Source: a virus (Duplodnaviria > Heunggongvirae > Uroviricota > Caudoviricetes). Taken from it: DNA of 64,000 nt. Positions within the stretch are counted from its first letter, which is position 1. Each line of letters begins with the position of its first letter. The notes below the pieces were generated by a model. The model was not told the origin of the DNA, did not search any database, and was given only the letters and a program-made list of their open reading frames with translations. Where the stretch lies: the IMG/VR virus record IMGVR_UViG_2537561979_000003; one strand, 5' to 3'. Positions 1-64,000 of the stretch are shown piece by piece. Both the position numbers and the translations under genes were made by a program.

Positions 1-116
1 AGGCGCATTTCGCCCAGGGGATCACCATAATAAAATGCTGAGGCCTGGCCTTTGCGTAGTGCACGCATCACCTCAATACCTTTGATGGTGGCGTAAGCCG
101 TCTTCATGGATTTAAA
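1..116 (-). mobile_element. IS26 partial copy (internal fragment), truncated exactly where the complete IS26 begins
   Basis: Positions 1-116 are identical to 194-309 inside the adjacent IS26; the match ends at ggatttaaa, followed directly by the IS26 terminal repeat GGCACTGTTGCAAA. Confidence 0.85.
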
Positions 117-936
117 GGCACTGTTGCAAAGTTAGCGATGAGGCAGCCTTTTGTCTTATTCAAAGGCCTTACATTTCAAAAACTCTGCTTACCAGGCGCA
201 TTTCGCCCAGGGGATCACCATAATAAAATGCTGAGGCCTGGCCTTTGCGTAGTGCACGCATCACCTCAATACCTTTGATGGTGGCGTAAGCCGTCTTCAT
301 GGATTTAAATCCCAGCGTGGCGTCGATTATCCGTTTCAGTTTGCCATGATCGCATTCAATCACGTTGTTCCGGTACTTAATCTGTCGGTGTTCAACGTCA
401 GACGGGCACCGGCCTTCGCGTTTGAGCAGAGCAAGCGCGCGACCATAGGCGGGCGCTTTATCCGTGTTGATGAATCGCGGGATCTGCCACTTCTTCACGT
501 TGTTGAGGATTTTACCCAGAAACCGGTATGCAGCTTTGCTGTTACGACGGGAGGAGAGATAAAAATCGACAGTGCGGCCCCGGCTGTCGACGGCCCGGTA
601 CAGATACGCCCAGCGGCCATTGACCTTCACGTAGGTTTCATCCATGTGCCACGGGCAAAGATCGGAAGGGTTACGCCAGTACCAGCGCAGCCGTTTTTCC
701 ATTTCAGGCGCATAACGCTGAACCCAGCGGTAAATCGTGGAGTGATCGACATTCACTCCGCGTTCAGCCAGCATCTCCTGCAGCTCACGGTAACTGATGC
801 CGTATTTGCAGTACCAGCGTACGGCCCACAGAATGATGTCACGCTGAAAATGCCGGCCTTTGAATGGGTTCATGTGCAGCTCCATCAGCAAAAGGGGATG
901 ATAAGTTTATCACCACCGACTATTTGCAACAGTGCC
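117..936 (-). mobile_element. IS26 (IS6 family), complete 820-bp element
   Basis: 14-bp terminal inverted repeats GGCACTGTTGCAAA at 117-130 and TTTGCAACAGTGCC at 923-936; 820 bp; encodes recognisable Tnp26. Confidence 0.92.
169..873 (-). CDS. tnpA: IS26 transposase Tnp26 (DDE transposase, IS6 family), 234 aa
   Basis: Protein MNPFKGRHFQRDIILWAVRWYCKYGISYRELQEMLAERGVNVDHSTIYRWVQRYAPEMEKRL... matches Tnp26 from memory; the ORF track extends it 6 codons upstream. Confidence 0.92.
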   Translation of the reverse strand: MNPFKGRHFQRDIILWAVRWYCKYGISYRELQEMLAERGVNVDHSTIYRWVQRYAPEMEKRLRWYWRNPSDLCPWHMDETYVKVNGRWAYLYRAVDSRGRTVDFYLSSRRNSKAAYRFLGKILNNVKKWQIPRFINTDKAPAYGRALALLKREGRCPSDVEHRQIKYRNNVIECDHGKLKRIIDATLGFKSMKTAYATIKGIEVMRALRKGQASAFYYGDPLGEMRLVSRVFEM

Positions 937-1456
937 GCGTAACGCGCTGGAGTGCGCAGGATGTGAACTAATTTTTGAAGATAAAATCAGCGGAACGAAA
1001 TCAGCCAGACCGGGATTGAAAAAACTGATCAGAACGCTATCAGAAGGAGATACGCTGGTTGTCTGGAAGCTGGACAGACTGGGCAGAAGTATGAAACACC
1101 TGATCACGCTTATTGAGGAATTGCGGGAAAAAGGTGTTAATTTCCGTAGTCTGACAGACAGTATTGACACATCAACACCCATGGGGCGTTTCTTTTTTCA
1201 TGTCATGGGTGCTTTAGCAGAAATGGAACGTGAATTAATTGTTGAGAGAACACTGGCCGGACTGGCAGCTGCACGCGAACAGGGACGCATTGGCGGACGT
1301 CGCCCGAAGTTGACAAAAGAACAACATGAGCAAATAGCGAGGTTGATCGAAAATGGCTACAGCAGGAAACAGTTGGCAATTATTTACGATATCGGTGTAT
1401 CGACGATTTATCGTTATCATCCTGTAGAGAAGCGCCAAACTCAATCTGAGCTGTAA
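937..1456 (+). pseudogene. cin: cin DNA invertase (Hin/Gin/Cin serine recombinase) lacking its first ~19 codons, cut by IS26
   Basis: Translation NALECAGCELIFEDKISGTKSARPGLKK...DTLVVWKLDRLGRSM...SIDTSTPMGRFFFHVMGALAEMERELIVERT is a serine invertase body; the N-terminal catalytic-serine region is missing and the reading frame begins at the IS26 end. Confidence 0.8.
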
Positions 1457-1891
1457 TTCTAATGCCGCGTCGGTGTAATTTATCTTGATAGAATAGGTAC
1501 ATTTATCGCGCGGCACATCAATTCGATGTATCTAGCGCCTGCTGACCGCTAATGAAAACTGTTCTCGAAATGTTGTCCCTAGCCCGAGACTAGGGTATCA
1601 CCTCTGGAAAGCATACGCAGAACCTTTTTTAACCCAGGGTGCCCAGCCTTTTTGCTGCTCGCCTTATTCGCAAAAATTAGCTCACATCCTGCGCTTTCAA
1701 GTGCTTTTCACTGCATAGCTGTGTTTTGTTCATTTGTCTATATGCGTACATAGCCTATTAGCATATTTTCTGCCCACTATCGTTATTTATTGCAAGCTAC
1801 AGGTTTTAATTAACAAAACCAGTGTGTGTGGAAATCACAAAGTGCATACCGTTCTCAGATGTTGTTCAACTTACTGTTGTATAGGTAAAAA

Positions 1892-2155
1892 ATGACATTT
1901 TATGTACATATCGTGATGTTATCCCTTCTTGGTGGGGTGTATTCGTATTTGAGTGGGCTATGTGAAAACCGTTACGAGTCTTCATGCAAGAAATTGCTGG
2001 CCGAATGTATTTCCGCCGTACTTGCTGGCTTTATTGGCATGTATCTCGCGGAATATAAGGATATGAATGAAAGCCTTCAGAGCTGCATGGTTCTTATTTT
2101 CAGCGCCAATAGCAGGCTTATTATTGAAGGTTCCAAAAGTCGGTTGAATAGGTAA
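1892..2155 (+). CDS. small membrane protein, holin-like, uncharacterized
   Basis: 87-aa ORF with hydrophobic segments; AGGT 6 nt upstream of ATG; lies between cin and the dar-type operon. Confidence 0.35.
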   Translation: MTFYVHIVMLSLLGGVYSYLSGLCENRYESSCKKLLAECISAVLAGFIGMYLAEYKDMNESLQSCMVLIFSANSRLIIEGSKSRLNR

Positions 2156-2229
2156 GTCTCTTATGCAACATAACCGGTTGAGAAGTTACTTTGCATACCA
2201 TTACCTCCTGACAACGTAGGAGGGAACTT

Positions 2230-2559
2230 GTGCTTGACACACAGGAATTAGCTCCAGTTGCTATTGCGCTCCTGCTTTCAGTAATTGGTGGGATAGGCAC
2301 GTTCCTGATGGATGTCCGAGACGGTCGCCAGTCTGGCAATTTGTTGGGATTGGTTACGGAGATCTTTGTTGCAGTGACAGCTGGCGCGGTGGCGTACCTA
2401 TTGGGGCAACACGAGGGCTGGGAGTTATCAATTACGTACTTAATGGTAACGATAGCCAGCAATAACGGTCATGAGGTGATTTCAGGGATGAAACGAGTGA
2501 ATATCGATAGCATTCTGAATGTTCTTACAAGTTTGGTGAAAAAGGGAGGCGGGAAATGA
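2230..2559 (+). CDS. lydA: putative holin (LydA-like), GTG start
   Basis: 109-aa protein with 2-3 predicted transmembrane segments; strong SD GGAGGG 5 nt upstream of GTG; position upstream of the darA-like gene as in P1. Confidence 0.45.
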   Translation: MLDTQELAPVAIALLLSVIGGIGTFLMDVRDGRQSGNLLGLVTEIFVAVTAGAVAYLLGQHEGWELSITYLMVTIASNNGHEVISGMKRVNIDSILNVLTSLVKKGGGK

Positions 2560-2999
2560 TTGGCTGGGGTGTATGCGTTCTTGCGTTAGCCTTAGCCGAT
2601 CGCTATTTGCTAAAACGCAAGGACATCACGCATTTAGAACTTGGTGATGTGGAAATTAAACCGGGTTTCATCCGGGTGCCGTTCAAATACCGGTCTAAAT
2701 TCCCGTTTTTGCGCGGCGCAACGGTCAGATATTGGATCCGCGATGTTCAGAAGCCAACGACAGTGATTGAAGGCGAACAACGTTGTCTGACGTCGGCTGA
2801 ACAGGGCGAAAACAGTGAATGGTTGTACATACCCACTGAATATATGGGTAAAGGAGAACGGCTGTGGCATTTCAACGTCATGGTTACGCATGGCGACTCG
2901 TTCATTAACCCGTTGTATCGGATTTTCCCTGTTACTCAGAAAATCCGCAGAAGTTACGTAATAAATCTCGCACAGGATGTGTCAGATGACGAAAAATAA
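2556..2999 (+). CDS. lydB: putative lysis regulator / antiholin (LydB-like)
   Basis: 147-aa ORF whose start overlaps the upstream stop (ATGA); synteny only. Confidence 0.4.
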   Translation: MIGWGVCVLALALADRYLLKRKDITHLELGDVEIKPGFIRVPFKYRSKFPFLRGATVRYWIRDVQKPTTVIEGEQRCLTSAEQGENSEWLYIPTEYMGKGERLWHFNVMVTHGDSFINPLYRIFPVTQKIRRSYVINLAQDVSDDEK

Positions 3000-3588
3000 G
3001 TATGCAACGGTCGATTTTGACCAGGTTAATGAAAAGGGGCTGAAATCCCTTATCGCGGCGATCAATAAAACCGGGGTTACGGTAATTGAGGTTGACTCCA
3101 GCAACCGCGCAACAACGAAAGATGGCGTTAAAGTTAAAACCGCAAAGCTGGTTCTTAACGACGGACAAATTCTTGCCATACAGGTAAACGATACTGGCGA
3201 TATATCGTCTGTGAAACTGAATGGAAAAGCTATTCCTAACGCTCAGTCGCCGGATATCAAGACGCTTGGTACCGTCATGGGACAGGCGGCCCGCAAAAAC
3301 TCCGCAAAATTCCAGAAATCACTGATCGCCAAAGCGAAGCGTGTTGCCAATCCGGTAGACAAGAAACCGGCAGTTAAATCCAACTTTCAGCGCCTGCAAG
3401 AAGCAAAACAGCGGAATGCTCAGGTGGTTGCCGCTTATAAGTCCGCGCAGAATTCGGTGTCTTTCAATCAACAGCAGATCACTGATTTGCGGGCGAAGCT
3501 GGATAAGGAGACGGGCCGACTCAATAACGAAAAGGCACGGAATGGCGAACTCAAACGTCGTCTTAAGCAACTGAAAGCAGGAAATTAA
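2986..3588 (+). CDS. hdf: Hdf-like protein (shares a KNSAKFQ motif with the DarA-like protein)
   Basis: ARKNSAKFQKSLIAKAK here versus AEKNSAKFQRAQKKKK in the downstream 639-aa protein; start moved to the ATG at 2986, which has an AGGA SD. Confidence 0.5.
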   Translation: MTKNKYATVDFDQVNEKGLKSLIAAINKTGVTVIEVDSSNRATTKDGVKVKTAKLVLNDGQILAIQVNDTGDISSVKLNGKAIPNAQSPDIKTLGTVMGQAARKNSAKFQKSLIAKAKRVANPVDKKPAVKSNFQRLQEAKQRNAQVVAAYKSAQNSVSFNQQQITDLRAKLDKETGRLNNEKARNGELKRRLKQLKAGN

Positions 3589-3589
3589 C

Positions 3590-5509
3590 ATGGAACAGTT
3601 CAATATCAATAAAGGGGTGACGATCAAGCCTGGGCTTGACGTGCTTCCCCCGCCAGTGACTGATGATGAATATCGCGCATTAATGGCCGGTGAGGACCGC
3701 TATCTGATGACGGAATCCAACACCCTGGAGGAAATCGAGGCTACGTTCTTCTATGACACGCCGATCCACTGGTGTGCTACGGATTTACTGGAGGCGATTA
3801 GTTCTACTCGTTTGCAGTTACACCGGACCATGCAGGCATTTGTCCGGGCATTGAACCAGAAGCTGAATGGTACCGGAATCTCTGCGGGGAGTGATAAAAC
3901 GGGGGATGTGGCCCAGAGCGGCGCGCGCGCGATCGGCGGTGCTGAAATTGGCCGGGCACGGAACGTTAACGGGCTGCCGGTCCTGCCAGCCATTATTCCG
4001 CTCAGTGATGGTCAGACTATCAGCATTCTGTTTCATAGCCCGACAGCGGAAAACCGGATCACCAATAGCGATACGCTGGTTGCTTTCCAGTTCTTACTGA
4101 ATAAAAAAGACGTTACTCACACCGTTGCTCCGATGAGTGGACGTGATATGACGCTGGCGCAGGTCACCATGAAACTTGCCAACCTTGCAGAGAAAAACTC
4201 GGCAAAATTCCAGCGTGCGCAGAAGAAGAAAAAAGCCCTGGTTGATGAAATAACCCAACTACAGGCTGACAGTGACCAGAAAGAGGATGCCATGAGCGAC
4301 CTCGCGGATCAGGTGGCAGCGGTAGAAGGGCAGAAGGTAGATCTGGAGCAGAAAATTAACGCTGTTGCATCGGAAGCGGATTCTCTTTATGAAGAGAATG
4401 AGCGTTTGCAGACGGAGATTGATCAGCTCAATCGCACAGGTGGGCGCGATACCATTGATCCAGCGGGGATGACTGGTGGGCACTCGCGCGCGCTGACGGA
4501 TCGCCTTGCCAGTATCAAAAATCGTATGCATATGAACGGGGAAGTGACGCTCAGTAATGGAGCATCAATGAAGCAATTCATTGAGGACGGCGAAGGGTAT
4601 ATCCAGTTAACCGATTCGGATGGCAGCGTGTACATGATCAAGGCTAAATCCATACAGGGTGTGGACATGGCAGATGCGATCGGCAAGCTGTTTAAAGCCT
4701 ATAAAGCGGGTAATGTATCGGAATATCTGGTCCAACCAGAAGAACATAAACCGGAAAACGTCGAACCTGAACCAGCGGAGGATACCGGTAGCTCTTCGCC
4801 TGAACCAGAAGTCTCTGTAGGTGCATATCGATATGCCTTGCAAATGCGTCCGGCGGCCCCTGGCGCAATACCTGAAGGCAACAAAGCAATTCTGCCGCGC
4901 CCTGATGAAGGTGACCCGTATTATGAATATGCACGCTACGGCATTGTTACTTACGATACCCCGCTTTCTGATCAGCAAATGAGTGAGTACGACCTGAAGT
5001 TATTGCCTCGCGAGGATTCTTTCGACTTCCTGGCGAAGACACTTACTAATGGTCCGTTTGGCAAATATGCACAAAAAGCTCTGGAGCTGGCCACCAGCTC
5101 ACCAGACGAGTTCCGCGTAATGCTGAAAACTCAGTTTCAAAAAACTTTCCCCAATATTGCGTTTCCTGGGGGCGCTGGCATCGAGAAAATGGTGCAGAGC
5201 ATGATCAATGCATTGCAGGCCGAAGTCGGTGAGATTACTCAACCAGAACCGGTCCCGGCACAGCCTGATGAAACGGTTAGCGAAGCAGATGCAGAGGCTA
5301 ATAAAGCCATTGAATATCTCAATAGCGTGATGGATATGCAAAGCACTGACATGGCGGAGATCCGTAACGCCCGGGGCAATGTCCGGGAAGCGATTGTTGC
5401 CCTTCAGGCTGCCGGACGTTTTGAGGAAAACGAAGAGCTGGTTAACGGTGCTGCTCGCCACCTGGCTGATCTGCTGGTAGCAATCCAGAAAGCGGGGGTA
5501 GCGGCATGA
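3590..5509 (+). CDS. darA: DarA-like capsid internal / antirestriction protein, 639 aa
   Basis: Size and position match P1 DarA (about 70 kDa); AGGA SD 7 nt upstream; coiled-coil-rich. Confidence 0.65.
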   Translation: MEQFNINKGVTIKPGLDVLPPPVTDDEYRALMAGEDRYLMTESNTLEEIEATFFYDTPIHWCATDLLEAISSTRLQLHRTMQAFVRALNQKLNGTGISAGSDKTGDVAQSGARAIGGAEIGRARNVNGLPVLPAIIPLSDGQTISILFHSPTAENRITNSDTLVAFQFLLNKKDVTHTVAPMSGRDMTLAQVTMKLANLAEKNSAKFQRAQKKKKALVDEITQLQADSDQKEDAMSDLADQVAAVEGQKVDLEQKINAVASEADSLYEENERLQTEIDQLNRTGGRDTIDPAGMTGGHSRALTDRLASIKNRMHMNGEVTLSNGASMKQFIEDGEGYIQLTDSDGSVYMIKAKSIQGVDMADAIGKLFKAYKAGNVSEYLVQPEEHKPENVEPEPAEDTGSSSPEPEVSVGAYRYALQMRPAAPGAIPEGNKAILPRPDEGDPYYEYARYGIVTYDTPLSDQQMSEYDLKLLPREDSFDFLAKTLTNGPFGKYAQKALELATSSPDEFRVMLKTQFQKTFPNIAFPGGAGIEKMVQSMINALQAEVGEITQPEPVPAQPDETVSEADAEANKAIEYLNSVMDMQSTDMAEIRNARGNVREAIVALQAAGRFEENEELVNGAARHLADLLVAIQKAGVAA

Positions 5510-5871
5510 CACTATCAGCTATTGAGTTAATGGACCTCAGCGATAAGTTGGATGCTCTGATGTCCAAAGCGGCTACCGCGAGTGGCATGGAGTTGCTGGA
5601 TATCAGCGATGAAATTGACCAGATCATGCAACAGATGGGGTACGGCGCGTCCGGCGGCAGTAGTGGCGAGGAAAAACAACCTTCGGTACATGATGGTGTG
5701 CCAAAACTGGTTGCTGATTTCCTGGCTGATAAATTCGTCGATCAGAGCACTGATGCATTTATCGGTACGTTACAGGACTTGAGTCAATATGTTGGCACAT
5801 ACATCGACCTGGACCAGGTTAAACAGCACACGGCGGCATGGATAGCCGCCAACATTAAAGAGGCAGCGTGA
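5506..5871 (+). CDS. ddrA: DdrA-like small protein
   Basis: 121-aa ORF overlapping the darA stop; synteny. Confidence 0.5.
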   Translation: MTLSAIELMDLSDKLDALMSKAATASGMELLDISDEIDQIMQQMGYGASGGSSGEEKQPSVHDGVPKLVADFLADKFVDQSTDAFIGTLQDLSQYVGTYIDLDQVKQHTAAWIAANIKEAA

Positions 5872-7218
5872 CATCCTCCACGCCCCGAAGGGCGTGGATT
5901 CCTGCTACGTTCAGGCTGTCGCCTGAATCATTTCGGTGGGTTCCTGCTTCAACGGGCGGCCTGACTGCACCATCCCTCCACAGGCAAGTACGGCGTGCCC
6001 CGCCGCTAAAATGTTACGAGCGCCGTTTACATCGGCGTTCGCTGTATATCCACATACCTGGCATCTGAATTTACTTTGTGACAGGCGATTTTCTTTCGCT
6101 GTATGACCACAGCACGCGCAACGCTGGCTTGTGTACGCTGGCGGAACAGCAAGCACCTGACCGCCACGCCAGAGCTGCTTGTACTCAAGCTGGCGGCGCA
6201 TTTCATACCAGCCCTGATCCAGTATCGAACGGTTTAAACCTGATTTTGCCCGGACATTGCGACCCGGATGACTTATCGTTCCCGCCGCTGACTTTGACAT
6301 GTATTTAACCTTCAAATCCTCAATGACAATCATTGCGTGGTTTTTGCTGACGGTCGTTGTGACTTTGTGAAGGTAGTCCCTGCGGATATTTGCGATACGG
6401 GAATGCAGTCGCTGTATTTTGCGTTTCTGCTTCTGCCAGTTGTTGCTGAATTTGACCTTGCGGCTTAACTGTCGCTGAAGTCTCGCCAGCTTCTTCTGGT
6501 TTTTCTGAAAACTATTTACAGGTTCAAAGACTGTGCCATCTGACAGCGTGGCGAGTTTAGCCACGCCAGCATCCAGTCCGACCATTGATGCTGAAGGGTG
6601 AACAGGAGTGGATACCTCTCTTTCTGTCTGAATACTGATGTACCACTTACCGCAGGACTGGCTGACAGTAACATTTTTCACAATACCCGTGACCTGACGG
6701 CTATTCCGGTAGCGCATCCAGCCAAGTTTCGGCAGAAAAATACGGCTGTTTTCCTGATCGAGCTTAACACCCTGCGGGTAGCGGAATGCATCATTCTGTC
6801 CCCGCTTTTTGAATCGGGGAAAAGCTGCCCGATTCTGGAAGAAGTTTTTGTAAGCCCGCTCAAGGTCTTTCAGTGACTGTTGCAATGGCTGTGAGGGAGA
6901 ATCTTTAAGCCATTCGGTTTCAGTGTCTTTTTTCCACTCAACCAACCAGGAAGCCATTTTCGTGTAAGGGATGTATTTTTTACCGGCCTCATGATTCTCA
7001 TTCTGAAGCGCCAGAGCACGGTTGAAAACGAAACGACAAGCTCCGGCAAAGCGCCTCATTTGACGCTCCTGTTGACCATCTGGTTTTAACCGGAATTTGA
7101 ATGACACCTGTTGTTTCATGTCACTATTTTAAGCAAAAATAGCCGGGAGGAAAACTGTGCCTTATATCCCCACTATGAGGAGCGTAGGGGGCGGCACATT
7201 GGATAAGGCGTAACAGGG
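5872..7218 (-). mobile_element. IS200/IS605-family tnpB-only insertion element (boundaries approximate)
   Basis: Fills the exact gap between the ddrA-like stop (5871) and ddrB-like start (7219); GC-rich hairpin ccacgccc-cgaa-gggcgtgg at 5878-5897 just 3' of tnpB. Confidence 0.5.
5911..7119 (-). CDS. tnpB: TnpB (OrfB), RuvC-like nuclease with C-terminal zinc ribbon
   Basis: 402 aa; conserved blocks ...[17 protein letters not shown]... (RuvC-I Asp) and ...[37 protein letters not shown]... (zinc ribbon plus RuvC-III). Confidence 0.85.
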
Positions 7219-10206
7219 ATGAGCTTAAGCGATCAGGTGGTAATGGCCACCAGCATAGAAACGCTGATCGAGCTGCTAAAGAACCTGCCCGATTATGGGC
7301 GGGTTTCGTATGTGGTGACAGCGAAGGGAGACGAGGTAAAAACAGCGTTTGATATCGTCGATGCCTCAGCTATTTTGGTATCCAATACTCTGGATGGGAA
7401 AATTAATCCTGACTATCCCCAGGAACTTCAGCCGCGCGACCGGACCCGCGCATCCAGCCTTCTTCAGGTTAACCAGATATCCAAAGATTTGCGGCCTGCT
7501 CAGCTTACCGATTCCGGATTATCCAGCCATGGCGCACCGATAATTGGTGAGGACAATGCAGTTGAGTCAGGTAATGGACGTACCATGGGGATCATTAAAG
7601 CCTATCAGGACGGTAATGCGGATCGGTATCGGGAGTACCTGATTGAACATGCGACCGAATTCGGCATACGTACTGAAAAGGTTGAATCAATGACGGCTCC
7701 GGTACTGGTGCGCCGCCGGTTAACGAAGGTTGACCGCGTTCAGTTTGCCAAGGACTCAAATATTTCTGATCTTCAGGAAATGGCAGCCAGTGAAAAGGCT
7801 TTTGTTGATGCCGACAGCATAACACCGGCGATGATGGCGCTGTTTAATCCGTCAGAAAGCGGAGATCTGCTTAGCCGCAGTAATGACGCGTTTATTCGCG
7901 GATTTATGACGCAAGTTGGTGCCACACAGGCGGCTGGCCTTGTAACTGAAGATGGGCGACCAACACGGCAACTTGTAGACCGTATACAAAACGCGATCTT
8001 TGCCAAGGCATATAAGGATGCGCGCCTGGTAAGGATGGTTGCAGAAGAACCTGATCCGGATATGCGTAATGTTCTGACGGCGCTTAATGCGGCAGCCAAT
8101 GATTTTGTCCAGATGCAGGCTTTATCAGGAGAAGCGCACAAGCAGGCTGTGACAACTATTGTTGATGGCATTGAGACAGCGGATAGCCTCGATAAAAAGG
8201 CGCTGGCGGCATTGAAAGATGCGGTAGACCTGGTAAGGCAATCGAAGGAGTCAGGCCAGCATATTACCGATGTTATTGCTCAGGGGGATATGTTCAGCGA
8301 AATGGCCCCGGAAGTGAAAGCACTCGCGTTGTTCATCGTCGCGAATAACCGTAGCGCGAAGCGTATGGCCACCGCCTTTAAGTTGATGGCTCAACGTATC
8401 AATGATGAGTTACAGCACCAGGGCCAGGCGCTGGGGGATATGTTTGGCGGCGGCGATGTGTCGTTACAGGATATCCTTCGCCAGGTATCTCAGGAACTGG
8501 AAAACGAAGGTATGCAAGGGATATCCGGCGGTCTTTTCGAGTCAGCTTCCGGCGGTAGTTACAACGGTGTTGCTCCATATACCAGTTTGCTATTACATCG
8601 AGCATCCGGCATCAAAGACATTATTCATCTGATCAGGCTGCTTTCCCGTAAAGATCCCCAGGATGAACAGCTTGTACAAGTGCTTGCGCATTTTGTTCGA
8701 ATGCCTGTTGCCGACGTGAAAAAATGGTGCCGATTATTCGGTATCAGCAATTCGTTACTTCGCGGCTTGTTAAATCACGCATCCTGCCTTGGGCGCGATG
8801 GCTTTGACGAGATAGCGCAGGCGATAAAAAACGGAGATATGCCACCAGCTATTGACTGGTTTTCCATTCGCCCAACCAGGGTGAAAGCATTCCTTAGCGC
8901 GGCGCATTCGGCATCACCATTGGCAGAAATGGTTCAGAGGTTGTCGCTCATATTCACAGACCATACTGCGTTGGGTGATCTGACTCTGGACGAGATGAAA
9001 GAAGCCTCCATTCAGTGGGCCGATCAACAAAATGAGGTTAACTCAGACTTCTTGCCAGCATTCAGGAAGGCCGTTAGTAAAGCGGATGATGCCCGTGGAA
9101 TTCTGAAGGCATTTAAGGCATTGCAAAGTCGGGTTAATAAACATGTCGGTGATATCGATGGGGTAACGGCGGAAGGCAGGGATATCCTTAAAGAGCACGG
9201 CATAACGCCAGAGTTTATTGATGAGATCAGGACGGATATGCAGCGTGAGGTCGTATCGTCCCTGCAAATTGTAGCCAGAGCGTTGGCGGATGCTAATCCG
9301 AAGAGTGCGGCCATTGTTAACCGGGTTATTGGTGATATTGAAGCATCGGAGGGCATGGGGGCGCTGAAACTCTTCCTTTCGCGAGCGTTTAATCCTAACG
9401 GCAATATTCTCCCTGGCATTATTGGTGAGGCTAAAAGGTATGTCAGTGAAGAAGAACTTGAGCAGCTTGACCAACTACTTAAGCGATTCTCATATAACCC
9501 GCAGACACGCTGGCAAATGAATCAGCGAAGTATGGGTTCGGTCCACGAGAAAGTGTTATCTGCCATGAACAGTGCGATCGCAAACTCATCCGTATCTGAA
9601 GAAAAAGCTCTTGAGTGGGCCGACTCTTTTATCACGGAAGAAGTGGAAGAAGCCCGCGCTGGACAGAATGGTGGGATAGACCTGCGCAAGGAAATGGCTG
9701 ATATTTATCGCCTGACCGGCGGTAAAATTTCGACCTTATCAAAGGTGGTTCACCACCAGGGAAGGGCATATGCAAATCTTAATGGTGTTGTTGCTGTCAA
9801 TTTGAACGATGAAAATGCAAGTGCACTGTGGCACGAGCTGGGTCATCATCTTGAGTACAGTAACCCTGGTTTGTTAGAGAAAGCCCGGTCATTCCTGAAG
9901 GCCAATGTTGAAGGGGATAAGCCATCTTTCGTTAATATCGGTGGGCGTGGCAAGCCTGAATGGTGCTTCAGATCTCGATTGAGTAATATTTATATGGCGA
10001 AGGTATACCCGCCAGCCTCAGTAAGTAACACCGGGAAAATTCGGCAGAAATCACCGACTATTTCCAAAACGTCAGCAACGGAAGTATTCTCTATGGCTCT
10101 TCAGTTGTATCATGACAAAGAGGCCGCTGCCGCATCACTGATGAATGGTGACGGATTGCTGGAACTGTTATTAGGTGTGGCAAAGGAGCTAAATAATGCA
10201 GATTAA
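7219..10206 (+). CDS. ddrB: DdrB-like large protein, 995 aa
   Basis: Large ORF immediately after the ddrA-like gene (interrupted only by the tnpB element); synteny and size. Confidence 0.5.
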   Translation: MSLSDQVVMATSIETLIELLKNLPDYGRVSYVVTAKGDEVKTAFDIVDASAILVSNTLDGKINPDYPQELQPRDRTRASSLLQVNQISKDLRPAQLTDSGLSSHGAPIIGEDNAVESGNGRTMGIIKAYQDGNADRYREYLIEHATEFGIRTEKVESMTAPVLVRRRLTKVDRVQFAKDSNISDLQEMAASEKAFVDADSITPAMMALFNPSESGDLLSRSNDAFIRGFMTQVGATQAAGLVTEDGRPTRQLVDRIQNAIFAKAYKDARLVRMVAEEPDPDMRNVLTALNAAANDFVQMQALSGEAHKQAVTTIVDGIETADSLDKKALAALKDAVDLVRQSKESGQHITDVIAQGDMFSEMAPEVKALALFIVANNRSAKRMATAFKLMAQRINDELQHQGQALGDMFGGGDVSLQDILRQVSQELENEGMQGISGGLFESASGGSYNGVAPYTSLLLHRASGIKDIIHLIRLLSRKDPQDEQLVQVLAHFVRMPVADVKKWCRLFGISNSLLRGLLNHASCLGRDGFDEIAQAIKNGDMPPAIDWFSIRPTRVKAFLSAAHSASPLAEMVQRLSLIFTDHTALGDLTLDEMKEASIQWADQQNEVNSDFLPAFRKAVSKADDARGILKAFKALQSRVNKHVGDIDGVTAEGRDILKEHGITPEFIDEIRTDMQREVVSSLQIVARALADANPKSAAIVNRVIGDIEASEGMGALKLFLSRAFNPNGNILPGIIGEAKRYVSEEELEQLDQLLKRFSYNPQTRWQMNQRSMGSVHEKVLSAMNSAIANSSVSEEKALEWADSFITEEVEEARAGQNGGIDLRKEMADIYRLTGGKISTLSKVVHHQGRAYANLNGVVAVNLNDENASALWHELGHHLEYSNPGLLEKARSFLKANVEGDKPSFVNIGGRGKPEWCFRSRLSNIYMAKVYPPASVSNTGKIRQKSPTISKTSATEVFSMALQLYHDKEAAAASLMNGDGLLELLLGVAKELNNAD

Positions 10207-10504
10207 AATCGCAGCGCCATTAGGTGGAGATGCCATTATCGAATTTGATGATAATGAAGAAGTTTCCGGGCGTTTAAGCATTATCTCCGGTGACATTACC
10301 GAGGACATGATCGCTGAAGCCATAGCTGGGGCAAATCCCAATAGCTATATGGGATTCGTTAACACCCTTGATGCTCCCGCAAGTGATGTTCTCCGAACGC
10401 TGCATCTTTACGCTGGCTGGTTTGTTGATTGGCCAGCAGTAGATGGTGGCGATGAGGACGACGACGATGATTTTGGTGATCATGTAGACCAGATCGTATA
10501 TTGA
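10196..10504 (+). CDS. hypothetical acidic protein (C-terminal DEDDDDDFGD)
   Basis: 102-aa ORF overlapping the end of the 995-aa gene; followed by a terminator. Confidence 0.4.
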   Translation: MQIKIAAPLGGDAIIEFDDNEEVSGRLSIISGDITEDMIAEAIAGANPNSYMGFVNTLDAPASDVLRTLHLYAGWFVDWPAVDGGDEDDDDDFGDHVDQIVY

Positions 10505-10507
10505 AGA

Positions 10508-10536
10508 AATCCCGCCACTCGGCGGGATTTTTTTTA
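10508..10536. terminator. rho-independent terminator (bidirectional candidate)
   Basis: aatcccgcc-actc-ggcgggatt hairpin followed by a T7 run; an A-run precedes it, giving the same architecture on the other strand. Confidence 0.55.
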
Positions 10537-11316
10537 ATCGCTTTCCACTTCTTCCGTGGTGTTTTCTTGCAGTTCTGTTAATGCAGCACGACATAGGTTC
10601 CGGGCATTGGCTATAGCCACACTTTTGACTTCATCCGTCATCGTGCAGGTAATGTACTGATCGAGTTCTTCAGCGCGGATGATGCTTTTGCCAATCAGAA
10701 ACTGTATTTGCCAGAGCAGATCGGCATCCATAATCAGAATTTCTGCCGGGCCTTCAGGGCCAGCCGGGAAGGAAACATAAGACTGTTTGCCCAGGCCGAC
10801 AACTCGACAACTTGCTTCAAGAATTGCGCGCTTGAGGTCTGACTTTATAACGGAAACAGGTTGATTTTCACCAGTGATTACGCCGTTGACATGGAAAGGC
10901 ATGTAGCTTGAAATACGCTCCACTTTCCACACGCCAGCAAGCGATCCTTCATGCAGCACAATGGGGGTAACCGCGAGTTTCATCTCACCATATAGCTGCT
11001 GGCAGATAGCTGGATTGCTGAATACATCTAAAGGCTCACATTCAAACAGCGGCGCAATCTGCATGAGGTCCATCATGGTCATCCCTGGGGTACGAGCAGT
11101 AATGAATCTGCGCATACCAGTATCCATTGCGCTCCAGATTGCTACACCATGCTTTTTGCTCACTTCTTCAGTAAAGCCAAGGTGGCACATGATGGTTTTT
11201 TCGATAGCCAGATCAGAGATCGAAACCTTTTCGCCAGGCACACCATCATTATTGATGGTCACTTCGACACTCTGACCATTACGCAGGCGGTATTGAATTG
11301 CTTTAGTATTTTCCAC
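10534..11316 (-). CDS. hypothetical protein
   Basis: 260-aa ORF, no recognisable motif. Confidence 0.5.
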   Translation of the reverse strand: MENTKAIQYRLRNGQSVEVTINNDGVPGEKVSISDLAIEKTIMCHLGFTEEVSKKHGVAIWSAMDTGMRRFITARTPGMTMMDLMQIAPLFECEPLDVFSNPAICQQLYGEMKLAVTPIVLHEGSLAGVWKVERISSYMPFHVNGVITGENQPVSVIKSDLKRAILEASCRVVGLGKQSYVSFPAGPEGPAEILIMDADLLWQIQFLIGKSIIRAEELDQYITCTMTDEVKSVAIANARNLCRAALTELQENTTEEVESD

Positions 11317-11322
11317 GTTAAA

Positions 11323-12000
11323 TCACTCCACTACAAACCAGTCACATGCCAGTAAGTCGCCTACAGAAGGAACCCACGGAACAACTACACCTTGTGCATT
11401 TTTTAAGGCGAAATAAGCACCATACGGAACGAGGTCGCCGGGGAAATATCCCTTAATGGCTTCCATTCGTGCCGGGTACTGTCCTTCAGGAACCAGCCAG
11501 CAGAATTGGTTTTCGCCGTTCCACCCGCGTCGAGCAACTTTCTTGCCATCCTTCAGCCACATCAGCGCGTCAGAAAAGTCGGCTGCTTCAAGGTCGATTT
11601 CTTCTTGTGTGGTAATGATGCCACTGGCAGCAATAGTTACGTCCCTGGCTGTAATGAATGTCACCCCATTGTGACCTTCAATACTGAGCGATACCCCATT
11701 TTCGAAGAAGTCGTTAGTCCGACTAAAGCCTTCTTCAAATGTTTTTTCTGGTGAATAGGACAGAGATCCGTCCTCATAAGCGACCAGATATCCGCCAATT
11801 TCTGGTCGGTGTTTTTGCAAAAACATTTTATCAACATGGACTTTTACCCCTTCTGGCTCAACGACTTCGATGTTGCAAAAAAGGACCACATCCATTAGGG
11901 CGATAATTTCGATATCTTTGATTTTTGAGGCGCGAACTGTTTTATGGCTTTTGTATTTTGGAAGTGCCGTCAAAAGCTCTTTCGTTGTCATGTTATTCAT
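11323..12000 (-). CDS. hypothetical protein; start moved to the internal ATG
   Basis: AGAGGA SD 6 nt upstream of the ATG for MNNMTTKELL; the longer track ORF lacks an SD. Confidence 0.5.
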   Translation of the reverse strand: MNNMTTKELLTALPKYKSHKTVRASKIKDIEIIALMDVVLFCNIEVVEPEGVKVHVDKMFLQKHRPEIGGYLVAYEDGSLSYSPEKTFEEGFSRTNDFFENGVSLSIEGHNGVTFITARDVTIAASGIITTQEEIDLEAADFSDALMWLKDGKKVARRGWNGENQFCWLVPEGQYPARMEAIKGYFPGDLVPYGAYFALKNAQGVVVPWVPSVGDLLACDWFVVE

Positions 12001-12197
12001 AGTCTTTCCTCTGCTTAAAACCTGATGTATTGCGCCTTCAGGTGGGGCAGGAATGTTTTCCCACCAGCGAAAGCAATATCTCGGGGTGTTCTTTTCGTGA
12101 AAAGCGCGTGCCATTGCCAACTTTGGCGTTTGTTTGCGAGTTCGTGCTTTTGTCGGCGTCTGGACCACCGCTTTTCTTTCAGTCGTTTTTTACACAT

Positions 12198-12686
12198 TCA
12201 AAACGGAATATCGTCGTCAAAGTCCATTGGAGGTTCGTTATTGGCGTTGCTCTGAGGTTTACCGCCACCACTGTATTGCTGGTGGTTTTGAGGTTGGTTT
12301 GATTGCCCCCAGCCATTTGAGGACTGTGAATCGTCACGGCGAGCGCCGATCATTTGCATGGTGCCGCCCTGGCTGACGATAATTTCCGTCGTGTAACGTT
12401 CTACACCGGCGTCATCTGTCCACTTACGGGTTTTAAGTTTCCCTTCGATGTAGACCTGAGAACCTTTTCGTAAATACTCACTCGCAATTTCAGCAAGTTT
12501 TCCGAACAAAACGACTTTATGCCATTCTGTTTGCTCTTTCTGTTGGCCCGTTTGCTTGTCCCGCCATGATTCATTCGTTGCGATGCTGAGTCTTCCGACC
12601 GCGCCGCCATTTGGTATATACCTGATCTCCGGGTCTTGCCCCAGGGTACCAATCAGGATGACTTTGTTTACACCGCGTTGTGCCAC
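12198..12686 (-). CDS. ssb: single-stranded DNA-binding protein
   Basis: [68 protein letters not shown]... OB fold; Gly/Gln-rich tail ending DDDIPF. Confidence 0.93.
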
Positions 12687-12705
12687 TTATCTTACCTAAT
12701 AAAAT

Positions 12706-12722
12706 AAATAAATTAGAGCAAT
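12706..12722 (-). promoter_or_regulatory. C1 operator-like site upstream of ssb
   Basis: Minus strand reads ATTGCTCTAATTTATTT, 14/17 to the consensus ATTGCTCTAATAAATTT. Confidence 0.55.
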
Positions 12723-12855
12723 AATGTATATCTTTGAAACGTAGCTAACAAGTGATTTGCATTATCCTGTGCCTTCTAAAGGGATCGAGTCAGTCGGTAT
12801 TGGCTGTGAATGGGTGTTTGTCCTGGAGCGTAAAAAATTCGCTTATGAGGTCTTT

Positions 12856-13413
12856 ATGAAGGGAAAAACAGCCGCAGGAGGCGGTGCAATTTGCGCTATC
12901 GCGGTGATGATTACCATCGTGATGGGTAATGGCAATGTGCGAACCAACCAGGCGGGGCTTGAGCTTATCGGAAACGCTGAAGGTTGCCGACGTGATCCAT
13001 ACAAGTGCCCGGCGGGTGTATGGACTGACGGGATTGGTAATACACACGGGGTAACGCCTGGCGTGCGAAAAACCGACCAACAAATCGCCGCTGATTGGGA
13101 AAAGAATATCCTGATCGCTGAACGCTGTATTAACCAGCACTTCCGGGGCAAAGACATGCCCGATAATGCCTTCAGCGCAATGACAAGCGCGGCATTCAAT
13201 ATGGGATGCAATAGTTTACGGACCTACTACAGCAAAGCGCGAGGCATGCGAGTCGAAACGTCCATCCACAAGTGGGCGCAGAAAGGGGAATGGGTGAATA
13301 TGTGTAACCATCTCCCTGATTTCGTGAACAGTAACGGCGTCCCCCTGCCCGGGTTAAAGATTCGCCGTGAAGAAGAACGCCAGCTTTGCCTGACGGGGCT
13401 TGTCAATGAATAA
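12856..13413 (+). CDS. lyz: SAR endolysin (T4-lysozyme-like), 185 aa
   Basis: MKGKTAAGGGAICAIAVMITIVMGNGNVRTNQAGLELIGNAEGCRRDPYKCPAGVWTDGIGNTHGV: N-terminal signal-anchor-release segment then lysozyme catalytic region; the track ORF is extended upstream. Confidence 0.85.
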   Translation: MKGKTAAGGGAICAIAVMITIVMGNGNVRTNQAGLELIGNAEGCRRDPYKCPAGVWTDGIGNTHGVTPGVRKTDQQIAADWEKNILIAERCINQHFRGKDMPDNAFSAMTSAAFNMGCNSLRTYYSKARGMRVETSIHKWAQKGEWVNMCNHLPDFVNSNGVPLPGLKIRREEERQLCLTGLVNE

Positions 13414-13660
13414 ACTCCGGCAGCTCCGCCGACTTTCGACAATGAAGTTATCGCTGGCGGCGATAGTTTTCGACTCGATTTTCATGGCGGTATATGTGCT
13501 CAATGAGACGTGGCCACTGGAACCGCTATTATATGCCGGGCTTCGGCTGTGCCTGACATTTTTGAGCATGGCTGCAAGATTGATGCAGCAGAAAGAAACC
13601 GCTTCAGATTGCCCACGTCGCGCGGTGCGCAAATATATGGCACGCAGACGAAGGCGATAA
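13400..13660 (+). CDS. hypothetical small membrane protein with basic C-terminus
   Basis: 86-aa ORF overlapping the lyz stop; hydrophobic core; function not assigned. Confidence 0.3.
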   Translation: MSMNKLRQLRRLSTMKLSLAAIVFDSIFMAVYVLNETWPLEPLLYAGLRLCLTFLSMAARLMQQKETASDCPRRAVRKYMARRRRR

Positions 13661-13671
13661 TAGTTAACGAG

Positions 13672-13699
13672 AACCCCGGCAGCCGCCGGGGTTATTTTT
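13672..13699 (+). terminator. rho-independent terminator
   Basis: ccccggc-agcc-gccgggg hairpin followed by TTATTTTT. Confidence 0.5.
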
Positions 13700-13704
13700 G
13701 GTGG

Positions 13705-16435
<2,731 letters not shown>

Positions 16436-16501
16436 TTAATTAGAATAATTCACATCGTGTTTGAACGGAATTTAACACTAGTCACTTGTTAAGGATTACC
16501 A

Positions 16502-19500
16502 ATGAACAAGCTATCTATGGGGGTGTTTCGCTGTTCAAGTGTCAGCGAAATATTGAAATACATTAGGGCAATAACATCTCACCGAGCGCCGATTAAATAC
16601 GGCGTGGAAAAGGTGGAAGGCAAAAGCTATGACCGACTGCGCCGGGAGGCGAATCAGAAGGCGATAGATTTGCTTAATTCGCTGGTGGACGGCGCGACAC
16701 TGACAGATGAACAGCGCCAGATCCTGGCTGGGTACACCGGTGAAGGCGGCATTGGCGGGTCCGTCTCCGAATATTACACACCAAAGCCGATCGCTGAAGG
16801 TGTCTGGGAGATCATGAAGCTCTACGGCGCGGACGTAGGTAACACTCTGGAACCATCGGCGGGCACCGGCGTTTTTAATGAGACAAAACCGGTTGGTACG
16901 GTGATGACCGCGACTGAGATCAGCAGTGTTTCCGGTCGTATAAACCAGCTGTTGCACCCGGAAGACAGCGTACAGATTTCTCCGTTCGAACAACTGGCTG
17001 TAAGCACGCCTAACGATTCATTCGACCATGTTGTGGGTAACGTTCCGTTCGGTGGTCGTGATAACACACGCAACATCGATAAGCCTTACGCAGAAGAAAC
17101 GGACATGGGTTCTTACTTCATGCTCCGCATGCTGGACAAGATAAAGCCAGGCGGATTCATGTGCGTGATTGTGCCGCCGTCCATTGTTTCAGGTTCAAAC
17201 ATGAAGCGGTTACGCCTGCGCCTATCACGGAAAGCTGAATTTCTTGGTGCTCACCGCTTGCCTACCGGTACTTTTGACGCAAACGGGACCAGTACAGTCG
17301 TTGATGTGGTGCTGATGCGCAAACATCCGGCAGAGATGGCTGAGAAAATCCCCCTGGTGGATGAAAGCACTCTTGAATCGGCAAATGTGCTTTGGCCAAC
17401 GTTTATTTCTGGCAAGTGGTTTGAAAAGGACGGTCGCCGGTTTGTTCATGGCACCCAGGAGAAGGGATTCCAGGGGCGTATTGAGGTTCGTGCCGACGGG
17501 CAGATTGATAACCAGGCTCTTAAAGCGAAGCTGATTCATCGTTTCGAAAGTCGTATCGACTGGTCTTTGCTCAATATGGCTGAACCGTCACCGACCGCAG
17601 ACGTTGTTGATGAAGGGGAAATGCGCCTGATTAATGGCGTATGGCAAAAATATGCTGGTGGTCGCTGGATTGAATCTGATGCAGGGAAGGAGCTGAAGAT
17701 TGATGTTGCCAGTTATGGCGCGGACAGCTGGGAGGCTCTTCAGCGTAACCTGACTACAACAGAAGGCCGTCTCGGTATGACATTTACCCAGATGGCAAAT
17801 GTCCGCGATAAGTACACCACATCAATCAGCGACGATATGGTGCAGCTGGTGGACTGGATTAACAGCCAGCCTGAAAAATACCGTGAACGCTTGTATCGCG
17901 GGGCGATGATTGGCCGGATGTTAATTGAATATCAGGACATGAAGGCCGCCGGGCATAGTGCTGAACAAATCGAACAGCAGCGCCTTTCTCTGGTATCCCG
18001 TTTGCAGGCAGAGATTGACCGTTTTGGTAACCCCGGTCGCGGTCCGATAGCGAAATTATCGGGGAGCGGTGCGCGCGCCTGGTTTGCTTTCCGTGGTGCA
18101 ATTAAGCTGGATGGCACTATTTCTGACGAGCTGACAGGAAAACTGGTTACGCATGATTCCAGCGCCAGTTATGACTCCACCAGCTATCAGGACACCCTGC
18201 GTTATCTCTACAGTGATCTCACTCGCGATCCAATCCAGCTCGATGATTTCCGCCTTGCGTTTACCGGCGAACTGCCAGCCAGTGATGACGAGTTGCTTAA
18301 TTTATTGGCCAGCACCCCTGGCATTGCGGTTTCACCGTATGGCGGGATTGTTCCGTTCGCCCGCGCCACCAGCGGCGACATTAACGAGATAGTGGCACCA
18401 AAACAGGAATTCCTTGCCACACTCCCCGACGGTCCAGTAAAGAACAACGTCCTTAATCAGCTGGCAGCGATCGAAGAGAAGCGCATCAAGACGCCAGCAG
18501 AGAATATCCGCTTTAAGCTCAATAGCCGTTGGTTCGACCGTTCCGTCATTCTGGAATTTTTGCAGGAAAACGGCTATCCGGATCTTCGCTATGTGCAGTC
18601 AGTGCAGCTGGAAGGCGACGAAATGGTTTCTGACACCTATCACGGTGGTGATGGTCTGTTCGTCGGGCACCGATACGGTGTCGTCCAGCGCAAGGATAAA
18701 GAAACAGGCGAGATCCGCTACGAGTGGGACCGTAAATCAGGTGAAAACGCGACCGGGTTCCCGGCACAGCTGGAAAAGTATCTCAATGGTGCGCGTATCG
18801 GTGGCAAAGATAGCGCGACGGCGAACGGCTACCGCGAGCAGATGGCACTGCTTGAGGACCAGTTCAATAAGTGGATCAAGACGCACGATCGCTACGATGA
18901 ACTGGTTGCCAAATACAACGATGTGTTCAATAGCAATATCCCGTATGAACACTCTGGCGATCCGCTTGGGTTGAAGGGATTAAGCGGTAAGCGCCAGCCA
19001 TTTGATTACCAGAATAGCGAAGTGCGCCGACTGTCCGAAGATGGGCGCGGCATCCTGGGCTTCGGCACCGGGCTGGGTAAAACTACGACCGCGCTGGCGC
19101 TTGAAGCGTTCAACTATGAGAACGGTCGCTCCACCCGTACTGCGTATGTAGTGCCTAAATCAGTGCTGGAAAACTGGTATTACGAAGCAAAAGAATTCCT
19201 GAGTGAAGAGGCATTCAGTAACTACCTGTTCGTCGGTCTTGATGTGCTGATGGATGGCGATCAGATTCGCCAGGTGCCGGTGCTCGATGAGAACGGTAAA
19301 CCTGTCGTTGGTGCAGATGGCACTCCCGTTATGCGCGATGCCCTTAAGCTGGCAGATGAAGCCACTATCACGGCGCGGATGAACGCGATCCCGCACTCAA
19401 ATTACCGTGCAGTCGTGTTTACCAAAGAACAATACGCCCGCATTCCGCTACGTGATGACACCGTAGATGAGCATGCACAGGATATGCTTTATGACTTCGT

Positions 19501-22500
19501 TGCCGCCGGGCGCGTAGCCAGCGCAATGGACTCCGACTCCCACCGCAAAGAGGCCGCGCGTCGCCGGGTATTGTCGGAGTATTCAGATACCGGCACCGAA
19601 AAAGCAGAGAAGTATCCGTACTTTGAGGATATGGGCTTCGATAGTGTGATCGCTGACGAAGGTCACAACTACCGCAATAGCTATAAAAATGGTCGCGAAG
19701 CGTCACAACTGGCCTATCTGCCCACCAGCGCGGTGGCGCAATCGGCGCGGGATATGGCAATTAAAAACGCGTACCTGATGAAAAAGAATGGTGGGCGCGG
19801 ACCGGTTCTCCTGACTGCAACGCCAGTCGTTAACACCCCGATCGATGCATACAACATGCTTTCTCATGTGCTGCCGAAGGAATACTGGCAGAAGATGGGG
19901 ATCTACGGTCCTGATGACTTCGTTAAATTCTTCGGCAAGACCAGGCTGGAAACGGTACAGAAAATCAGCGGTGAAGTTGAAGAAAAAATGGCGCTGGTGG
20001 GCTTTGAAAACCTTGATGCGCTGCGCGGCATATTCCATCGCTGGACAACGCTTAAAACGGCGGAAGACGTTAAGGATACCGTGGAGATCCCGGAACTGGA
20101 CGAGCACCAGCAGGATGCACCACTTACTGAAGAACAACTGGCGGCGTATGAAGAATTACGTCAGCAGGCGGAAGCGGCAGCAAAAGCCAACAATGGCGTA
20201 ACGACCTCGGTCAATGAAGACGGCGTGATTGAGCACGAGAAAGCCCGTCCGATCTTCTCAATAATCAGGGATATGGACCGCGTATGTACTGACATGGACC
20301 TGTACTATCGCCGGATCACCTATCGTTTCCTGCCGGAGTACGCCGATGCGGTGCAGCAGCTGGCGGACAGTTTTCCTAAACAAGCCACCAGCGAAGACGA
20401 CGACAGTGATGATTCAATCACGCAGCAATCGCAATACTCCCTGATAGATAAGGGCGAGTTTATTCAGTTGCAGGTTCCGGAAGCGTTCGAGCAGGAAGTG
20501 AATAAGCGCCTGGCCAGGTTTGGCATTGACGAACAGACCGTAACTCACCCCGTTACGCCGAAATACGCGAAGCTGATCGCCACGCTGAAGGAGTTTTTCC
20601 CGGAAGGGAAGCAAATCATCTTCACCGACGAAAAAACGCAGCACCAGAAGCTCAAACGCATTATCTGCAATGCTCTTAACCTTGAACCTTCAAAGGTAGG
20701 GATCCTGAATGCTCAGACGGTTGCCGAGGCAGGTAAAACCGGTAAGAAACTGAAAGCGGTTAAACCGCCGAAAGAGTTACCGGATGAACCAACAGATGCA
20801 CAGATAGCGAAATACAACGAGCAAATGGCTCTGTATGACGCCTATATCGCGCAGCAAAATGAAATGTCGCTGGGTGGGCTGGAAAAGATTGCTGCCGACT
20901 TCCAGGAGGGCCGGACTCCGATCATCATCTGCAACAAAAAGGCAGAGGTGGGTATCAACCTGCATCGAGGAACGACTGACATCCATCATCTGACGTTGCC
21001 ATGGACACCAGCCAGTATCGCACAGCGTAACGGTCGCGGTGCCCGAGTTGGTTCCAACCGTGCAAGCGTTCGCGTTCACTACTACTGCGGCAAGGGTTCT
21101 TTCGATGAATACCGACTGAAGACGCTGAAGCGTAAAGCAGGCTGGATCTCCGATATCCTCCGTTCAGATAAGTCAGAAATGGAGAACGCCGACGCCAACG
21201 ATATGATCGAAATGCAGATGTATACCGCTAAGGATGATGGCGAACGTCTGGCAATGATGCAGGTTCAAATGGATAAGGCGAAAGCCGCGCAACGCGCTCG
21301 CCAGAAAGAACAGGCTACTATCGACCTTCAGAACTACATCAAGGCGCAGCACGCAGCTGGCGAGGATGTGGAGGTACTTACCGCTGAATTAGAGCGAAGC
21401 AAAGCGGAACTTGAAAAGACCACCGCCGACGTCGCCAAATTCAAACAGGCGGTAATGGCCAAAGCAGCTGATAACGCAGACTGGAAAGCCCGCTGGGGTA
21501 GCGTCCATCACACAGACCGTACGTTGTTAGCACAGTATCGCGCGTCGTTGAAAAGCGCCATTCAGCGCAAGGCTAATATCTCTCAAGCCATCTCCCGCTA
21601 TGAGAAATTATTGAACCGTACTCAGAAGGCCGCGACGGATATCAAACGCCTGCGCCCGCTGGTGGAGGATGCAATAAATAAAGGCATTCTGGATGTTGAT
21701 CCTGATCTGGTTAACCATGCGAATGAGTTCCTTGTTATCGGCGATCGCTCATGGCGTGTAGGCCAATACTACGATTGTGCCGGTGATATCGTTCGCATTA
21801 AGTCGCTGGACTTCGACAGCCAGCGCGCAGACGTGGAGATCATCTTTACCTTCAAAGGCACCAAATCGGGTAACTGGGATGTGAAGACGCTGGATAAACA
21901 GGTTGATGTAACTCCCGATGAAGATGCTGTTATGCAGAAAATCAGTGGTGGCGTCTCCATCGCCGGGATTAACGACATCATTTCCTGTGACGATTTCTAC
22001 CGTTTCCAGCAGCGCGGCATGATCAAAATAACTGACTCGTACGGCGTTCAGACTACAGAGTCAGGCTATAGCATTGATTTTGTTGGTACCTATACGGACC
22101 CACTGAAGCATGCGGTTTACCCGGATCGCCGTGACGGCGCGCTGAAGTCGTCAATTGCAAAATGGGTGCTTGGTATGATGTCGGAAGGGAATAACCGCCA
22201 GATCCGTTCGGCAGAAACATTCCTGGTTGAATTGTTTGGCTCCAATTATGGCGATGTAATCGCGTCATACGGAGATACGCTATCCCCTGAAGCAATTCAG
22301 GAGAAAATAGCGGATGCGATCGCCAGAATGCCGGAGAAAACAAGCCAGGGGGCTACTCGTAACGGGGATTCTGAACTTGAGGTCACCAATGCCATTTTCG
22401 GTACCCATGAGTTCCGGGCGTCAGATTATGAGATCACCACAGCACAGTTTGGCACCATTGGCATTTACAGCAATAAAGACGAGATCAAGCAGGCAATGGA

Positions 22501-23269
22501 CGCTGCAAGCGCGCGTATTGCAGCAGAACGGAAAGCCAATCTGAATCATGCAGTCGCCGCGCTGACTCAATCGTGGGTAACAGCAATCAGGGAGGCCGCC
22601 ACCACAGGGAAAATCACACCTGCAATAGCGGATGTCGTAAACAACGGCTCTAAATTTATGGATGCCTATCAAATGGATGCGGTGAAGTTGCCATCAGCCT
22701 ATGGTCAACTCAGCTATCGCATGACCTACAACCTGGTATCAATGTTTTCCGACCTTGCCATCCTTGGGCTGGTGGATCTTAACGAGGTTACGCCGGAATT
22801 GCTCAGCATGCGCAAGAATCATGTGGAGATATTGCAGAGAATTAACACGGTTCTTGCCGGGCGCACCGATGAAGAGAAACAGGCCGACGCTGATCGGATA
22901 AACCTAACCCTTGGCAACATCACGGAGGAAGAGATTGCCGCCAGAAACGAGAAACAAGAAGAGTTATCATCAATACAGGGTGATGCCACCAGCATAGCTC
23001 AGTCTCTTGGTCTGAATTATCGCGTATCCACCGCCGACCTGAAGATGATGTACGCACCAAAATTCGCCGCTGGCGAGGTATTTGGGCTTCAGGAAGCCTC
23101 AGGCATGAAAGGCGTTCTTTTCCGTGCGAAAGACGCAATCAAGGCGAAATTCGGCGCTCGCTGGCTGCCAGCGAAGGCGAAGAACAGCGATTTCCCGGGT
23201 AACTGGTGGATTATCGAGACAAAACACAACGTGGCGGACGTTCTGGCCGTCATCCAACAATACGCATAA
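16502..23269 (+). CDS. darB: DarB antirestriction protein: N6-adenine methyltransferase fused to a superfamily-2 helicase, 2255 aa
   Basis: MTase motif VVGNVPFGG (NPPF-like); helicase Walker A GFGTGLGKTT and DEAH-type VIADEGHNYRN; size matches P1 DarB. Confidence 0.85.
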   Translation: MNKLSMGVFRCSSVSEILKYIRAITSHRAPIKYGVEKVEGKSYDRLRREANQKAIDLLNSLVDGATLTDEQRQILAGYTGEGGIGGSVSEYYTPKPIAEGVWEIMKLYGADVGNTLEPSAGTGVFNETKPVGTVMTATEISSVSGRINQLLHPEDSVQISPFEQLAVSTPNDSFDHVVGNVPFGGRDNTRNIDKPYAEETDMGSYFMLRMLDKIKPGGFMCVIVPPSIVSGSNMKRLRLRLSRKAEFLGAHRLPTGTFDANGTSTVVDVVLMRKHPAEMAEKIPLVDESTLESANVLWPTFISGKWFEKDGRRFVHGTQEKGFQGRIEVRADGQIDNQALKAKLIHRFESRIDWSLLNMAEPSPTADVVDEGEMRLINGVWQKYAGGRWIESDAGKELKIDVASYGADSWEALQRNLTTTEGRLGMTFTQMANVRDKYTTSISDDMVQLVDWINSQPEKYRERLYRGAMIGRMLIEYQDMKAAGHSAEQIEQQRLSLVSRLQAEIDRFGNPGRGPIAKLSGSGARAWFAFRGAIKLDGTISDELTGKLVTHDSSASYDSTSYQDTLRYLYSDLTRDPIQLDDFRLAFTGELPASDDELLNLLASTPGIAVSPYGGIVPFARATSGDINEIVAPKQEFLATLPDGPVKNNVLNQLAAIEEKRIKTPAENIRFKLNSRWFDRSVILEFLQENGYPDLRYVQSVQLEGDEMVSDTYHGGDGLFVGHRYGVVQRKDKETGEIRYEWDRKSGENATGFPAQLEKYLNGARIGGKDSATANGYREQMALLEDQFNKWIKTHDRYDELVAKYNDVFNSNIPYEHSGDPLGLKGLSGKRQPFDYQNSEVRRLSEDGRGILGFGTGLGKTTTALALEAFNYENGRSTRTAYVVPKSVLENWYYEAKEFLSEEAFSNYLFVGLDVLMDGDQIRQVPVLDENGKPVVGADGTPVMRDALKLADEATITARMNAIPHSNYRAVVFTKEQYARIPLRDDTVDEHAQDMLYDFVAAGRVASAMDSDSHRKEAARRRVLSEYSDTGTEKAEKYPYFEDMGFDSVIADEGHNYRNSYKNGREASQLAYLPTSAVAQSARDMAIKNAYLMKKNGGRGPVLLTATPVVNTPIDAYNMLSHVLPKEYWQKMGIYGPDDFVKFFGKTRLETVQKISGEVEEKMALVGFENLDALRGIFHRWTTLKTAEDVKDTVEIPELDEHQQDAPLTEEQLAAYEELRQQAEAAAKANNGVTTSVNEDGVIEHEKARPIFSIIRDMDRVCTDMDLYYRRITYRFLPEYADAVQQLADSFPKQATSEDDDSDDSITQQSQYSLIDKGEFIQLQVPEAFEQEVNKRLARFGIDEQTVTHPVTPKYAKLIATLKEFFPEGKQIIFTDEKTQHQKLKRIICNALNLEPSKVGILNAQTVAEAGKTGKKLKAVKPPKELPDEPTDAQIAKYNEQMALYDAYIAQQNEMSLGGLEKIAADFQEGRTPIIICNKKAEVGINLHRGTTDIHHLTLPWTPASIAQRNGRGARVGSNRASVRVHYYCGKGSFDEYRLKTLKRKAGWISDILRSDKSEMENADANDMIEMQMYTAKDDGERLAMMQVQMDKAKAAQRARQKEQATIDLQNYIKAQHAAGEDVEVLTAELERSKAELEKTTADVAKFKQAVMAKAADNADWKARWGSVHHTDRTLLAQYRASLKSAIQRKANISQAISRYEKLLNRTQKAATDIKRLRPLVEDAINKGILDVDPDLVNHANEFLVIGDRSWRVGQYYDCAGDIVRIKSLDFDSQRADVEIIFTFKGTKSGNWDVKTLDKQVDVTPDEDAVMQKISGGVSIAGINDIISCDDFYRFQQRGMIKITDSYGVQTTESGYSIDFVGTYTDPLKHAVYPDRRDGALKSSIAKWVLGMMSEGNNRQIRSAETFLVELFGSNYGDVIASYGDTLSPEAIQEKIADAIARMPEKTSQGATRNGDSELEVTNAIFGTHEFRASDYEITTAQFGTIGIYSNKDEIKQAMDAASARIAAERKANLNHAVAALTQSWVTAIREAATTGKITPAIADVVNNGSKFMDAYQMDAVKLPSAYGQLSYRMTYNLVSMFSDLAILGLVDLNEVTPELLSMRKNHVEILQRINTVLAGRTDEEKQADADRINLTLGNITEEEIAARNEKQEELSSIQGDATSIAQSLGLNYRVSTADLKMMYAPKFAAGEVFGLQEASGMKGVLFRAKDAIKAKFGARWLPAKAKNSDFPGNWWIIETKHNVADVLAVIQQYA

Positions 23270-23302
23270 CAGGAGCGCCCGGTTCGCCGGGCGTCGCATA
23301 AT

Positions 23303-23743
23303 ATGGCCACACTATCTGATACAATAAAACCGAATAAAACATATCTTGAGGCGGTACTCCGTACAGCGTTGTTAGGAAAGACAGAAGACGAATACGTTGA
23401 TTTCTTCCTGTCAGGGCTACGCGGGCGATTACTGAAAAATCCCCGCCTGTACCGCAGCTATGGTCCATACTGGCCGGAAATTAAAAAATTATTACTGGAG
23501 CGCGGTTATGGTAATTTCGGTCGTCTCGTTGACCGTGACGTTCGCAAAATTTACCGTTATGACCGCCCGGCGCTAACACTCATAGCCGCGACGCTCTACA
23601 GCCAGGAGCGTTTTGATAATGGTCAGATATACTCAGCCTGGCATTTACTGCCAGTGCCTGAAGAAGTTGACGACCAGGACTATGAGTTTGAGTCTTACGA
23701 TTTGGAAGTTGAAGCCTTGGCACAGGCTGGAGAGAAAACTTGA
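23303..23743 (+). CDS. ulx: Ulx-like protein, by position
   Basis: 146-aa ORF between darB and the lxc-like ORF. Confidence 0.4.
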   Translation: MATLSDTIKPNKTYLEAVLRTALLGKTEDEYVDFFLSGLRGRLLKNPRLYRSYGPYWPEIKKLLLERGYGNFGRLVDRDVRKIYRYDRPALTLIAATLYSQERFDNGQIYSAWHLLPVPEEVDDQDYEFESYDLEVEALAQAGEKT

Positions 23744-23988
23744 AAAAGCGATACTACACAGTAAAGCATGGGACGCTACGAGCATTACAAGAGTTTGCTG
23801 ACAAGCATAACGTTGAGGTGCGCAGGGAAGGGGGAAGTAAAGCTCTGCGCATGTACCGTCCGGACGGGAAATGGCGTACGGTCGTCGATTTCAAAACTAA
23901 CAGTGTTCCCCAGGGCGTCCGCGATCGGGCATTCGAAGAATGGGAGCAGATCATCATAGATAACGCATTGCTCCTGAATGCTGATTAA
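23740..23988 (+). CDS. lxc: Lxc-like small protein (modulator of C1 repression), by position and size
   Basis: 82-aa ORF overlapping the upstream stop; followed by a weak hairpin. Confidence 0.4.
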   Translation: MKKRYYTVKHGTLRALQEFADKHNVEVRREGGSKALRMYRPDGKWRTVVDFKTNSVPQGVRDRAFEEWEQIIIDNALLLNAD

Positions 23989-24027
23989 ACTTTCCGCCCT
24001 TTTGCCCGGTCTATCGCCGGGCATCTT

Positions 24028-24669
24028 TCAGAGATAATTACCTTTACCTGTCAATTCCCCTTGTGGTACTTGTTTTTGCGCCAGTGTTTGGGTTCCGCGA
24101 ATTATGTTAATCAGAGGGCTTAGTAACGATGGTTCCTGGCGTGCCTCAACTTCTCCAGCCATTGCCCTGATGTAGTCGGAGCTTGCAACGTTGTTGTATT
24201 CCGTTGCGAAGCAGCATAACAACGTCAGAACGTGCTCTGTCGTTATTTCGCTCCAGTTGATGTTGAAAAATTCATCGCCTTTTTTATCGTGTTCGGAATC
24301 GAAGATGCTTTGGTGGAGGATGTATTTGCCGGATTCCTTGCGCGGTAACTTGATCGCTTTCTGGCGTTCCAGCTCCTTGTAAATCTGCATTGCTTCAATC
24401 AGTACCGGCCTGCCGTTCATGAAGGGATCGCGCAACCTTACACGCTGGCCAACTCGACCAGTAATAAAGCTGTTTTCCTCTTCCACCAGCACGATAAAAC
24501 CCTTTTCCTCTTTTTCTCGCAATTCGCGCAGCAGCTGGAGTTCCATATCGCGGCGGCGTTCAGGGTAGCTGGTCCGCTCAGCCATTATTAGCTCATTGTT
24601 GATCCATGCGGCAGTCATTGACGCCGGTTTGCCGACGCTCATCGAAACAACGCATATTTTCTTATCCAT
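24028..24669 (-). CDS. hypothetical protein (Mat-like by position)
   Basis: ORF adjacent to ref; start set at MDKKICVV with a GGGG SD. Confidence 0.35.
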   Translation of the reverse strand: MDKKICVVSMSVGKPASMTAAWINNELIMAERTSYPERRRDMELQLLRELREKEEKGFIVLVEEENSFITGRVGQRVRLRDPFMNGRPVLIEAMQIYKELERQKAIKLPRKESGKYILHQSIFDSEHDKKGDEFFNINWSEITTEHVLTLLCCFATEYNNVASSDYIRAMAGEVEARQEPSLLSPLINIIRGTQTLAQKQVPQGELTGKGNYL

Positions 24670-24857
24670 AGCGCCCCTACAAAAAAGAAAAGCCACCAGC
24701 GGCGGCTTAGCAATACAACTGAAGGTAGCGCCCGGTACTCAGACTGTGCCGTCCATGGAATATTTGAAAAGGGATCCATCCGTACCGGGCATGTGATGAT
24801 TCTGACTGAAGTCACTTGTCAGTTGTCAATTATTTCAGATTAAAAATAATATATTTA

Positions 24858-25418
24858 TTAGTGCATGATGTTTGCCATCTCATAGGCGTCAGCCAGCAAC
24901 TCCATCTCTGACTTGTTCAGCAAGGTGAATTCTTTCTTGCCTCCAACCACACCATCGGCATGAACAGGGACCAGCCAGGGGTATTTTTCTCTTACTTCAG
25001 CCGGTGCTGCATGCTGGTGGTGCCATCTACAAAGGGGCAATTGCTTTTTGTGACAACCCGGCGCGGTACGACCGGAGATATGGTGCAGAGATACCTCTCC
25101 AGATATTACTCCATGCATGTAGCAGGCAATGCAGGGGAGAGCGCCAAGAGCATTGGCGATGCGCCGTTCCTCCGCCGTTGGTGTTCTCCCCTTCAAGCCA
25201 CGAGATTTTATTTTTACCGCGCTTTTCCGCGTTTTGCTGGCTGGTGGGCGCTCTTTCTGTTTAGCGATACGGCGGTCGATAGAATCCCGCATTTTCTGAT
25301 ATTGCGATTCTCGCCAAGCGGGGTCAGCCAACTTTTCCCGTTGCCGAGCGATCGCTCGTTCTCTGGCTGCCTTCTGCCACTCGCGGCGCTGTTCAAGTTT
25401 TTGTTCGATTGTTTTCAT
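24858..25418 (-). CDS. ref: Ref recombination-enhancement HNH endonuclease, 186 aa
   Basis: HNH zinc-binding core CIACYMHGVISGEVSLHHISGRTAPGCHKKQLPLCRWHHQ; basic N-terminus; size matches P1 Ref. Confidence 0.85.
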   Translation of the reverse strand: MKTIEQKLEQRREWQKAARERAIARQREKLADPAWRESQYQKMRDSIDRRIAKQKERPPASKTRKSAVKIKSRGLKGRTPTAEERRIANALGALPCIACYMHGVISGEVSLHHISGRTAPGCHKKQLPLCRWHHQHAAPAEVREKYPWLVPVHADGVVGGKKEFTLLNKSEMELLADAYEMANIMH

Positions 25419-25504
25419 ATGGCAAAAAAAAAGGCGGCCTAATGGCCGCCAATGATGTCAAGGAGTTAAGTAATGGCAACGTCTTCGTAGTTGACAAAAA
25501 CTGC

Positions 25505-25534
25505 GGCTTAATTATAGCAATCAATTAGAGCAAT
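25505..25534 (-). promoter_or_regulatory. two overlapping C1 operator-like sites upstream of ref
   Basis: Minus strand ATTGCTCTAATTGATTG (25518-25534) overlapping ATTGCTATAATTAAGCC (25505-21), which contains a TATAAT. Confidence 0.6.
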
Positions 25535-25595
25535 GGTAGATATTTTGTTAATCGCGAATCACATTTTTTCACTTCAGTACCTGTGTGCTATACTC

Positions 25596-25668
25596 CTTCT
25601 TGATTGATTGGATGCGGAATACAAACCCGCTCTTTTGTGCAGCCTGGCTCCTTGCCAGGCTTTTTTTA
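25596..25668 (+). ncRNA. candidate small RNA (promoter-like element to intrinsic terminator)
   Basis: TATACT -10 at 25589-25594 with TTCACT 15 bp upstream; terminator agcctggc-tcctt-gccaggct plus T7 at 25641-25668; the 5' end carries TGATTGATTGG. Confidence 0.25.
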
Positions 25669-25977
25669 TTTCATCATGGAAGCTGTTAACGCTTTGGATC
25701 TTGCTGAACTGATTGAAAGGGCATTGTTTACCTTACCCAGGAGTTCGCCAAATTCCACCATCACTCTAGTAAGCCCGCGCCGCGCTTCCTCCTCCGTTGC
25801 ATTCATCACAAAATGTTCAGCACTCCGCATGCTTTTAACGGGGAACGCAACAGATATCGAGTCGATATCAGGCATCCTATCGCTCAACTTTACGGTGACA
25901 ATGACAGATGGTGACTGAATTTGAGAGCTTACAGACAGCACCACATATTTTCCGTCTATTTTGAAATCCTTCCGCAT
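25666..25977 (-). CDS. hypothetical protein between ref and cre (cra/hxr region)
   Basis: 103-aa ORF with an operator-like site upstream. Confidence 0.4.
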   Translation of the reverse strand: MRKDFKIDGKYVVLSVSSQIQSPSVIVTVKLSDRMPDIDSISVAFPVKSMRSAEHFVMNATEEEARRGLTRVMVEFGELLGKVNNALSISSARSKALTASMMK

Positions 25978-25993
25978 GTGTCATCATAAATAT

Positions 25994-26010
25994 CAAATAA
26001 TTAGAGCAAT
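25994..26010 (-). promoter_or_regulatory. C1 operator-like site
   Basis: Minus strand ATTGCTCTAATTATTTG. Confidence 0.55.
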
Positions 26011-26027
26011 CAGTTGCAAATAAACGG

Positions 26028-27059
26028 CTAATCGCCATCTTCCAGCAGGCGCACCATTGCCCCTGTTTCACTATCCAGGTTACGGATATAGTTCATGACA
26101 ATATTTACATTGGTCCAGCCACCAGCTTGCATGATCTCCGGTATTGAAACTCCAGCGCGGGCCATATCTCGCGCGGCTCCGACACGGGCACTGTGTCCAG
26201 ACCAGGCCAGGTATCTCTGACCAGAGTCATCCTTAGCGCCGTAAATCAATCGATGAGTTGCTTCAAAAATCCCTTCCAGGGCGCGAGTTGATAGCTGGCT
26301 GGTGGCAGATGGCGCGGCAACACCATTTTTTCTGACCCGGCAAAACAGGTAGTTATTCGGATCATCAGCCACACCAGAGACAGAAATCCATCGCTCGACC
26401 AGTTTAGTTACCCCCAGGCTAAGTGCCTTCTCTACACCTGCGGTGCTAACCAGTGTTTTCGTTCTGCCAATATGGATTAACATTCTCCCACCGTCAGTAC
26501 GTGAGATATCTTTAACCCTGATCCTGGCAATTTCGGCTATACGTAACAGGGTGTTATAAGCAATCCCCAGAAATGCCAGATTCCGTATATCCTGGCAGCG
26601 ATCGCTATTTTCCATGAGTGAACGAACCTGGTCGAAATCAGTGCGTTCGAACGCCAATGCCTGTTTTGCACGTTCACCGGCATCAACGTTTTCTTTTCGA
26701 ATCCGCCGCATGACCAGTGAAACAGCATTGCTGTCACTTGGTCGTGGCAGCCCGGACCGACGATGAAGCATGTTTAGCTGGCCCAAATGTTGCTGGATAG
26801 TTTTTACTGCCAGACCGCGCGCCTGAAGATATAGAAGATAATCGCGAACATCTTCAGGTTCTGCGGGAAACCACTTCCGGTTATTCAACTTGCACCATGC
26901 CGCCCACGACCGGCAAACGGACAGAAGCATTTTCCAGGTATGCTCAGAAAACGCCTGGCGATCCCTGAACATGTCCATCAGGTTCTTGCGAACCTCATCA
27001 CTCGTTGCATCGACCGGTAATGCAGGCAAATTTTGGTGTACGGTCAGTAAATTGGACAT
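26028..27059 (-). CDS. cre: Cre site-specific tyrosine recombinase, 343 aa
   Basis: MSNLLTVHQNLPALPVDATSDEVRKNLMDMFRDRQAFSEHTWKMLLSVCRSWAAWCKLNNRKWFPAEPEDVRDYLLYLQARGLAVKTIQQHLGQLNMLHRRSGLPRPSDSNAVSLVMRRIRKENVDAGERAK... ending MVRLLEDGD matches Cre. Confidence 0.98.
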   Translation of the reverse strand: MSNLLTVHQNLPALPVDATSDEVRKNLMDMFRDRQAFSEHTWKMLLSVCRSWAAWCKLNNRKWFPAEPEDVRDYLLYLQARGLAVKTIQQHLGQLNMLHRRSGLPRPSDSNAVSLVMRRIRKENVDAGERAKQALAFERTDFDQVRSLMENSDRCQDIRNLAFLGIAYNTLLRIAEIARIRVKDISRTDGGRMLIHIGRTKTLVSTAGVEKALSLGVTKLVERWISVSGVADDPNNYLFCRVRKNGVAAPSATSQLSTRALEGIFEATHRLIYGAKDDSGQRYLAWSGHSARVGAARDMARAGVSIPEIMQAGGWTNVNIVMNYIRNLDSETGAMVRLLEDGD

Positions 27060-27066
27060 TTAACAC

Positions 27067-27288
27067 TCAGATAATAGTTTTAAGTAAAGTGTACAGGATT
27101 GGCTCTGCCTTTACCTGTTTATGGTTCTCGTCATAGAAACGCCAGCGACCGCGCGTGCGTTCTATTTTCTCTTCACCGCGCGATAATGACAGTTGGCAAC
27201 TATCACGATCAAACCCTTTTGCCCGCCAGTAACCACGGTTTTTCTCAAGCTCAAGATGAGTGGACACTTTAGCAGCTGAATATCCCAT
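27067..27288 (-). CDS. small ORF in the cre upstream region, 73 aa
   Basis: Strong SD GAGGTG preceded by CCAATCAATCA; ends 8 nt before the cre ATG. Confidence 0.35.
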   Translation of the reverse strand: MGYSAAKVSTHLELEKNRGYWRAKGFDRDSCQLSLSRGEEKIERTRGRWRFYDENHKQVKAEPILYTLLKTII

Positions 27289-27320
27289 TTTTCACCTCTG
27301 ATTGATTGGTGGTGCTAAGT

Positions 27321-27379
27321 GCGCTACGCGAAATCTGTAGGACTAACACCGCCAATTTTTCACAGATTTTACGTAGCGC
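27321..27379. repeat. 18-bp near-perfect inverted repeat with ~23-bp spacer
   Basis: gcgctacgcgaaatctgt (27321-38) and acagattttacgtagcgc (27362-79). Confidence 0.6.
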
Positions 27380-27384
27380 AACCT

Positions 27385-27459
27385 TGATCAAATGATCAAG
27401 TGATCACTATTTGACCTGCCAAGGTATTGAACTGTATGGATTTACAGGTAAATTGATCA
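27385..27459. promoter_or_regulatory. cluster of four TGATCA (Dam GATC) sites next to loxP; candidate methylation-sensitive cre regulatory region
   Basis: TGATCA at 27385, 27393, 27401 and 27454. Confidence 0.5.
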
Positions 27460-27476
27460 TGTTCAATAACCCTTAA

Positions 27477-27510
27477 GATAACTTCGTATAATGTATGCTA
27501 TACGAAGTTA
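27477..27510. other. loxP: loxP recombination site
   Basis: Exact ATAACTTCGTATAATGTATGCTATACGAAGTTAT. Confidence 0.98.
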
Positions 27511-27554
27511 TCAGGTCCGAAGAGGAGTTTACGTCCAGCTGCGCACAAAAATCA

Positions 27555-27571
27555 AGAAATATTAGAGCAAT
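27555..27571 (-). promoter_or_regulatory. C1 operator-like site
   Basis: Minus strand ATTGCTCTAATATTTCT. Confidence 0.55.
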
Positions 27572-27631
27572 AAATTTTGAGAGAAAAATCCCACTCCACC
27601 AGTTAAAAACTGGATTGTTTTTCATAGTTGT

Positions 27632-27659
27632 TTGACAATTGCTCTAATAAATTATAGTT
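27632..27659 (+). promoter_or_regulatory. sigma70-type promoter overlapped by a C1 operator, reading toward coi-c1
   Basis: TTGACA (27632-37) immediately followed by ATTGCTCTAATAAATTA (27638-54, 16/17) and TATAGT. Confidence 0.65.
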
Positions 27660-27892
27660 TTGCCGCCGTTACGTAATACGACTTTGGATTCACTATTTAA
27701 TGTGTCTTCAGCGTTGTAGAGCGGCTCAGAAGGAAATGAGCAAACAGGGAAACCTTATACAACGGCATTACAGCTATGCATTGCTCATCTTACACACAGC
27801 GCAATGTTGTTAGATTACCCCAGCATGGATCATGGGTGAAACAGTAGGTCAGAGCTTCAGGCTCTGTGTTGTCAATACAGTGAGGCATAATT

Positions 27893-28102
27893 ATGGCTTT
27901 CATTCAACCAACCATCGACGACGTTAGACATTGCTCTAACGCTTTATCTGTAGACCCTGCCGAAACCGACGCTGCCCGCGCCATTGCTGAACACTACTCA
28001 AAGATATCCAATCAGGAGTACCGCATCACCCAAGACGACCTTGATGATCTCACTGACACAATCGAATATCTCATGGCAACTAACCAGTTAGACTCACAAT
28101 AA
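27893..28102 (+). CDS. coi: Coi (C1 inactivator), 69 aa
   Basis: 69-aa acidic ORF immediately upstream of c1 with GAGG SD; size and position as P1 coi. Confidence 0.8.
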   Translation: MAFIQPTIDDVRHCSNALSVDPAETDAARAIAEHYSKISNQEYRITQDDLDDLTDTIEYLMATNQLDSQ

Positions 28103-28212
28103 ATGCACTAATAAATCTATTATTTTTGTTTGATCCCTCTATAATATAGGTCAGTAATGACCGGTTTTCTCAGCCGGGCGTTATTGACCATGTCAATTCT
28201 GGAGGAGGATCA

Positions 28213-29064
28213 ATGATAAATTATGTCTACGGCGAACAACTGTACCAGGAGTTCGCCAGCTTCAGGGATCTCTTTCTAAAAAAAGCTGTTGCACGCGCCC
28301 AACACGTTGATACAGCCAGCGACGGTCGTCCTGTACGCCCGGTTGTCGTTCTACCGTTCAAAGAAACTGACAGCATTCAGGCTGAAATTGATAAATGGAC
28401 TTTAATGGCGCGGGAACTGGAACAGTACCCAGACCTCAATATCCCAAAGACTATTTTATATCCAGTGCCTAACATCCTTCGCGGTGTGCGTAAGGTTACA
28501 ACTTATCAGACAGAAGCTGTGAACAGCGTCAACATGACCGCTGGCCGCATTATTCATCTGATTGATAAGGACATTCGCATCCAAAAAAGCGCGGGGATCA
28601 ATGAACACAGTGCGAAATACATAGAGAACCTGGAAGCAACAAAAGAGCTAATGAAGCAGTACCCGGAGGATGAAAAATTCCGTATGCGCGTACACGGCTT
28701 TAGCGAAACAATGCTGCGCGTCCACTACATTTCCAGTAGCCCTAACTACAATGATGGTAAATCAGTTAGTTACCATGTGCCACTGTGTGGCGTGTTTATC
28801 TGCGATGAAACTCTCCGTGATGGAATTATCATCAACGGTGAATTCGAAAAAGCAAAATTTAGCCTTTATGACTCCATAGAACCGATCATCTGCGACCGCT
28901 GGCCGCAAGCAAAAATATATCGCCTGGCAGATATTGAAAATGTAAAAAAACAAATTGCCATCACTCGCGAAGAGAAAAAGGTTAAGTCAGCCGCATCAGT
29001 TACGCGCAGCCGTAAAACCAAGAAGGGGCAGCCAGTAAACGACAACCCCGAAAGCGCGCAATAA
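28213..29064 (+). CDS. c1: C1 repressor of lysis, 283 aa
   Basis: 283 aa, GGAGGAGG SD; position between coi and the packaging genes; cognate operators dispersed through the window. Confidence 0.9.
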   Translation: MINYVYGEQLYQEFASFRDLFLKKAVARAQHVDTASDGRPVRPVVVLPFKETDSIQAEIDKWTLMARELEQYPDLNIPKTILYPVPNILRGVRKVTTYQTEAVNSVNMTAGRIIHLIDKDIRIQKSAGINEHSAKYIENLEATKELMKQYPEDEKFRMRVHGFSETMLRVHYISSSPNYNDGKSVSYHVPLCGVFICDETLRDGIIINGEFEKAKFSLYDSIEPIICDRWPQAKIYRLADIENVKKQIAITREEKKVKSAASVTRSRKTKKGQPVNDNPESAQ

Positions 29065-29096
29065 ATTATGCCCGGCATCAACCGGGCATTCTTCCA

Positions 29097-30209
29097 TTAT
29101 TCAGCCGCCACCGGTTTTAACAAGCCAGCATCTAGCAGTTTACGCGTCAACCACTGCTGGCCTTTACCCGTTAATTGAGGCGTCAACCGTATCTGGTAGC
29201 CATCTTCATCATCCAGCACCACTTCTTTCACCGTGAAATACCCCGCGTTGATGTACTGCTGGAACGGCACATTTTTACGTCCACCGGACGCTATCAGGAT
29301 GCCGTTCTCCCGTAACCAGACAAACAGCGCGTTTTGCTTAAGTCCAACAACCTTTGCAAAATTCCCAATCAGGATCCCTTTAGCTACTGATACCCGGTCG
29401 GCAAAATCGACTTTAGGAGCGGCGGCCACCAGCTGCTGATTTAGCTGGTGGGCTTTCTGTTCCAGAAGCTGCTTTTGTTCAGCCAGTTCGGCAGCTAGGC
29501 GCAGAGCTTCTGGAAGCGTCTGGGGGATTGCAACCGGTTGCTGTTCTTTTTGCCGGAAGTAGCTGTCTTCCAGTTTTTCAAAGAATGCCCATGCTTCATT
29601 TGTGTCCACGATCTTAGACATGCGTGCAGCGCCGCGCTCTGTCCAGAGTGTAAGGCTTCTGGCGTTCTTACCAACAGAGTAACTTCCGGTTACTCTGTTC
29701 TTAAATTCTCTTAATTTTAAACCAGTTAGAAGAAAGTAATGCTTACCTTCTTCAAAGCGGTCAAGGTTGCGAGACAAATTGTTGCGAATATTGGCTTCAT
29801 CGACCCCATACCCTCTAGCAAGAGTTTCGGTTGTCACGACACGTACTCCCTGCCATTCCAGAACGGGAATTTCATCCGGCTGATTCTGAACAACCACCAG
29901 TTCCGATTCCTGAACTGAAGGTGCATAAATTTTTTCTGATTTAACGTTAGTTGCTTTCATTCTGTGTGCCTCCTTGCGTGCTTCGGCTGCGACGGTTGCG
30001 TAATTCAGATGCCCCTGTTCGAGCAGGTATTCGCGGATATCAGACAGCAGGATACGGTGAACCGCGTTCTTGTCCTTTCTCCGGTAAAGTTGTTTGGTGA
30101 TCATGAAGTAGTTGGCAATAACGCCAGGTATATCCCTGGTACTGATACAGGCAGTGTGCTGTTCAATTGCCTCGATCATCTCTTCACGGGTAACTAACGA
30201 TGTTCTCAT
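29097..30209 (-). CDS. antirepressor-like protein (ORF6N-type N-domain plus KilA-C-type C-domain), 370 aa
   Basis: Central block VVTTETLARGYGVDEANIRNNLSRNLDRFEEGKHYFLL and C-terminal DFADRVSVAKGILIGNFAKVVGLKQNALFVWLRENGIL resemble phage Ant/KilAC antirepressors; start overlaps the stop of an upstream 73-codon ORF. Confidence 0.7.
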   Translation of the reverse strand: MRTSLVTREEMIEAIEQHTACISTRDIPGVIANYFMITKQLYRRKDKNAVHRILLSDIREYLLEQGHLNYATVAAEARKEAHRMKATNVKSEKIYAPSVQESELVVVQNQPDEIPVLEWQGVRVVTTETLARGYGVDEANIRNNLSRNLDRFEEGKHYFLLTGLKLREFKNRVTGSYSVGKNARSLTLWTERGAARMSKIVDTNEAWAFFEKLEDSYFRQKEQQPVAIPQTLPEALRLAAELAEQKQLLEQKAHQLNQQLVAAAPKVDFADRVSVAKGILIGNFAKVVGLKQNALFVWLRENGILIASGGRKNVPFQQYINAGYFTVKEVVLDDEDGYQIRLTPQLTGKGQQWLTRKLLDAGLLKPVAAE

Positions 30210-30427
30210 AGTCCCTCCTGAGCAGAAGCGTTAACAGGGAGGCACCAGTAACTGAGAGAATTGCGTGAATCAGTGGAAAAACGGGCAGAGAAAATACATG
30301 GGGCGTCAGGAAGCTGAGAACGTGCCTCATCTTCTGTCGGTGCAATAACGAAGTGATAGTGACGTTTTTGGCAGGAGTAAAAGCGCCAGATAAATTCAGG
30401 ATGAGCAGGGGTAGGGATAGTAGCCAC
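30206..30427 (-). CDS. Icd-like 73-codon ORF translationally coupled to the antirepressor (GTG start)
   Basis: GGAGG SD 8 nt upstream of GTG; stop overlaps the antirepressor ATG (cTATGAga). Confidence 0.4.
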   Translation of the reverse strand: MATIPTPAHPEFIWRFYSCQKRHYHFVIAPTEDEARSQLPDAPCIFSARFSTDSRNSLSYWCLPVNASAQEGL

Positions 30428-30429
30428 AA

Positions 30430-30766
30430 TGGCAGCCTCCTTTTGCTAATTTAAGGAGCTACCGCGTGAGGTCTCAATCTCAATGGCGGTAGCACTGACT
30501 GGGTTGAGACTACCGGCGCAAAAGGGAACCGGCCTGCCTTTCGGCAGCCCAGCCAGCACTACCATTGATCTCTGAGCTAAACGCTACGTATGGCTGTGCG
30601 ATGGCATGACACAAAAAAAGACGCTTTTGGCGTCTGTGTCGCCTTTTGCATTATCCGGGGTCTCAATCCCGGCACCCGTTTTAATGAGGTGCCTGATAAG
30701 CATAAACCGAAAATGCCTCAAGGCGCAAGAGGTCAGGTTCAATGTAACATCGGCAGTTAAAAAACA
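30430..30766 (-). promoter_or_regulatory. structured leader region with alternative-pairing elements and an internal intrinsic terminator
   Basis: Minus-strand hairpins ccggg-AUUGAGAC-cccgg and cuaccgc-...UUGAGAUUGAGAC...-gcgguag, an upstream complementary GUCUCAA segment, and terminator agacgc-caaaa-gcgtct plus T7 (plus coordinates about 30618-30645). Confidence 0.4.
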
Positions 30767-30783
30767 CAATTTATTAGAGCAAA
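30767..30783 (-). promoter_or_regulatory. C1 operator-like site at the head of the antirepressor leader
   Basis: Minus strand TTTGCTCTAATAAATTG, 15/17 to consensus. Confidence 0.55.
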
Positions 30784-30786
30784 TAT

Positions 30787-32271
30787 TCATTCATTAAGCC
30801 ATGCCAGAGCTTCATCAACCTGCGCTTCGTCTTCGACGCTAAGCACTTCATCCTGGGGAACATAATCCGCCAGCATAGCGAAACAATATGTATCCCAATG
30901 GTCTGGTGAGTGCAGGTTGAGTTTTTTCTTCATATCCTCCTTACTCATCACCTTCCATTGACCTGCGGAGTTAATCCCTACAGGGATTTTCGACGCTTCC
31001 TCAATAGTTTCATTACCCTTATCCAGTCTCATACGACCAGATTTTACGGCCTCTGCGGCTTGAACGTTGGCATAAGCACGTTTATCAAAGTACAGGCTCT
31101 TATCTTCACGGCTATGCATCTTTTTACCCCAGCGTATACGCTGTACGGTAATACCATAATACTCGTACATCAGATCCGCCGTTGCTTTACCCAGGCCATC
31201 GCCGTCTATCGCTATGGTGATATTGGGGAATCGCTCAGGATTACATTCTGCGAAAATTTTGGCGGCAAGCTGCGTTTCTGTAACGTCTGTGTATTCCAGC
31301 ATTCGATAGTTGATTACACGGCGTTTATTTCTCTGGCCGGACACCATCATGATATTGATAACGGACTTATCCCTTCCCGTGCCACCAGCAACGTCCACAC
31401 ATGCAAGCCAGCCCCATCCTTTGGCAATCTTGACTTTCCGCCGCGTTGCGCGTTCAACCTCATCACGTCCAAGAAGGAAGCCATCCTGTGATTTAGGGAA
31501 TAGGCCGCGTACCTTAATCATGTACATAGGGTTATCACGCCCACCGTACTCCGCCAGCTTCATTTTGATAAATGCTGGCGTTACCAACGGTGATTCCTCA
31601 CTGTTAAGCGTGATCGCCGTATAAACGCCATCAGGGTTACCAGGACGCTTGGCCAGTTTATGGTGTGTATCGTAGAAATAGCCGCTTGGGCGTGTAGGCT
31701 GTGACAGCAATAAGATGCGGTTATCCTGTCCGGTAAGAGCACCGGTGATGATACCGAAAGCTCTATCACTGACACCGGAGGCTTCATCGATAATATACAG
31801 AAGATGATCTGCGTGTTCACCGGCGAGAGCTTCTTCACTTCCCAGACGAAAGCCCTTCGGTACTACAGTCCATACACCTTTACCAGTAACCTCATAGAAA
31901 GCGGTTTCTGTCAGAACAAAATAATCAGCAAGCCATGGAAAACGGCTGGTGGCAGTAGCCCAGTTTATCTTGATGTACTTGAATATACCGGTCATTACCT
32001 GCTGAATTTTGTTCGCAACGATAATGGCTCGGGCACCGGGATACATGATTATGAACAACATGATCATGATAGAAGTCATGTCTGATTTCCCGGTACCATG
32101 ACCAGACGAAACAGATGTCTTGCTACCCTGTTCCTGCACAGACTCAATAATCAGATCCTGCTGCCAGGTAGGTGTTTTGCCGAACAAAACATCAGCGGCC
32201 GCAATCCAGTCATAACGATATAGCGCCACCAGCTCGCGCCAACGTGGATCCGTTACGCAACTTCTGGCCAT
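30787..32271 (-). CDS. pacB: terminase large subunit PacB, 494 aa
   Basis: Terminase ATPase/nuclease fold (Walker [11 protein letters not shown]); start overlaps the pacA stop; size matches P1 PacB. Confidence 0.85.
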
Positions 32272-33464
32272 TAATCATCATCCCCGTATAGCTTGCGGGT
32301 AACTTCTTCGTCTTCCTCCTCGTCTTCGTCCAGGTCTTGTTCCAGCCATGGGTCGTTTGATACACCTTCAGTATCAACATCTCCATAACCGCCTGTATCA
32401 ACGATATCGGCGATTTCTTCCCTACGCTGCTCAATCCACAATGCGGCATCGGCGCGGCGGTTGGCGGCCCGTTCTCGCGCAACTTTGTCCAGATCTTCAA
32501 GAGAAGGGCCACCGACGGCTGTTTGCCTTTCCTCATCATCGGTATTGGTCTTAGGAGCACGCAGATCGGCTTTGATTTGCTCCAGCATCAGGGGCGGAAC
32601 TTTCCCGCCATGCGCCTCGATGAATTCAGCTGCTTCCAGCACTGACCAGTTATTTTCACGCTTTCGTTCGTATGCCAGTTTAACAATGCCAGCTTGCCCC
32701 ATAGACAAAGCGTGCTTTTCCGCCTCCCGGCTTTCTTTTCGATAGTTATTCCGGATGCTGTAAATGGTGTTGATCAGGCTGCTTATCTGCGCGGAACAGC
32801 TGTTTAGCATGCTCGCGATACGGTATTCAGGCGGAGTTCCTTCATCATCGTCTTTTTGCTGATCGCGCATTTCCTGAACCAAGCGAATACACGTATCCCT
32901 GGCGTTCTCCAGCATAAGGAGATGAGAGAGAGACTTTTCCAGAAGAGTGGTTTCCAGAACATCAGCCCCGGACCGACGCAACATAGCGCGCGCGGCCTTC
33001 CGCGCTTCAACGTTATCTATCAGGTAATCGCCAGCTTCGAATTCAAAGCGTTCACCATCATCATCCAGGGTGTCGCGTTCCAGGCGATCACGTAAGGTCC
33101 GGTGGGCGCGGGTGATCACGTCATGATCATCAGAACGATCATTTATGCGCTTATTCTGGCGCTTCGCGTTCTCGACTGCGGCACTGACAACAGCATTAAC
33201 TCTTTGTTTTTCAGCCATTTCAGCCACAACGTGATCACCTGCACGTTGATCATTAGCGTGATCAATGATCATGCTTTTTAGTGGTTTTCTGACAGGCTTA
33301 TTTGGCTTACGGCTGTCCGCTGTTCCGGTGTCTTCTTTGAATGCACGGAGATAACGACGTGCGGTGTTTGGGTTGAGATTAAACTCGGCGGCATATTGTG
33401 CGATGGTGTAACCACCATCTCGCGCCAGGCGAGCAAAATTCTTCTTGTGATCGTCCCAGGTCAC
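32271..33464 (-). CDS. pacA: terminase small/recognition subunit PacA, 397 aa; contains the pac site
   Basis: 397 aa; N-terminal HTH-like [29 protein letters not shown]; two clusters of TGATCA hexamers inside the ORF. Confidence 0.85.
33112..33272. other. pac: pac packaging site (two clusters of Dam-methylatable TGATCA hexamers)
   Basis: Hexamers at 33112, 33124, 33136 (plus 33083) and at 33232, 33247, 33259, 33267. Confidence 0.7.
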
Positions 33465-33550
33465 TTATGCTTCCTTTCGTATAAAACTCTTTTTGACGCG
33501 AGGGTAACGAAAGTCACATGTCAAAAGGCCCGGAACGGGCAAGCAATCAA

Positions 33551-34003
33551 TCAGATACGTGCGGATGTGGCATTACCGTAATGACGGTGCTGACGGGCCA
33601 CCTTATTGAAAAGTTGACGCGCCATTACCCAAGGCTGGTGCTCCCGGCGTTCCTTTTCGTCCTGCGTCATATAGAGTTCGTTCTGGAGTTTTTCATCAAA
33701 CCGGCGCGGAGCGCGACTGCGGCGAAAGAATTCAGGATTCAGAGAGTGGATCTGAAATCTACGTGGGCGTGTACTGTCATCAATCAAAACAGACGAATAC
33801 TTAGACACAGCGATAGCCTTTAAGCGCAGATAAACATCGCGCTTATCGACATCCAGATGCGGGTATTCCTTTTCAAGAATTGCTGCGAGTTCTTTCGCTG
33901 ATAGAAGAGATTTAGTGCGGATCATGTAATCCGCAATCTCGTACGATGTTATTCGTGAGTGATTTATTTCCATGAAGTGGCGTCCCTGCCAGTTAAGTAA
34001 CAT
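33551..34003 (-). CDS. lpa: Lpa-like late promoter activator, by position (start uncertain)
   Basis: 150-aa ORF immediately upstream of pacA with a C1 operator and sigma70-like promoter (TTGACA, TAATCA) upstream. Confidence 0.5.
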   Translation of the reverse strand: MLLNWQGRHFMEINHSRITSYEIADYMIRTKSLLSAKELAAILEKEYPHLDVDKRDVYLRLKAIAVSKYSSVLIDDSTRPRRFQIHSLNPEFFRRSRAPRRFDEKLQNELYMTQDEKERREHQPWVMARQLFNKVARQHRHYGNATSARI

Positions 34004-34073
34004 CCTGTCACCTACTGATTAGCCCATGTCAACTAATCAACGTCGAATATAATACCCTAAATTAAAGAAATAG

Positions 34074-34090
34074 CAATACATTAGAGCAAT
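34074..34090 (-). promoter_or_regulatory. C1 operator-like site overlapping the lpa promoter
   Basis: Minus strand ATTGCTCTAATGTATTG. Confidence 0.6.
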
Positions 34091-34091
34091 T

Positions 34092-35135
34092 TTATCTAAC
34101 ACTCGACGAATGACTTGTGATAGCGCCGACTCCAAGCGCGTAATCAAAGAACAATCGTTGATGCATCGCCAGCCTACCGTGCGTCTTCTCCCAATTATCG
34201 CGGTCACGCTCAATATCACGCTGGCATGACTGGCACAGAGGAATAGCATAAATGTCATGCGCGCATAATCGACTATGACGAACGATATAAGGCGTAATGT
34301 GAGCGCCAGCTCCCGCAGCTCCACAGCCACAGCATGGACGGGAAGCCACAAAGTCCATGTACTCGGGCAATTTTAGCGATTGAAGTTTTGGTATCTTGAA
34401 ATGCGCCATACCTGGGTCGGAGTCAACATCCACAGGGCATACTTTTGCACGCATCGGCGCGGCGCGTTCTTCCATCATCTGAACATATGCTGTAGCGCGA
34501 TCGTCATACGGGCGAATATCCGCCTCTTTCAGAGGTCCGCTATCCTGCGGAGTAGCCTTCATCTTATTTATTGATATGCGGCAGACTTCTTCCGGCATCA
34601 GGTGCATCATGTTGCGCATGAAAGCCCACCAGCACAGCTCCTGAATACTTAAATCATGGCTATTTGAAAGGCCCATTTCCTGACGGGCGACATCCAGTAT
34701 CCAGTTAACGCGATTATTGTGCAGCGTTTCTTTCAGCTCATTAAAACCACGCATCCGGTAATGGTTATCGTGATGCCAGCACAACAACACCGCGCTATTG
34801 TCTCGTTCAGCGTGGACAATATGGTTGTCACACCAACTACGATCTGCGGCCTGGCATTGACCCTCTTTCCTACGCAACCACGCCACCAGCGCGTCAATTC
34901 CACCAATACGGCGAAACAGTTCATCGCTGTTAAAAAACGGCTGCAACGCCTCATTTGTTGCCATGGTTTGCTCGGTAACAACTAGGCCGTCTTCCATGTG
35001 CTCGATTAACTCACGCGGCACCGGCTCCATAATAAATTTACGGCCAGCCTCCACCAGCTTTCTGACCTCCTGATCCACTTTGAACGTGGCGAGGCCAAGC
35101 TCTTTCTGTACAAAGGGAGTAATTACGGCTTTCAC
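34092..35135 (-). CDS. hypothetical Cys/His-rich protein (PdcB-like by position)
   Basis: 347-aa ORF downstream of phd-doc; multiple CxxC/HxxC clusters. Confidence 0.4.
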
Positions 35136-35162
35136 ATCACACCTTTAATCACTGATTGGGCT

Positions 35163-35363
35163 TTATCTGCTGCCCGACATTATCTGTTTAAGCACAACCA
35201 TTTCCTGACGGCATAACACAGCAATAGCGGTCCTGGCACCAATTTGCTTACTAACCAGGTATTGCTTTATCTTGCGGCGACTCACGCCATCAAGAAGCAT
35301 CTTTAACGCTTCACGGGACAATTTGTTGTATTTGCGTGCCATTAATCTACTCCGCAGAACCAT
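35163..35363 (-). CDS. small basic protein (PdcA-like by position)
   Basis: 66-aa ORF overlapping the doc 3' end. Confidence 0.3.
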
Positions 35364-35727
35364 ACAATCTACGTAACGTGGCGGCGACAGAAGATACAGA
35401 TATCTCGCCAGTCGCAGCGCCTACAGTAAGGTCTGCCAGTTCAGGTGAATCAAATACCTGCACCCCGTTACGGCGTAGAAATAGCAGCGCACTGTTTAGC
35501 GCGGTACGCTTATTGGCATCATTGAATATATGCCCTCTCGCTGTAGCCACCAGGTAGGTGGCGGAGACTTCGAAAAGGTCGGTGATCTCTTCGTAGGCAA
35601 CTCTGGCCTGAACTCTCCCGATAATGGCCTCTGCCCTACCCGGATCTGACATTCCCGGCAGGCCGCCGTAGCGGTTTATATTCGCATCATGAAGCGCAAT
35701 AAGTTCTTCCGGTGATATATGCCTCAT
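35347..35727 (-). CDS. doc: Doc toxin (Fic-fold kinase), 126 aa
   Basis: [92 protein letters not shown]... matches P1 Doc. Confidence 0.93.
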
Positions 35728-35948
35728 TATCGGTTAACCAGTTCCTTGTTGGTGGAGTCCAGGGTGTCAAACAGGGATGCAAATTCAGCATCCAGCGCCG
35801 CTTTTTTGTAGGCTTCGAAAGTAGCCTTGCTGACAATTACTGCTGGCTCACGGCCTCTGCGGGTGATTTCAACCTCTTCCCCGGCTTCAACATTGTTGAG
35901 CACTTCAGAAAGGTTGCCGCGCGCGGTACGGAAGTTAATGGATTGCAT
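35727..35948 (-). CDS. phd: Phd antitoxin, 73 aa
   Basis: [73 protein letters not shown]; stop overlaps the doc start. Confidence 0.93.
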
Positions 35949-36020
35949 AAACACCTCGTGTACTCGTTATGTGTACACAATTATAAACTTCACAGGCATA
36001 AAGCACCAGCACTTTGCAGC

Positions 36021-36410
36021 TTAAATCACCGGACAATCATCAAATTCCCCACTTCGGGCATCATTAATGACATGAGTGATCACACCAAACACAGCATTAC
36101 TCCCCGTGCATCCATCGTCATCCACTGGTAACGCCTCTTTCTTCCCGGTGCTTAAATCCTCCAGGTGCTGGCGCGGATACTTTCGGTATCTCTTTATGCG
36201 ATATTCACCCTCCATAGCGCACACAAGCAGCGAACCATCAACTGGAGTAAGCGAAGAATCAACCACCAGCAAAGCACCCTGCAATATTCCCTCACGGTGA
36301 TGGCTATCAGCTGCCCGCATGAAGTAGGTTGCTGATGGATGTCTAATTATCTGCTGATCAAGAGAAATTCGGCTTTCAACATAATCCGCCGCAGGAGAAG
36401 GGAAACCCAT
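36021..36410 (-). CDS. humD: HumD (UmuD' homologue), 129 aa
   Basis: LexA/UmuD-type peptidase S24 domain; SOS box immediately upstream. Confidence 0.8.
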   Translation of the reverse strand: MGFPSPAADYVESRISLDQQIIRHPSATYFMRAADSHHREGILQGALLVVDSSLTPVDGSLLVCAMEGEYRIKRYRKYPRQHLEDLSTGKKEALPVDDDGCTGSNAVFGVITHVINDARSGEFDDCPVI

Positions 36411-36430
36411 AGCGTTTTACCTCAAAAATA

Positions 36431-36446
36431 CTGTTTATCTATACAG
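36431..36446. promoter_or_regulatory. LexA (SOS) box
   Basis: CTGTTTATCTATACAG matches CTGT-N8-ACAG, within TACTGTTTATCTATACAGCA. Confidence 0.7.
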
Positions 36447-36761
36447 CATACATTAAAGAAGCACCTTTGGTGCAAACGCGTTATGTACATCAACCACCGC
36501 TGATGATTTTTGTGCGCTTTGCTACTATTCATCACCGCGGGGTCAGCGTAACCTCGTTGCCAATCAGTTAATAAGGAATTAGCTATGCCTAATCGCATTC
36601 CTCTCGATCCTGTATTGCCCAAAAATTTTGACTGCACTCCTAACGAGAAACGCTCTAAAGCTCAGCTGGACGCCTAGTGGGACCATCCATATGGGGTTAC
36701 ACAACCTGACGGGAAAATTGTAGTTTATTGTCTGAATGGTGGGGCGTGGGACCGTCCATCC

Positions 36762-37169
36762 GTGCTTTGTTTGGCAGATAACTATGATGAAGCCTGTGAA
36801 CTTGCCGAAAGACAGCAGGCAAGCTGGGTAAAAACACGGTCTGAACCGACATTCATGTTTTCAAAAGAACCGCCATTTATACTGGCGAGGATGCCGCAGC
36901 GACCGGATCATCAACAAGAAATTGTTGCTGAATTTTCCTCAAGGGATGAGATGAATCTCTTCTCATTAAAGCAGGAAGAAAGGGATCGCGTCGAAGTGTC
37001 TCCAACTCTCGACCACAACCGGATGAACCTGGCCCAGCTCGCCTGGTACAGCAAAGAATTAGAGATGTCTATTGCCCGGCTTGAAAACGAAAAAGCCGCT
37101 ATCCAAGTCCAGCACGAAGTAGTTCTGAACCGGATTAGAGAAATGCAAAACGATAACAGGGGATTTTGA
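36762..37169 (+). CDS. hypothetical protein with C-terminal coiled coil; start unresolved (no in-frame ATG with SD)
   Basis: Open frame extends upstream to 36678; a 30-codon ORF with good SD (36585-36677) sits in another frame just upstream. Confidence 0.35.
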   Translation: MLCLADNYDEACELAERQQASWVKTRSEPTFMFSKEPPFILARMPQRPDHQQEIVAEFSSRDEMNLFSLKQEERDRVEVSPTLDHNRMNLAQLAWYSKELEMSIARLENEKAAIQVQHEVVLNRIREMQNDNRGF

Positions 37170-37526
37170 ATGGCTAAAATCGAGTACCATCGCGATCGCG
37201 GTAATTACCTGGAAATATACGATCATGAATCTCTTAACGATATCAACGATGCGTTATATGAATACTGTGAAAAAACGAGCATCACAGATGCACCTGATGC
37301 ATTTGTCGAGCTGCCGGTATATCTCCGCGACATCTATGCAATACGAACACCGCCCGTATCGGTGATTCACATTGGCTATGTCCGCCTGTCCATCGAAGAA
37401 GATGAAGATCGTTATATCGTGCGCCACTATACATTGGACAGAAAAGAACTTCCTAATGAATGGAACATGAGTAATTTCTACAACGGTGAATATGGCTTAA
37501 AATCCGCTAATAATTTACGGTCATAA
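37170..37526 (+). CDS. hypothetical protein, translationally coupled to the upstream ORF
   Basis: TGAATG stop-start junction; 118 aa; no recognisable motif. Confidence 0.4.
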   Translation: MAKIEYHRDRGNYLEIYDHESLNDINDALYEYCEKTSITDAPDAFVELPVYLRDIYAIRTPPVSVIHIGYVRLSIEEDEDRYIVRHYTLDRKELPNEWNMSNFYNGEYGLKSANNLRS

Positions 37527-38371
37527 TCTATACAGGCATGTATAACAACAACGAGTCTATTAGCTGTCAACAACGTTATTTCCTCAAATAAGAAAAAGCA
37601 GAAAACAAATTATTTAAGGTCACAAATTGTGGCCTTGATGGAGGAGGGAGGCTTATTGGCTATGGCTAAAAATCAAATTAGACACTTCATGTTGCTGTAG
37701 CTCATCAAGATCCGAGGCCACAAAACCTTTTCCGAAAAACTTCACAAGTAACTCACTAGCCGCATCATTGTCACCTATTACACGAAAGTCATACGGCAAC
37801 GTCGCAAGTTGACGATGTAATCCTGCTGAGAAAGTCGAATCTAACAGCGCCCAGAATTCCCACCGCAGGATAATACTCGCCTCTTAATACTGTATATATG
37901 TTGTTACGATATGTTTTTCTGTCTCTAAAAAAAGATGTTTGAAGGGGATAAAAATATACAATTCCAACAAACGTTATTTTTAACAATTTTTTTCTTTGCG
38001 TTGACTTTCCCGGACACCTTGTCTGACCGAAGGTGCGCGAAAGCCACTTTTTCCTTCCTGAGTTATCCACAAAGTTATGCACTTGCAAGAGGGCCATTTT
38101 CTACATATTGTGGTGGCTAACAGATGAAATGAATGTAGATTAATTGAAGATAAGGAGAAAATTTGAGATGCAATCATGACGTTAATAGATAGGGTCTGCA
38201 TTACAGACCCCACCCGCATCAAGGAATTAGCCGTTCCCTGATGTTTTTCCGAAAACATGTGCCGTAAGCTCACGTTAACGACTTTCATTCACCGAATCCA
38301 ACTATATAGGGGTTGGGTTTCTACGTCAACGTGAGCAAGTGCACCTTTACATTTGACAAGGAACCACCTGA

Positions 38372-38508
38372 ATGAACGCTTTTTTTCAGTTCCTGAGTGC
38401 ATTTTTAGATGCGCCTATTATTAGCCAGATTCTGGCTATTATCCTCATCATCGTTTTGATTTTGCTTTTAAGGTCAGTAAAAAATGGAATTATGCACTGG
38501 CTTACTTA
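38372..38508 (+). CDS. candidate 45-codon hydrophobic peptide (type I toxin-like), unverified
   Basis: MNAFFQFLSAFLDAPIISQILAIILIIVLILLLRSVKNGIMHWLT; TTGACA about 20 bp upstream; lies in an otherwise non-coding AT-rich spacer. Confidence 0.25.
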
Positions 38509-38584
38509 ATGTTTCAGTGAAACATTAAAATCTCCTTGATGTGGAAACAATCATTTTCTGTATGTGCTGGTGGGCACCTGTAGT

Positions 38585-38947
38585 TCAGCTTTCGTTGGCA
38601 TTTAACTTCGTCTTTGCTTTCTCCACCAGCAACTTCCAGATGCCTATTTCATTAGCAGCCGCCTTGATGGCGGCATAAAAAGCATCTTGCTGATCGTAAC
38701 GCTGGATCTGTTTTTTCAGTTTTGCCTCCACCAATTTAATTTCATTACGTGCTTTCTGAAGCCGCATCACCGCCCGGTTACGTCTGTTCTTGTATAGCGT
38801 GTTAATCTCTGACAATTGCTTTAATTTACCAGCCTGACTGCGGATTATCGCCTCCCTGGCTTCTGCCGTGCGTCTCATCTGATCTCTTAAGAGTTCACCG
38901 TTTTCGATAATTCTTTCAAGGTGTTTGATGTGATCTGCAACTCTCAT
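38585..38947 (-). CDS. hypothetical protein
   Basis: 120-aa ORF, basic and helical. Confidence 0.45.
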   Translation of the reverse strand: MRVADHIKHLERIIENGELLRDQMRRTAEAREAIIRSQAGKLKQLSEINTLYKNRRNRAVMRLQKARNEIKLVEAKLKKQIQRYDQQDAFYAAIKAAANEIGIWKLLVEKAKTKLNANES

Positions 38948-39825
38948 ACTTCACCCTCGCTTGTATCACCAGCGTCCACCAACGACAATAAAGCCCTGGC
39001 CATCTTATGAACCAACAGTGCATCAATAATGCCAAGCGTATGCCCCGGCTTAATGTTTAATGCTGCCTCAAGATGACACCTTTCCAGACCGCTTTTCTCG
39101 GCTTGTTTATGATGATATGGCGTAATAACGTCGCCCAAAACACGGCTAATTCTTTCTCGTAATTGCTGGGTGCCAGCACACTTGATCGCTGTATCGTGGA
39201 GACGGTTAACCAGTTCGCGATAAACATGCGGCTTAATGCGGATACGTTCACCGGTGACGCCCTTTCCTGGCGTAGGCACCGAACTATCCGGAATATCCGG
39301 ATAGTTGCCAGCCAGTCTACGCAAAACAGCCTTAATTGCATCAATACGGTCATCATCAACTTTTTCTACAATATTGGAATTTAAATACTTCGAAGCCTTG
39401 CTATGCCAATCGCTGGTTTTAGGGTCTTGTCCATCCATCAAACGCCAAGCTTCAGCGATTAACTCATAGCCAGTAACAGTGGCTTCCTGCGCATCACCAA
39501 TCAGTTGTGTGATCTCTCTTTCAAGCATGCTTAGAGCGTTAGGCATTGGTTTTTCTTCCGGTACTACTGGAACGGGGGGAGCGGCGTAGACCTCAATAAT
39601 TCCATTATCAATAGGCCATTCTCCATCCTTGAGGTAGTCACTTGTGCCGTCAACTTGCTGTTCTGCAATGTGGAATGCACCTATTGGTTTTGCTTCCAGT
39701 GATGCCAGAGCAATTCGTGCCAGTTCTTCCGCTTCTTCTGCTGGCAGTACAACGTTGCTACCAGGTCCGTATGTTTCGCGCCACTGCTTGATTGTCAGTA
39801 GTCGCTCTTTGGTAATAGTGATCAT
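38944..39825 (-). CDS. hypothetical protein
   Basis: 293-aa ORF overlapping its neighbours' stops and starts. Confidence 0.5.
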   Translation of the reverse strand: MITITKERLLTIKQWRETYGPGSNVVLPAEEAEELARIALASLEAKPIGAFHIAEQQVDGTSDYLKDGEWPIDNGIIEVYAAPPVPVVPEEKPMPNALSMLEREITQLIGDAQEATVTGYELIAEAWRLMDGQDPKTSDWHSKASKYLNSNIVEKVDDDRIDAIKAVLRRLAGNYPDIPDSSVPTPGKGVTGERIRIKPHVYRELVNRLHDTAIKCAGTQQLRERISRVLGDVITPYHHKQAEKSGLERCHLEAALNIKPGHTLGIIDALLVHKMARALLSLVDAGDTSEGEV

Positions 39826-40337
39826 GCCGCGTTTCCTTCTTTCTTATTAACAATTACACCGTCATATATTTCATTAAGGTGCCCTCTTAACTCCATGCGC
39901 CTTAATGCAGATAACATGTAATCGCATTCAACCTGCTTATTTCCAGTAAATGGCTTATCGTCAGGATTACCCCAACAGCAATTACCCTTGGGCCACCCAT
40001 GTACTTTCCGTACTCTTCCGTTAACAACGTGAAGTAATCCCCAGCCAGGAGGTAAATCCTCAATTGAAATAATTCCCGGCTCACTAATAAAGAATCGCCA
40101 GTCGCCCATGCCAAGTGAGGGATTTTTACGGAAACGCTTTTTTCTATCTGCCAACAAATCAGCACGAGAACACTTCGCCTCTATCAGGCATGATGCTGAA
40201 TTTCTGAATCCCATAGCATCTGGCTGTTCTCCGGTACTGGTTACAGCTATAAAGCGGTCATGAAAACAAACCTTGAACCCGTTGCGCTTAAGGAACTTGT
40301 ACGCAATCTGACAGAGTTCGCGGTGTGTTAACGCCAT
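39822..40337 (-). CDS. putative PD-(D/E)xK nuclease-fold protein
   Basis: Candidate motif ...QPDAMGF...CLIEAKCSRADLL...; AAGGAG SD upstream of MALTHREL. Confidence 0.4.
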   Translation of the reverse strand: MALTHRELCQIAYKFLKRNGFKVCFHDRFIAVTSTGEQPDAMGFRNSASCLIEAKCSRADLLADRKKRFRKNPSLGMGDWRFFISEPGIISIEDLPPGWGLLHVVNGRVRKVHGWPKGNCCWGNPDDKPFTGNKQVECDYMLSALRRMELRGHLNEIYDGVIVNKKEGNAA

Positions 40338-40338
40338 A

Positions 40339-40971
40339 TCACTCTCCTTTGATGCGAATGCCAGCGGCGCGGGGCACATTAACTTCCACGATGCGCACAG
40401 TTGGTTTGTACATCTCAATCGCAGTCAGCCAGTCAGCGCCAGTCATGCGCTTTTCTGCATCGCCATTAGTCCACTTAACCGGTACACCAATAGCCTTCAT
40501 CGCGATTTCTATTTCCCCGGCAATGGCGCTTTTTCCGCAACCAGTAAAACCAGATACAACGACCAGAACTTCACCTTTGGCTGGTTTTATTTCCCGCGCT
40601 TCCAGTTCTGCTATGCGCTTACTTCCATCCGAGATAACACCTTCGTAATACTCACGCTGCTCGTTGAGTTTTGATTTTGCTTCCTCAAGCTCAACTCTCA
40701 GCTTCCCTACCGTTAGAGCAATATCCTCGTTCTCCTGGTCACGGCGTTTGATGTATTGCTGGTTTCTTTCCCGTTCATCCAGTAGTGCCAGCACGGTTTC
40801 TGGTCCGGCCAGAAATTTGAAGGCGTTGAGCGCATCAATATCCACACCGTAATCTTTAAGTTCCTGTTCACTTAACAAATCATCATCAGCTGGCAACATT
40901 AACAGGCGTTCCATTGCTGGAATTGCACGTTCCGCCGCCTCACGCAGTGCCTGGTAATTAATTTCGCTCAC
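40339..40971 (-). CDS. hypothetical P-loop protein
   Basis: Walker A-like VVVSGFTGCGKSAIAGE in the C-terminal half; N-terminus MSEINYQALREAAERA shared with another ORF. Confidence 0.45.
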   Translation of the reverse strand: MSEINYQALREAAERAIPAMERLLMLPADDDLLSEQELKDYGVDIDALNAFKFLAGPETVLALLDERERNQQYIKRRDQENEDIALTVGKLRVELEEAKSKLNEQREYYEGVISDGSKRIAELEAREIKPAKGEVLVVVSGFTGCGKSAIAGEIEIAMKAIGVPVKWTNGDAEKRMTGADWLTAIEMYKPTVRIVEVNVPRAAGIRIKGE

Positions 40972-41639
40972 TGGTTGCCTCCTTTGCGAAGCTGTTCAGC
41001 AATACTTACGCATATCTCTGCGCCTCTAATCAGCCCCGGAACGTTCTTGTTTGGCCCAACTTCACCATCAACAAAATCAATCATCGCGTTACGAGCCATA
41101 TCCACCCCCTGCGCCCGAACTTCAGCCAGGAAAGCGTCGGTGGCTGGAATTTGCGGCATCCCTCCGTCTGTTGCGCAGATATACGCATCAGATATTTCAT
41201 CCTGCTGGCCATCAAACACGTAGCAACAGCCCCTGATAAACAGCTTCATTGAGGCATTCTCCACTGCCAGCGCCGTGCGATTACCATCCAGCTCTGCAAT
41301 ACGCTGTTTTGCGGCATCCAGTTCAATCGACAATTTTTCCAACTGCTCTTGATGCTTCTTGTATTCCTGATATGCGTGCCAAGACTGACCTTTGCGCACA
41401 CTATCAGTGATATCAGTAATCTGTTCTGGTGTTAGCGTGGCCAGTGGCTGTGATGGGAAAATAAGCACTTTCCCGGAATCCCAATCAAAACCAGCGTGAA
41501 TTGACTGAACCTCAACTGAAGGTGTTGAACCAATGCTGCCAGGCGAATGAACAACGATCGTTACATCCATATCGCGACGATGGCTGTGGTTGTTGGACAA
41601 AATACGATTCACCAACTCAGAAAATTTGGAAAATTTCAT
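40968..41639 (-). CDS. hypothetical protein (paralogue family A)
   Basis: Shares ...IPATDAFLAEVRAQG... and a C-terminal AEQLRKGGNQ-type tail with the ORF at 41923-42741. Confidence 0.45.
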   Translation of the reverse strand: MKFSKFSELVNRILSNNHSHRRDMDVTIVVHSPGSIGSTPSVEVQSIHAGFDWDSGKVLIFPSQPLATLTPEQITDITDSVRKGQSWHAYQEYKKHQEQLEKLSIELDAAKQRIAELDGNRTALAVENASMKLFIRGCCYVFDGQQDEISDAYICATDGGMPQIPATDAFLAEVRAQGVDMARNAMIDFVDGEVGPNKNVPGLIRGAEICVSIAEQLRKGGNQ

Positions 41640-41959
41640 GCTGATTCCCCTTTCTCTGCTCTCTCCTGTCGGAACATCACTATCATCAGGTCGCCTTTTG
41701 TCGCTATCCTGGCTGTTGTACCTGGTTCAATGCGGCTAAGCTCAAATGCGTCATAGAACGCTTCTAATGCCTTCTGGCGTAGTTCCTGTTTGCGCCGTTT
41801 TTTCCACTGTTTTAGGAAAATGGAACCCAGCCATCGCCATGTACGGGACATGATGTAAAGCCAACCGAGAAGTGCCAGACCGGTATTTAGGAGCGTATCG
41901 ATCGTTATTGTCGTGTCGATATTCACTGGCTGCTTCCTTTGCGAATCTGTTCCGCCCAT
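41636..41959 (-). CDS. hypothetical small membrane protein
   Basis: 107-aa ORF with a hydrophobic segment LLNTGLALLGWLYIM. Confidence 0.35.
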   Translation of the reverse strand: MGGTDSQRKQPVNIDTTITIDTLLNTGLALLGWLYIMSRTWRWLGSIFLKQWKKRRKQELRQKALEAFYDAFELSRIEPGTTARIATKGDLMIVMFRQERAEKGESA

Positions 41960-42741
41960 TCTTCAAGGGATTTCTCCGCATATTCACCAGACAGGCCATC
42001 AATCGGATGCGCTTCATTAGCCAACTCTTCTTTCGCTGACAAAATCATGCGTGTAACGTCGAAAACTTCACGCAAAGACTTATTGATAAATCCGTGATTG
42101 AACGCAGCAGCAAGACGGCTGGCGGTATAGTTAATCCCCTCGTTGCGTGCTTCCGCACGTACTTCAGCAAGGAAAGCATCGGTGGCTGGGGTTTCGACAT
42201 TAGGTCGAAGCTCATAATCACAAACTCTTTCAATCCATGGTGATACTCTGTCGCATTTCCTCTTCTTGCGTTCACCGACCTTGGTTGCCTGCTGAATAAT
42301 TACCCCCCAGCAAATGCTTTCGACCTCTTCGCTCCATCCATCGCAAGCATCGCCTCTATAGTCGTCAATTGCAGCCTCAGCAGCAGCGATAGCCTCCTCA
42401 GCAGTTTTGTGACACTCGAAACTAAATTCAGAGCCATATGAGAAATACATAGCCCCGGCCTTCAGTCTTGCATTCTCCGCTGCCAGCGCCGCGCACTTGG
42501 CCTCAAGAGCGGCAACCACTTCCTGATGGTCTTTGTACTTAACGTATGAGCCGGAGATGTCATCACCTTCGGTGTTTAGCCATGCGTCATTGCAATTCAC
42601 TGCGTAGGTTCTGATGCTCATGCTGATGCTCTCCCGCCCCTGACAGACGCCAGGCCAGTCAATAAAGTATCCGCAATGCCTACCCTCAGACGTGCGCGCA
42701 GGATAAATGCCGTTATGACCGGCAAAATATATGCTACCCAT
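41923..42741 (-). CDS. hypothetical protein (paralogue family A); 5' end possibly frameshifted
   Basis: C-terminal region paralogous to 40968-41639; an overlapping ORF (42618-42800) in another frame carries the MSKINYQELREAAEQA N-terminus. Confidence 0.4.
   Translation of the reverse strand: MGSIYFAGHNGIYPARTSEGRHCGYFIDWPGVCQGRESISMSIRTYAVNCNDAWLNTEGDDISGSYVKYKDHQEVVAALEAKCAALAAENARLKAGAMYFSYGSEFSFECHKTAEEAIAAAEAAIDDYRGDACDGWSEEVESICWGVIIQQATKVGERKKRKCDRVSPWIERVCDYELRPNVETPATDAFLAEVRAEARNEGINYTASRLAAAFNHGFINKSLREVFDVTRMILSAKEELANEAHPIDGLSGEYAEKSLEEWAEQIRKGSSQ

Positions 42742-64000: not shown

Follow-up and report, generated by a model that had tools for sequence, protein, structure and literature searches.

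The left end of the DNA analysed here (the window, a stretch of 64,000 nucleotides) carries the insertion sequence IS26 within the gene for a Cin-family serine DNA invertase of a P1-like prophage-plasmid, and the arrangement is very probably the product of a simple insertion: the target is duplicated, nothing has been deleted, no cargo accompanies the element and the window itself begins at a gap in a draft scaffold. One IS26 would have entered nucleotides 54–61 of the invertase gene by ordinary copy-in transposition, duplicating the 8-bp target GCGTAACG without any loss of sequence. A preliminary description of the window had instead taken the same region for the scar of an IS26-mediated deletion or cointegrate, with cargo, possibly antibiotic-resistance genes, probably lying just to its left. 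The evidence that separates these readings lies mostly outside the window, in the sequence to its left and in independently assembled contigs.

The source of the window was identified by an exact-protein look-up of the 174-residue truncated invertase open reading frame (ORF), which returned four contigs: the NCBI scaffold GL872122.1 of assembly GCA_000190975.1 (L009; 94,793 bp), the NCBI contig ADKA01000031.1 of assembly GCA_002109875.1 (L010; 94,595 bp) and one contig each from the Logan assemblies of runs SRR024118 (L011) and SRR024333 (L012). The strains behind these two runs may differ from those of the two NCBI assemblies. Window positions 1–64,000 correspond to positions 1555–65554 of the draft scaffold L009, and L009 1555–13010 is 100% identical to window 1–11456. 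The Logan contigs match the window at 100% or 99.97% identity, L011 being 100% identical across 5,027 nt. A run of 265 N occupies L009 1290–1554, and base 1 of the window is the base directly 3′ of that gap. The features on which the argument rests are as follows, first in the coordinates of the window and then in those of the scaffold.

Window 1–116, minus strand: IS26 fragment (standard IS26 nucleotides 628–743), part of a 193-bp right-end fragment.
Window 117–936, minus strand: complete IS26 of 820 bp, recognized by its terminal repeats, its transposase and its near-identity to annotated copies.
Window 937–944, no strand: right-hand copy of the 8-bp target-site duplication GCGTAACG, abutting the IS26 end.
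Window 937–1456, plus strand: 3′ portion of the Cin-family serine DNA invertase gene (codons 19–190 and the stop codon), lacking the catalytic Ser9.
Window 1588–1764, minus strand: decayed 5′ remnant of a P1-type cin gene, identical to P1 cin nucleotides 1–177 at 158 of 177 positions.
L009 1–284, scaffold terminus: IS1 end cutting the tail-fibre assembly gene (tfa).
L009 411–956, minus strand: Collar-domain tail-fibre ORF.
L009 909–928: cix-like site TCCCAAACCAACGTTTAAGA, differing from P1 cixL at four positions and from its counterpart in the uninterrupted relative p1_025985 (L014) at none.
L009 1040–1047, outside the window: left-hand copy of the target-site duplication GCGTAACG, directly before the other IS26 end.

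The backbone is that of a P1-like phage. Window 933–64000 is collinear with positions 30412–98062 of the record of vB_EcoM-813R1, a Punavirus of 99.6 kb, mostly at 95–99% identity, and the collinearity extends from the invertase through lyd/dar, the head genes, c1, pac and ban almost to repA. From the start of the window the gene order runs invertase, lydC, lydA, lydB, hdf, darA and onwards. The scaffold as a whole (94.8 kb) is approximately the size of P1, and the window together with the remainder makes up a complete P1-like gene order. The sequence of the window has relatives only, and no exact copy, among the PLSDB plasmids, the INPHARED phages and the complete Escherichia coli genomes; likewise, exact scans for the IS26/invertase junction in the GTDB representative genomes, IMG/VR and the JGI metagenomes gave 0 matches.

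The preliminary description had placed a full IS26 at 117–936, and this holds. Exactly two matches to the 14-bp IS26 terminal repeat GGCACTGTTGCAAA are present in the 64 kb, at 117–130 on the plus strand and at 923–936 on the minus strand (0.02 occurrences expected by chance), and no further IS26 ends are present elsewhere in the window. Between them lies the gene for a 234-residue transposase (169–873, minus strand; Pfam DDE_Tnp_IS240, E = 1e-48). The element differs by 1 nt from the IS26 copies annotated in complete plasmids and matches IS26 at 99% identity or better in over 4,500 plasmid records, while its transposase departs from WP_001067855.1 by the single residue change G184D. This variant is found in 1,983 index blocks, and it was rejected as a marker for other IS26 copies in the same strain because it is too common.

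Within the window alone no target duplication is visible, the eight bases before the element (109–116) being GATTTAAA and those after it (937–944) GCGTAACG, and this is a point in favour of the reading first proposed, in which the full IS26 would have produced an adjacent deletion or cointegrate, removing the 5′ end of the invertase gene together with the invertible segment and fusing what remained to a resistance region bounded by IS26 on the left. Related plasmids do show events of this kind, for example pTHO-010-4 and p47538_2. The sequence beyond the gap tells otherwise. The invertase start codon lies at L009 987 and is followed by 61 nt of coding sequence and then by IS26, the element's end GGCACTGTTGCAAAG starting at L009 1048; the 5′ end of the gene, described as removed, is thus found directly past IS26 at L009 987–1047. 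The left flank reads ...CAGAATTGCAGCGTAACG followed by GGCACTGTTGCAAAG (in its shorter form, ...CAGCGTAACG joined to GGCACTGTTGCAAAG), and the right flank reads ...TTTGCAACAGTGCC followed by GCGTAACGCGCTGG. A search for an 8-bp target duplication had been proposed as a check, and GCGTAACG is indeed present both at L009 1040–1047 and at window 937–944. Beyond the 5′ end of the invertase gene there follow the cix-like site and the tail-fibre ORF, so that what the supposed deletion should have taken away is present next to a perfect 8-bp duplication.

The empty site can also be reconstructed. When L009 987–1047 is joined to window 945–1456, that is, when IS26 and one copy of the repeat are taken out, a 573-nt ORF encoding 190 residues is obtained that starts with MLIGYVRVSTNDQ. 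The uninterrupted gene of p1_025985 contains a single GCGTAACG at invertase nucleotides 54–61, and the 40 nt of the reconstructed gene around the target are identical to it. The duplication, the intact flanks and an empty site that matches an intact relative together indicate a simple insertion rather than the edge of a deletion or a cointegrate. Moreover, the scaffold is P1-sized and contains the whole P1-like gene order, which is incompatible with a large deletion and with a large resistance region alike. With a single IS26 and no cargo on the Logan contigs as well, we consider the deletion or cointegrate highly improbable.

The same contigs bear on the question of cargo. On L011 and L012 alike, unbroken sequence leads from the tail-fibre ORF into the 5′ end of the invertase gene, across one 820-bp IS26 and into the 3′ part of the gene. 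They stop at the end of the multicopy IS1, yet they cross both ends of IS26. All four contigs with this allele contain phage genes and IS1 only, and neither resistance cargo nor a second IS26 was found in any of them. Extension to the left, which had been suggested as the way to find resistance genes and further copies of IS26, leads instead to IS1, the Collar-domain ORF, the cix-like site and the 5′ end of the invertase gene; the resistance cargo expected to the left of the window is therefore contradicted both by these contigs and by the 94.8-kb length of the scaffold. A compound (pseudo-compound) transposon, in which two copies of IS26 with cargo between them lie within the 8-bp duplication, would equally yield a target duplication, and such a structure could have been disguised if the two copies had been collapsed and the cargo placed on another contig. 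It would also be in keeping with the scaffolder's estimate, which put 265 N between the contigs and did not treat them as overlapping. Under such an arrangement each IS26 end would have two neighbours and the Logan contigs would break there. That they break at IS1 and not at IS26 argues against a second IS26 with other neighbours, and hence against cargo between copies. From the 3′ flank, the NCBI contig likewise reads across IS26 in its entirety, and in none of the four contigs is cargo joined to an IS26 end. We accordingly regard a compound transposon as very improbable.

IS26 has nevertheless been active at this corner of related plasmids, with different outcomes. In pTHO-010-4 (NZ_AP022544.1) an IS26 lies in the same invertase gene, in the same orientation and 5 bp from the site used here; its flanks (CTTCATTC and TTACAAAG) show no target duplication, and approximately 12.4 kb are missing, comprising sit, the baseplate gene, R, S, the invertible segment and the start of the invertase gene. 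In p47538_2 and pCRKP-59-KPC IS26 is located in the neighbouring tail-fibre ORF, and p47538_2 carries an IS26-bounded dfrA17-aadA5-sul1-mph(A) region that adjoins the same invertase. The closest backbone, p211899A (99.8%), bears an internally deleted IS26 and an invertase gene truncated more deeply. These four cases have different junctions and are independent events.

There remains the fragment with which the window begins. The preliminary description had identified window 1–116 as a truncated IS26 repeating positions 194–309, and the two segments are identical at 116 of 116 positions; 194–309 are, however, coordinates of the window and not internal coordinates of IS26, in which the fragment corresponds to nucleotides 78–193 counted from the end at window 117. 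The fragment does adjoin the full IS26 in the sequence as given, but its first base is the edge of the 265-N gap and not a point within continuous sequence. Left of the gap, the last bases of the contig are IS26 nucleotides 1–193 and then 1–49; right of it, where the window starts, the contig opens with IS26 nucleotides 78–193 and continues into the full copy. The two contig ends overlap perfectly over 165 nt, and given this overlap the 265-N gap is spurious or mis-sized. Its length fits poorly with an element of 820, 1,013 or 1,648 bp alike and was set aside as a means of choosing among them.

The point at which IS26 nucleotide 193 meets nucleotide 1 (the 193/1 junction; ...GGATTTAAA followed by GGCACTG) occurs in both contigs that border the gap in GL872122.1 and also in ADKA01000031.1, and every one of these contigs is anchored by unique sequence in the flank. 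An identical 193-bp fragment next to a full IS26 is also found in 12 complete Klebsiella pneumoniae plasmids in PLSDB, where it adjoins IS5075. Since the junction is identical in these 12 plasmids, it cannot have been invented by an assembler, and it is real somewhere in nature. It was not found at full length in any of 5,426 complete E. coli genomes, and exact scans of the GTDB representative genomes, the metagenomes and IMG/VR gave 0 matches.

Two forms of the insertion can therefore be weighed, and in either of them (820 or 1,013 bp) the element sits within one 8-bp duplication with both flanks intact. In the longer form the invertase gene would hold a real composite of 1,013 bp, made up of the 193-bp right-end fragment and a full IS26 in the same orientation, and the gap would be spurious; this is a sub-variant of the simple insertion and no alternative to it. 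Such a composite may have moved as a unit by means of its outermost inverted repeats, or it may have been formed in place by insertion of IS26 into IS26 followed by recombination. The two contig ends at the gap, with their shared junction and 165-nt perfect overlap, can be read directly in this way: the left contig leads from the invertase 5′ end through 193 nt of IS26 to the junction, and the right contig passes from the junction through the full IS26 into the 3′ part of the invertase gene. A second NCBI assembly crosses the junction too, the junction is fixed in the 12 K. pneumoniae plasmids, and IS15, of 1,648 bp, is a known example of a nested IS26-type element able to move as a whole (PMC7986276).

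On the other hand, the IS26 fragment is absent from L011 and L012, and these two k-mer-graph assemblies with the same insertion pass through one IS26 without a branch. A real tandem copy of 193 bp would create branch points and broken Logan contigs, and none is broken at IS26. ADKA01000031.1 stops 38 nt past the junction, and its tail contains 7 inserted bases, which is typical of a single low-quality read. The lack of the junction in complete E. coli genomes (0/5,426), GTDB representatives and metagenomic or viral contigs also tells against the composite, and the K. pneumoniae copies do not share a right flank or a duplication by which joint transposition of fragment and full copy could be demonstrated. 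On balance we lean modestly towards a plain IS26 of 820 bp, with the fragment junction contributed by a few reads, and give the 1,013-bp composite rather less than an even chance. The fragment with which the window opens may be nothing more than an artefact of assembly; if it is real, it amounts to a small partial duplication. A further proposal, that the 1,013-bp three-ended derivative of IS26 is itself a mobile unit, that it entered the P1-like invertase gene with an 8-bp duplication and that one lineage of K. pneumoniae plasmids carries it in fixed form beside IS5075, appears unlikely. If true, an IS15-like composite would have been passing between species from about 2009 at the latest.

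Whichever of the two lengths applies, the simple insertion has divided the invertase gene. Gene callers start the truncated ORF at a GTG codon at 932, inside the IS26 end, which gives 174 residues (932–1456) matching the Pfam Resolvase profile from position 22 to 144/145, followed by HTH_7. The reconstructed 190-residue protein matches the Resolvase profile from position 2 to 144/145, again with HTH_7, and aligns with P1 Cin at 140/186 residues (75% amino-acid identity), with Ser9 in the motif YVRVSTN. The insertion parts Ser9 and codons 1–20 from the rest of the protein, and the earlier view that a cin homologue is broken at about codon 19 with its catalytic serine separated is borne out. The gene is not P1 cin itself, and DNA homology to P1 begins at window 1588. 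The same invertase gene is uninterrupted in dozens of P1-like plasmids of E. coli.

A cix-like site and part of the invertible segment are preserved. No cix-like site is present anywhere in the 64-kb window at up to four mismatches, as had been stated; the accompanying statement that the C-segment is missing did not survive inspection of the left flank, where a cix-like site lies just outside the window, 59 bp upstream of the invertase gene and adjoining the variable tail-fibre ORF. One such site was seen in this left flank. It stands beside the Collar-domain ORF and the tfa fragment, and the scaffold ends at IS1 before the far end of the segment is reached. Homologues of the Collar-domain protein were found as cluster representatives only, none of them identical to the query. 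The preliminary description had allowed that an intact C-segment and a full-length cin in the flanking sequence would point to an assembly artefact; the flank contains the cin 5′ end, a part of the C-segment and an assembly gap, while the far end of the C-segment falls beyond the scaffold. The invertible segment is further damaged by IS1 in its tfa gene.

The P1 recombinational enhancer is annotated at cin nucleotides 19–90, and the homologous stretch of the invertase gene here is identical at 58 of 72 positions. IS26 falls after gene nucleotide 61 and so splits this enhancer-like stretch. Because the invertase and its enhancer-like stretch are both split, inversion has probably been lost, and the suggestion that the host-range switch is inactive retains its standing as a prediction from the gene structure. 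Invertases of the Gin/Cin/Pin/Hin family are able to complement one another in trans, and the tail-fibre segment is thus probably locked unless another invertase acts upon it in this manner. To the right of the gene lies the cin remnant at 1588–1764, which has the orientation of P1 cin, is divergent from lydC and contains stop codons at codons 9 and 19. It belongs to the context of the locus and is separate from the IS26 event. The remnant keeps an enhancer-like stretch of its own (62/72 identical to the annotated P1 enhancer), and some residual switching may occur through invertases supplied in trans or through this second enhancer-like copy.

Each component of the locus is already familiar: an IS26, a P1-like plasmid's invertase of the Cin family, and a gap left by draft assembly where a repeat occurs. 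The case does not change existing knowledge of IS26 or of Cin-type inversion. It adds one more route by which a P1-like prophage-plasmid probably loses its tail-fibre host-range switch and, together with pTHO-010-4, p211899A, p47538_2 and pCRKP-59-KPC, it shows that IS26 repeatedly strikes the invertase/tail-fibre corner of these plasmids. It also carries a caution, in that what looked like the scar of an IS26 deletion, a partial repeat opening the window beside a full insertion sequence, was really the edge of a gap next to a plain insertion.

Compared with known systems, the element agrees with a simple insertion of IS26 in its length of 820 bp, its perfect 14-bp terminal repeats, its 234-residue DDE transposase and its 8-bp target duplication, and the IS6 family generally generates 8-bp repeats (PMC7986276). 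Nothing essential differs, the G184D transposase being a common variant, except that a 193-bp partial second copy is possibly attached. With pTHO-010-4, where IS26 has mediated an adjacent deletion, it shares the target gene, whereas the plasmid described here has intact flanks and a duplication. IS15 is one IS26-type element inside another, with a quoted ORF of 213 residues (PMC7986276). Like IS15, the window has an IS26-type end joined, in direct orientation, to an internal position of IS26; only one of the two expected junctions (193/1) is present, however, the other end of the full copy abutting the 3′ part of the invertase gene, and a hypothetical nested element yields a test ORF of 207 rather than 213 residues. 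Identity of the element with IS15 is not supported.

The closest parallel for the target is the Cin/C-segment system of P1, whose relatives include Mu Gin, Salmonella Hin, e14 Pin and p15B Min. The invertase described here shares with it the Resolvase and HTH_7 architecture of a serine invertase at 75% identity to P1 Cin, a 20-bp cix-like site by variable tail-fibre and tfa ORFs, and enhancer homology in the first 90 nt of the gene. Unlike P1 cin, it runs in the opposite direction relative to lydC–darA, so that its 5′ end and not its 3′ end faces the invertible segment; it is split by IS26, for which reason no activity would be expected of it, and a decayed remnant of P1-type cin persists alongside.

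Beside the functional-type invertase lies a second, decayed invertase sequence.

Window 1588-1764, minus strand: decayed 5' remnant of P1-type cin, matching P1 cin nt 1-177 at 158 of 177 positions.

This remnant adjoins lydC in the same orientation as in P1 and carries stops at codons 9 and 19, and an enhancer-like stretch is kept within it (62 of 72 positions identical to the P1 enhancer). The functional-type invertase runs in the opposite direction to the remnant, so that its 5' end is turned towards the tail-fibre segment. These opposed orientations suggest that this lineage of plasmids has undergone replacement or inversion of the invertase and tail-fibre module. To the left of the window, within the presumed invertible segment, a tail-fibre assembly gene (tfa) borders an insertion sequence, which may be a simple insertion or may mark a rearrangement, and the draft scaffold ends there.

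GL872122.1 (locus L009) 1-284: IS1 end, abutting the N-terminal part of tfa.

The junction between the IS26 fragment and the full copy at window 116/117 is identical to that found in 12 K. pneumoniae plasmids, including pLAP2_020030 and pXH210-AMV, which all combine IS5075 with the 193-bp fragment of an IS26 end and a complete IS26 copy. The right-hand neighbours vary between the two K. pneumoniae example loci: arsR occupies this side in one, whereas the other has an OsmC-family gene cluster there.

L007 11875-12887: 193-bp IS26 fragment and full IS26.
L008 11875-12887: 193-bp IS26 fragment and full IS26.

The IS26 transposase of the window (169-873, minus strand) differs from the common WP_001067855.1 by G184D, a one-nucleotide change in codon 184 at window nt 323. 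The IS26 copy of pTHO-010-4 encodes Asn at this codon. The G184D protein is widespread, occurring in 1,983 index blocks of the contig collection.

The synteny map showed no counterpart in the P1-like phage vB_EcoM-813R1 for window segments 11313-11997, 36488-37963, 39314-41922 and 56934-57649. A TnpB-type ORF flanked by ddrA-like and ddrB-like genes is present at the equivalent position in this phage, p211899A and p1_025985, but is lacking from pTHO-010-4 and p47538_2.

Window 5911-7119, minus strand: TnpB-type ORF, 402 aa, with HTH_OrfB_IS605, OrfB_IS605 and Cas12f1-like TNB domains.

The motif ATTGCTCTAATAAATTT, the P1 C1 repressor operator consensus, has eight matches in the window at no more than two mismatches, against 0.01 expected by chance, and these explain the weak 40-nt repeat family D1.

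Window 12706, 27638, 30767, 43553, 49318, 59362, 59373 and 62895: ATTGCTCTAATAAATTT matches, candidate C1 operators.

Among other P1-like plasmids, the invertase/tail-fibre corner has been struck by IS26 independently at least four further times.

L001 15001-15820, L002 15001-15820, L003 12002-12257 and L004 12001-12820: IS26 copies or remnants at this corner.

In pTHO-010-4 the IS26 lies 5 bp from the insertion site of the window plasmid and is accompanied by a 12.4-kb deletion, while p211899A retains an internally deleted IS26 remnant. Both p47538_2 and pCRKP-59-KPC carry IS26 within an Sv'-like ORF, adjoined in p47538_2 by a multiresistance region.

Follow-up and report, generated by a model that had tools for sequence, protein, structure and literature searches.

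Between ddrA and ddrB, the dar operon of a P1-like phage-plasmid carries a 1335-bp insertion that is very probably a tnpA-less derivative of the IS609 type, inserted once at a TTAT, inherited and recombined since then among P1-like plasmids, probably immobile, and equipped with an intact TnpB and an omega-RNA that would target the empty junction. The DNA analyzed, referred to here as the window, is a 64-kb stretch (64,000 nucleotides [nts]) of viral sequence, for which an earlier reading from the letters alone (hereafter, the original prediction) had reported a TnpB element at this place. The insertion is real and that reading is correct, with small coordinate corrections; it is also already known and published. 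A common IS609-type element, previously recorded at this exact site, matters little as a find. Part of its modest value lies in the natural pair of occupied and empty sites, from which the ends, the TAM (TTAT), and the guide of the Escherichia coli IS609 TnpB can be read off.

The whole element, a tnpA-less, IS609-like member of the IS200/IS605 family, spans 5868..7202 on the minus strand, as defined by alignment with the empty junction of phage P1. P1 matches only the two flanks of the region 5700-7400, which lie 366 bp apart there. Its ddrA-ddrB junction, uninterrupted in intact P1, reads GAGGCAGC/ATAAGGCG, and the window reads GAGGCAGC[GTGACATCC...CACATTGG]ATAAGGCG; the P1 empty site is thus interrupted cleanly, with no bases duplicated, as expected of the IS200/IS605 family, whose members insert without target-site duplication and lack terminal inverted repeats. 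Read along the strand of the element, the order is ...GCCTTAT/CCAATGTGCC...(left end)...tnpB...GGAGGATGTCAC/GCTGCCTCTTTAATGT, with the element inserted 3' of a TTAT that adjoins the left end (7203..7206, minus strand; ATAA on the plus strand). The original prediction had correctly placed an insert in the ddrA-ddrB gap, but its span of 5872-7218 requires adjustment: The true ends lie 4 nts further left at one side and 16 nts short at the other. TTAT likewise precedes the left end of four chromosomal IS609 copies; of three further tnpA-less copies on plasmids, two have it as well and one has a TTAC-like sequence instead. The left end itself (7120..7202, minus strand), which includes a short AT-rich spacer before tnpB, is related to that of IS609 and bears a diverged subterminal hairpin at 7168-7190. 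The opposite terminus reads GGAGGATGTCAC (5868-5879, minus strand). At this end, the GC-rich hairpin that had been noticed near the right end proved genuine: TCCACGCCC-TTCG-GGGCGTGGA (5877..5898, minus strand) forms a 9-bp stem in a DNA fold (-13.7 kcal/mol, z = -3.3, with 0 of 200 shuffles as good) and co-varies across relatives. The IS609 cleavage sites are given as TTAT on the left and TCAA on the right (Venturini et al., 2019; PMC6906374). Congruent with this, 58 of 59 extracted right ends of relatives finish in GGAGGATGTCAA (TCAA) before giving way to unrelated flanks, whereas those of the window and of SJ46 finish in TCAC. The remaining one, that of the distant relative L045, also ends in TCAC, an observation that counts against reading this ending as a sign of immobility.

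The neighboring genes keep intact reading frames around the insert. Upstream lie darA (3590-5509, plus strand; Pfam DarA_N/DarA_C and the NCBIfam equivalog anti_RE_DarA) and ddrA (5506..5871, plus strand; assigned by its match to P1 ddrA), and downstream lies an intact ddrB (7219..10206, plus strand; Pfam ddrB-ParB, 4.2e-39, and alignment with P1). As originally described, the tnpB open reading frame (5911..7119, minus strand) stands alone, antisense to darA, ddrA, and ddrB, and occupies the ddrA-ddrB gap. The insert overlaps the last 4 nts of ddrA and supplies its stop codon. Where P1 ends in ...GCA GCA TAA, the window ends in ...GCA GCG TGA (stop at 5869-5871), the G and the TGA coming from the right end, so that the DdrA protein is unchanged; the original TAA has been displaced to 7204-7206. 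Since its right end, TCAA or TCAC, spells TGA on the other strand, an element of this kind can land on a stop codon and leave the neighboring protein as it was. On the far side, ddrB keeps its native 12-nt upstream spacer and ribosome-binding region, and both the ddrA and ddrB reading frames are intact despite the insert. The insertion may, as originally suggested, have a polar effect on ddrB expression; a terminator scan of 5400-7600, with counts not above those of shuffles, revealed no convincing intrinsic terminator on the plus strand inside the element.

Over the 1701 bp from 5700 to 7400, the window is 99.9% identical to the P1-like phage-plasmid RCS47, 96.5% identical to SJ46, and 99.9-100% identical to many ~95-kb plasmids of E. 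coli and Salmonella; in all, the stretch recurs at 96.5-100% identity in RCS47, SJ46, and 72 plasmid records. With the junction present in these records and exact in 15 IMG/VR contigs, an assembly artefact was rejected. Among 469 P1-like records in PLSDB, 356 have an intact junction and about 86 a split one; the insert is thus present in about 20% of P1-like plasmids and the predicted target in about 80%. These 356 plasmid records, along with 57 empty junctions in IMG/VR, refute the notion that the sequence is native to all P1 relatives. Eleven complete copies at the site (the window, SJ46, and nine IMG/VR loci) are all 1335 bp long and up to 51 substitutions apart, most copies there being ~99.9% identical. 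The insertion has been annotated before in RCS47, SJ46, and dozens of plasmids, variously as insQ, "transposase IS605", or "RNA-guided endonuclease TnpB family protein". In pSvP1, an "IS609-like sequence (25,544-26,881)" was reported (Venturini et al., 2019; PMC6906374); flanked by the ddrB and ddrA homologues, it aligns colinearly with window positions 5500-7600, at 98.2% identity and with no gaps. A literature search found no paper on the guide or target of the ddrA-ddrB copy or on TnpB function in P1-like phage-plasmids, and nothing specific on IS609 TnpB activity or on TnpB in phage-plasmids generally.

The product of tnpB, 402 amino acids long, has all the hallmarks of a guided nuclease. 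It matches the Pfam families HTH_OrfB_IS605, OrfB_IS605 (the RuvC domain), and Cas12f1-like_TNB (the zinc ribbon), scores 392.7 bits against the NCBIfam model guided_TnpB (cut-off 100), and aligns end to end with the ISDra2 TnpB structures 8BF8, 8EXA, and 8H1J (E = 9e-52), bearing out the RuvC-like domain and zinc ribbon of the original prediction. The RuvC triad, on which the nuclease reading had been staked, is retained, with D183, E267, and D363 aligning on the ISDra2 catalytic residues, as are the two CxxC pairs of the zinc ribbon (C334/C337 and C353/C356). A study that included an IS609 TnpB among its purified candidates gives ten TnpB residues as functionally critical (PMC12781874). All ten are found in the window TnpB at an offset of +2; for N33, G181, and L269 the basis is the translation, and for the cysteines, the aspartates, and E267 it is the residue check. 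The window element encodes an intact TnpB of the RNA-guided DNA endonuclease kind, which is predicted, from its sequence, to cleave DNA. A PATE, that is, an ORF-less IS200/IS605 derivative, was considered and rejected in view of the intact tnpB between the ends.

Purifying selection on the protein is evident among the copies aligned. The reading frame is unbroken in all nine aligned copies (the window and eight relatives, SJ46 included), and dN/dS between the window and the eight relatives ranges from 0.12 to 0.31; for SJ46, at the same site, it is 0.19. Where copies at the ddrA-ddrB site differ, they do so in patches that agree with chromosomal IS609 copies, a pattern that points to gene conversion with IS609 copies of the host. 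Because these differences are patchy and imported from other IS609 copies, the dN/dS signal is only partly specific to the ddrA-ddrB site.

The second component, a conserved RNA structure, extends over the 3' end of tnpB and the right end, and fits an omega-RNA (also known as reRNA) on computational grounds. Its predicted scaffold occupies 5868..6037 on the minus strand, with a core at 5868-6014. Eighty related loci were gathered, one genome per species, and the last 180 nts up to the right-end terminus were aligned from 46 copies. From this alignment, RNAalifold predicted nine helices with a total of 46 pairs, and 16 of these pairs show compensatory changes. These 16 pairs changing on both sides compare with 8.0±1.6 in shuffles, none of 500 of which reached 16; the cells changing on both sides number 99 versus 30, and 96.5% of cells are paired versus 92.0±0.3%. 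In slid controls, where partners were moved by 1-3 columns, pairing fell to 38.8-48.1%, with 6-11 pairs changing on both sides. Individual co-varying pairs include 52-58 (GC in 26 copies, AU in 19), 150-186 (AU in 24, GC in 20), and 198-215 in the right-end hairpin (CG in 15, AU in 13, UG in 12, UA in 2). A long-range helix joins 6009-6014 with 5871-5876, adjoining the guide junction, and all family-consensus pairs can form in the window copy. Consistent with a constraint beyond the protein, synonymous divergence in tnpB is 0.05 over its last 138 nts versus 0.19 over nts 1-1050. The single-sequence RNA fold of 5852-6060 is likewise stable (z = -3.4), but as its details differ from the family consensus, the alignment fold was relied upon. 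A search of 5600-7400 against Rfam gave no match above a gathering threshold. Below threshold, it returned HgcC (5855-5978; 22.6 bits vs. a gathering score of 50), sot0042 (5877-6038; 17.8 vs. 88), and RAGATH-18 (5941-5984; 28.1 vs. 44.9), all on the minus strand at the 3' end of tnpB; these families are relatives of TnpB-associated RNAs. The matches served as a pointer, and the covariation test took their place. The guide RNA had originally been located at about 5872-5910. The right-end hairpin within that interval does form the last stem, but the scaffold measures ~150-170 nts, from 5868 to about 6014-6037, reaching into the tnpB coding sequence, and the predicted guide lies outside it at 5852-5867.

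How would such a nuclease be aimed? According to the established TnpB model, reportedly developed by Karvelis in 2021, Altae-Tran in 2021, and Meers in 2023, the TnpB guide consists of the 16-20 nts that lie 3' of the right end, and the target is preceded by the TAM. Applied here, the rule yields a predicted guide of 16-20 nts from the ddrA-side flank, GCTGCCTCTTTAATGT(TGGC), at 5848..5867 on the minus strand. The empty site of P1 reads TTAT/GCTGCCTCTTTAATGTTGGC; that is, the predicted target, TTAT followed by GCTGCCTCTTTAATGT, coincides exactly with the empty junction. In the window, the only perfect match to the guide is the flank itself, preceded by the right end and not by TTAT, and the only other match has two mismatches and no TTAT. 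Among IMG/VR contigs, a 26-mer of this empty junction, with GCTGCCTCTTTAATGT following TTAT, is found exactly in 57 and the occupied junction exactly in 15. Judged by these matches, the predicted guide would match only the empty ddrA-ddrB junction. The following sequence of events would account for the whole. An IS609-type derivative would have inserted once, as single-stranded DNA, 3' of the TTAT that overlaps the ddrA stop, and would then have been inherited and recombined among P1-like plasmids. TnpB would bind the omega-RNA scaffold encoded over the 3' end of its own gene and the right end. The transcript would continue past the right end into the DNA on the ddrA side and thereby acquire the guide GCUGCCUCUUUAAUGU(UGGC), from 5867 down to 5848. 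The resulting TnpB-RNA complex would cut DNA reading TTAT and GCTGCCTCTTTAATGT, the uninterrupted junction of P1 and its relatives, and the occupied site would escape cutting, since its target sequence follows the right end instead of TTAT.

The element is a non-autonomous IS200/IS605 derivative, not a complete IS, since the Y1 (HUH) TnpA is absent. As the original prediction stated, there is no tnpA: tblastn with IS609 TnpA over the element and the whole 64-kb window returned nothing better than E = 0.023. That match, at 15956-16087, was judged to be due to chance as a tnpA candidate. A second tnpB was also looked for in the 64-kb window, and none was found. The two ends differ markedly in their state of preservation. 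Unlike the right-end hairpin, which is canonical and strong, the hairpin of the left end has diverged: The canonical CCCCGTCC-TTCA-GGGCGGGG of IS609 has become CCCC(T)AC-10 nt-GTGGGG, with 6 bp, a bulge, a 10-nt loop, and a fold z of -1.3, and the AAAA just 5' of the canonical hairpin reads CCGC. In the recognition rule that Barabas and colleagues are said to have worked out for IS608 in 2008, the AAAA by the hairpin pairs with TTAT. By such rules, which come from another element than IS609, the left-end variant looks defective and the element is probably immobile, as indicated jointly by the missing tnpA, the degenerate left-end hairpin, and the TCAA-to-TCAC change at the right-end site.

The distribution of the left-end variant is that of a single locus. 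It is present in 64 E. coli genomes, 75 PLSDB plasmids, 12 IMG/VR contigs, and 5 metagenome contigs, and every IMG/VR and metagenome match examined has the identical ddrB-side flank. Throughout these four collections, it was found neither at any site except ddrA-ddrB nor in a tnpA-bearing full-length element. From this one-site distribution we infer a single insertion event. Related tnpA-less copies share the layout of the window element, that is, a left end, a ~25-nt spacer TTTTTG(C/T)TTAAAATAG, and the ATG of tnpB. The spacer is conserved in the tnpA-less relatives L007, L008, L009, L011, and L034, and a TAAAAT inside it (7126..7131, minus strand) is a possible -10 box for tnpB. It was not flagged by a sigma-70 promoter scan of 5400-7600, whose counts were not above those of shuffles and which found nothing above chance upstream of tnpB.

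The same facts could describe an inert relic, that is, a recent neutral insertion in which tnpB is intact for want of time to decay and in which the protein and the RNA are both without function. An absent tnpA, a left end that looks degenerate, an altered cleavage site on the right, and a promoter scan that detected no tnpB promoter would all fit such a remnant. Moreover, with most copies ~99.9% identical, selection acting since the insertion would be invisible; indeed, it is immeasurable because most copies at the ddrA-ddrB site are >99% identical. However, the eleven complete copies have all kept a length of exactly 1335 bp though up to 51 substitutions separate them, tnpB is intact in both the window and SJ46 at a dN/dS of 0.19, and the RNA scaffold is fully kept, with every consensus pair still able to form. 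On balance, an inert relic is an unlikely description of this element, with enough in its favor to be taken seriously.

A less probable scenario is that the element is non-autonomous yet still mobile, moved by an IS609 TnpA supplied in trans from the host chromosome, with TnpB restoring the element after excision. Relatives lend this some credence. The tnpA-less relatives of the same left end-spacer-tnpB layout occupy many different sites in other plasmids and chromosomes, so the lineage, taken as a whole, continued to move after it lost tnpA, presumably by means of a TnpA provided in trans, and some E. coli, such as O157, do carry an intact IS609 tnpA. What holds for the lineage does not transfer readily to the window copy: Its left-end variant is seen nowhere but at the ddrA-ddrB site, its left-end hairpin and the four bases expected to pair with TTAT differ from canonical IS609, and many of the host tnpA copies are pseudogenes. 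Continued mobility of this copy is accordingly improbable. Finally, a domesticated TnpB, whether a nuclease-dead, TldR-like regulator or an antisense transcription unit with a modulating effect on the dar operon, is hardly credible: tnpB does lie antisense to that operon and a transcript reading out of it would complement the 3' end of ddrA, but the RuvC D-E-D triad and zinc cysteines are intact, the protein is full length relative to ISDra2 TnpB and ~95% identical to ordinary IS609 tnpB copies, both transposon ends are recognizable, and about 80% of P1-like plasmids do without the tnpB insert.

If the preferred reading of an immobile element with an active nuclease holds, one may ask what such a nuclease would do. 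A tentative proposal, for which the odds are not favorable, is that the transposase-less element persists in P1-like phage-plasmids, and passes from one to another, by acting as a device for RNA-guided homing or competition. The TnpB-omega-RNA complex would cut the empty junction of any such genome that superinfection or plasmid transfer brings into the cell. If the break were then repaired with the occupied copy as template, the element would be copied in; otherwise, the cut would simply disable an incompatible rival. Conversion tracts left by double-strand-break repair are expected to comprise an identical element with short identical flanks. The element is identical (0 of 1335 positions differing) in the window and two other IMG/VR loci, L151 and L156, whose flanks become ~2% different beyond roughly ±170 bp. 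Furthermore, the predicted target is perfectly conserved in 57 IMG/VR contigs, several occupied flanks resemble the flanks of empty sites more than those of other occupied sites, and occupied flanks are not monophyletic. Comparisons in 250-bp bins found other near-identical blocks of similar size away from the element in these mosaic genomes, and for this reason the flank phylogeny is not decisive. The flank pattern is compatible with homing and at most suggestive of it, and is not taken as evidence for it. Phage P1 paired with RCS47-like plasmids would offer a tractable setting for a test of RNA-guided homing, or phage-plasmid competition, by a transposase-less TnpB.

Among known systems, the closest is IS609 itself (insP/insQ, at the ydcM locus), an IS605-type element with divergent tnpA and tnpB. 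Over element positions 100-1334, the only part for which this figure holds with respect to RefSeq-annotated IS609 copies, the window element shows ~95% DNA identity to the chromosomal IS609/insQ copies that 5015 of 5426 complete E. coli genomes contain. The two have in common the right end (GGAGGATGTCA-), its hairpin, the TTAT target, and duplication-free insertion. In full IS609 (e.g., locus L005 of O157), a divergent tnpA of 143 aa starts 7 nts upstream of tnpB, with the left end situated past the 3' end of tnpA. The window element, in contrast, is missing the 432-nt tnpA and its flanks. It also differs in its first ~100 nts (the left end and the first 5-6 codons), which are much more diverged, in its altered left-end hairpin, and in its last base, a C in place of A. 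The IS609-like sequence of pSvP1 and the insQ of RCS47 and SJ46 are the same element at the same site, with no structural difference; the corresponding reports predate or omit TnpB as an RNA-guided nuclease, the guide, and the target. Two other P1-like plasmids, pJIE250-3 and pE148-2, also bear a tnpA-less IS609-type element, but between pro and the lysis operon (lyz/pro), a site that is empty in the window at 13705-13724. There, too, TTAT overlaps the stop codon of a gene converging on tnpB and the right end furnishes a new TGA, as in the window; what sets that insert apart, besides its location, is a canonical left-end hairpin.

Two functional paradigms complete the comparison. The first is the ISDra2 TnpB of Deinococcus radiodurans (PDB 8EXA, 8BF8, and 8H1J), which has the same domain order, D/E/D triad, and CxxC positions as the window protein. 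Its RNA is likewise made up of the tnpB 3' end and the right end and has a long-range helix near the guide junction, as predicted for the window. ISDra2 nevertheless belongs to a different IS group and uses the TAM TTGAT, as opposed to the TTAT known here from sequence. The second is the homing endonuclease genes of phages. Unlike theirs, targeting by the window element would be RNA-guided, and mosaic blocks similar to the one around it occur elsewhere in these genomes. The resemblance lies in the identical element with its ~170 bp on each side, set in flanks that are ~2% different, and in the target, which for phage homing genes is the allele that lacks the nuclease gene and for the window TnpB is predicted to be just such an allele.

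At both IS609-type insertion sites of P1-like plasmids, the insertion replaces a stop codon. The TAA stop of the gene converging on tnpB lies within ATAA, the complement of the TAM, and the right-end terminus, TCAA or TCAC, provides a replacement TGA on the opposite strand (5868-5871 in the window; 3801-3804 in the pE148-2 locus). Since the right end supplies this new stop, the neighboring protein either stays the same, as with ddrA, or is altered by one residue, as with pro. The second site is present in the window in its unoccupied form at 13705-13724 (+), where TTAT is followed by TTAAACGGATTGATTG, and this TTAT overlaps the stop codon of a 349-aa pro-like ORF (head-processing; 13705..14754, minus strand). 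It is filled in pE148-2 and pJIE250-3, and the window sequence at 13705-13724 differs from the predicted guide of the pE148-2 copy by a single base.

Copies of the element at the ddrA-ddrB site (the IMG/VR loci L149-L161, SJ46 and the window copy at 5868-7202) fall into about four haplotype groups, 18-51 substitutions apart. These substitutions are grouped in patches, of which at least some of those in SJ46 are unlike the chromosomal copies, a pattern suggestive of gene conversion involving the plasmid copy and other members of the IS609 family. The right-end hairpin also varies: read on the same strand, its loop is TTCG in the window (5887-5890) and CGAA in SJ46 (columns 187-195 of the alignment), with one stem change besides the inverted loop. 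The combined difference looks like a flip of the hairpin rather than a set of point mutations. Starting 1 nt past the end of the 16-nt form of the guide, a terminator-like hairpin with a T-rich tail occupies 5831-5851 (-), and could set the 3′ end of the predicted guide RNA; the number of terminator-like sites in the surrounding region was not above chance.

Within the tnpB 5′ end and the left end, a promoter-like match (ATGACA, 18 nt, TATTTT) was found at 7101-7130 (+), facing outward in the ddrB direction. It could act as a ddrB promoter independent of the dar promoter, and in the scan it scored no better than chance level. Inside ddrB itself, a 132-aa antisense ORF (7773-8171, minus strand) matches P1 gene iddB in size and position. 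Elsewhere in the window, 15956-16087 (+) gave a weak tblastn match to IS609 TnpA residues 63-101 (34% identity, E = 0.023) and was judged a chance match.

Related sequence also occurs in other phage records. The filamentous phage If1 reference (U02303.1 / NC_001954.1) holds at 6409-7055 a 647-bp fragment with 95.8% identity to the window tnpB, annotated just as ORF348 or hypothetical, and the 254-kb record of Aeromonas phage AP1 (MT713136.1) holds 291 bp with 96.6% identity at 238144-238434. Either partial insertion of IS609 or contamination may account for these fragments.

Follow-up and report, generated by a model that had tools for sequence, protein, structure and literature searches.

A 39-bp junction in place of res and mod between the lxc and mat genes of a P1-like phage-plasmid

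Introduction

In phage P1 the type III restriction-modification (R-M) genes res and mod lie between mat and lxc. The P1-like element analysed here has neither gene at that position, which raises two questions: (i) what occupies the interval instead; and (ii) whether its present form reflects a recent loss or an inherited state. The interval is already known to vary. It was named 'highly variable region 1' among 54 P1-like phage-plasmids (PMC9603915), and is also called variable region 1 or RD-1; res-mod was lacking in each of the three elements studied (PMC9603915; PMC6906374), and is missing or replaced in most P1-like elements (PMC9603915; PMC6906374). Those papers mostly describe replacement by other ORFs, whereas the element considered here has a version that is free of cargo.

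A first-pass annotation had pointed out the missing genes and implied that their absence was unusual. The absence is correct for the DNA at hand; however, it is the majority state among P1-like elements (PMC6906374; PMC9603915), and we argue below that it very probably represents an inherited haplotype.

Results

Gene content of the window

The DNA analysed, referred to as the window, is a 64-kb stretch (64,000 nucleotides) of a P1-like phage-plasmid that runs opposite to the standard P1 map orientation. It is equivalent to P1 from 64056 through 94800/1 to 31836, with the tail fibre genes to par/repA, about one third of the replicon, lying outside. A P1-like (Punavirus) backbone was defined by colinearity with P1 and high identity, including cre, c1, lxc, mat, darB, pacAB and dmt, and blastn of the window returned blocks of 93-99% identity in P1 order. 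Across 5,426 complete E. coli genomes, megablast with two 25-kb queries and one 6.9-kb query found long-stretch identity of at most 98.9%; the element is a mosaic not represented in the collections searched. The features relevant to the locus are as follows.

darA, 3590..5509, plus strand: 639-aa ORF in a block colinear with P1 27546-31836 (P1 darA, 27904-29823)
darB, 16502..23269, plus strand: antirestriction methyltransferase/helicase, 2255-aa ORF, 99.0% amino acid identity to P1 DarB, colinear with P1; conserved backbone beside the lxc-mat interval
ulx, 23303..23743, plus strand: 146-aa ORF, 98.6% identity to P1 Ulx
lxc, 23740..23988, plus strand: 82 codons, the first being TTG, as in P1; conserved left flank of the interval
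spacer, 23989..24027, no strand: 39 bp between the lxc and mat stop codons, the entire content of the interval (empty allele)
hairpin, 24003..24023, no strand: GC-rich, between convergent lxc and mat
mat, 24028..24669, minus strand: 213-aa conserved core, ATG at 24669; right flank of the interval
mat 3′ end, 24028..24095, minus strand: allele-specific, linked to the empty state
ref, 24858..25418, minus strand: 186 aa, 95.7% identity to P1 Ref
c8, 25666-25977, minus strand
cre, 26028-27059, minus strand: Cre 100% identical to that of P1
dmt, 59380..61644, minus strand: 754-aa ORF, colinear with P1 dmt 66412-68676

The genes darB, darA and dmt, which had been listed as retained, are indeed all found at positions colinear with P1. 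Together with ulx, which like darA and darB is an anti-restriction gene, they are part of the backbone and unaffected by the empty interval.

The lxc gene encodes a modulator of the C1 repressor, and mat is involved in maturation control. The 82-codon lxc-like ORF ending at 23988 was confirmed from the ORF listing and the sequence; after the shared TTG start its product is identical to P1 Lxc (81/81 residues), and the gene is annotated under the same name in RCS47, SJ46 and JL22. The neighbouring mat gene was correctly placed next to lxc on the other strand, but it had been said to begin 40 bp away, whereas it in fact ends there (stop codon at 24028-24030), so that lxc and mat converge on a gap of 39 bp. 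Both genes are intact, with normal stop codons. The mat ORF is open upstream to a GTG at 24696, and the Mat core is 96.2% identical to P1 Mat, most of the differences falling within the last 22 residues.

Upstream of the MDKK start of Mat, window 24669-24800 differs from P1 2716-2830 by 1 bp (GG in one, G in the other), which is why P1 Mat is annotated as 250 aa, starting upstream of MDKK. In the window, SJ46 and JL22 the upstream frame is separate, and the conserved Mat is therefore the 213-aa core. The 250-aa P1 Mat was considered as a real difference related to the interval and set aside, the 1-bp upstream change being irrelevant to it.

The junction compared with P1 and P7

The corresponding region of P1 (NC_005856) is arranged as follows.

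mat, 2716-3468, plus strand
res, 3544-6456, minus strand
mod, interrupted by IS5, between res and lxc
lxc, 9750-9998, minus strand, followed by ulx and darB

The order in P7 is identical, and its mod is uninterrupted; both phages thus bear out the placement of res and mod between mat and lxc given in the first-pass annotation. The window shares with these res-mod loci (EcoP1I and EcoP7I) the flanking genes, their order and their orientation. The content of the slot, as we call the lxc-mat interval, is different: P1 and P7 carry res and mod there, in 6.3 and 5.1 kb, whereas in the window the res-mod interval of both is replaced by the 39-bp spacer, as the junction comparison suggested by the earlier reading makes clear. 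The res-mod DNA of P1 has a G+C content of 35%, compared with 49% for the window.

The breakpoints do not coincide exactly with the spacer. In a blastn comparison of the window with the whole of P1, homology ends at window 23995 (P1 9743, 7 bp beyond the lxc stop) and restarts at window 24059 (P1 3437, 31 nt within mat), so that 6.3 kb of P1 (3438-9742) correspond to 63 bp of the window (23996-24058). The last ~60 nt of mat can be aligned with P1 and are far more diverged, with the position of the stop codon unchanged. Both the hairpin that follows lxc and this terminal part of mat set the window apart from P1 and P7.

We also note that window 23963-23991 keeps the sequence annotated in P1 as promoter P2mod despite the absence of mod. 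Its -10 equivalent, TAAACT, overlaps the lxc stop codon, and the -35, which differs by one base in the window, falls within lxc. The putative promoter, if active, would fire into the lxc-mat hairpin, antisense to mat.

The intergenic hairpin

The spacer had been described as holding a weak hairpin. A hairpin is present at 24003-24023, TGCCCGGT-CTATC-GCCGGGCA, with an 8-bp stem and a 5-nt loop, but it is not notably weak: its folding energy is -15 kcal/mol on both strands, with a z-score of about -3.4, and shuffled sequences folded as well in only 2/200 and 0/200 cases. It is unique in the window, and no Rfam match was found in the spacer. The hairpin has the stable GC-rich stem-loop of an intrinsic terminator but not the U-tract, which is absent after the stem on both strands (UCUUUCA follows on the plus strand and AAAGGGC on the minus strand); for this reason a scan for consensus terminators did not call it. 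The hairpin is probably a shared transcription stop for the converging lxc and mat genes, a role that is uncertain because the U-tract is missing on either strand.

Search for res, mod and other defence genes

An EcoP1I-type system consists of a helicase-nuclease subunit, Res, and an N6-adenine methyltransferase subunit, Mod, whose gene is adjacent to res. The queries for tblastn were P1 Res (970 aa) and a P1 Mod rebuilt by removing IS5 (653 aa). As a control, both recovered P1's own genes, res at 100% identity. In the 64-kb window neither found a homologue, the best E-values being 1.7 for Res and 0.82 for Mod, the latter inside dmt. The earlier statement that the EcoP1I-type system is lacking accordingly stands for the window. 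Because about one third of the replicon lies outside, its extension to the whole element draws on relatives. In the complete 96-kb plasmid pZ1323CEC0017-3 (NZ_CP148411.1) tblastn with Res and Mod gave nothing better than E = 0.2. Among 50,697 phage records, Res matched by tblastn in P1, P7, phi456 and 813R1, and not in RCS47, SJ46, JL22 or 673R5. To judge from pZ1323CEC0017-3 and RCS47, which share the junction of the window, the system would be missing from the whole replicon.

A type III or other R-M system could nevertheless reside elsewhere in the replicon, in the third beyond the window. P1-like plasmids have acquired R-M genes at other hotspots, for example the type I system in pSvP1 (PMC6906374), and IS26 at the left window edge hints at further cargo nearby. 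We regard this as distinctly unlikely, since no Res or Mod homologue occurs in the 64 kb or in complete pZ1323CEC0017-3, RCS47 has no Res homologue, and the non-P1 window ORFs yielded no defence system with PADLOC.

The IS26 copy (117-936) is complete: its transposase (DDE_Tnp_IS240) is encoded at 169-891, and the element is bounded by the 14-bp terminal repeats GGCACTGTTGCAAA (117-130 and 923-936). Adjoining it is the ORF of a cin-like resolvase (174 aa, 932-1456). This arrangement suggests that IS26 has mediated a rearrangement, or that cargo is present, close to the tail-fibre inversion region just beyond the window edge.

Alternative defence cargo, which the first-pass annotation had proposed to look for, was sought with PADLOC on the 20 ORFs of the non-P1 window segments, and no defence system was found. 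Two matches were rejected. The first is a TnpB transposon nuclease of 402 aa and IS200/IS605 type, encoded by a 1.2-kb non-P1 insert between ddrA and ddrB (5868-7202), with OrfB_IS605 and Cas12f1-like TNB domains; its match to the Cas12f models of PADLOC merely reflects the relatedness of TnpB and Cas12. The second is the antirepressor, with a weak match to PDC-S05.

An extra immunity-I-like C4-icd-ant module lies between c1 and pacB (29065-30790), where P1 has only 24 bp. The module comprises antirepressor Ant (29097-30209, minus strand), a C4 antisense RNA (30482-30569, RF01695, 75 bits) and an isrK-like RNA (30614-30692). A hairpin by the ant stop codon, ATGCCCGG-CATCAA-CCGGGCAT (29067-29090), resembles the lxc-mat hairpin.

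Two further segments depart from P1. At the isaA/IS1 hotspot (11313-12168) a 684-bp non-P1 insert creates a 281-aa ORF (11323-12168, minus strand), whose first ~57 residues match P1 IsaA (56/65 aligned residues identical) and whose C-terminus is a Tad2-like domain (Thoeris anti-defence 2, PF11195, E 2.5e-22); the ORF is a candidate for anti-defence cargo. In the second, part of the pmgT-upfO region of P1 has given way to a 3.6-kb block with no homology to P1 (39314-42941), in which an Ead/Ea22-like protein is encoded at 40339-40971 and a DUF4752 protein at 41636-41959, together with several ORFs lacking a family match; PADLOC gave no matches in this block.

Recurrence of the empty junction

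The same contiguous empty junction occurs in 31 of the 688 PLSDB plasmids that have the flanks and in 35/690 E. coli genomes; about 5% of P1-like plasmids have the empty slot. P1-type res DNA was found in at most 108 PLSDB plasmids, some of which are not P1-like, and because it is so restricted, absence of res-mod is the majority state among P1-like elements.

The closest published arrangement is that of RCS47 (NC_042128), a 115-kb P1-like phage-plasmid with blaSHV-2, in which ulx, lxc, a 39-bp spacer, mat and ref follow one another as in the window. Over 1.6 kb the identity is 98.7%, the spacers differ by a single base, and the two elements differ elsewhere in the replicon. Plasmid pZ1323CEC0017-3 is closer to the window, with 99.9% identity over the same 1.6-kb probe and a junction that is 100% identical. 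The window has what characterizes the RCS47-type empty allele: a 39-bp spacer with a GCCCGG/CCGGGC hairpin, and the linked mat 3′ end.

That linkage can be seen in the plasmid collection. A 72-bp probe for the mat 3′ allele (24024-24095) matched 31 PLSDB plasmids at 95.8-100% identity, a count equal to that of the empty junction. In pairwise flank comparisons the mat 3′ end of the window is diverged from the P1, SJ46, SIR2, GNAT and JL22 versions. It is because this mat 3′ end goes only with the empty junction that the empty form looks inherited, rather than produced by a recent deletion from P1.

The observations bear directly on whether res and mod were lost recently, by deletion from an ancestor of the P1/P7 type. 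Such an origin would fit with the location of res-mod in P1 and P7 at exactly the lxc-mat position, and with the similarity to P1 seen immediately beyond the lxc stop, over 7 bp and then, weakly, over a further ~35 bp. We consider it unlikely, however, and reject a recent deletion from P1 itself, because the window contains no remnants of res or mod, because P1 and P7 have a different hairpin and a different version of the last ~60 nt of mat, and because the junction and mat allele recur together in about 31 independent plasmids and in RCS47. Given that recurrence, the empty state may be ancestral, and any deletion of res-mod would be old and would since have spread as a haplotype. A collapsed or mis-joined contig, which would make the short junction an assembly artefact, is hardly credible: the identical junction recurs in complete plasmids assembled independently of one another, of which there are dozens, and in a phage that has been sequenced, and both lxc and mat are intact and end at normal stop codons.

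Occupants of the slot in relatives

In other P1-like elements the position between lxc and mat holds a variety of genes.

P1 and P7: type III R-M
SJ46 (Salmonella phage): 373-aa RelA/SpoT protein, CapRelSJ46, a fused toxin-antitoxin
673R5: gene related to that of SJ46, split in the record
p1_025985: 435-aa SIR2 protein
E. coli 181.1 plasmid p3: 202-aa GNAT acetyltransferase
JL22: 316-aa PIN-domain protein
pLR-64-1_1: icd-ant antirepressor module

The SJ46 protein matches PDB 7ZTB (CapRelSJ46) over its full length (E 1.4e-250) and PADLOC PDC-S33 (E 7e-87), and that of JL22 matches PIN_12 (E 3.6e-18) and, weakly, PDC-S34. The anti-phage function of CapRelSJ46 has been proven experimentally (PMC9712102), and its location between lxc and mat in SJ46 means that the slot hosts a proven anti-phage defence. 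The SJ46 slot and that of the window are equivalent by position, the former being filled and the latter without cargo. The icd-ant module of pLR-64-1_1 is located in the lxc-mat slot itself.

Pairwise flank comparisons revealed that every state of the slot has a distinct GC-rich hairpin within a few bases of the lxc stop, and that the lxc stop codon itself is TAA or TGA depending on the state. The last ~60 nt of mat exist in one version in P1 and P7; all other states differ from P1/P7 and from one another.

Discussion

The properties of the junction suggest that the lxc-mat interval is a cargo slot of P1-like elements which is empty here, and that this emptiness is most likely an inherited haplotype and not a recent deletion of res-mod; we hold this reading to be very probable. 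The empty allele would consist of a 39-bp spacer with a single GC-rich hairpin, which probably stops both converging transcripts. Most likely, homologous recombination would swap each cargo along with the hairpin and the version of the last ~60 nt of mat that belong to it. The positions of the breakpoints suggest that the exchange takes place in the nearly identical flanks, namely in lxc and in the body of mat. The empty haplotype is common to RCS47 and some 30 other plasmids, most likely by inheritance, and appears to have spread among plasmids of E. coli, E. fergusonii and Salmonella.

A different scenario is that the slot is a dedicated site at which hairpin-bounded defence cassettes are exchanged by a site-directed mechanism, with the post-lxc hairpin as the recognition element and the 39-bp allele as a bare landing pad. 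The cassettes would be the type III R-M, CapRel, SIR2, PIN, GNAT and icd-ant genes. Related GCCCGG/CCGGGC stems do occur at several cassette boundaries and beside the ant module, and are compatible with such exchange; they are equally well explained as ordinary terminators, and we consider a dedicated site highly unlikely.

The absence of res-mod from this element, while correct, is already known, because the res-mod interval has been published as variable region 1 and because RCS47, with the same empty junction, is a published phage. Taken alone, the locus matters little, being one more P1-like phage-plasmid with a cargo-free version of a known variable locus. Its value is that the empty allele fixes the boundaries of the slot to the base, the left one just beyond the lxc stop and hairpin, the right one inside the final ~60 nt of mat. 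With boundaries at that resolution, the defence cargo of other P1-like elements becomes easy to extract and catalogue.

Finally, we note that the textbook P1 genome, with its res-mod genes, is atypical of its family. Lysogens of the element described here would be expected to lack restriction and modification of the EcoP1I type, as well as any addiction based on R-M. Their addiction would be expected to rely on phd-doc, which lies inside a block colinear with P1 86842-93204.

Follow-up and report, generated by a model that had tools for sequence, protein, structure and literature searches.

The window, by which is meant the whole stretch of 64,000 nucleotides analysed here, is part of a P1-like phage-plasmid in an orientation that is the reverse complement of the standard P1 map, and its nearest relatives are phages JL22 and RCS47 and many E. 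coli plasmids. The minus strand carries ref (25418 to 24858), c8 (25977 to 25666), cre (27059 to 26028) and cra (27288 to 27067), and the plus strand carries c1 (28213-29064). The name c8 has been assigned to the 103-aa ORF by the annotators of P1 and P7, tentatively. In the P1 record, the only features in the spacer between ref and c8 are on the minus strand: two predicted promoters, P1ref and P2ref, and a C1 operator, Oref, whose position in the window is 25517-25533. The plus strand of the locus considered here is without any annotated feature in the P1 or P7 records and, among the E. coli records listed, PGAP has placed protein-coding features alone beneath the match. Over 651 bp, P1 matches the window at 91.6% identity; for P7 the figure is 89.6%, and both reach 99% over 101 bp around the candidate small RNA (sRNA) gene. 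The locus was found in 695 of 5,426 complete E. coli genomes, nearly always on P1-like plasmids.

Layout of the candidate RNA gene

The original prediction placed a plus-strand unit of roughly 65 nt in this spacer, delimited by a promoter-like TTCACT-15 bp-TATACT element and an intrinsic terminator at 25641-25668. Both elements are present. TTCACT lies at 25568-25573 and TATACT at 25589-25594 with a 15-bp spacer between them. The promoter scan gives a better reading of this site, TTTTCA-17-TATACT, in which a TG extends the -10. The promoter would therefore consist of a -35-like box, TTTTCACT (25566-25573, plus strand, promoter scan), and an extended -10, TGcTATACT (25586-25594, plus strand), that is seen both in the promoter scan and in the conservation of the site. 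The terminator, recovered by the terminator scan and by folding, has a G+C-rich stem of 8 bp with a 5-nt loop (25641-25661) followed by T7 in the DNA or U7 in the RNA; it looks functional on the plus strand only, as no U-tract follows the hairpin on the minus strand. From the geometry of promoter and terminator and from the fold, the predicted RNA is about 60-67 nt long and extends from G25602 to the end of the U-tract (25602-25668). Its length agrees at the sequence level with that first proposed. Its start does not, since G25602, located 8 nt after the -10, is a more likely start than 25596: variation among relatives is concentrated at 25595-25601 and ends exactly at G25602, where invariance begins.

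In the predicted RNA, a free 5' end (GAUUGAUUGG...) is followed by a single stem-loop, then by a linker rich in U, and last by the terminator hairpin and its U-tail. The 5' end is a putative single-stranded seed, GAUUGAUUGGAUG (25602-25614), identified by its conservation, of which the first 9-10 nt are the same in every lineage. Stem-loop 1 occupies 25610-25633 in the minimum-free-energy fold. RNAs of 66-72 nt from the locus fold with z = -3.1 to -3.25. A covariance model built from nine homologues scores 91 bits at the locus, which is itself a training member, so that the score is not independent. Two other readings of the locus were considered and rejected. A coding function was set aside as the short ORFs at 25585, 25604, and 25608 are without a Shine-Dalgarno sequence and are not conserved across lineages. 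A minus-strand ribosome-binding site (CCAATCAATCA-AG-AAGGAG) was set aside as it has no start codon after it and the stretch is variable.

The position of the unit between c8 and ref could point to a local role. Its terminator adjoins the stop codon of c8, which is on the other strand, and its overlap with c8 is limited to that stop codon; any read-through RNA from c8 into ref would overlap it fully. A minus-strand terminator between c8 and ref was not found by inspection of the sequence or by the terminator scan, and ref is equipped with an operator of its own and an attenuator in its leader. It is conceivable, then, that the RNA is made as a cis-acting antisense or insulator transcript whose role is confined to its own locus and whose distant seed matches are incidental. 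Being convergent with the cre-c8 operon, such a transcript would keep ref under the control of its C1 operator and attenuator through collision or RNase III cleavage. As the whole explanation this is quite improbable, and the evidence that it leaves unexplained is given below with the comparisons concerned. The RNA is nevertheless complementary over its full length to c8 read-through, which would meet no minus-strand terminator before ref, and a local insulating role could therefore coexist with a trans-acting one.

Conservation in P1-like elements and distant lineages

A comparison of 82 P1-like loci from IMG/VR, whose C8 proteins are 86-100% identical to that of the window and which comprise 73 distinct sequences, reveals that the unit from promoter to terminator is the most conserved block of the ref-c8 region. 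None of the nine columns of the extended -10 (25586-25594) varies among the 73 distinct sequences, and only one of the 13 columns of the seed (25602-25614) varies in the set of 82. Nucleotide diversity in the same 82 loci is 0.016 in the RNA body (25602-25661), 0.081 in the c8 coding sequence, and about 0.13 in the spacer upstream of the sRNA promoter, so that c8 and the upstream spacer are 5-8 times more variable than the -10 and RNA body. In the hairpins of the RNA the loops vary and the stems are constant. The -35-like box is fairly conserved in the P1-like loci and in an element of Candidatus Pantoea alvi, but not in the Salmonella or L180 lineages described below. Conservation of the locus and of its complementary sites across P1-like genomes had been put forward as a check of the original prediction, and it has been borne out: the RNA is near-invariant, and the complementary motif in the cra leader is invariant in all 82 loci. 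Classical covariation of seed and target was not found within the P1-like elements, in which both sides are invariant.

Divergent lineages were located through a search for relatives of Cre. Homologues of the sRNA have been found in three further lineages with DNA identity of about 70% or less. These are the Salmonella plasmid pCFSAN058588 (L176), with a Cre 80% and a C8 49% identical in amino acids and with homologous DNA 68-75% identical to the window; a 94-kb contig of Candidatus Pantoea alvi (L168/L179), with a Cre 65% identical; and, as the third, an IMG/VR contig (L180). No relatives of the Pantoea alvi element were found in PLSDB. In all three the homologue lies past the downstream end of the cre-c8 block, on the strand that does not carry cre, and it keeps TGnTATA(C/G)T, a gap of 6-7 nt, and then GAUUGAUUG(G); the TGnTATA(C/G)T element is thus common to all four main lineages. 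The stretch after GAUUGAUUG(G) forms a hairpin whose sequence is unrelated, and a short linker then leads to a terminator with an 8-bp stem and a U-tract. The seed GAUUGAUUG(G) is unpaired in the folds of three lineages. Across nine sequences, 100% of the cells of the terminator stem are paired and two pairs have compensatory changes; as a control, sliding the pairing partners destroyed the signal. A more distant group of the Pantoea type (L178, L259, L260, and L269) has a short form consisting of GATTGATTG and a terminator, at which a recognisable promoter was not found.

A 5' end that does not vary, a structured middle that can be replaced, and a compensated terminator together make up the pattern that a seed-pairing sRNA predicts, and this pattern fixes the functional strand. 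On this comparative evidence the locus is very probably a functional RNA gene. The unit is convergent to the cre-c8 block in every lineage, as an insulator would be; an insulating role, however, leaves unexplained why the first 9-10 nt are invariant when stem-loop 1 is freely replaced.

Complementary sites in the leaders of phage genes

The original prediction named three minus-strand regions complementary to the 5' end of the RNA. At the first, an exact 11-mer match was confirmed 2 nt 5' of the Shine-Dalgarno sequence of cra (positions -21 to -11), where CCAAUCAAUCA lies in the 5' UTR of cra-cre (27299-27309, minus strand). According to the P1 annotation, P3cre would start the cra-cre mRNA near 27359, which would place the site at about +51 to +61 of the 5' UTR. 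In the predicted fold of the cra leader this site is partly occluded. All four main lineages (P1-like, L176, L180, and L179) have the motif ahead of the first gene of the cre operon, in its leader.

The second predicted target site, UAUCCAAUCAAUCA (43485-43498, minus strand), forms 14 pairs including one G.U, as first proposed. The coordinates originally given, 43486-43496, were off by one, since the exact 11-mer CCAATCAATCA, which occurs on the minus strand at 27299-27309, recurs at 43485-43495, 1 nt 5' of AGGAG. The site is in the leader of the C1-controlled (Op88) pmgT operon, between a 5' hairpin and the AGGAG of a 28-aa ORF. The predicted fold of this leader gives the order stable hairpin, unpaired motif, Shine-Dalgarno sequence, and 28-aa ORF. 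From the P1 annotation, the Op88-controlled pmgT promoters would start near 43525-43540, so that both leader sites, that of cra and that of the 28-aa ORF, are inside transcripts that the annotation predicts. The site is near-invariant in 80 loci, and the two substitutions observed (C to U and A to G) both retain pairing as G.U. The hydrophobic ORF of 28 codons itself (MNTAFKIIMAAIYFWLFSITFGGIVAHG; 43387-43470, minus strand) is the first cistron after Op88, is conserved in the 80 loci, and has a homologue in the Salmonella plasmid. The plus strand opposite this leader (43486-43529) bears a weak likeness to the short form of the sRNA, namely terminator and seed, with a covariance-model E of 0.03. 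A second, cis-antisense copy of the sRNA at this place was considered and rejected; it is without a promoter, and the Salmonella lineage is without a terminator there.

The third predicted site, CCAAUCAAUCG / CCAATCAATCG, is within codons 7-11 of pmgS, the 420-aa gene (45380-45390, minus strand), and the complementarity proposed there holds with 10 Watson-Crick pairs and one G.U. It is in coding sequence and is the weakest of the three. Its orthologue in the Salmonella plasmid keeps AACCAATCAATC, read as AAC CAA TCA ATC (pmgS codons 8-10), with all four synonymous positions unchanged, and the codons that flank the motif differ between the window and that plasmid. The motif could be kept partly by the coding constraint for N-Q-S-I. 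With a start at 25602, the 28-aa ORF would have 13 bp of pairing, and cra and pmgS 10 bp each.

Although the flanks have diverged, each of the three sites has an orthologous copy of the motif in the Salmonella lineage. In its cre operon, AACCAATCAATCAGG lies in the leader of the first gene, 10 nt before the ATG; another copy is in the leader of the homologue of the 28-aa ORF, likewise small and hydrophobic; and a fourth precedes an unannotated hydrophobic ORF of 50 aa. In L180, the motif is present in the leader of the cre operon, and another copy adjoins the start codon of ref, just past the ref attenuator. In the Pantoea alvi element, the first gene of the cre operon has it ahead of its Shine-Dalgarno sequence (CAATCAATCAcAGGGG...ATG). 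Nucleotides 11-13 of the sRNA differ by lineage, being AUG in the P1-like elements, UUU in the Salmonella plasmid, and CUC in L180. In each case they lengthen the pairing with the flanks of the respective sites, namely UAU for the 28-aa ORF, AAA or GAA for three sites of the Salmonella plasmid, and, for L180, AG and GGG. This lineage-specific agreement between nucleotides 11-13 and the target flanks is suggestive, involving as it does few events and A-rich flanks.

The 9-mer core of the motif, CAATCAATC, occurs in 7 copies in the window (1.03 expected) and in 5 copies in the 41-kb Salmonella locus (0.55 expected), and none of 100 shuffles reached these counts in either case. All copies in the Salmonella locus other than that of the sRNA gene are on the sense strand of genes, and zero copies were found in another 46 kb of P1, a stretch that overlaps the part of the genome outside the window. 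The copies at 33544 (+) and 54335 (+) of the window are antisense to lpa and glt and are therefore probably due to chance, and the copy at 13716 is at the 3' end of a gene; with copies so placed, not all copies of the motif are targets. The triple occurrence of the 11-mer was discarded as evidence, since 83 canonical 11-mers occur at least three times in the window. The 11-mers that recur in the window arise from C1 operators, Chi-like words, and chance. When random 13-mers were drawn from the window, translation-initiation zones offered two or more complementary sites, each of 10 nt or longer, to only 0.34% of them; these zones were loosely defined in this and in the duplex test and number 380 candidates in the window. 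Among these 380 initiation regions, the unstructured 13-nt 5' end ranks the 28-aa ORF first at -18.1 kcal/mol, cra second at -15.0, and a third region at -12.9. In an unrestricted duplex scan of the whole window, the site at the 28-aa ORF is the best non-self duplex (-22.4 kcal/mol) and alone stands out, and cra (-18 kcal/mol) is within the background. Prediction of pairing, one of the checks proposed at the outset, thus upheld the 28-aa ORF site in both scans and the cra site among initiation regions, but not the cra site in the whole-window scan. A purely local transcript would leave unexplained both the 7- to 9-fold excess of the complementary 9-mer and its presence at orthologous ribosome-binding regions in lineages of about 70% identity.

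The strength of the duplex at the 28-aa ORF leads to another explanation, in which the RNA is mainly a type I antitoxin that silences small hydrophobic and potentially membrane-toxic peptides, i.e., the 28-aa ORF here and ORFs of 46 and 50 aa in the Salmonella lineage, and the cre-operon and pmgS sites are secondary. The strongest duplex in the window is in the leader of just such an ORF, and small hydrophobic ORFs, one of which is unannotated, follow two of the four sites of the Salmonella plasmid. The prophage-encoded RalA is reported to have 16 nt of complementarity to RalR (PMC4041452), which is close to the 13-14 nt found here. The peptides, however, match no toxin family, and the 28-aa ORF has no match in Pfam or NCBIfam. 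In IstR-1/TisB, OhsC/ShoB, OrzO/ZorO, and RalA/RalR, the toxin and antitoxin genes are neighbours. The candidate is like IstR-1, OhsC, OrzO, and RalA in being a short sRNA with limited complementarity to the initiation region of an mRNA for a tiny hydrophobic peptide. Unlike in these systems, the 28-aa ORF is 18 kb from the sRNA (25602 vs 43470) rather than adjacent to it, it heads a C1-repressed operon instead of forming a stand-alone module, and conserved non-toxin genes are among the predicted targets, the leader of the cre operon being the sole target kept in all four main lineages. A role chiefly as an antitoxin is accordingly held to be unlikely.

The copies of the motif might also be read with no functional RNA, with TGATTGATTGG/CCAATCAATCA as a protein site (DNA or RNA) or a translational enhancer shared by several leaders, and with the promoter and terminator elements at 25566-25668 being fortuitous or forming a conserved boundary between mosaic modules. 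Three minus-strand copies, that of the sRNA gene included, are followed by the Shine-Dalgarno-like runs GAGGTG, AGGAG, and AAGGAG, and with purine runs after all three, the copies could be homologous pieces of leaders; the block also lies between two variable modules, ref and c8. At the sRNA locus, however, the AAGGAG leads to no start codon, and 25595-25601 is the very part that varies. The extended -10, its spacing, and the orientation of the U-tract are kept in four lineages and the terminator has compensatory changes, and the copy in the sRNA gene is always opposite in orientation to the copies in the mRNAs, as pairing predicts. This explanation is considered very unlikely. The preferred reading is that of a trans-acting, seed-pairing sRNA of P1-family phage-plasmids that represses translation, to which a probability of roughly 0.6 is given. 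Proposed in outline from the start as a trans-acting antisense regulator, it is favored by the conservation of the locus, its homologues, and the orthologous sites.

Known small RNAs and the proposed mechanism

At the sRNA locus no Rfam 15 family reaches its gathering score, the best being SorX with 22.6 bits against a threshold of 46.6. The C4 model (RF01695) has no match at 25450-25750, even at E up to 10, and matches 30482-30569 instead. The TruSeq RNA v2 kit is not strand-specific. One published RNA-seq study of P1 used a TruSeq RNA v2 library and quantified annotated genes alone. In the literature covered, which was that apart from Windle et al. (1988) and Lobocka et al. (2004), no published account of an RNA at the ref-c8 locus was found.

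The candidate RNA resembles sRNAs of the RybB and OmrA/OmrB type in its length (about 65-80 nt) and in having a sigma-70 promoter of its own. As in those sRNAs, the very 5' end is a conserved seed that stays single-stranded, an internal stem-loop and a U-rich linker follow, and the Rho-independent terminator has a long U-tail; pairing of 10-13 bp is likewise predicted at or just 5' of the Shine-Dalgarno sequences of several mRNAs. These Hfq-dependent enterobacterial sRNAs belong to the core genome and use a 5'-terminal seed against several targets. The present RNA differs from them in being encoded by a phage-plasmid, with the phage's own genes as its predicted targets. Within the same phage family, the C4 antisense RNA of P1 and P7 blocks translation of icd/ant by pairing at the ribosome-binding region, and therefore P1 already uses RNA-level control of immunity. 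C4 is cut from the operon transcript that it controls and pairs with that single target operon via two loops (a' and b'). The present RNA is likewise a candidate RNA repressor. It differs from C4 in having a promoter and a terminator of its own, in the linear form of its 5' seed, and in the number of dispersed targets predicted for it, which are several. Among prophage sRNAs of the Enterobacteriaceae, DicF (Qin) and IsrK (Gifsy-1) act mainly on host or island genes. The present RNA is like them a small RNA of a temperate phage with predicted regulation by base pairing, and it is unlike them in its unrelated sequence and in having phage genes as predicted targets. It is probably a previously overlooked RNA of a known type, the prophage- or plasmid-borne seed-pairing sRNA.

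Transcription of the locus, the repressive direction of the effect, and the physiological role are read here from sequence, and the mechanism is proposed on that basis. Host sigma-70 RNA polymerase would start at the extended -10 promoter, at about G25602, and would stop at the intrinsic terminator (25641-25668) to yield an RNA of about 65 nt. The promoter may be constitutive or weakly regulated, because about 35 bp separate the -35 box from Oref, which is upstream of it, and the Salmonella lineage has no such operator near the promoter. Both the U-rich linker and the U7 tail probably fit a presumed dependence on Hfq. The seed would pair with CCAAUCAAUC motifs just 5' of the Shine-Dalgarno sequences in the leaders of cra-cre and of the 28-aa ORF and pmgT, with a third pairing site at pmgS codons 8-10. 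Pairing would block binding of the 30S ribosomal subunit and probably speed mRNA decay, and the Cre operon and leaky lytic operons under C1 control would in consequence be expressed at a lower level.

Wider roles may be considered more tentatively. It is unlikely, if still worth stating, that the RNA is a second RNA-level regulator of immunity and maintenance besides C4, one that couples the Cre operon, small membrane peptides, and C1-controlled morphogenetic operons. The sRNA might be the real determinant of the genetically defined 'c8' function in the establishment of lysogeny, and host mRNAs in E. coli, Salmonella, and Pantoea could also come within range of a seed that is perfectly conserved.

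P1, from which Cre-lox was taken, is one of the founding models of phage genetics, and P1-like phage-plasmids often carry resistance genes. The sRNA merits an entry in genome annotation and in Rfam. If real, it offers a compact set of predictions, with one seed, three or four sites, and natural variants. Overall, it would represent an overlooked post-transcriptional layer on the cre operon and on C1-controlled operons, and would bear on the resolution of plasmid dimers, on leak-proof lysogeny, and on the timing of the early lytic phase in P1-like elements.

The strand opposite target site 2

Target site 2 (43485–43498, minus strand) is one of the predicted pairing sites of the proposed seed-pairing small RNA (sRNA) encoded between ref and c8/cre. 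Across from it, at 43486–43529, the plus strand reads GATTGATTGGATAC, followed by a hairpin of 7–10 bp and then TTTTTATTTT. This stretch is similar to the short form of the sRNA found in Pantoea-type elements (covariance-model E = 0.03), and P7 gives the same covariance-model match. A search for a promoter serving 43486–43529 (plus strand) found none, and at the equivalent place in the Salmonella lineage a terminator is absent. The stretch could be a relic of the origin of the sRNA or a cis-antisense RNA, or the resemblance could be a coincidence. On the minus strand of the same region lies a small ORF after Op88 (43384–43518) that is omitted from the annotations of P1 and P7. In the annotation of phage SJ46 it is a 44-aa "membrane protein" with a start within the leader hairpin; counted from the start codon that a proper Shine-Dalgarno sequence precedes, it is 28 aa in length.

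Copies of the motif in other elements

The motif complementary to the sRNA seed also occurs beside other genes. In the Salmonella plasmid NZ_CP077703 (locus L176), an unannotated ORF of 50 aa (5031–5206 of the locus, plus strand) has in front of it a hairpin, then the CCAATCAATC motif, then AGGA as its Shine-Dalgarno sequence. The C-terminal half of its product is hydrophobic (MKDFVIQRHRMARISHDKPTLRQVVTFCAQAFCVSFTLIYILSLIYQHAR), and the ORF has no homologue in the window. The plasmid of Pantoea sp. CCBC3-3-1, a distant P1-like element with the short form of the sRNA, contains three copies of the motif versus 0.26 expected. Here CAATCAATCAATC (5746–5758 of locus L178) is located on the sense strand of the ParM/StbA partition gene, 38–50 nt upstream of it.

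The cra and ref leaders

Upstream of the motif in the cra leader, a long inverted repeat (27321–27379, minus strand) with the arms GCGCTACGTAAAATCTG ... CAGATTTCGCGTAGCGC covers the predicted P3cre start. Among 82 loci the repeat has conserved arms around a variable centre, and one arm, CGTAGCGC, is also kept in the Salmonella lineage and in that of an IMG/VR contig (L180). The ref leader contains a G+C hairpin with 7 perfect base pairs and then T9 (25433–25450, minus strand), ending a few bases 5' of the ref ATG. This arrangement looks like an attenuator, and a paper cited in PMC4713147, Windle et al. (1988), has a title that agrees with this reading. In L180, the sRNA-complementary motif is located between this putative attenuator and the ref start codon.

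A module between c1 and pacB

A 1.7-kb module that is absent from P7 lies between c1 and pacB (29064–30788). Within it are Rfam matches on the minus strand to isrK (30614–30692) and to the C4 antisense RNA (30482–30569). Next on that strand come an ORF of 73 aa and an ORF6N + KilAC antirepressor of 370 aa. The module resembles an immI-like c4-icd-ant cassette that has been placed next to the gene for the C1 repressor.

What the first reader, a model, noticed from the sequence alone, without database searches (positions are those of the whole stretch)
27321..27510. loxP flanked by a GATC cluster and an 18-bp inverted repeat in the cre upstream region
Next to the exact loxP site lie four TGATCA sites (27385-27459) and a long inverted repeat (27321-27379), all upstream of cre and the 73-codon ORF. 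This suggests methylation-sensitive and structure-dependent control of Cre expression. The inverted repeat is not explained by any annotated feature.
Basis: partly seen in the sequence, partly recalled or inferred. Interest (0 to 1): 0.35.

Follow-up and report, generated by a model that had tools for sequence, protein, structure and literature searches.

The report
P1 cre promoter palindrome, widely conserved
This is the already well-studied control region of the phage P1 cre gene (loxP, Dam-methylation sites, promoter pR1), but its unannotated inverted repeat turns out to be one copy of a conserved about 60-bp palindrome that sits in front of Cre-type recombinase genes in many phage-plasmids and also occurs in over a thousand Klebsiella plasmids.

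Summary
loxP is exact at 27478-27511. Four TGATCA sites lie at 27385, 27393, 27401 and 27454. A 19-nt inverted repeat (27320-27338 / 27362-27380, 17 of 19 complementary) is the only one of that quality in the 64 kb. The window is a P1-type phage-plasmid, 98-99% identical to P1 and P7.

The GATC part is already known. GenBank P1 and P7 records annotate these GATCs as Dam sites of the cre regulatory region. Two of them lie in the -35 of promoter pR1 (P3cre), described by Sternberg et al. 1986.

The inverted repeat carries no annotation in any record checked, but it is not idle sequence. Its lox-side arm holds the annotated pR1 -10 (TAAAAT), so pR1 transcripts should start in the loop.

The same palindrome, with arms GCTACG-YR-AAATCTG and a fixed length, lies just upstream of 20 of 22 diverse Cre/Dre homologues chosen by protein alone. 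It is also found in about 1,000 Klebsiella plasmids, Yersinia pYV, IncX4 plasmids and Alteromonas.

Its orientation relative to the gene differs between lineages, which argues against a simple RNA leader. It is not a terminator, an Frpo element or an Rfam family.

My best reading is a DNA-level, operator-like palindrome that P1 uses as the core of pR1. The mechanism is unproven.

The parts
27478..27511 (.). loxP, exact 34-bp site
   Evidence: Exact match, unique in the window. Annotated as lox in P1, P7 and X03453.
27454..27459 (.). TGATCA / Dam site 1 of the cre regulatory region, next to the -10 of P2coi
   Evidence: P1 record coordinates 37-40 are annotated as Dam methylation site 1. The mapping is window = 27495 - P1 coordinate, with no gaps in the alignment.
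27430..27449 (.). LexA box (CTGTATGGATTTACAG at 27432-27447), overlapping promoter P2coi
   Evidence: Annotated as protein_bind LexA at P1 46-65 and in P7. The pattern CTGT-N8-ACAG was found here. PMC4713147 states that a LexA site overlaps the coi promoter.
27427..27454 (+). Promoter P2coi, reading across loxP towards imcA/B, coi and c1
   Evidence: P1 record feature at 41-68, mapped through alignment A1.
27385..27406 (.). Three TGATCA sites at 8-bp spacing (27385, 27393, 27401). The first two are P1 Dam sites 3 and 2. The third is TGGTCA in reference P1 but TGATCA in P7 and in this window.
   Evidence: Four of 58 P1-like variants lack one 8-bp unit.
27386..27391 (-). Annotated -35 of pR1 / P3cre (TTGATC), containing a GATC
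   Evidence: P1 record feature at 104-109. X03453 lists this as the 'altern. -35'. The spacer to the -10 is only 14 nt.
27366..27371 (-). Annotated -10 of pR1 / P3cre (TAAAAT), inside the right arm of the inverted repeat
   Evidence: P1 record feature at 124-129. Sequence read.
27362..27380 (.). Right (lox-side) arm of the inverted repeat, ACAGATTTTACGTAGCGCA
   Evidence: Nearly invariant in 58 unique P1-like sequences.
27339..27361 (.). Loop of the palindrome (AGGACTAACACCGCCAATTTTTC). The expected pR1 start lies here, near 27359.
   Evidence: It is the most variable stretch among P1-like variants. It is homologous to the C-rich/T-rich loop of the family. The start site is inferred from the position of the -10.
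27320..27338 (.). Left (cra-side) arm of the inverted repeat, TGCGCTACGCGAAATCTGT, ending 31 nt before the cra start codon
   Evidence: The 1986 sequence X03453 has a 2-nt gap and a mismatch here.
27316..27384 (.). Full 69-nt match to the covariance model of the palindrome family. It is the single copy in the window.
   Evidence: Model R1: 68.5 bits on the + strand and 51.6 bits on the - strand. The next hit scores 11 bits.
27067..27288 (-). cra (ORF1, 73 aa), with promoters pR2 (27183-27212) and pR3 (27071-27095) inside it
   Evidence: ORF list. P1 and X03453 annotation. Matches phrog_804 of unknown function and no Pfam family.
26028..27059 (-). cre (343 aa)
   Evidence: ORF list. Annotated as Cre in P1 and P7.

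Best explanation
The region is the divergent control region between loxP and cra-cre of a P1-type phage-plasmid. The parts shown by sequence or annotation are:
- an exact loxP;
- a LexA box overlapping P2coi;
- Dam sites lying in and next to the -35 of the weak promoter pR1 (P3cre);
- the pR1 -10 (TAAAAT).

The inverted repeat is a separate, conserved module. It is a palindrome of about 61-69 bp with arms GCGCTACG-YR-AAATCTG, a fixed 53 nt from CTACG to CGTAG, and an asymmetric loop.

Inferred mechanism: the palindrome acts on double-stranded DNA as an operator-like site, recognised in a symmetric and orientation-independent way by a host factor that has not been identified.
- In P1 its lox-side arm fills the pR1 spacer and -10, and its cra-side arm lies at about +21 to +39.
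- Occupancy of both arms would therefore clamp the pR1 start site and keep cra-cre transcription low.
- The adjacent GATC sites add the known Dam (replication/methylation-state) input at the -35.
- P1 seems to have turned the arm into a usable -10 through the only variable dinucleotide of the arm: TA in P1, against TG or CG elsewhere.
For: Identity of the region:
- 98-99% identical to P1 and P7, and the annotated features map without gaps.

The palindrome is real and constrained:
- It is unique in 64 kb, with none in 100 shuffles.
- In 58 unique P1-like sequences the arms have 3 variable positions, whereas the 23-nt loop has about 11.

It is a module and not P1-specific:
- blastn finds only the palindrome, not its flanks, in about 1,000 Klebsiella IncHI1B/IncFIB(K) plasmids, in Yersinia pYV and in IncX4 plasmids.
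- Among Klebsiella plasmids it is a conserved island between divergent flanks.

Link to recombinase genes:
- Of 22 diverse non-P1 Cre homologues chosen by protein only, 20 have the element just upstream.
- In a genome scan, all 13 Cre-like genes near a copy have it upstream of the start. The distance is 26-46 nt in Enterobacterales and 207-357 nt in Alteromonas.

A DNA-level, symmetric function is suggested by four points:
- The arm sequence itself, not just its pairing, is conserved across recombinases with different target sites (loxP, rox-like, an Alteromonas site).
- The length is fixed.
- The orientation relative to the gene is opposite in P1 and L338 compared with Pantoea-type and L334-337 loci.
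- G:T and A:C departures show no strand bias.

The pR1 -10 lies in the arm.
Against: - No binding protein is identified, and I could match no known E. coli operator motif from memory.
- The arms are about 42 bp apart centre to centre, which is unusual for a single operator.
- The loop holds a small inner hairpin (AGGG-N4-7-CCCT) that co-varies between lineages. That favours a folded single strand over a duplex site.
- Some lineages keep only one arm: D6 dre, L339/L344 and L334-337. Cronobacter JK004 has none. The pairing is therefore dispensable there.
- Many copies lie far from any recombinase gene, for example between convergent genes, after gyrB in Grimontia, and in multiple copies in Pseudomonas and Azotobacter. 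This looks more like a REP- or MITE-type element.
- The annotated pR1 has a 14-nt spacer and does not pass a simple sigma-70 scan. The pR1 assignment itself rests on the 1986 experiments, which I could not read.
Confidence: 0.4

Rival explanations
1. The palindrome is a REP-, REPIN- or MITE-like selfish or structural intergenic element. It would be recognised as a folded single strand by a trans-acting enzyme, or simply tolerated. It was inherited with, or inserted next to, the recombinase gene. Its arm happens to supply a -10, much as Correia elements supply promoters in Neisseria (own knowledge).
For: - The same core occurs in many unrelated intergenic contexts, often between convergent genes or right after a stop codon, for example 11 nt after gyrB in five Grimontia genomes.
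- There are several copies per genome in Pseudomonas borbori, P. tumuqii and Azotobacter beijerinckii, embedded in longer palindromes.
- The outer ends are CTAC...GTAG, the tetranucleotide typical of REPs (own knowledge).
- It is found in either orientation relative to neighbouring genes.
- Near-identical arms occur in hosts whose flanking DNA is unalignable.
- It has partly decayed in D6 and L339/L344.
Against: - It is single-copy in this window.
- In E. coli it is essentially confined to plasmids: 689 of 701 places, one per genome.
- I saw no target-site duplication and no empty site.
- Its position 26-46 nt before the start codon is kept across recombinases that are only 40-55% identical. 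That fits vertical inheritance under selection, not repeated insertion.
- Some distant hits of the palindromic search pattern are probably chance palindromes or terminators. By my estimate about 100 are expected in 596 Gb.
Confidence: 0.27
2. The repeat works as an RNA hairpin in cra-cre leader transcripts that begin upstream of it. A 19-23-bp stem lying 31 nt before the cra start codon would serve as an RNase III or stability determinant, or as an insulator against read-through.
For: - The RNA fold is strong: -30 to -34 kcal/mol, z -3.4 to -4.5.
- Pantoea-type copies keep pairing on the sense strand through U:G wobbles, and the stem extends with different flanking sequence (GGCGUC/GACGUC).
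- The distance to the start codon is conserved.
Against: - The annotated pR1 -10 is inside the upstream arm, so pR1 RNA lacks that arm.
- I found no convincing promoter upstream of the hairpin on the cre strand (and my own reading).
- The orientation of the loop and flank differs between lineages.
- Wobble versus A:C departures show no overall strand bias.
- No Rfam family matches.
Confidence: 0.15
3. The repeat acts as a single-stranded DNA hairpin, either as an ssDNA promoter or as a priming signal. It would be used when the DNA is transiently single-stranded, during conjugative entry of the plasmids that carry it or during rolling-circle or lagging-strand synthesis in P1.
For: - In Klebsiella conjugative plasmids it lies about 0.8 kb upstream of a gene block that includes psiA.
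- In the P1 minus-strand hairpin, the first two bases of TAAAAT are the two mismatched positions (T:G and A:C). This would pre-melt the -10.
- The DNA hairpin has z -4.1 to -4.9.
Against: - The stem is too short to hold a -35.
- There is no similarity to the known Frpo/ssi sequences or to the G4 complementary-strand origin.
- As an ssDNA promoter the P1 copy would point away from cre.
- The Klebsiella locus is not next to transfer genes.
- P1 infects as double-stranded DNA (own knowledge).
Confidence: 0.08
4. The inverted repeat is a chance feature without function.
For: The two central arm positions are mismatched. The innermost pair is G/G in most P1-like genomes.
Against: - None of that quality appears in 100 shuffles, and it is unique in 64 kb.
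- The arms are conserved while the loop varies.
- It is present upstream of 20 of 22 independent Cre homologues and in more than 1,000 unrelated plasmids.
Confidence: 0.02

Closest known systems
Bacteriophage P1 / P7 cre regulatory region (loxP; promoters pR1-pR3 = P3cre-P1cre; Dam sites; ORF1 = cra), from Sternberg et al. 1986 and the P1 and P7 genome records AF234172 and AF503408
   Same: - 98-99% identical DNA.
- loxP is exact.
- Same ORF1/cra and cre, the same annotated promoter hexamers, the same LexA box and P2coi.
- The Dam sites are in the same places.
   Different: - This window, like P7, has a fourth GATC (TGATCA at 27401), where reference P1 has TGGTCA.
- The inverted repeat is not annotated in any of these records.
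- The 1986 sequence lacks 2 nt of one arm.
Dam-sensitive promoters with GATC in a promoter hexamer, such as the IS10 transposase promoter pIN (own knowledge)
   Same: A GATC lies inside the -35 of a weak promoter for a DNA-rearranging enzyme. This gives a way to tie expression to methylation state.
   Different: - Here three TGATCA sites lie at 8-bp spacing, and the cluster is also kept 55-88 nt upstream of the palindrome in Pantoea-type Dre-like loci.
- Dam dependence was not tested here.
P1 pac site (clusters of TGATCA/G hexamers whose methylation controls cleavage; Sternberg and Coulby 1990, cited)
   Same: Same hexamer and the same clustered layout. It is the only other such cluster in the window, at 33113-33271.
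   Different: Different place and partner. No pacase role is known or suggested for the cre-side cluster.
REP / BIME / REPIN elements and promoter-bearing MITEs such as Neisseria Correia elements (own knowledge)
   Same: - Short intergenic palindromes with conserved ends (CTAC...GTAG).
- Either orientation, often at gene ends.
- Multi-copy in some genomes.
- Can contribute a -10.
   Different: - Single-copy and confined to mobile elements in E. coli.
- No duplication of flanking sequence was seen.
- Kept at a fixed distance upstream of Cre-family genes.
Frpo / ssi single-stranded DNA promoters of plasmid leading regions (PMC11541004)
   Same: A hairpin with a -10-like hexamer in the stem and mismatches at the -10. 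It is present in conjugative plasmids near psiA.
   Different: - Frpo elements are about 300 nt and carry -35, -10 and UP elements in the stem.
- There is no sequence similarity.
- The stem here is only 16-23 bp.

Membership tests
P1-type cre regulatory region | Exact loxP next to cra-cre, with near-identity to P1/P7 | tested here: met
P1-type cre regulatory region | GATC (Dam) sites in or next to the -35 of pR1, and the -10 TAAAAT | tested here: met
   The hexamers are identical to P1.
P1-type cre regulatory region | pR1 activity rises in dam- hosts | not testable with these tools
   This needs reporter or transcript assays. The only support here is the title of Sternberg et al. 1986 and the GenBank notes.
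Intrinsic (Rho-independent) terminator | G+C-rich stem followed directly by a run of T/U | tested here: not met
   The scan finds no terminator at 27320-27380. The flanks are ACCTTGATC on the + strand and CTTAGCACC on the - strand.
Frpo / ssi single-stranded promoter | Long hairpin holding -35, -10 and UP elements; similarity to known Frpo/ssi sequences | tested here: not met
   The arm motifs are absent from the published Frpo/ssi sequences. The stem is only 19-23 bp.
G4-type primase recognition site | Resemblance to the G4 complementary-strand origin hairpins and primer start | tested here: not met
Any curated RNA family (Rfam 15) | Covariance-model match at or near the gathering score | tested here: not met
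   Only chance-level microRNA-type hits far below threshold, both in P1 and in a Klebsiella plasmid copy.
LexA operator | CTGT-N8-ACAG | tested here: not met
   In the repeat, CTGT and ACAG are 23 nt apart. The true LexA box is separate, at 27432-27447.
REP / REPIN / MITE-type repeated palindrome | Many copies per genome | tested here: inconclusive
   There is one copy in this window and a median of one per E. coli genome, on plasmids. Several copies occur in some Pseudomonas and Azotobacter genomes.
REP / REPIN / MITE-type repeated palindrome | Target-site duplication or an empty site; an associated transposase (RAYT) | not tested
   No duplication was evident by eye in the P1, Klebsiella or Pantoea flanks. 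No systematic search was done.
Conserved palindrome upstream of Cre-family recombinase genes (defined here) | Arms GCTACG-YR-AAA(TCTG), 53 nt from CTACG to CGTAG, C-rich then T-rich loop, upstream of the recombinase start | tested here: met
   Model R1 scores 68.5 bits at 27316-27384. Family alignment A4. Present at 20 of 22 protein-selected loci.

The most novel reading that the evidence does not exclude
The inverted repeat belongs to an undescribed family of fixed-length (about 55-69 bp) palindromes that work in either orientation and are spread through gammaproteobacterial phage-plasmids, plasmids and some chromosomes. A conserved host factor, or a transient hairpin formed at replication, would recognise it. 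Together with the neighbouring Dam sites it would act as a replication-coupled switch that gives a short pulse of Cre-family recombinase expression once per replication, timing dimer resolution.
Probability: 0.2. Interest if true: 0.65.

Novelty: new member of a known kind. Interest (0 to 1): 0.35.

Why it matters
Cre-lox is among the most widely used tools in genetics, yet how P1 controls cre in its natural setting has barely been revisited since 1986. The Dam and loxP part of this finding adds nothing new.

The inverted repeat is a different matter.
- It is a conserved module kept in front of most Cre/Dre-type genes.
- It is shared with more than a thousand clinically important Klebsiella plasmids.
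- I found no annotation of it in the records checked and no description in the searchable literature.

If it is a binding site or a switch, it would explain how these recombinases are kept at low, timed levels. It would also give a handle on an unrecognised regulatory or mobile element of plasmids. If it is only a REP- or MITE-like passenger, it is a small curiosity.

Tried and rejected
- **Terminator:** no T-run on either strand, and the scan is negative.
- **Rfam family:** none in P1 or in a Klebsiella copy.
- **Frpo/ssi:** the published sequences lack the arm motif, and the stem is too short.
- **G4-type priming site:** no resemblance.
- **Operator for Cra:** the element occurs in Pantoea-type, Xenorhabdus and other loci, and in plasmids, that have no cra. 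Cra matches no Pfam or NCBIfam family, only phrog_804 of unknown function.
- **Auto-regulation by the recombinase:** the P1 arm resembles a loxP half-site at 7 of 9 inner positions by eye. However, the same arms precede recombinases with rox-like and other sites, so I rejected this as the general function.
- **Other sigma factors (sigma-32, sigma-E, sigma-54), checked by eye:** partial matches were not conserved.
- **Anti-Shine-Dalgarno loop:** the C-rich loop could pair with the ribosome-binding site in Pantoea-type loci. In P1 and Xenorhabdus the loop is inverted, and folds of pR1-type leaders are not better than shuffles.
- **Other copies of the arm in the window:** none.
- **Literature:**
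  - Łobocka 2004, Sauer and McDermott 2004, Gilcrease and Casjens 2018 and two Dam reviews are not held.
  - Sternberg 1986 itself could not be read.
  - No paper in the library holds the arm sequences in a relevant context.
- **Protein-profile scan:** the first attempt failed with an alignment that was too divergent. The second returned only P1 copies.

Full report
**What the window is.** The 1-kb stretch around the finding is 98.3-98.8% identical to phage P1, P7 and relatives. The ORFs are:
- cre, 26028-27059, minus strand;
- the 73-codon ORF, 27067-27288, minus strand, which is annotated cra (ORF1) in P1;
- coi and c1 on the plus strand, to the right of loxP.

Relative to the P1 reference the window is reversed. 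Window position equals 27495 minus the P1 coordinate, with no gaps across 27040-27494.

**Check of the observation.**
- loxP is exact and unique at 27478-27511.
- The four TGATCA sites are at 27385, 27393, 27401 and 27454.
- At the hexamer level the cluster is unlikely by chance: P about 0.001 for three in 20 bp and 0.0003 for four in 75 bp, and it never appears in 100 shuffles.
- GATC tetramers alone are too common for their clustering to be significant.
- The inverted repeat has arms at 27320-27338 and 27362-27380, 17 of 19 complementary, 23 nt apart.
- It is the only repeat of this quality in the window, and none appears in 100 dinucleotide shuffles.
- Either strand folds far better than shuffles, as RNA (z -4.5) and as DNA (z -4.1 to -4.9).

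**What is already known.** The P1 genome record annotates the following here:
- three 'Dam methylation sites within the regulatory region of cre';
- promoter P3cre (= pR1 of Sternberg et al. 1986), with its -35 at window 27386-27391 containing one of those GATCs, and its -10 at 27366-27371;
- a LexA binding site at 27430-27449;
- the opposing promoter P2coi.

The P7 record lists four Dam sites. The window shares the fourth, at 27401-27406, with P7, whereas reference P1 reads TGGTCA there. The original paper's title names 'regulation by DNA methylation'. I could not read the paper itself. The LexA site over the coi promoter is confirmed in PMC4713147 and by pattern search.

**The inverted repeat in P1.**
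- No feature in the P1, P7 or X03453 records, nor in RefSeq or PLSDB copies, covers it.
- The 1986 sequence has a 2-nt gap and a mismatch in the left arm, so the full repeat was not visible then.
- The annotated pR1 -10, TAAAAT, lies inside the right arm. The GCGCTACG part of that arm fills the unusually short 14-nt spacer.
- Transcription from pR1 should therefore begin in the loop, near 27359 (inferred), and the RNA would carry only the downstream arm.
- There is no T-run after the stem on either strand, so it is not an intrinsic terminator.
- Among 58 unique P1-like sequences, the 34 arm positions outside the innermost pair show 3 variable sites. The 23-nt loop shows about 11.
- The innermost pair is T-A in this window and in P1, but G/G in most relatives.

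**The repeat is not P1-specific.** A sensitive blastn against plasmids matched only the repeat, at 78-80% identity. The matches were in roughly 1,000 large Klebsiella IncHI1B/IncFIB(K) plasmids, Yersinia pYV and, in degenerate form, IncX4 plasmids. The Pantoea version matches the same Klebsiella plasmids at 84-90%.

In Klebsiella plasmids it is an island of conservation between flanks that cannot be aligned. It lies in an unannotated 1-kb gap between a DUF1173 gene and a block that includes psiA.

Pattern scans of viral and genome collections recovered many more copies with these shared features:
- arms CTACG-YR-AAA(TCTG);
- almost always 53 nt from CTACG to CGTAG;
- a loop with a small AGGG-N4-7-CCCT hairpin on one side and a T/A-rich tail on the other.

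Some distant hits (Hymenobacter, Actinobacteria, Bacteroidia) are probably chance palindromes or terminators. I estimate about 100 chance matches to that palindromic pattern in 596 Gb.

**Link to Cre-family recombinases.**
- In the genome scan, all 13 loci with a Cre-like gene nearby have the element upstream of the start codon. The distance is 26-46 nt in Xenorhabdus, Rosenbergiella, Enterobacter, Chimaeribacter and others, and 207-357 nt in Alteromonas. In one Alteromonas locus (L152) a lox-like inverted repeat lies in between.
- As a test not biased by the DNA pattern, I picked 22 diverse non-P1 Cre homologues (43-57% identical to the query) by protein alone. I then searched them with a covariance model of the element. 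Twenty have it immediately upstream of the gene.
- The two exceptions keep only the upstream arm.
- Phage D6, the source of Dre, keeps only the loop and the gene-side arm.
- Cronobacter phage JK004 has none.
- Pantoea-type loci also keep a rox-like site and three TGATCA sites, but 55-88 nt upstream of the palindrome rather than abutting it.

**What this says about mechanism.**

Points favouring a symmetric, DNA-level function:
- The element, including its asymmetric loop and flank, faces one way in P1 and L338 and the other way in Pantoea-type and L334-337 loci. A leader RNA would not tolerate that.
- Departures from pairing show no strand bias.
- Covariation in the stem is modest: 46 double-change cells against 34.7 +/- 4.7 in shuffles. 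This fits either a hairpin or a two-fold symmetric protein site.

Points favouring a folded strand or a REP/MITE-like element:
- the co-varying inner mini-hairpin;
- the CTAC/GTAG ends;
- copies at convergent gene ends;
- multi-copy relatives in Pseudomonas and Azotobacter.

I found no Rfam match, no similarity to Frpo/ssi or to the G4 origin, and no paper that contains the arm sequences in a relevant context.

**Verdict.**
- The GATC/loxP interpretation is correct but already known.
- The inverted repeat is real, constrained and unannotated, and it is one copy of a widespread palindrome family tied to Cre-type recombinase genes.
- My best reading (confidence about 0.4) is an operator-like DNA element that P1 uses as the core of pR1, with the Dam sites acting at the -35.
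- The rivals are a REP/MITE-like element (0.27), an RNA hairpin (0.15) and a single-stranded DNA signal (0.08).
- Only end-mapping, reporter mutants and a search for a binding protein can decide between them.

Noticed in passing
window 27432-27447 (box 27430-27449) and 27427-27454: A LexA box (CTGTATGGATTTACAG) overlaps promoter P2coi, which points across loxP towards coi and c1. It lies between the GATC sites and loxP and is annotated in P1 and P7.
   Followed up: yes
window 27401-27406: The third TGATCA is TGGTCA in reference P1 but TGATCA here and in P7. Four of 58 P1-like variants lack one 8-bp TGATCAAN unit (27393-27400), and six lose the GATC at 27455. The number of Dam sites at pR1 therefore varies between strains.
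   Followed up: partly
L002 (X03453) aligned to window 27320-27326: The 1986 P1 cre sequence has a 2-nt gap and a mismatch in the G+C-rich outer stem of the repeat. This may be a gel compression caused by the hairpin, and it would have hidden the full repeat at the time.
   Followed up: partly
window 27560-27571 and 27638-27649: Two inverted copies of ATTGCTCTAATA lie to the right of loxP. They match the C1 operator core (Op99 region; identification from my own knowledge).
   Followed up: no
window 29097-30780: Between c1 and pacB there is a 370-aa gene with ORF6N and KilAC/ANT domains, plus icd-like sequence. Reference P1 lacks these at this position, while JL22 and RCS47 share them (97.8% and 94.8%). 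The window is therefore a JL22/RCS47-type P1 relative, not P1 itself.
   Followed up: partly
window 33113-33271: This is the second TGATCA cluster of the window, with six hexamers. It lies upstream of the 494-aa ORF at 30787-32271, which looks like pacB, and is probably the P1 pac site.
   Followed up: no
L004 4159-4296 and 4300-4840 (Klebsiella plasmid NZ_CP032208): About 150 nt downstream of the Klebsiella copy of the palindrome there is a conserved 26-aa hydrophobic ORF (MSTLLVIPEFMLFVGFYIDILKLCFI). It is followed by about 500 nt of almost invariant, hairpin-rich non-coding DNA before a 200-aa gene and psiA. This could be a type I toxin or a structured leader. None of it is annotated.
   Followed up: no
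L152 6255-6286 (Alteromonas sp. S005): A perfect 12-bp inverted repeat with a 6-bp spacer (CACGCATGATAA TTACAG TTATCATGCGTG) lies 75 nt upstream of a Cre-like recombinase gene. It is a candidate lox-like site for an uncharacterised recombinase.
   Followed up: no
L157, L172, L183, L200, L223 (Pseudomonas) and L163, L182, L204, L212 (Azotobacter): Several copies per genome of a longer palindrome (about 130 nt) whose centre is GCGCTACGTGAAAAG...CTTTTCACGTAGCGC. They lie in unrelated intergenic regions and look like REPIN-type repeats. Whether they are truly related to the P1 element is open.
   Followed up: partly
L138, L167, L178, L195, L221 (Grimontia spp.): A copy of the palindrome with a typical terminator hairpin inside its loop lies 11 nt after the gyrB stop codon in five species.
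   Followed up: no

Follow-up and report, generated by a model that had tools for sequence, protein, structure and literature searches.

An additional immI-type unit with its own predicted antisense RNA at the pacB–c1 junction of a P1-like phage

The junction between pacB and c1 in the phage DNA analysed here (IMG/VR record IMGVR_UViG_2537561979_000003; a stretch of 64,000 nucleotides, hereafter the window, to which all positions refer) is filled by a minus-strand unit. Judged from its sequence, the unit duplicates the P1 immI switch in full, comprising a small antisense RNA, a cell-division inhibitor and an antirepressor. It is probably a second, functional operon of the immI type that belongs to the isrK/C4 lineage and whose antirepressor would be silenced by the unit's own processed antisense RNA. 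The anatomy of the unit, its homology, the co-variation of its pairing elements and C4 stems, the purifying selection on its genes and its distribution are established in this analysis. The extra switch is real, but its mechanism is already familiar, and it does not constitute a new kind of system.

Results

Position, origin and distribution of the unit

The unit and the hairpin that bounds it are as follows.

29066–30786, minus strand: immI-type unit, 1.72 kb, filling the pacB–c1 junction
29068–29089, no strand assigned: G+C-rich hairpin between the converging ant and c1 stops, found in the terminator scan of the minus strand

The hairpin is T-rich on both flanks and is likely to be a two-way terminator. 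In reference P1, only 24 bp separate the stops of pacB and c1, which makes the unit an insertion or a replacement by comparison. A preliminary description of this DNA, made from the sequence, had proposed alignment to P1 and P7 as one test of its reading. The unit is missing from the junction in both and also in phiW39, and the idea that P1 carries the same gene at this place is rejected because all three have only a short spacer there.

The close relatives JL22, RCS47 and 673R5 carry the pacB–c1 unit together with a canonical immI. Since the canonical site is separately occupied in these elements, the pacB–c1 unit is, on sequence comparison, a true paralogue of P1 immI and not the immI locus itself. 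The canonical immI of the phage studied here lies outside the window, so that co-residence is taken from JL22, which is 98% identical to this phage.

The unit occupies the pacB–c1 junction in 259 PLSDB plasmids, of 796 that match, and in 242 of 5,426 complete E. coli genomes, 766 of which match. About one third of the matching P1-like elements carry it in either collection. Published work has mentioned the unit in pTZ20_1P and RCS47 without analysing it.

Operator and promoters

Three elements lie at the upstream end of the unit.

30767–30783, minus strand: C1-operator-like site TTTGCTCTAATAAATTG, overlapping the −35 element of the upstream promoter candidate and aligning with P1 Oc4 (Op51)
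30741–30769, minus strand: upstream promoter candidate, −35 TTGTGT (30769–30764), 17-nt spacer, −10 TACATT (30746–30741)
30699–30728, minus strand: downstream promoter candidate, −35 TTGCGC (30728–30723), 18-nt spacer, −10 TATGCT (30704–30699)

The C1 operator reported in the preliminary description holds up at sequence level: TTTGCTCTAATAAATTG shares 15 of 17 positions with the C1 consensus ATTGCTCTAATAAATTT, and the whole window contains 8 sites with at most 2 mismatches to it, against 0.01 expected by chance. All 35 pacB-site modules in IMG/VR possess the operator, with three minor sequence variants. When the unit is aligned with the annotated P1 promoter region, the upstream promoter candidate falls at the place of the C1-controlled P2c4/P51a and is its positional homologue, and the downstream candidate is that of P1c4/P51b. 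D6, which lacks the operator, has the downstream candidate too. A generic promoter scan called neither candidate, so the upstream promoter is proposed from homology and inference; the downstream one is likewise a prediction. The operon promoter would be under C1 control, as in P1/P7 immI.

Leader RNA, C4 RNA and target sites

Downstream of the promoter candidates, the unit contains a leader RNA, an antisense RNA and a target region, all on the minus strand.

30614–30692, minus strand: isrK-type leader RNA (Rfam RF01394; 59 bits, gathering score 50; aligned to model positions 1–77)
30666–30660, minus strand: a1, UUGAGAC, in the loop of a leader hairpin
30649–30642, minus strand: b1, GCAAAAGG, in the leader RNA
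30635–30613, minus strand: intrinsic terminator of the leader (terminator scan), a hairpin at 30635–30619 followed by U7
30482–30569, minus strand: C4 antisense RNA (Rfam RF01695; 75 bits, gathering score 45; model covered in full, 1–87)
30525–30518, minus strand: b', CCUUUUGC, in the loop of the second C4 hairpin
30510–30504, minus strand: a', GUCUCAA, in the single-stranded stretch after the second C4 hairpin
30436–30477, minus strand: C4 target region in the icd–ant mRNA, with a2, UUGAGAC (30477–30471), and b2, GCAAAAGG (30446–30439)

The C4 and isrK matches stand in the expected order and on the expected strand. The leader fold has an MFE z-score of −5.6, and the intrinsic terminator, correctly recognized beforehand, is found in 75 of 75 related loci. 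The leaders of P1, JL22-canonical, D6-20k and E. albertii score as c4-a1b1 (RF03163), whereas that of the window scores as isrK. Compensatory double changes affect 11 of the 23 pairs in the C4 stems (8 homologues), and the long stem has no broken pairs.

C4 is fully complementary to its own targets, at 7 of 7 positions for a' and 8 of 8 for b', and this applies to both copies (a1/b1 and a2/b2). The preliminary description had seen part of this arrangement. Both copies of UUGAGAC that it placed in hairpin loops exist, but only the first sits in a convincing loop; the complementary GUCUCAA also exists, but between the two UUGAGAC copies and inside the C4 RNA, not upstream of both. Overlooked was the second recognition pair, b' against the two GCAAAAGG copies (30649–30642 and 30446–30439), which covers the Shine-Dalgarno sequence of icd: b2 overlaps the motif AAGGAGG at 30442–30436. 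A three-way switch between ctaccg and cggtag partners had also been suggested; the sequences are present, but neither folding nor co-variation favours such a switch, and in the Rfam model and the consensus fold CUACCG forms the 3' side of the basal stem of C4, where it pairs with UGGUAG on the 5' side.

An ORF of 68 aa (30790–30584; JL22 gp120) spans the operator, both promoter candidates and the whole isrK RNA. Its single family match is a weak PHROG hit (E = 3.6e-4), the conservation script was ambiguous, and PGAP annotates a shorter "ash family protein" at its place; the ORF is probably non-coding.

The icd and ant genes

The coding part of the unit comprises the following features.

30206–30427, minus strand: icd-like gene, 73 aa, GTG start, Shine-Dalgarno AAGGAGG at 30442–30436
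29097–30209, minus strand: Ant1-type antirepressor, 370 aa (Pfam ORF6N 2.5e-18, ANT 6.5e-31; PHROG 63)
29097–29960, minus strand: in-frame Ant2-type product nested in ant, 287 aa running from Met84 to the end and preceded by a separate Shine-Dalgarno, AAGGAGGCACACAGAATG at 29975–29958

The 73-codon ORF with a strong Shine-Dalgarno and its overlap with the 370-aa ORF were both confirmed, the icd stop overlapping the ant start (30209) in ATGA. The icd-like product is 81% identical to P1 Icd and matches PHROG 1426 and the Icd-like model NF033153 of NCBIfam (49.8 bits, cut-off 25); from this homology, it would inhibit division. Its reading frame is intact in 34 of 34 loci, with a dN/dS of 0.09 against about 2 in the two other frames. 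An 81-aa TTG ORF at 30429–30184 (JL22 gp121) was dismissed as a wrong frame on the same ground, its off-frame dN/dS being about 2.

Ant matches PHROG 63 (anti-repressor Ant) at 1.6e-135 and its C-terminal ANT domain, PF03374, at residues 258–359. BLASTP gives 57% identity to P1 Ant1 overall, unevenly distributed: 64% over the N-terminal 85 aa, 24% over the central 143 aa and 87% over the C-terminal KilAC/ANT domain. The centre holds ORF6N here, whereas that of P1 has no Pfam domain, so target specificity could differ. By homology, Ant is expected to antagonize C1. A search of PDB sequences with Ant returned only chance matches to ribosomal protein L9. The Ant2-type product is predicted to be translated, as the context from its Shine-Dalgarno to ATG is the same as at the annotated P1 and P7 ant2 starts; the start is kept in 26 of 26 evaluable loci. 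The dN/dS of ant is 0.115 in the N-terminal and 0.016 in the C-terminal part, and icd and ant are both under purifying selection.

Taken with the operator and promoter alignment and the Rfam C4 and isrK assignments, the identities of Icd and Ant1 bear out the P1 immI layout on the minus strand that had been recognized in the preliminary description.

Recognition alleles and predicted orthogonality

The recognition alleles were surveyed in 71 IMG/VR viral contigs sharing one C4 backbone, 70 of them with complete loci. There are two alleles of a and two of b, and each of the four possible combinations is represented. In every one of the 70 complete loci a' agrees with a2, and b1, b' and b2 agree with one another. 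The a1 copy differs from a'/a2 in 2 of the 70, which suggests that it may be less important; one or more of these two loci may be an assembly chimera. A further allele, on a different backbone (673R5, NZ_CP027133), keeps its pairing through G·U wobbles. The plasmid pMTY10828_p0111 carries two isrK-type modules that are unlike in both a and b.

The duplex of the window C4 with its own targets is predicted at −17.1 kcal/mol, against −2.7, +0.6 and −2.5 kcal/mol with P1-, P7- and JL22-type targets. The corresponding values for the P1/P7 pair, which is experimentally heteroimmune, are −6.1 and −4.8 kcal/mol. RNA complementarity thus supports a window a/b code that is orthogonal to P1- and P7-type targets, and with it the second immunity specificity that had been conjectured earlier.

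Discussion

Relation to P1/P7 immI

The unit shares with P1/P7 immI (Op51, a1b1 leader, c4, icd and ant1/ant2) the order of parts and the strand logic, a C1 operator over the upstream promoter, and a C4 of the same Rfam family. Both have two recognition segments, upstream and downstream target copies and b2 on the icd Shine-Dalgarno, as well as the ATGA coupling, the nested Ant2 start and closely related Icd and Ant C-terminal parts. The P1 annotation itself lists a1/b1/a2/b2, C4 and icd–ant coupling. The differences lie in location (between sim and kilA–repL in P1/P7, between pacB and c1 here), in the leader family (c4-a1b1 there, isrK here), in a distinct a/b code that does not cross-pair, in the replacement of the Ant centre by ORF6N, and in the status of the module as additional, not the sole copy, in JL22, RCS47 and 673R5.

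Proposed mechanism

The antirepressor of P1 consists of Ant1/Ant2, whose synthesis is repressed by c4 RNA (PMC8546580). For IsrK of Gifsy-1, read-through, trans-activation and coupled translation of the antirepressor have been described (PMC4825925). By analogy with the work on P1/P7 and Gifsy-1, transcription, processing, translational block and the action of Ant on C1 are envisaged as follows. Two promoters placed as in P1 immI would start transcription; the upstream one, overlapped by the C1 operator, would be shut in a lysogen, and the downstream one is probably constitutive. The leader would fold as an isrK-type RNA showing a1 and b1 and closed by the intrinsic terminator, at which many transcripts would end as a short RNA, while those reading through would carry C4, icd and ant. 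C4 would be excised from the read-through transcript, and its a' and b' would pair with a2 and b2, the latter on the icd Shine-Dalgarno. Icd would then remain untranslated, and the coupled Ant1 would not be made.

Where the cognate C4 is missing or titrated, Icd and Ant1/Ant2 would be produced. The trigger could be entry of the genome into a cell without that C4 type, or possibly the a1/b1 short RNA soaking up C4. Ant would then antagonize the C1 repressor and Icd would delay division. Because the a/b code is unmatched to the canonical P1/P7-type code, the two switches would work independently. A lysogen would be protected only against those relatives all of whose ant operons it can silence, and a two-switch phage could break the immunity of one-switch relatives.

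Possible attenuation and related RNA switches

In P4 immunity, CI causes premature termination of replication-gene transcription, and icd/ant genes are not known to be involved. Like the unit, P4 immunity (CI RNA, seqA/seqC) uses a small RNA processed from the leader of the operon it controls, with complementary sites upstream and downstream of it (PMC4825925). If control of the unit were mainly P4-like transcription attenuation, transcripts would be made to end at the leader terminator, or by the action of Rho, once C4 pairs with a1/b1 and a2/b2, and the short leader RNA would be an anti-antisense activator, as IsrK is in Gifsy-1. The isrK class of the leader, distinct from the P1 type, and the strong terminator kept in all 75 loci are consistent with such control, as is the fact that IsrK, which has been called structurally homologous to P4 seqA, activates translation in trans (PMC4825925). 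However, b2 lies on the Shine-Dalgarno exactly as in P1, which points to ribosome-site occlusion, and the ATGA coupling of icd and ant is retained. We regard predominant attenuation as unlikely, although the two modes of control are not mutually exclusive.

The Salmonella Gifsy-1 system isrK–orf45 (STnc1160)–anrP resembles the proposed layout of the unit in its isrK-family leader with its own terminator and read-through (Hershko-Shalev 2016, PMC4825925), in a downstream processed RNA complementary to IsrK, and in a short ORF that precedes the antirepressor and shares the AUGA of its stop and the next start (PMC4825925). A short RNA that switches on translation of a read-through mRNA in trans, with Hfq binding, is known for Gifsy-1 only (PMC4825925). 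There, the antirepressor is coupled to a frame of 45 codons that lies over the C4 region, whereas the unit possesses a conserved Icd homologue downstream of C4. The unit is further distinguished by an operator that ties it to the P1 C1 repressor, and no antQ-type downstream target is in view in it.

Target of the antirepressor

The same RNA switch could instead control an Ant that is cargo aimed at a target other than C1, set by the ORF6N centre: repressors of other resident prophages, as for Gifsy antirepressors, or a host or defence factor. The centre is indeed unrelated to that of P1 Ant1, and among pacB-site modules it is a mosaic, with 72–100% nucleotide identity against 93–100% in the flanks. 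D6-like elements without a C1 operator use the same leader for a Rha-type antirepressor. The second C4–icd module of D6 itself (MF356679, about 75.1 kb), located between ref and pmgF, is 95% identical in leader, C4 and icd start and has the same a/b allele as the unit, but drives a Rha-type antirepressor and lacks the upstream C1 operator. Against such a role, the N-terminal part and KilAC domain of Ant resemble P1 Ant1, the nested Ant1/Ant2 arrangement is retained, a conserved operator wires the unit to C1, and the unit adjoins c1 in 259 plasmids. This combination makes a non-C1 target rather improbable, and action on C1 remains the preferred reading.

That the unit is a decaying duplicate or recombination scar devoid of present function is very improbable and is rejected: although phi456 is interrupted by IS1, 673R5 has a shortened ant annotation and ant is truncated in 4 of 25 complete genes of related loci, dN/dS reveals strong purifying selection on icd and ant, the RNA elements show triple compensatory changes, the operator, terminator and Ant2 start are all conserved, and 242 complete E. 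coli genomes carry the unit.

Implications for P1-like phage-plasmids

In E. coli and Salmonella, P1-like phage-plasmids commonly carry resistance genes, those for ESBL among them, and coexistence, exclusion or induction between two of them depends on their immunity systems. The codes found at the junction include at least two a- and at least two b-alleles on one C4 backbone, plus a third backbone type, with three-way complementarity kept throughout. We tentatively suggest that the pacB–c1 junction may be a dedicated slot for an extra, combinatorially evolving immunity lock, reflecting RNA-coded competition among plasmid prophages.

If this is true, the heteroimmunity groups among natural P1-like phage-plasmids would far outnumber the classical pair of P1 and P7. 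The extra module would then be offensive: on entering a lysogen that has one lock, a phage with two would express the Ant that is not silenced there, and the resident would be induced or displaced, whereas lysogens of a two-lock phage would resist both types. The competitors would be co-circulating plasmid prophages, many of them with resistance genes. The modules also provide a small, naturally occurring collection of antisense-RNA/target pairs with predicted orthogonality. Should the switch work as proposed here, c1 and canonical immI alone would not suffice for typing the immunity of these elements.

Organization of the pacB-c1 junction

The element is a P1-like phage-plasmid, and the window runs in reverse-complement orientation relative to the P1 map. 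The preliminary description had proposed comparing the pacB-c1 junction with P1, and the P1 reference has only a 24-bp spacer here, with the stop codons of the two genes converging and no module between them. The window has ~1.72 kb in place of this spacer (29066-30786), with the whole insert on the minus strand; P1 homology ends at the pacB stop codon and restarts at the c1 stop codon.

Genes around the insert
27059-26028, minus strand, cre
27893-28102, plus strand, coi
28213-29064, plus strand, c1
32271-30787, minus strand, pacB
33464-32271, minus strand, pacA

The C1 operator claimed for this unit is present as sequence: the 17-mer TTTGCTCTAATAAATTG (30783-30767, minus strand) belongs to a set of only 8 window sites that differ from the C1 consensus at no more than two positions, where 0.01 would be expected by chance; it aligns with Oc4/Op51 of the annotated P1 immI region and is kept as a C1-operator-like site in 35/35 pacB-site loci. 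Two promoter-like hexamer pairs align with P1 P2c4/P51a and P1c4/P51b. At Rfam gathering thresholds, the module has matches to isrK RNA at 30692-30614 (59 bits) and to C4 antisense RNA at 30569-30482 (75 bits). The internal intrinsic terminator described for the leader lies at 30635-30613 and is found in 75/75 loci. The unit also holds the two UUGAGAC copies and single GUCUCAA reported previously, but GUCUCAA sits between the copies, not upstream of them. A proposed three-way ctaccg/cggtag switch finds no support, CUACCG forming the 3′ side of the basal stem of C4, and a second complementary pair, CCUUUUGC with two copies of GCAAAAGG, had been overlooked.

The seven other operator-like 17-mers lie at 12706, 27638, 43553, 49318, 59362, 59373 and 62895, with an overlapping inverted pair at 59362-59389. 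These putative sites fit the picture of a dispersed C1 regulon, as in P1.

The icd and ant genes

The 73-codon ORF of the preliminary description, with its Shine-Dalgarno (SD) sequence AAGGAGG and a stop overlapping the start of a 370-aa ORF in ATGA, is present. Its product shares 81% identity with P1 Icd and matches the NCBIfam Icd-like model above its cut-off. The 370-aa product is 57% identical to P1 Ant1 overall, with identities of 64% over the N-terminal 85 aa, 24% over the central 143 aa and 87% over the C-terminal 142 aa. Its C-terminus is an ANT/KilAC domain and its centre an ORF6N domain, whereas the centre of P1 Ant1 has no Pfam domain. With this swapped, mosaic centre, the module's Ant may have a different or broader target. 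Ant2 of P1 and P7 starts in frame within Ant1, and this start is kept as Met84 at 29960, in the same SD context (AAGGAGGCACAyAGAATG), and is conserved in 26/26 related loci.

The immI-type layout put forward earlier is borne out by alignment to the annotated P1 immI, by the Rfam C4 and isrK matches and by the Icd and Ant1 homology. On these matches and this homology, together with the operator and promoter alignment and the kept Ant2 start, the module is a complete paralogue of immI.

Recognition code, co-variation and selection

According to GenBank features, P1 C4 RNA carries the recognition segments a′ CUGUCAA and b′ UCACUAAC, with targets UUGACAG (a1 in the leader, a2 upstream of icd) and GUUAGUG (b1, b2). 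At equivalent positions, the window C4 has a′ GUCUCAA and b′ CCUUUUGC, with targets UUGAGAC and GCAAAAGG; four bases of b2 overlap the icd SD.

A scan of IMG/VR with a 24-nt invariant piece of the module's C4 backbone yielded 71 loci, in which the a-allele is either UUGAGAC or UUGGAAC and the b-allele either GCAAAAGG or GUCAAAGG, with all four combinations represented. In 70/70 complete loci a′ agrees with a2, and b′, b1 and b2 agree together; a1 is mismatched in two. Alleles two bases apart are altered in step at three separate places, as in RCS47 versus the window. A further allele, in 673R5 and NZ_CP027133, has a divergent backbone and keeps its pairing through G·U wobbles. The C4 stems contain 11 compensatory pairs (8 homologues). 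The Icd frame is intact in 34/34 pacB-site loci, with a dN/dS of 0.09 versus ~2 in the other two frames, and ant gives 0.115 in its N-terminal and 0.016 in its C-terminal part. This co-variation and selection, with the kept operator and leader terminator, is evidence for a functional module.

Two loci of one IMG/VR contig, 3300045988_157941 (L047 and L064), are identical from C4 to icd and differ in their upstream leaders, which accounts for one of the two a1/a′ mismatches. Either true recombination or a chimeric assembly across the repeat could explain this.

Distribution and annotation

The module also occupies the pacB-c1 junction in phages JL22 (98%), RCS47 and vB_EcoM-673R5, each of which additionally carries a full-length canonical immI, that of JL22 being an a(P1)/b(P7) hybrid; phi456 retains an IS1-truncated remnant at the junction. 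Among 796 PLSDB records matching the flanks, 259 have the module between them and the rest an uninterrupted junction; in a set of 5,426 complete E. coli genomes there are 766 matches, 242 of them with the module. Canonical P1-type leaders match Rfam c4-a1b1 (RF03163) and the extra module matches isrK (RF01394); by these scores, the extra and canonical copies within one genome belong to different leader lineages. In pCREC-629_2 and ~12 viral contigs, the module's leader backbone is present at the canonical site before kilA. It is also present in D6-like elements, where the C1 operator is missing and the gene driven is a Rha-type antirepressor. Plasmid pMTY10828_p0111 carries an isrK-type module at each of the two sites, and these differ in both a and b.

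In pCREC-629_2 (L015 2960-4659), the isrK-type module occupies the canonical slot before kilA. E. albertii pEA40_1 has an immI-type module between a mat-side block and c8-cre (L016 2580-4301), with another b-code, ACGAAUG/CAUUCGU.

Every component has a curated family (C4 and isrK in Rfam, Icd-like in NCBIfam, ANT and ORF6N in Pfam), PGAP routinely annotates the two genes, and a passage in Venturini et al. (PMC6906374) mentions the module, naming RCS47; the module therefore belongs to a known kind of system. The RCS47 record labels its gene ant. In the literature searched, no text was found that presents the module as a full c4-icd-ant operon having its own operator, calls its code orthogonal to the canonical code, or describes a small set of combinatorial alleles for it. 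Public annotations are inconsistent: JL22 has a wrong frame, gp121, in place of icd (L001 2972-3217) and gives ant the name 'roi'; in PLSDB records the isrK RNA is covered by a PGAP 'ash family protein' CDS (cf. L001 2611-2817); and in RCS47 ant is the only part annotated.

Other differences from P1 and JL22

A 1.3-kb non-P1 stretch (5867-7203) between the ddrA and ddrB homologues contains a 402-aa ORF (5911-7119, minus strand), whose C-terminal zinc-finger-like CxxC motifs presumably resemble IS200/IS605-family TnpB. IS609 insertions occur in related plasmids (Venturini 2019). The P1 type III restriction-modification genes res and mod (P1 3424-9742, including IS5) are missing, and only ~78 bp (23995-24073) separate the mat-side and lxc-side homology blocks. 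At 10502-11997, ~31 bp replace the P1 IS1/isaB segment (P1 22532-24245), and 685 additional bp (11312-11997) match nothing in P1 1-30000. Three stretches, 37119-38033, 39310-39691 and 40982-42796, have no match to JL22, which is elsewhere 96-99% identical; they lie among the small ORFs of the variable early region, which is upstream of the pmg/pap genes. Three tRNA genes (56852-56924, 58555-58627 and 58633-58705, minus strand) have their counterpart in the annotated JL22 tRNA cluster.

Proposed mechanism and predicted independence from canonical immI

Work by Heinrich, Citron and Schuster reportedly addressed the P1 immI mechanism and is one source of the model proposed. The others are the P1 GenBank notes, a summary of the P1 mechanism (PMC8546580) and, for the isrK knowledge that modifies the P1-type model, PMC4825925. 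The observations cover anatomy, homology, co-variation and selection, and the P1 immI mechanism so modified is the best-supported reading of the module. The operon would be driven by a C1-repressible and a constitutive promoter, with a leader displaying a1/b1 at which many transcripts would end. Read-through would give C4, presumably by processing, and its pairing with a2/b2 would block the icd ribosome site and, by coupling, ant. Loss or titration of C4 would release Icd and Ant1/Ant2, and Ant may then antagonize C1.

Predicted duplex energies of C4 RNAs with targets
Window C4 on own targets: -17.1 kcal/mol
Window C4 on P1-type targets: -2.7 kcal/mol
Window C4 on P7-type targets: +0.6 kcal/mol
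Window C4 on JL22-canonical targets: -2.5 kcal/mol
P1 versus P7, both directions: -6.1 and -4.8 kcal/mol

P1 and P7 are a classical heteroimmune pair. Since they are heteroimmune at these predicted energies, neither the extra nor the canonical switch should recognize the other.

What the first reader, a model, noticed from the sequence alone, without database searches (positions are those of the whole stretch)
36411..37526. SOS box between humD and a divergent, translationally coupled two-gene cassette with an ambiguous start
The LexA box at 36431-36446 lies in the divergent region between humD (minus) and two plus-strand ORFs of 135 and 118 codons joined by TGAATG. The first ORF has no in-frame ATG with an SD; a 30-codon ORF with good SD (36585-36677) sits just upstream in another frame, suggesting a frameshifted gene or programmed recoding. 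Neither protein resembles a theta-subunit homologue expected near humD in P1. This may be an SOS-induced accessory module, possibly toxin-antitoxin or anti-defence.
Basis: partly seen in the sequence, partly recalled or inferred. Interest (0 to 1): 0.5.

Follow-up and report, generated by a model that had tools for sequence, protein, structure and literature searches.

The report
Amber-disrupted lxr gene beside humD
The "ambiguous start" is the known phage P1/P7 gene lxr cut by a single in-frame stop codon (Trp31 TGG to TAG) that one sub-lineage of P1-like phage-plasmids inherited, followed by the known P7 gene upf93.6; this is ordinary gene decay, not recoding and not a toxin-antitoxin pair.

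Summary
The window is a P7-like member of the P1 phage-plasmid family. The SOS box (CTGT-N8-ACAG, 36431-36446) lies between humD and two plus-strand ORFs joined by TGAATG, as reported. However, the 30-codon ORF (36585-36677) and the 135-codon ORF (36762-37169) are in the same frame, separated only by TAG at 36675-36677. Together they form lxr (P1 gp102, P7 Upf94.2, 194 codons), which starts conventionally at the small ORF's ATG with its Shine-Dalgarno (SD) sequence. P1 and P7 have TGG (Trp31) at that codon, a nearly invariant residue of a conserved N-terminal domain.

The TAG allele is real and inherited. It occurs in 30 PLSDB plasmids against 154 with TGG, and in 24 complete E. coli genomes against 185. 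Of the 30 plasmids, 23 carry a second stop (Trp55 TGA) plus two missense changes, while upf93.6 is unchanged in the three TAG-lineage copies compared with the window (one single-stop, two double-stop). Other P1-like elements carry independent frameshifts and deletions in lxr. No suppressor tRNA, stimulatory RNA structure or Rfam element was found.

So lxr is a recent pseudogene here, and the 135-codon ORF that RefSeq annotates on a sister plasmid is an artefact. The second gene is P7 upf93.6, which sits where P1 has hot. Each gene occurs without the other elsewhere, which argues against a toxin-antitoxin pair. The function of both proteins remains unknown.

The parts
36021..36410 (-). humD (UmuD'-like S24 peptidase, 129 aa), upstream of phd-doc
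   Evidence: ORF list. Annotated as humD in P7 and P1 at the homologous position. Annotated as an S24 family peptidase in the sister plasmid.
36429..36448 (.). LexA (SOS) box TACTGTTTATCTATACAGCA; core CTGT-N8-ACAG at 36431-36446. It lies 19-20 nt from the humD ATG and about 137 nt upstream of the lxr ATG.
   Evidence: Sequence. Pattern count 4 against 0.63 expected. Annotated as a LexA binding site in the P1 and P7 records. Conserved in P1-like loci L001-L003, L028 and L029.
36573..36578 (+). Shine-Dalgarno AAGGAA of lxr, 6 nt before the ATG at 36585
   Evidence: Sequence. Identical in P1 and P7.
36585..37169 (+). lxr / upf94.2 reading frame (194 codons plus TGA), here a pseudogene with one internal amber codon
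   Evidence: Translation. 98.6% DNA identity to P7 over 36411-37600, which spans upf94.2 and upf93.6. The P7 protein matches phrog_6164 full length, E 3.5e-135. P1 lxr occupies the same place.
36675..36677 (+). Amber codon TAG replacing Trp31 (TGG in P1 and P7); G to A at 36676
   Evidence: Alignment A1. Trp31 is nearly invariant in 75 homologues. The allele is found in 30 PLSDB plasmids against 154 with TGG, and in 24 against 185 complete E. coli genomes.
36585..36677 (+). Remnant 30-codon ORF, the N-terminus of Lxr up to the amber codon
36762..37169 (+). 135-codon GTG ORF, the 3' two-thirds of lxr in its own frame. It has no SD. On the sister plasmid RefSeq calls the equivalent ORF a 'hypothetical protein'. 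It is an annotation artefact.
   Evidence: It would start at residue 60, after the invariant CLNGG..DR core at residues 49-57.
37158..37163 (+). SD-like AGGGGA, 6 nt before the upf93.6 ATG
   Evidence: Sequence.
37170..37526 (+). upf93.6 (118 aa), intact. Its start abuts the lxr stop (TGA|ATG).
   Evidence: ORF list. P7 annotation. phrog_5797 full length, E 3.8e-77. No nucleotide differences within the gene in three TAG-lineage copies compared with the window.

Best explanation
This is the humD-lxr divergent region of a P7-type P1-family phage-plasmid. A conserved LexA box sits next to the humD start. By the standing P1 annotation it also lies in the regulatory region of the divergent lxr gene.

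In this element lxr has a G-to-A nonsense mutation (Trp31 TGG to TAG), inherited by a sub-lineage of P1-like plasmids in E. coli, Salmonella and Shigella. Ribosomes start at the normal ATG (36585) and stop after 30 codons. The rest of the frame has no usable ribosome-binding site. Any restart product would lack the invariant core of the N-terminal domain. So lxr is a young pseudogene in this lineage. The 135-codon ORF is what is left of it.

The downstream gene is P7 upf93.6. It is an independent small accessory gene with its own SD. It is intact, but its expression may be lowered by polarity from the upstream stop.

Shown: gene identities, the nonsense allele and its distribution, further decay in the sub-lineage, and the absence of recoding signals.
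Inferred: LexA control of lxr-upf93.6, loss of Lxr function, and polarity on upf93.6.
The biochemical roles of Lxr and Upf93.6 are unknown.
For: - Same frame, single TAG.
- TGG in P1 and P7 at the same codon, with an otherwise co-linear 98.6% identical sequence.
- P7 annotates the 194-aa Upf94.2 and the 118-aa Upf93.6 at these positions. P1 annotates lxr.
- Trp31 is nearly invariant. C49-L-N-G-G53, D56 and R57 are invariant in 75 homologues from Enterobacteria to Bradyrhizobium.
- The AlphaFold model (pLDDT 87.8) places residues ~25-130 in one alpha/beta domain, so a restart at residue 60 or later cannot rebuild it.
- Allele counts: 30 TAG against 154 TGG plasmids, and 24 against 185 E. coli genomes. 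This excludes a sequencing error.
- 23 of the 30 TAG plasmids carry a second stop, Trp55 TGA. In the two read in full (L012, L014), all three further changes inside lxr alter the protein (Trp55 stop, V38I, E131K) and none falls in upf93.6.
- One called product with E131K, starting at the same internal residue 60 as the truncated ORF, also has a 7-residue deletion.
- There are independent frameshift, deletion and stop-loss alleles of lxr in other P1-like elements.
- PHROGs holds split half-gene families.
- lxr scored non-essential in a P1 CRISPRi screen (PMC10695390).
- No tRNA with a CUA anticodon in the window.
- The RNA after the stop folds no better than shuffles, z = +1.57. No Rfam match.
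- TAG terminates other long ORFs in the window.
Against: - No expression data. A low level of readthrough, or a restart at M123 (AAGGGA 4-5 nt upstream), could still give a C-terminal coiled-coil fragment.
- The rest of the frame is still open in the window-type allele, so the loss is recent and residual function cannot be formally excluded.
- No convincing sigma-70 promoter for lxr was found in the 174-bp spacer, so LexA control of lxr rests on annotation and position only.
- The allele's frequency of 11-16% could reflect selection for loss rather than neutral decay. The counts are also inflated by clonal sampling.
Confidence: 0.9

Rival explanations
1. Programmed recoding: the TAG is read through, or bypassed by frameshifting, to make full-length Lxr in a regulated way.
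For: The frame stays open for 163 codons after the stop in the window and six identical plasmids. The allele persists in many isolates.
Against: - Both parts are in the same frame, so no frameshift is needed.
- 154 of 184 plasmids, and P1 and P7, have TGG.
- 23 of 30 TAG plasmids have a second stop, TGA, 24 codons later.
- No stable RNA structure downstream, no Rfam element, no suppressor tRNA.
- The stop context is TAG-T, which I recall as an efficient termination context in E. coli.
Confidence: 0.02
2. lxr and upf93.6 form an SOS-induced two-gene toxin-antitoxin (or similar obligate pair) module.
For: They are two small adjacent genes with abutting stop and start codons. They sit next to phd-doc in an accessory region. 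The pair recurs at 66% and 57% identity on a Rep3-type plasmid (L027).
Against: - P1 and the abundant 80%-identity lineage have lxr with hot and no upf93.6.
- All short Lxr-N homologues lack upf93.6.
- upf93.6 homologues sit behind unrelated genes (L024, L031, L033).
- The TAG lineage keeps upf93.6 with lxr destroyed, so neither gene can be a toxin that needs the other.
- No Pfam, NCBIfam or PADLOC match to toxin, antitoxin or defence families.
Confidence: 0.03
3. Loss of Lxr is adaptive. The stop was selected because Lxr is costly under SOS induction or is sensed by a host defence, and this helped the sub-lineage spread.
For: The TAG lineage is found in three genera and makes up 11-16% of sequenced P1-like plasmids. 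lxr is wrecked repeatedly and independently.
Against: Recurrent wrecks are equally expected for a dispensable gene. The counts are biased by clonal sampling; for example, many of the Salmonella plasmids have consecutive accession numbers, which suggests one or a few studies. No test for positive selection is possible with these tools.
Confidence: 0.08
4. The stop is an assembly or sequencing error in this window.
For: It is a single-base difference from P7 and P1.
Against: The same base is present in 30 independent PLSDB plasmids and 24 complete E. coli genomes.
Confidence: 0.01

Closest known systems
Phage P7 upf94.2-upf93.6 (AF503408) next to humD
   Same: Same gene order, same LexA box position and same TGA|ATG junction. 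98.6% DNA identity over 36411-37600.
   Different: P7 has TGG at codon 31 (intact 194-aa protein). P7 carries IS903 about 260 bp downstream of upf93.6. The window has TAG and an empty IS site.
Phage P1 lxr (gp102, 'LexA regulated function') with hot
   Same: The humD-LexA box-lxr arrangement is the same, and the first ~178 codons of lxr are ~95% identical at the DNA level.
   Different: P1 lxr is intact, 190 aa, with a different C-terminal end. It is followed by the convergent hot (theta homologue). From about window 37120 to 38033 the window follows P7, not P1.
Short Lxr-N proteins (130-143 aa, labelled 'DNA-binding protein' or hypothetical) on plasmids and phage-plasmids of Klebsiella, Salmonella, Pseudomonas, Xanthomonas, Burkholderia and Bradyrhizobium
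   Same: They share the N-terminal ~125-residue domain at 50-69% identity, including WWDHP, CLNGGAWDR and QRPD.
   Different: They lack the C-terminal coiled coil. No LexA box or humD is adjacent. Their neighbours vary: a resolvase with overlapping stop/start, repABC/trb, gp32-RecA/HEPN.
E. coli umuDC-type SOS-regulated loci
   Same: A consensus-like LexA box lies immediately upstream of a UmuD'-like gene.
   Different: There is no umuC partner here. The box lies in a divergent spacer shared with an unrelated gene. Binding and induction were not tested.

Membership tests
P1 Lxr / P7 Upf94.2 (phrog_6164) | Full-length sequence similarity | tested here: met
   The window frame 36585-37169 differs from P7 upf94.2 by 3 nucleotides. 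The P7 protein matches phrog_6164 at positions 1-194 of 194, E 3.5e-135.
P1 Lxr / P7 Upf94.2 (phrog_6164) | Position: divergent from humD across a spacer carrying the LexA box | tested here: met
P1 Lxr / P7 Upf94.2 (phrog_6164) | Intact open reading frame from the conventional ATG | tested here: not met
   TAG at codon 31. It is therefore a pseudogene copy of the family, not a functional member.
P7 Upf93.6 (phrog_5797) | Full-length sequence similarity and an intact frame | tested here: met
   phrog_5797 positions 1-118 of 118, E 3.8e-77. Annotated as upf93.6 in P7.
LexA-regulated (SOS) gene | LexA box close to consensus in the regulatory region | tested here: met
   CTGT-N8-ACAG, with 17 of 20 matches to the consensus as I recall it. 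Conserved.
LexA-regulated (SOS) gene | LexA binding and DNA-damage induction of the lxr-upf93.6 transcript | not testable with these tools
   No promoter overlapping the box could be assigned to the plus strand with confidence. The only candidate is a weak TTTACC-18-TATACA found by eye.
Programmed stop-codon readthrough or frameshift | The recoding site is conserved among relatives | tested here: not met
   TGG in P1, P7 and 154 of 184 plasmids. A second stop is present in 23 of 30 TAG plasmids.
Programmed stop-codon readthrough or frameshift | Stimulatory RNA structure, or a dedicated or suppressor tRNA | tested here: not met
   Fold z = +1.57. No Rfam hit. The window's tRNAs are Met, Thr and Asn only.
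Type II toxin-antitoxin pair | Obligate co-occurrence of the two genes | tested here: not met
   lxr without upf93.6. upf93.6 homologues without lxr.
Type II toxin-antitoxin pair | Similarity to a known toxin or antitoxin family | tested here: not met
Hot (DNA polymerase III theta homologue) | Match to PF06440 DNA_pol3_theta, or a P1 hot sequence, next to lxr | tested here: not met
   Neither protein hits PF06440. The P1 hot segment is replaced by the P7-type segment.

The most novel reading that the evidence does not exclude
Lxr's N-terminal domain defines a widespread protein family of mobile elements with no Pfam match. It is found on plasmids and phage-plasmids of alpha-, beta- and gamma-proteobacteria, sometimes translationally coupled to a resolvase, and its function is unknown. 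Its repeated inactivation in P1-like phage-plasmids, including this lineage found in three genera, may be selected rather than neutral. For example, Lxr could be an SOS-induced cost or a trigger sensed by host defence.
Probability: 0.1. Interest if true: 0.5.

Novelty: already known. Interest (0 to 1): 0.15.

Why it matters
The main value is practical. On sister plasmids RefSeq calls the equivalent 135-codon ORF a 'hypothetical protein' (WP_001354543.1 and WP_223656859.1). It is the tail of a nonsense-disrupted lxr and should be flagged as a pseudogene.

The Trp31-amber marker, and the Trp31-amber plus Trp55-opal pair, are handy for tracking a sub-lineage of P1-like phage-plasmids in E. coli, Salmonella and Shigella.

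The frequent natural knock-outs agree with the CRISPRi result that lxr is dispensable. They also provide natural null alleles for anyone who wants to find out what this conserved but uncharacterised SOS-linked gene does.

Tried and rejected
- Pfam, NCBIfam and PADLOC scans of both proteins gave nothing above threshold. PHROGs gave only 'unknown function' families.
- Profile searches of PDB sequences gave nothing below E 0.03.
- An exhaustive HMMER search with the Upf93.6 profile found about 25 more small homologues, plus weak multi-stretch hits in BspA-type LRR giants. I treat the latter as repeat-like resemblance, not homology.
- I looked for LexA boxes upstream of distant lxr and Lxr-N homologues and found none.
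- Consensus sigma-70 promoter scans of the humD-lxr spacer found nothing on either strand.
- Literature searches found no functional study of lxr, upf94.2 or upf93.6. The P1 genome paper and the HumD paper are not held in the library.
- A clamp-binding-like reading of QLDAWW (residues 27-32) was considered and dropped, because the motif lies inside the folded domain in the model.

Full report
**What the region is**

The window around the finding carries, on the minus strand, pdcB, pdcA/fdc, doc, phd and humD. On the plus strand it carries two ORFs.

Megablast of 36411-37600 finds phage P7 at 98.6% identity over the full length. Phage P1 matches over only the first 60%. It also finds 235 PLSDB plasmids, almost all from E. 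coli, Salmonella and Shigella.

The P7 record annotates this arrangement exactly: humD, a LexA binding site, upf94.2 (585 nt) and upf93.6 (357 nt). The P1 record annotates humD, a 'LexA binding site in the regulatory region of lxr and humD', lxr (573 nt), and then the convergent hot gene. So the window is a P7-type member of the P1 phage-plasmid family, and the two ORFs are known, named genes of unknown function.

**Checking the observation**

The SOS box is real. CTGTTTATCTATACAG lies at 36431-36446, inside the 20-mer TACTGTTTATCTATACAGCA. By my recollection of the E. coli consensus TACTGTATATATATACAGTA, it matches 17 of 20 positions.

The core pattern occurs 4 times in the window against 0.63 expected. 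This copy is conserved in P1, P7, the nearest plasmid, and a lineage whose Lxr is only 80% identical.

The TGA|ATG junction (37167-37172) and the SD-like AGGGGA before the second gene are also as described.

36585 and 36762 are in the same frame. Translating 36585-37169 gives a single 194-codon frame interrupted once, by TAG at 36675-36677. The '30-codon ORF with a good SD' is the true 5' end of lxr. The '135-codon ORF without a start' is its 3' part.

**The lesion**

Alignment with P7 and P1 shows TGG (Trp31) where the window has TAG, a G-to-A transition at 36676, with everything around it co-linear.

The nearest plasmid, pEC21Z048-103K, has the same TAG. RefSeq annotates only the 135-codon GTG ORF there.

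To count alleles I used 55-nt megablast queries with the variable base at the centre. Every 28-nt seed must then contain that base.
- PLSDB: 30 records with TAG (17 E. coli, 11 Salmonella, 2 Shigella) against 154 with TGG.
- Complete E. coli genomes: 24 with TAG against 185 with TGG.

The stop is therefore a real, inherited allele of a minority lineage. It is not a sequencing error.

**Pseudogene or recoding?**

Several results point to a pseudogene.
- *The lost residue matters.* Trp31 is nearly invariant among 75 homologues. The block C49-L-N-G-G53, D56, R57 is invariant. The AlphaFold model (mean pLDDT 87.8) puts residues ~25-130 into one alpha/beta domain, followed by a long C-terminal helix at 149-192.
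- *A restart cannot rescue the protein.* The in-frame start codons after the stop are GTG60, TTG63, M91, M103, M123 and later. All lie after the invariant core or lack an SD, so none could restore the domain.
- *Decay continues in the sub-lineage.* 23 of the 30 TAG plasmids share a second stop, Trp55 TGG to TGA. In the two I read in full (Salmonella pZ1322HSL0026-3 and a Shigella plasmid), all three further changes inside lxr alter the protein: the Trp55 stop, V38I and E131K. None falls in upf93.6. A called product that carries E131K, and starts at the same internal residue 60 as the truncated ORF, has in addition a 7-residue deletion (P0036).
- *Nothing suggests readthrough.* The 111 nt around and after the stop fold less well than shuffled controls, z = +1.57. 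There is no Rfam match in 36000-38000. The window's three tRNAs are Met, Thr and Asn. TAG ends other long ORFs in the window.
- *lxr is expendable and often broken elsewhere.* The homologue list contains independent frameshifted, internally deleted and stop-loss-fused versions (P0021, P0028, P0038, P0041, P0058, P0098, P0060). PHROGs even has separate families for the two halves. A P1 genome-wide CRISPRi screen scored lxr non-essential (PMC10695390).

**The second gene and the cassette idea**

upf93.6 is intact. It matches phrog_5797 over its full length and has its own SD.

The lxr-upf93.6 pair is not a fixed module.
- P1 and the abundant 80%-identity lineage have lxr followed by hot.
- A 58%-identity full-length Lxr sits next to an H-NS-like gene.
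- The short Lxr-N proteins have quite different neighbours.
- Upf93.6 homologues follow an unrelated 320-aa protein in a Salmonella plasmid, an Mrr-like nuclease gene, and an unrelated 136-aa ORF.
- The pair recurs only in P7-type elements and on one Rep3-type plasmid (L027).

P1 keeps lxr alone and the TAG lineage keeps upf93.6 alone. So neither gene can be a toxin that depends on the other. The toxin-antitoxin reading is rejected.

No defence or anti-defence family was matched. An anti-defence role can be neither supported nor excluded.

**What can be said about function**

The N-terminal domain of Lxr has no Pfam or NCBIfam model. It is nonetheless conserved at 50-69% identity in 130-143-aa proteins on plasmids and phage-plasmids from Klebsiella, Salmonella, Pseudomonas, Xanthomonas, Burkholderia and Bradyrhizobium.

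On the Pseudomonas/Xanthomonas-type plasmids its stop overlaps the start of a serine resolvase gene. On a Bradyrhizobium plasmid it lies between repABC and the trb operon.

None of these homologues has a LexA box nearby. The SOS link is therefore specific to the P1 family, where lxr shares a spacer with humD.

I could not assign a plus-strand promoter in the 174-bp spacer. LexA control of lxr therefore remains an annotation-level inference.

**Verdict**

The recoding, toxin-antitoxin and novel-module interpretations are not supported.

The locus is the known humD / LexA box / lxr (upf94.2) / upf93.6 region of P7-type P1-like phage-plasmids. Here lxr is inactivated by an inherited amber mutation. 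This is ordinary gene decay of a dispensable accessory gene.

Its use is limited to three things: correcting annotation, serving as a lineage marker, and acting as a natural null allele of a conserved but still uncharacterised gene family.

Noticed in passing
L012:1674-2259 and L014:1674-2259 (window-equivalent 36696, 36749, 36975): Most plasmids of the amber lineage (23 of 30 in PLSDB) carry a second stop in lxr (Trp55 TGG to TGA). The two read in full also carry V38I and E131K. Together with the amber change, all four changes are G to A on the coding strand within 300 nt.
   Followed up: yes
L004-L007, 5788-7040: On Pseudomonas/Xanthomonas-type plasmids a 135-aa Lxr-N homologue lies between a 66-67-aa ORF and a serine resolvase gene whose start overlaps its stop. 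This suggests an operon with the multimer-resolution or recombinase gene.
   Followed up: partly
window 37719-37727 and 37781-37790: An IS insertion hot spot lies just downstream of upf93.6. P7 has IS903 and pEC21Z048-103K has ISVsa5 inserted at these two 9-bp sites. The window has both sites empty.
   Followed up: partly
window ~37120-38033: This is the mosaic boundary with P1. From the last ~17 codons of lxr to about 38033 the window follows P7 (different lxr C-terminus, upf93.6) instead of the P1 hot-upfO segment.
   Followed up: partly
window 27432-27447 (also 6531-6546 and 59309-59324): Further CTGT-N8-ACAG matches. The one at 27432 (CTGTATGGATTTACAG) lies in the intergenic stretch after cra, in a query region that phage records annotate with cra, loxP and imcA. 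It might be another LexA site.
   Followed up: no
L003:2852-3259, L012:1852-2259, L014:1852-2259: RefSeq annotates the 135-codon remnant as 'hypothetical protein' (WP_001354543.1, WP_223656859.1) rather than flagging lxr as a pseudogene.
   Followed up: yes
protein P0060 (58 member sequences): A variant in which the lxr stop TGA has become TGG, fusing the Lxr C-terminal part in frame to Upf93.6 (…NDNRGFWMAKIEY…).
   Followed up: no
window 36461-36473: A conserved hairpin, GCACC-TTT-GGTGC, lies in the humD-lxr spacer. On the minus strand it is followed by a T-rich run (terminator-like) just upstream of the LexA box and humD. This sits oddly with the P1 annotation, which places the humD promoter inside lxr.
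   Followed up: no
L029:68-745: A P1-like metagenome contig carries a Tad2-like (PF11195) gene and a dUTPase gene beside pdcA-doc-phd-humD, where P1 and P7 have pdcB.
   Followed up: no
proteins P0148, P0152-P0154, P0158 and others: The Upf93.6 profile (positions ~16-70) gives weak multi-stretch matches to very large proteins. Two of the three that were scanned (P0154, P0158) are BspA-type leucine-rich-repeat proteins. This is probably repeat-like resemblance, but it is unexplained.
   Followed up: partly

Follow-up and report, generated by a model that had tools for sequence, protein, structure and literature searches.

In type I toxin-antitoxin loci, for example hok/sok of plasmid R1 and ldrD/rdlD of E. 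coli, regulation is by an antisense RNA that pairs with the leader of the toxin mRNA. The tisB/istR-1 locus belongs to the same type and is controlled by LexA. In this report we describe a locus of a P1-like phage-plasmid that resembles these systems in its layout. The DNA analysed, a stretch of 64,000 nucleotides that we refer to as the window, is as a whole a P7/SJ46-type P1-like phage-plasmid, and the locus occupies the right half of a spacer at 37527-38584. Our best reading of it, advanced tentatively and from sequence comparison, is a small membrane peptide controlled by an antisense RNA in the arrangement of a type I toxin-antitoxin system.

As in hok/sok and ldrD/rdlD, the peptide would be small, hydrophobic, and single-pass, its mRNA would have a long structured leader with a small upstream reading frame, and a short RNA, predicted to come from an opposite-strand promoter that is strong and apparently constitutive, would be complementary to the leader and not to the toxin start. 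The replicon is again plasmid-like, with another addiction module (phd/doc) nearby. However, the peptide has no similarity to the Hok/Gef, Ldr, Fst, or TisB profiles. Unlike in hok/mok, a gap of 130 nt separates the end of the upstream ORF from the peptide start, and coupling by overlap in the manner of mok is therefore absent. A hok-like 5'-3' fold-back of the predicted mRNA was considered and rejected, as the pairing is predicted in the window but is not kept in the most divergent clade carrying the locus (83% identity, hereafter the 83% clade).

With tisB/istR-1 the locus would share a site for a host stress or cell-cycle regulator in the toxin promoter, combined with a constitutive small RNA predicted on the opposite strand. 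The regulator here would be DnaA and not LexA, the nearby LexA site being a relic; the RNA is predicted to be fully cis-antisense, and there is no sequence similarity between the two loci. A regulatory antisense RNA encoded by a phage of the same genome family is the c4 RNA of the P1 immI region, but c4 belongs to another locus and has another target (ant), and no Rfam match was found over 36000-40000 at E values up to 1.

Genomic Setting of the Spacer

In a megablast search with 37400-38700, phage P7, Salmonella phage SJ46, and several isolates named "P1" were matched at 98.4% identity over the full length, whereas the P1 reference was matched by the right half only (from 38033, 96%). The P1 map is oriented opposite to the plus strand of the window. 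The features discussed below are collected in Table 1. A preliminary description made from the sequence alone had called the spacer AT-rich; its GC content (0.35-0.45) is indeed below that of the flanks (0.45-0.50), but the difference is mild. Every motif listed in that description is present in the sequence, although most coordinates had to be shifted by 1 nt.

The spacer consists of two parts of different origin, with decay products on the left and a conserved unit of about 540 bp on the right. Its features comprise relics (the LexA half-site, the toprim fragment), one known element (the nrdA-like promoter with its DnaA boxes), and one promising lead, the conserved peptide ORF with the putative antisense unit upstream of it. 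The suggestion that it is an insertion hotspot is supported by two independent IS insertions, IS903 in P7 and IS1A in pNord122_1 (in the last codons of the 45-codon ORF), by the recombination debris of the left half, and by a published comparison of P1-like elements that counts pmgT-humD among their eight hypervariable regions (PMC9603915).

Table 1. Features of the spacer and its flanks, with identity to the 83% clade where determined
Feature	Position	Strand	Identity	Basis or remark
doc, phd, humD	35347-36410	-		Left of spacer
upf94.2 and upf93.6 (P7-type genes)	36585-37526	+		Directly left of spacer
Toprim-domain gene remnant, 5'-truncated, last 66 codons and stop	37653-37853	-		tblastn, DNA identity
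umuD-like (S24 peptidase) upstream-region homologue	37870-37972			L083 alignment; ~75% identity to many plasmids
nrdA promoter upstream-region homologue (ypaB side), 129 bp	37973-38101	+		E. coli identity
DnaA box TTATCCACA	38063-38071	+		Motif search, direct reading
DnaA box TTATGCACT (8/9)	38075-38083	+		Motif search, direct reading
Putative nrdA-like promoter core: -35 TTGCAA (38083-38088), 17-nt spacer, -10 TATTGT (38106-38111)	38083-38111	+		Direct reading, E. coli alignment
DnaA boxes and promoter together			0.88	
First 36 nt past predicted start			0.38	19-nt insertion in addition
Conserved non-coding block, 187 bp	38149-38335	both	0.91	
Shine-Dalgarno AAGGAG	38152-38157	+		In block
3-codon mini-ORF	38168-38179	+		In block
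21-codon upstream ORF	38176-38241	+		In block
Predicted antisense RNA, ~110 nt, three stem-loops	38185-38294	-		In block; fold energy, RNAalifold
Hairpin 1, GGGTCTG/CAGACCC	38192-38210			Inside third stem-loop; direct reading; conserved
Hairpin 2, ATGTTTT/AAAACAT	38241-38258			Direct reading; not conserved in 83% clade
Sigma-70-type promoter TTGACG-17-TATAGT	38301-38329	-		In block; 10/12 consensus; "PupfN" in P1
Linker			0.61	
45-codon ORF, single-pass membrane peptide MNAFFQFLSAFLDAPIISQILAIILIIVLILLLRSVKNGIMHWLT	38372-38509 (with stop)	+	0.76	Conservation, dN/dS
Hairpin AATGTTTC-AGT-GAAACATT across stop codon, no U-tract after	38508-38526	+		Direct reading
3' tail			0.64	
pmgV	38585-38947	-		Directly right of spacer

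The P1 record places three small minus-strand ORFs (upfM, upfN, and upfO) and three predicted sigma-70 promoters in this interval. That these frames, or upf91.3-91.7 of P7, are real protein genes is scarcely credible, even though they are annotated in NC_005856 and AF503408. Frame conservation of upfM, upfN, and upfO is lacking among the relatives, with indels and lost starts in the 83% clade, where an indel shifts the upfN frame and upfM is both out of frame and deprived of its start region; the RefSeq pipeline does not call these genes. The 102-codon ORFs of the minus strand, one of which is P7 upf91.4, are broken in related clades, and the ATG that opens the upf91.4 frame in the window is AAG in P1, in agreement with the initial view that no long ORF is credible here. 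In CRISPRi and deletion surveys upfN, upfO, and hot scored as non-essential for lytic growth, upfM not being among the genes tested (PMC10695390); non-essentiality for lytic growth is neutral toward a toxin-antitoxin role. A preprint on the P1vir transcriptome does not mention the interval.

Extent and Distribution of the Conserved Module

The conserved module covers approximately 38040-38580 and is kept in three clades at about 100, 97, and 83% identity, flanked by unrelated DNA. Homology between the clades begins near 38005 and ends at the pmgV stop codon. In P1 and the 83% clade the left neighbour is hot, encoding a DNA polymerase III theta homologue; in the window type it is debris plus upf93.6. 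The right neighbour is pmgV, type I restriction-modification genes, or other ORFs, depending on the clade. Because the homology is bounded in this way while the neighbours differ, the ~540 bp travel as a unit. A comparison of synteny across P1-like genomes had been proposed at the outset; it finds the right-half module kept in three clades.

The interval 38140-38520 was present by blastn in 229 PLSDB plasmids and in 216 of 5426 complete E. coli genomes, and its carriers are without exception P1-like elements from Escherichia, Salmonella, or Shigella. As the whole humD-phd-doc stretch is found in 477 plasmids, the module is common but accessory. About 95 plasmids of the window/P7/SJ46 type match at an identity of at least 99%; in these hot has been lost and the conserved block kept. 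When 185,579 species-representative genomes were scanned with the peptide pattern and with 20-mers, no more divergent relatives came to light, scans of viral and metagenome sequences returned the same three clades and nothing further, and no paralogues of the module occur elsewhere in the 64-kb window.

The carriers are all closely related elements, and together with the lack of matches among the species-representative genomes this would suit a module in which nothing is functional and conservation merely reflects the recent common ancestry of the plasmids. We consider such an explanation very unlikely, since within 540 bp the match to the 83% clade varies between 38% and 91% identity in blocks with sharp edges, and these blocks coincide with promoter hexamers, a Shine-Dalgarno sequence, and the ORF.

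The nrdA-like Promoter and Its DnaA Boxes

The closest relative of the rightward promoter region is the E. coli nrdAB promoter, with 95% identity over 129 bp (94.6-95.4% to the ypaB/nrdA intergenic region in 5426 of 5426 E. coli chromosomes searched). The two DnaA boxes and the -35 hexamer are identical to those of E. coli nrdA in sequence, spacing, and register, and neither box varies in any clade, in E. coli, or in L083, a member of a different phage-plasmid family. A single DnaA-box match is not above chance (2 found in the 64-kb window against 2.2 expected), and the box is meaningful because it lies inside the homologue of the E. coli nrdA promoter. It had originally been singled out as a DnaA-box-like site; it is present, but as part of an annotated promoter it is not an independent find. 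In GenBank M95666 (P1) the labels "nrdA-like promoter" and "dnaA box" already stand on the strand corresponding to the plus strand of the window, NC_005856 notes two DnaA boxes, and the same nrdA-like stretch is carried by P1 and by the most divergent clade. The nrdA-like stretch with its boxes is real but already known.

The similarity to nrdA ends just before the -10 hexamer, with divergence after CATTTT, and the leader downstream is unrelated to that of the host; in the alignment neither the -10 hexamer nor the downstream regulatory sequence of E. coli nrdA is shared by the phage copy. At the -10 position TATTGT is found in the window, TATCTT in E. coli nrdA, and TACTGT and TACCGT in the 83% clade. 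Judged by its sequence the -10 hexamer is weak, and the promoter as a whole matches 8 of 12 consensus positions, which is under the threshold of the promoter scanner. The predicted start is near 38118. In contrast to its host counterpart, the phage copy would drive a small peptide gene and not a reductase. [quoted passage not shown]

Two adjacent, perfectly conserved DnaA boxes in AT-rich DNA could also act on the DNA itself, as an origin-like or DnaA-titrating site and not as part of a promoter. This is highly improbable, as the boxes lie in the 129-bp copy of the nrdA promoter at the E. coli position relative to the -35 hexamer, they are two only, and the neighbouring sequence showed neither iterons nor unwinding-element repeats.

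The 45-codon ORF

The product of the 45-codon ORF has a GRAVY value of 1.56 and one membrane segment (best 19-residue hydropathy 3.1), with a charged tail after the core, and so fits the transmembrane-type small peptide originally suggested. The ORF is preceded by the Shine-Dalgarno sequence AAGGAA at 38358-38363. Its start, stop, and length are identical in all three clades, and it is intact in 78 of 81 complete loci, two of the others carrying IS1 in the last codons and one being frameshifted near the end. The peptide is thus conserved, a point on which the preliminary description had made its proposal depend.

Compared with the 83% clade the ORF has 33 substitutions, of which 12 are synonymous and 21 non-synonymous (dN/dS 0.41). 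The replacements are mostly among I, V, L, and F or between R and K, the N-terminal FQFLSAFL(D/N)AP is invariant, and the C-terminal positive charges persist across clades at shifted positions. When the same substitutions were placed at random in a simulation, the frame stayed open with p = 0.075, the BLOSUM score was reached with p = 0.14, and the transmembrane hydropathy was kept with p = 0.06. There is no third-position excess among the substitutions (12, 8, and 13 by codon position). Taken together, the sequence evidence that the ORF is a real gene is moderate, not strong.

The same ORF is listed in RefSeq as hypothetical protein WP_000123562.1 and in SJ46 as J46_0085 and is omitted from the P1 and P7 reference annotations. 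Searches of Pfam, NCBIfam, and PHROGs with both peptide variants gave noise only and no family. None of the known type I toxin profiles (Hok/Gef, Ldr, Fst, TisB, Ibs, ShoB, and others) was matched in Pfam at E values up to 10, and none in NCBIfam. The hits from word-indexed searches of 5.8 billion proteins and from a full HMMER scan of 1.84 billion representatives were confined to copies of this locus damaged by frameshift or IS truncation, the HMMER scan contributing four such disrupted variants.

The ORF had been called promoter-proximal, which does not hold. The sequence TTGACA at 38353-38358 was rejected as its promoter on geometry, being 13 nt before the ATG with no -10 hexamer before the start codon, and the only credible promoter on the same strand is the nrdA-like one, ~250 nt upstream. 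We also rejected a fixed structure hiding the peptide's Shine-Dalgarno sequence, which is paired in every clade, with partners that differ and weak z-scores. At the stop-codon hairpin, the 83% clade has a shorter stem (AAUGUC/GAUAUU), in which one G-C pair is changed to G.U, a change that would be tolerated on the plus strand only.

The Conserved Block and the Predicted Antisense RNA

The most conserved part of the module is the 187-bp non-coding block between promoter and ORF. Since it is better conserved than the adjacent ORF, it suggests either a functional RNA or densely packed regulatory sequence. Its edges fall on recognizable signals, the strong AAGGAG Shine-Dalgarno sequence on the left and the -35 hexamer of the putative antisense promoter on the right. 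On the plus strand this Shine-Dalgarno sequence would serve the mini-ORF, whose stop codon overlaps the start of the 21-codon upstream ORF; all that the 83% clade retains of the mini-ORF is a start codon followed directly by a stop. Neither the 21-codon upstream ORF, whose changes are nearly all non-synonymous, nor a 25-codon upstream ORF without a Shine-Dalgarno sequence was accepted as a peptide gene.

The best promoter match of the region lies on the minus strand of the block, with both hexamers and their spacing kept in 81 of 81 loci, and is the promoter predicted in the P1 record as "PupfN". Its predicted start is near 38294, ~7 nt past the -10 hexamer. This promoter and the nrdA-like promoter are convergent, with predicted starts ~175 bp apart, and because they face each other the leader of any peptide mRNA that begins at the putative nrdA-like start would be fully complementary to the predicted minus-strand RNA.

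The minus strand of 38185-38294 folds with a minimum free energy of -43.2 kcal/mol (z = -4.9, with 0 of 200 shuffles as good), compared with -29.1 kcal/mol (z = -3.3) for the plus strand of the same interval. The minus strand folds better because its G.U pairs would be A.C mismatches on the plus strand. RNAalifold analysis of six distinct sequences gave 39 pairs with one compensatory change (U-A to C-G, in the core hairpin) and three one-sided consistent changes, from G.U or U.G to A-U or U-A. The loop of stem-loop 2 takes up three substitutions, an indel is in a linker, and the four cells of the alignment that break pairs do so at helix ends. The lineages being few, the covariation is not significant (82 of 500 shuffles; one event in three closely related clades), and the structure therefore rests mainly on thermodynamics. 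The 3' end of the predicted RNA is uncertain because no clean U-tract follows the third stem. Both hairpins of the preliminary description are present: hairpin 1 is kept across clades with a compensatory T>C/A>G change, but conservation of hairpin 2 does not extend to the 83% clade.

The location of this RNA differs from what had been expected. An antisense RNA overlapping the peptide ORF itself (38372-38508) had been proposed, and the predicted promoters P1upfM and P2upfM could have been its source; they were rejected because their hexamers are not conserved, being lost in the 83% clade. The conserved unit instead lies upstream, predicted to run from 38294 to ~38185, and does not overlap the peptide's own ribosome-binding site. 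Complementarity in trans between the predicted RNA and the translation-initiation region of the peptide was no better than for shuffles (68 of 300). The layout fits the original comparison with type I toxin loci better than could be seen from the sequence alone, with the conserved ORF, the conserved opposite-strand promoter, and a well-folding predicted RNA in the putative 5' leader, but the antisense RNA is not placed where it had been proposed.

An unlikely alternative is that the block and the minus-strand promoter serve hot. "PupfN" would then be a lysogeny or early promoter, the RNA would be the 5' leader of the hot mRNA, and the 45-codon ORF would be an unselected frame in T-rich DNA. 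In P1 and the 83% clade hot is indeed directly downstream on the minus strand; this explanation would also account for the lack of a clean terminator past the third stem-loop, and the statistics of the ORF are only moderate. Yet the ~95 plasmids of the window/P7/SJ46 type retain the block without hot; the start, stop, length, Shine-Dalgarno sequence, hydrophobic core, and C-terminal charge of the ORF survive 33 substitutions; and the right boundary of the module takes in the ORF, whatever adjoins it.

The conservation of the ORF, the DnaA boxes, and the -35 hexamer would also be expected of a harmless accessory membrane peptide, for example one involved in exclusion or lysogenic conversion, that is expressed from the nrdA-like promoter, with the opposite promoter causing transcriptional interference or being irrelevant. 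No toxin family was matched, and C-terminally altered variants (IS1, frameshift) persist in nature, both of which agree with a harmless product. We nevertheless judge this unlikely: a simple leader explains neither a block more conserved than the ORF nor an invariant antisense promoter, and the fold energies favour the minus strand.

Proposed Mechanism and Its Implications

The homologies, the pattern of conservation, an ORF that is kept intact, the promoter motifs, and the energies of folding lead us to infer the following scheme for an antisense-controlled membrane peptide. The nrdA-like promoter with its two DnaA boxes would fire rightward to give an mRNA with a leader of ~250 nt followed by the 45-codon ORF, and DnaA would set the amount of this mRNA. 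The minus-strand promoter inside the leader would fire back toward the nrdA-like promoter, giving an RNA of at least ~110 nt with three stem-loops, complementary over its full length to the leader. This RNA would pair with the leader near the conserved Shine-Dalgarno sequence and upstream ORFs, and the pairing would block translation of the peptide mRNA or lead to its cleavage, so keeping in check a peptide that may be toxic. In a more specific form, which we hold to be decidedly unlikely, the locus would join phd/doc as a second addiction or abortive module, this one RNA-controlled, in which a captured host nrdAB promoter makes a membrane toxin of a new family dependent on DnaA-ATP and replication while a constitutive antisense RNA acts as a check.

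P1 is among the most used and best annotated of phages, and P1-like phage-plasmids now spread resistance genes. Our literature search found no paper linking P1-like elements with type I toxin-antitoxin systems. If the proposal is correct, the reference annotation of the interval (upfM, upfN, and upfO) is wrong, P1 has an unrecognized RNA-controlled membrane peptide near phd/doc, and a promoter tied to the host replication cycle has been co-opted to control it. This would bear on the maintenance of plasmid prophages and on how phage-plasmids sense host replication, and it would add a new toxin family in a very well studied phage, on evidence that is comparative and from a narrow taxonomic range. 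Even if the mechanism is false, the DnaA box and the LexA half-site noted at the outset are explained, the one as part of a known promoter homologue and the other as a broken relic, and call for no more follow-up.

Decayed Genes in the Left Half

The left half, from 37527 to about 38040, is recombination debris. The toprim-domain remnant matches residues 109-174 of a 174-residue toprim protein of L006 with 85% identity (tblastn, E = 2e-35), and its DNA is 89-90% identical to intact genes of other phage-plasmids. The 5' two-thirds of the gene are missing from the window, and the remnant is non-functional. The IS903 of P7 lies inside it, at the position corresponding to 37781-37789, with a 9-bp duplication.

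The LexA half-site proposed as a regulatory element is present, with the half-box TACTGTATAT at 37888-37897 and the core CTGTATATAT at 37890-37899, but it is not an independent regulatory site. Only the first half of the operator palindrome CTGT-N8-ACAG is found in the spacer. In the corresponding stretch of L083, just upstream of a umuD-like gene, there is a full LexA box, TACTGTATATGCATACAGTA, where the window carries an 11-bp deletion; because this deletion took the second half, the operator is broken, and the gene that it would have controlled is gone. A working LexA box does exist in the element, upstream of humD near 36440.

The nrdA upstream copy

The plus-strand nrdA-like stretch at 37973-38101 of the window is 95% identical to the E. 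coli nrdA upstream region over 129 bp, whereas the annotated near-identity in the P1 sequence spans only 56 bp (L001 2514-2569), the left part of the P1 copy having diverged to ∼64% identity. The longer host identity in the window suggests that the window-type copy has undergone renewed exchange with the host chromosome.

The same nrdA-like promoter, with both DnaA boxes, is present in the phage-plasmid L083, where it adjoins an intact LexA box. A strong bidirectional terminator (AAAAAAGCCCAG...CTGGGCTTTTT) lies ∼75 nt downstream, and the L083 segment looks like a short RNA gene under a borrowed nrdA-like promoter.

Features in and around the spacer

The coordinates of these features are collected in the table.

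Coordinates of features in the window and in related loci
Feature	Location	Strand	Remarks
Intact LexA box TACTGTTTATCTATACAGCA	window 36430-36455		upstream of humD; annotated likewise in P1 and P7
upf94.2 homologue	window 36585-37169	+	nonsense change at window 36676
12-nt inverted repeat GCTCACGTTAAC / GTCAACGTGAGC	window 38268-38279 / 38325-38336		11/12 complementary
nrdA-like promoter, LexA box and terminator	L083 1520-1870		rep_cluster_488, a different phage-plasmid family
IS1A insertion in 45-codon ORF	L084 3732-4560; also L081		last codons

Unlike the LexA box of humD, the copy at 37888-37897 is broken. Left of the spacer, the upf94.2 homologue is probably inactivated in the window element because codon 31 is changed from TGG to TGA relative to P7 and SJ46. 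The inverted repeat flanks the predicted minus-strand promoter, with an overlap at the -35 element; the repeat could form a long-range RNA stem in the plus strand or serve as a protein-binding site.

The representative protein library contains the 45-codon peptide as damaged variants such as the IS1A form and no others. In that form, from pNord122_1, IS1A interrupts the last codons and changes the C-terminal IMHWLT to VMTPTY, with the ORF length still 45 codons.
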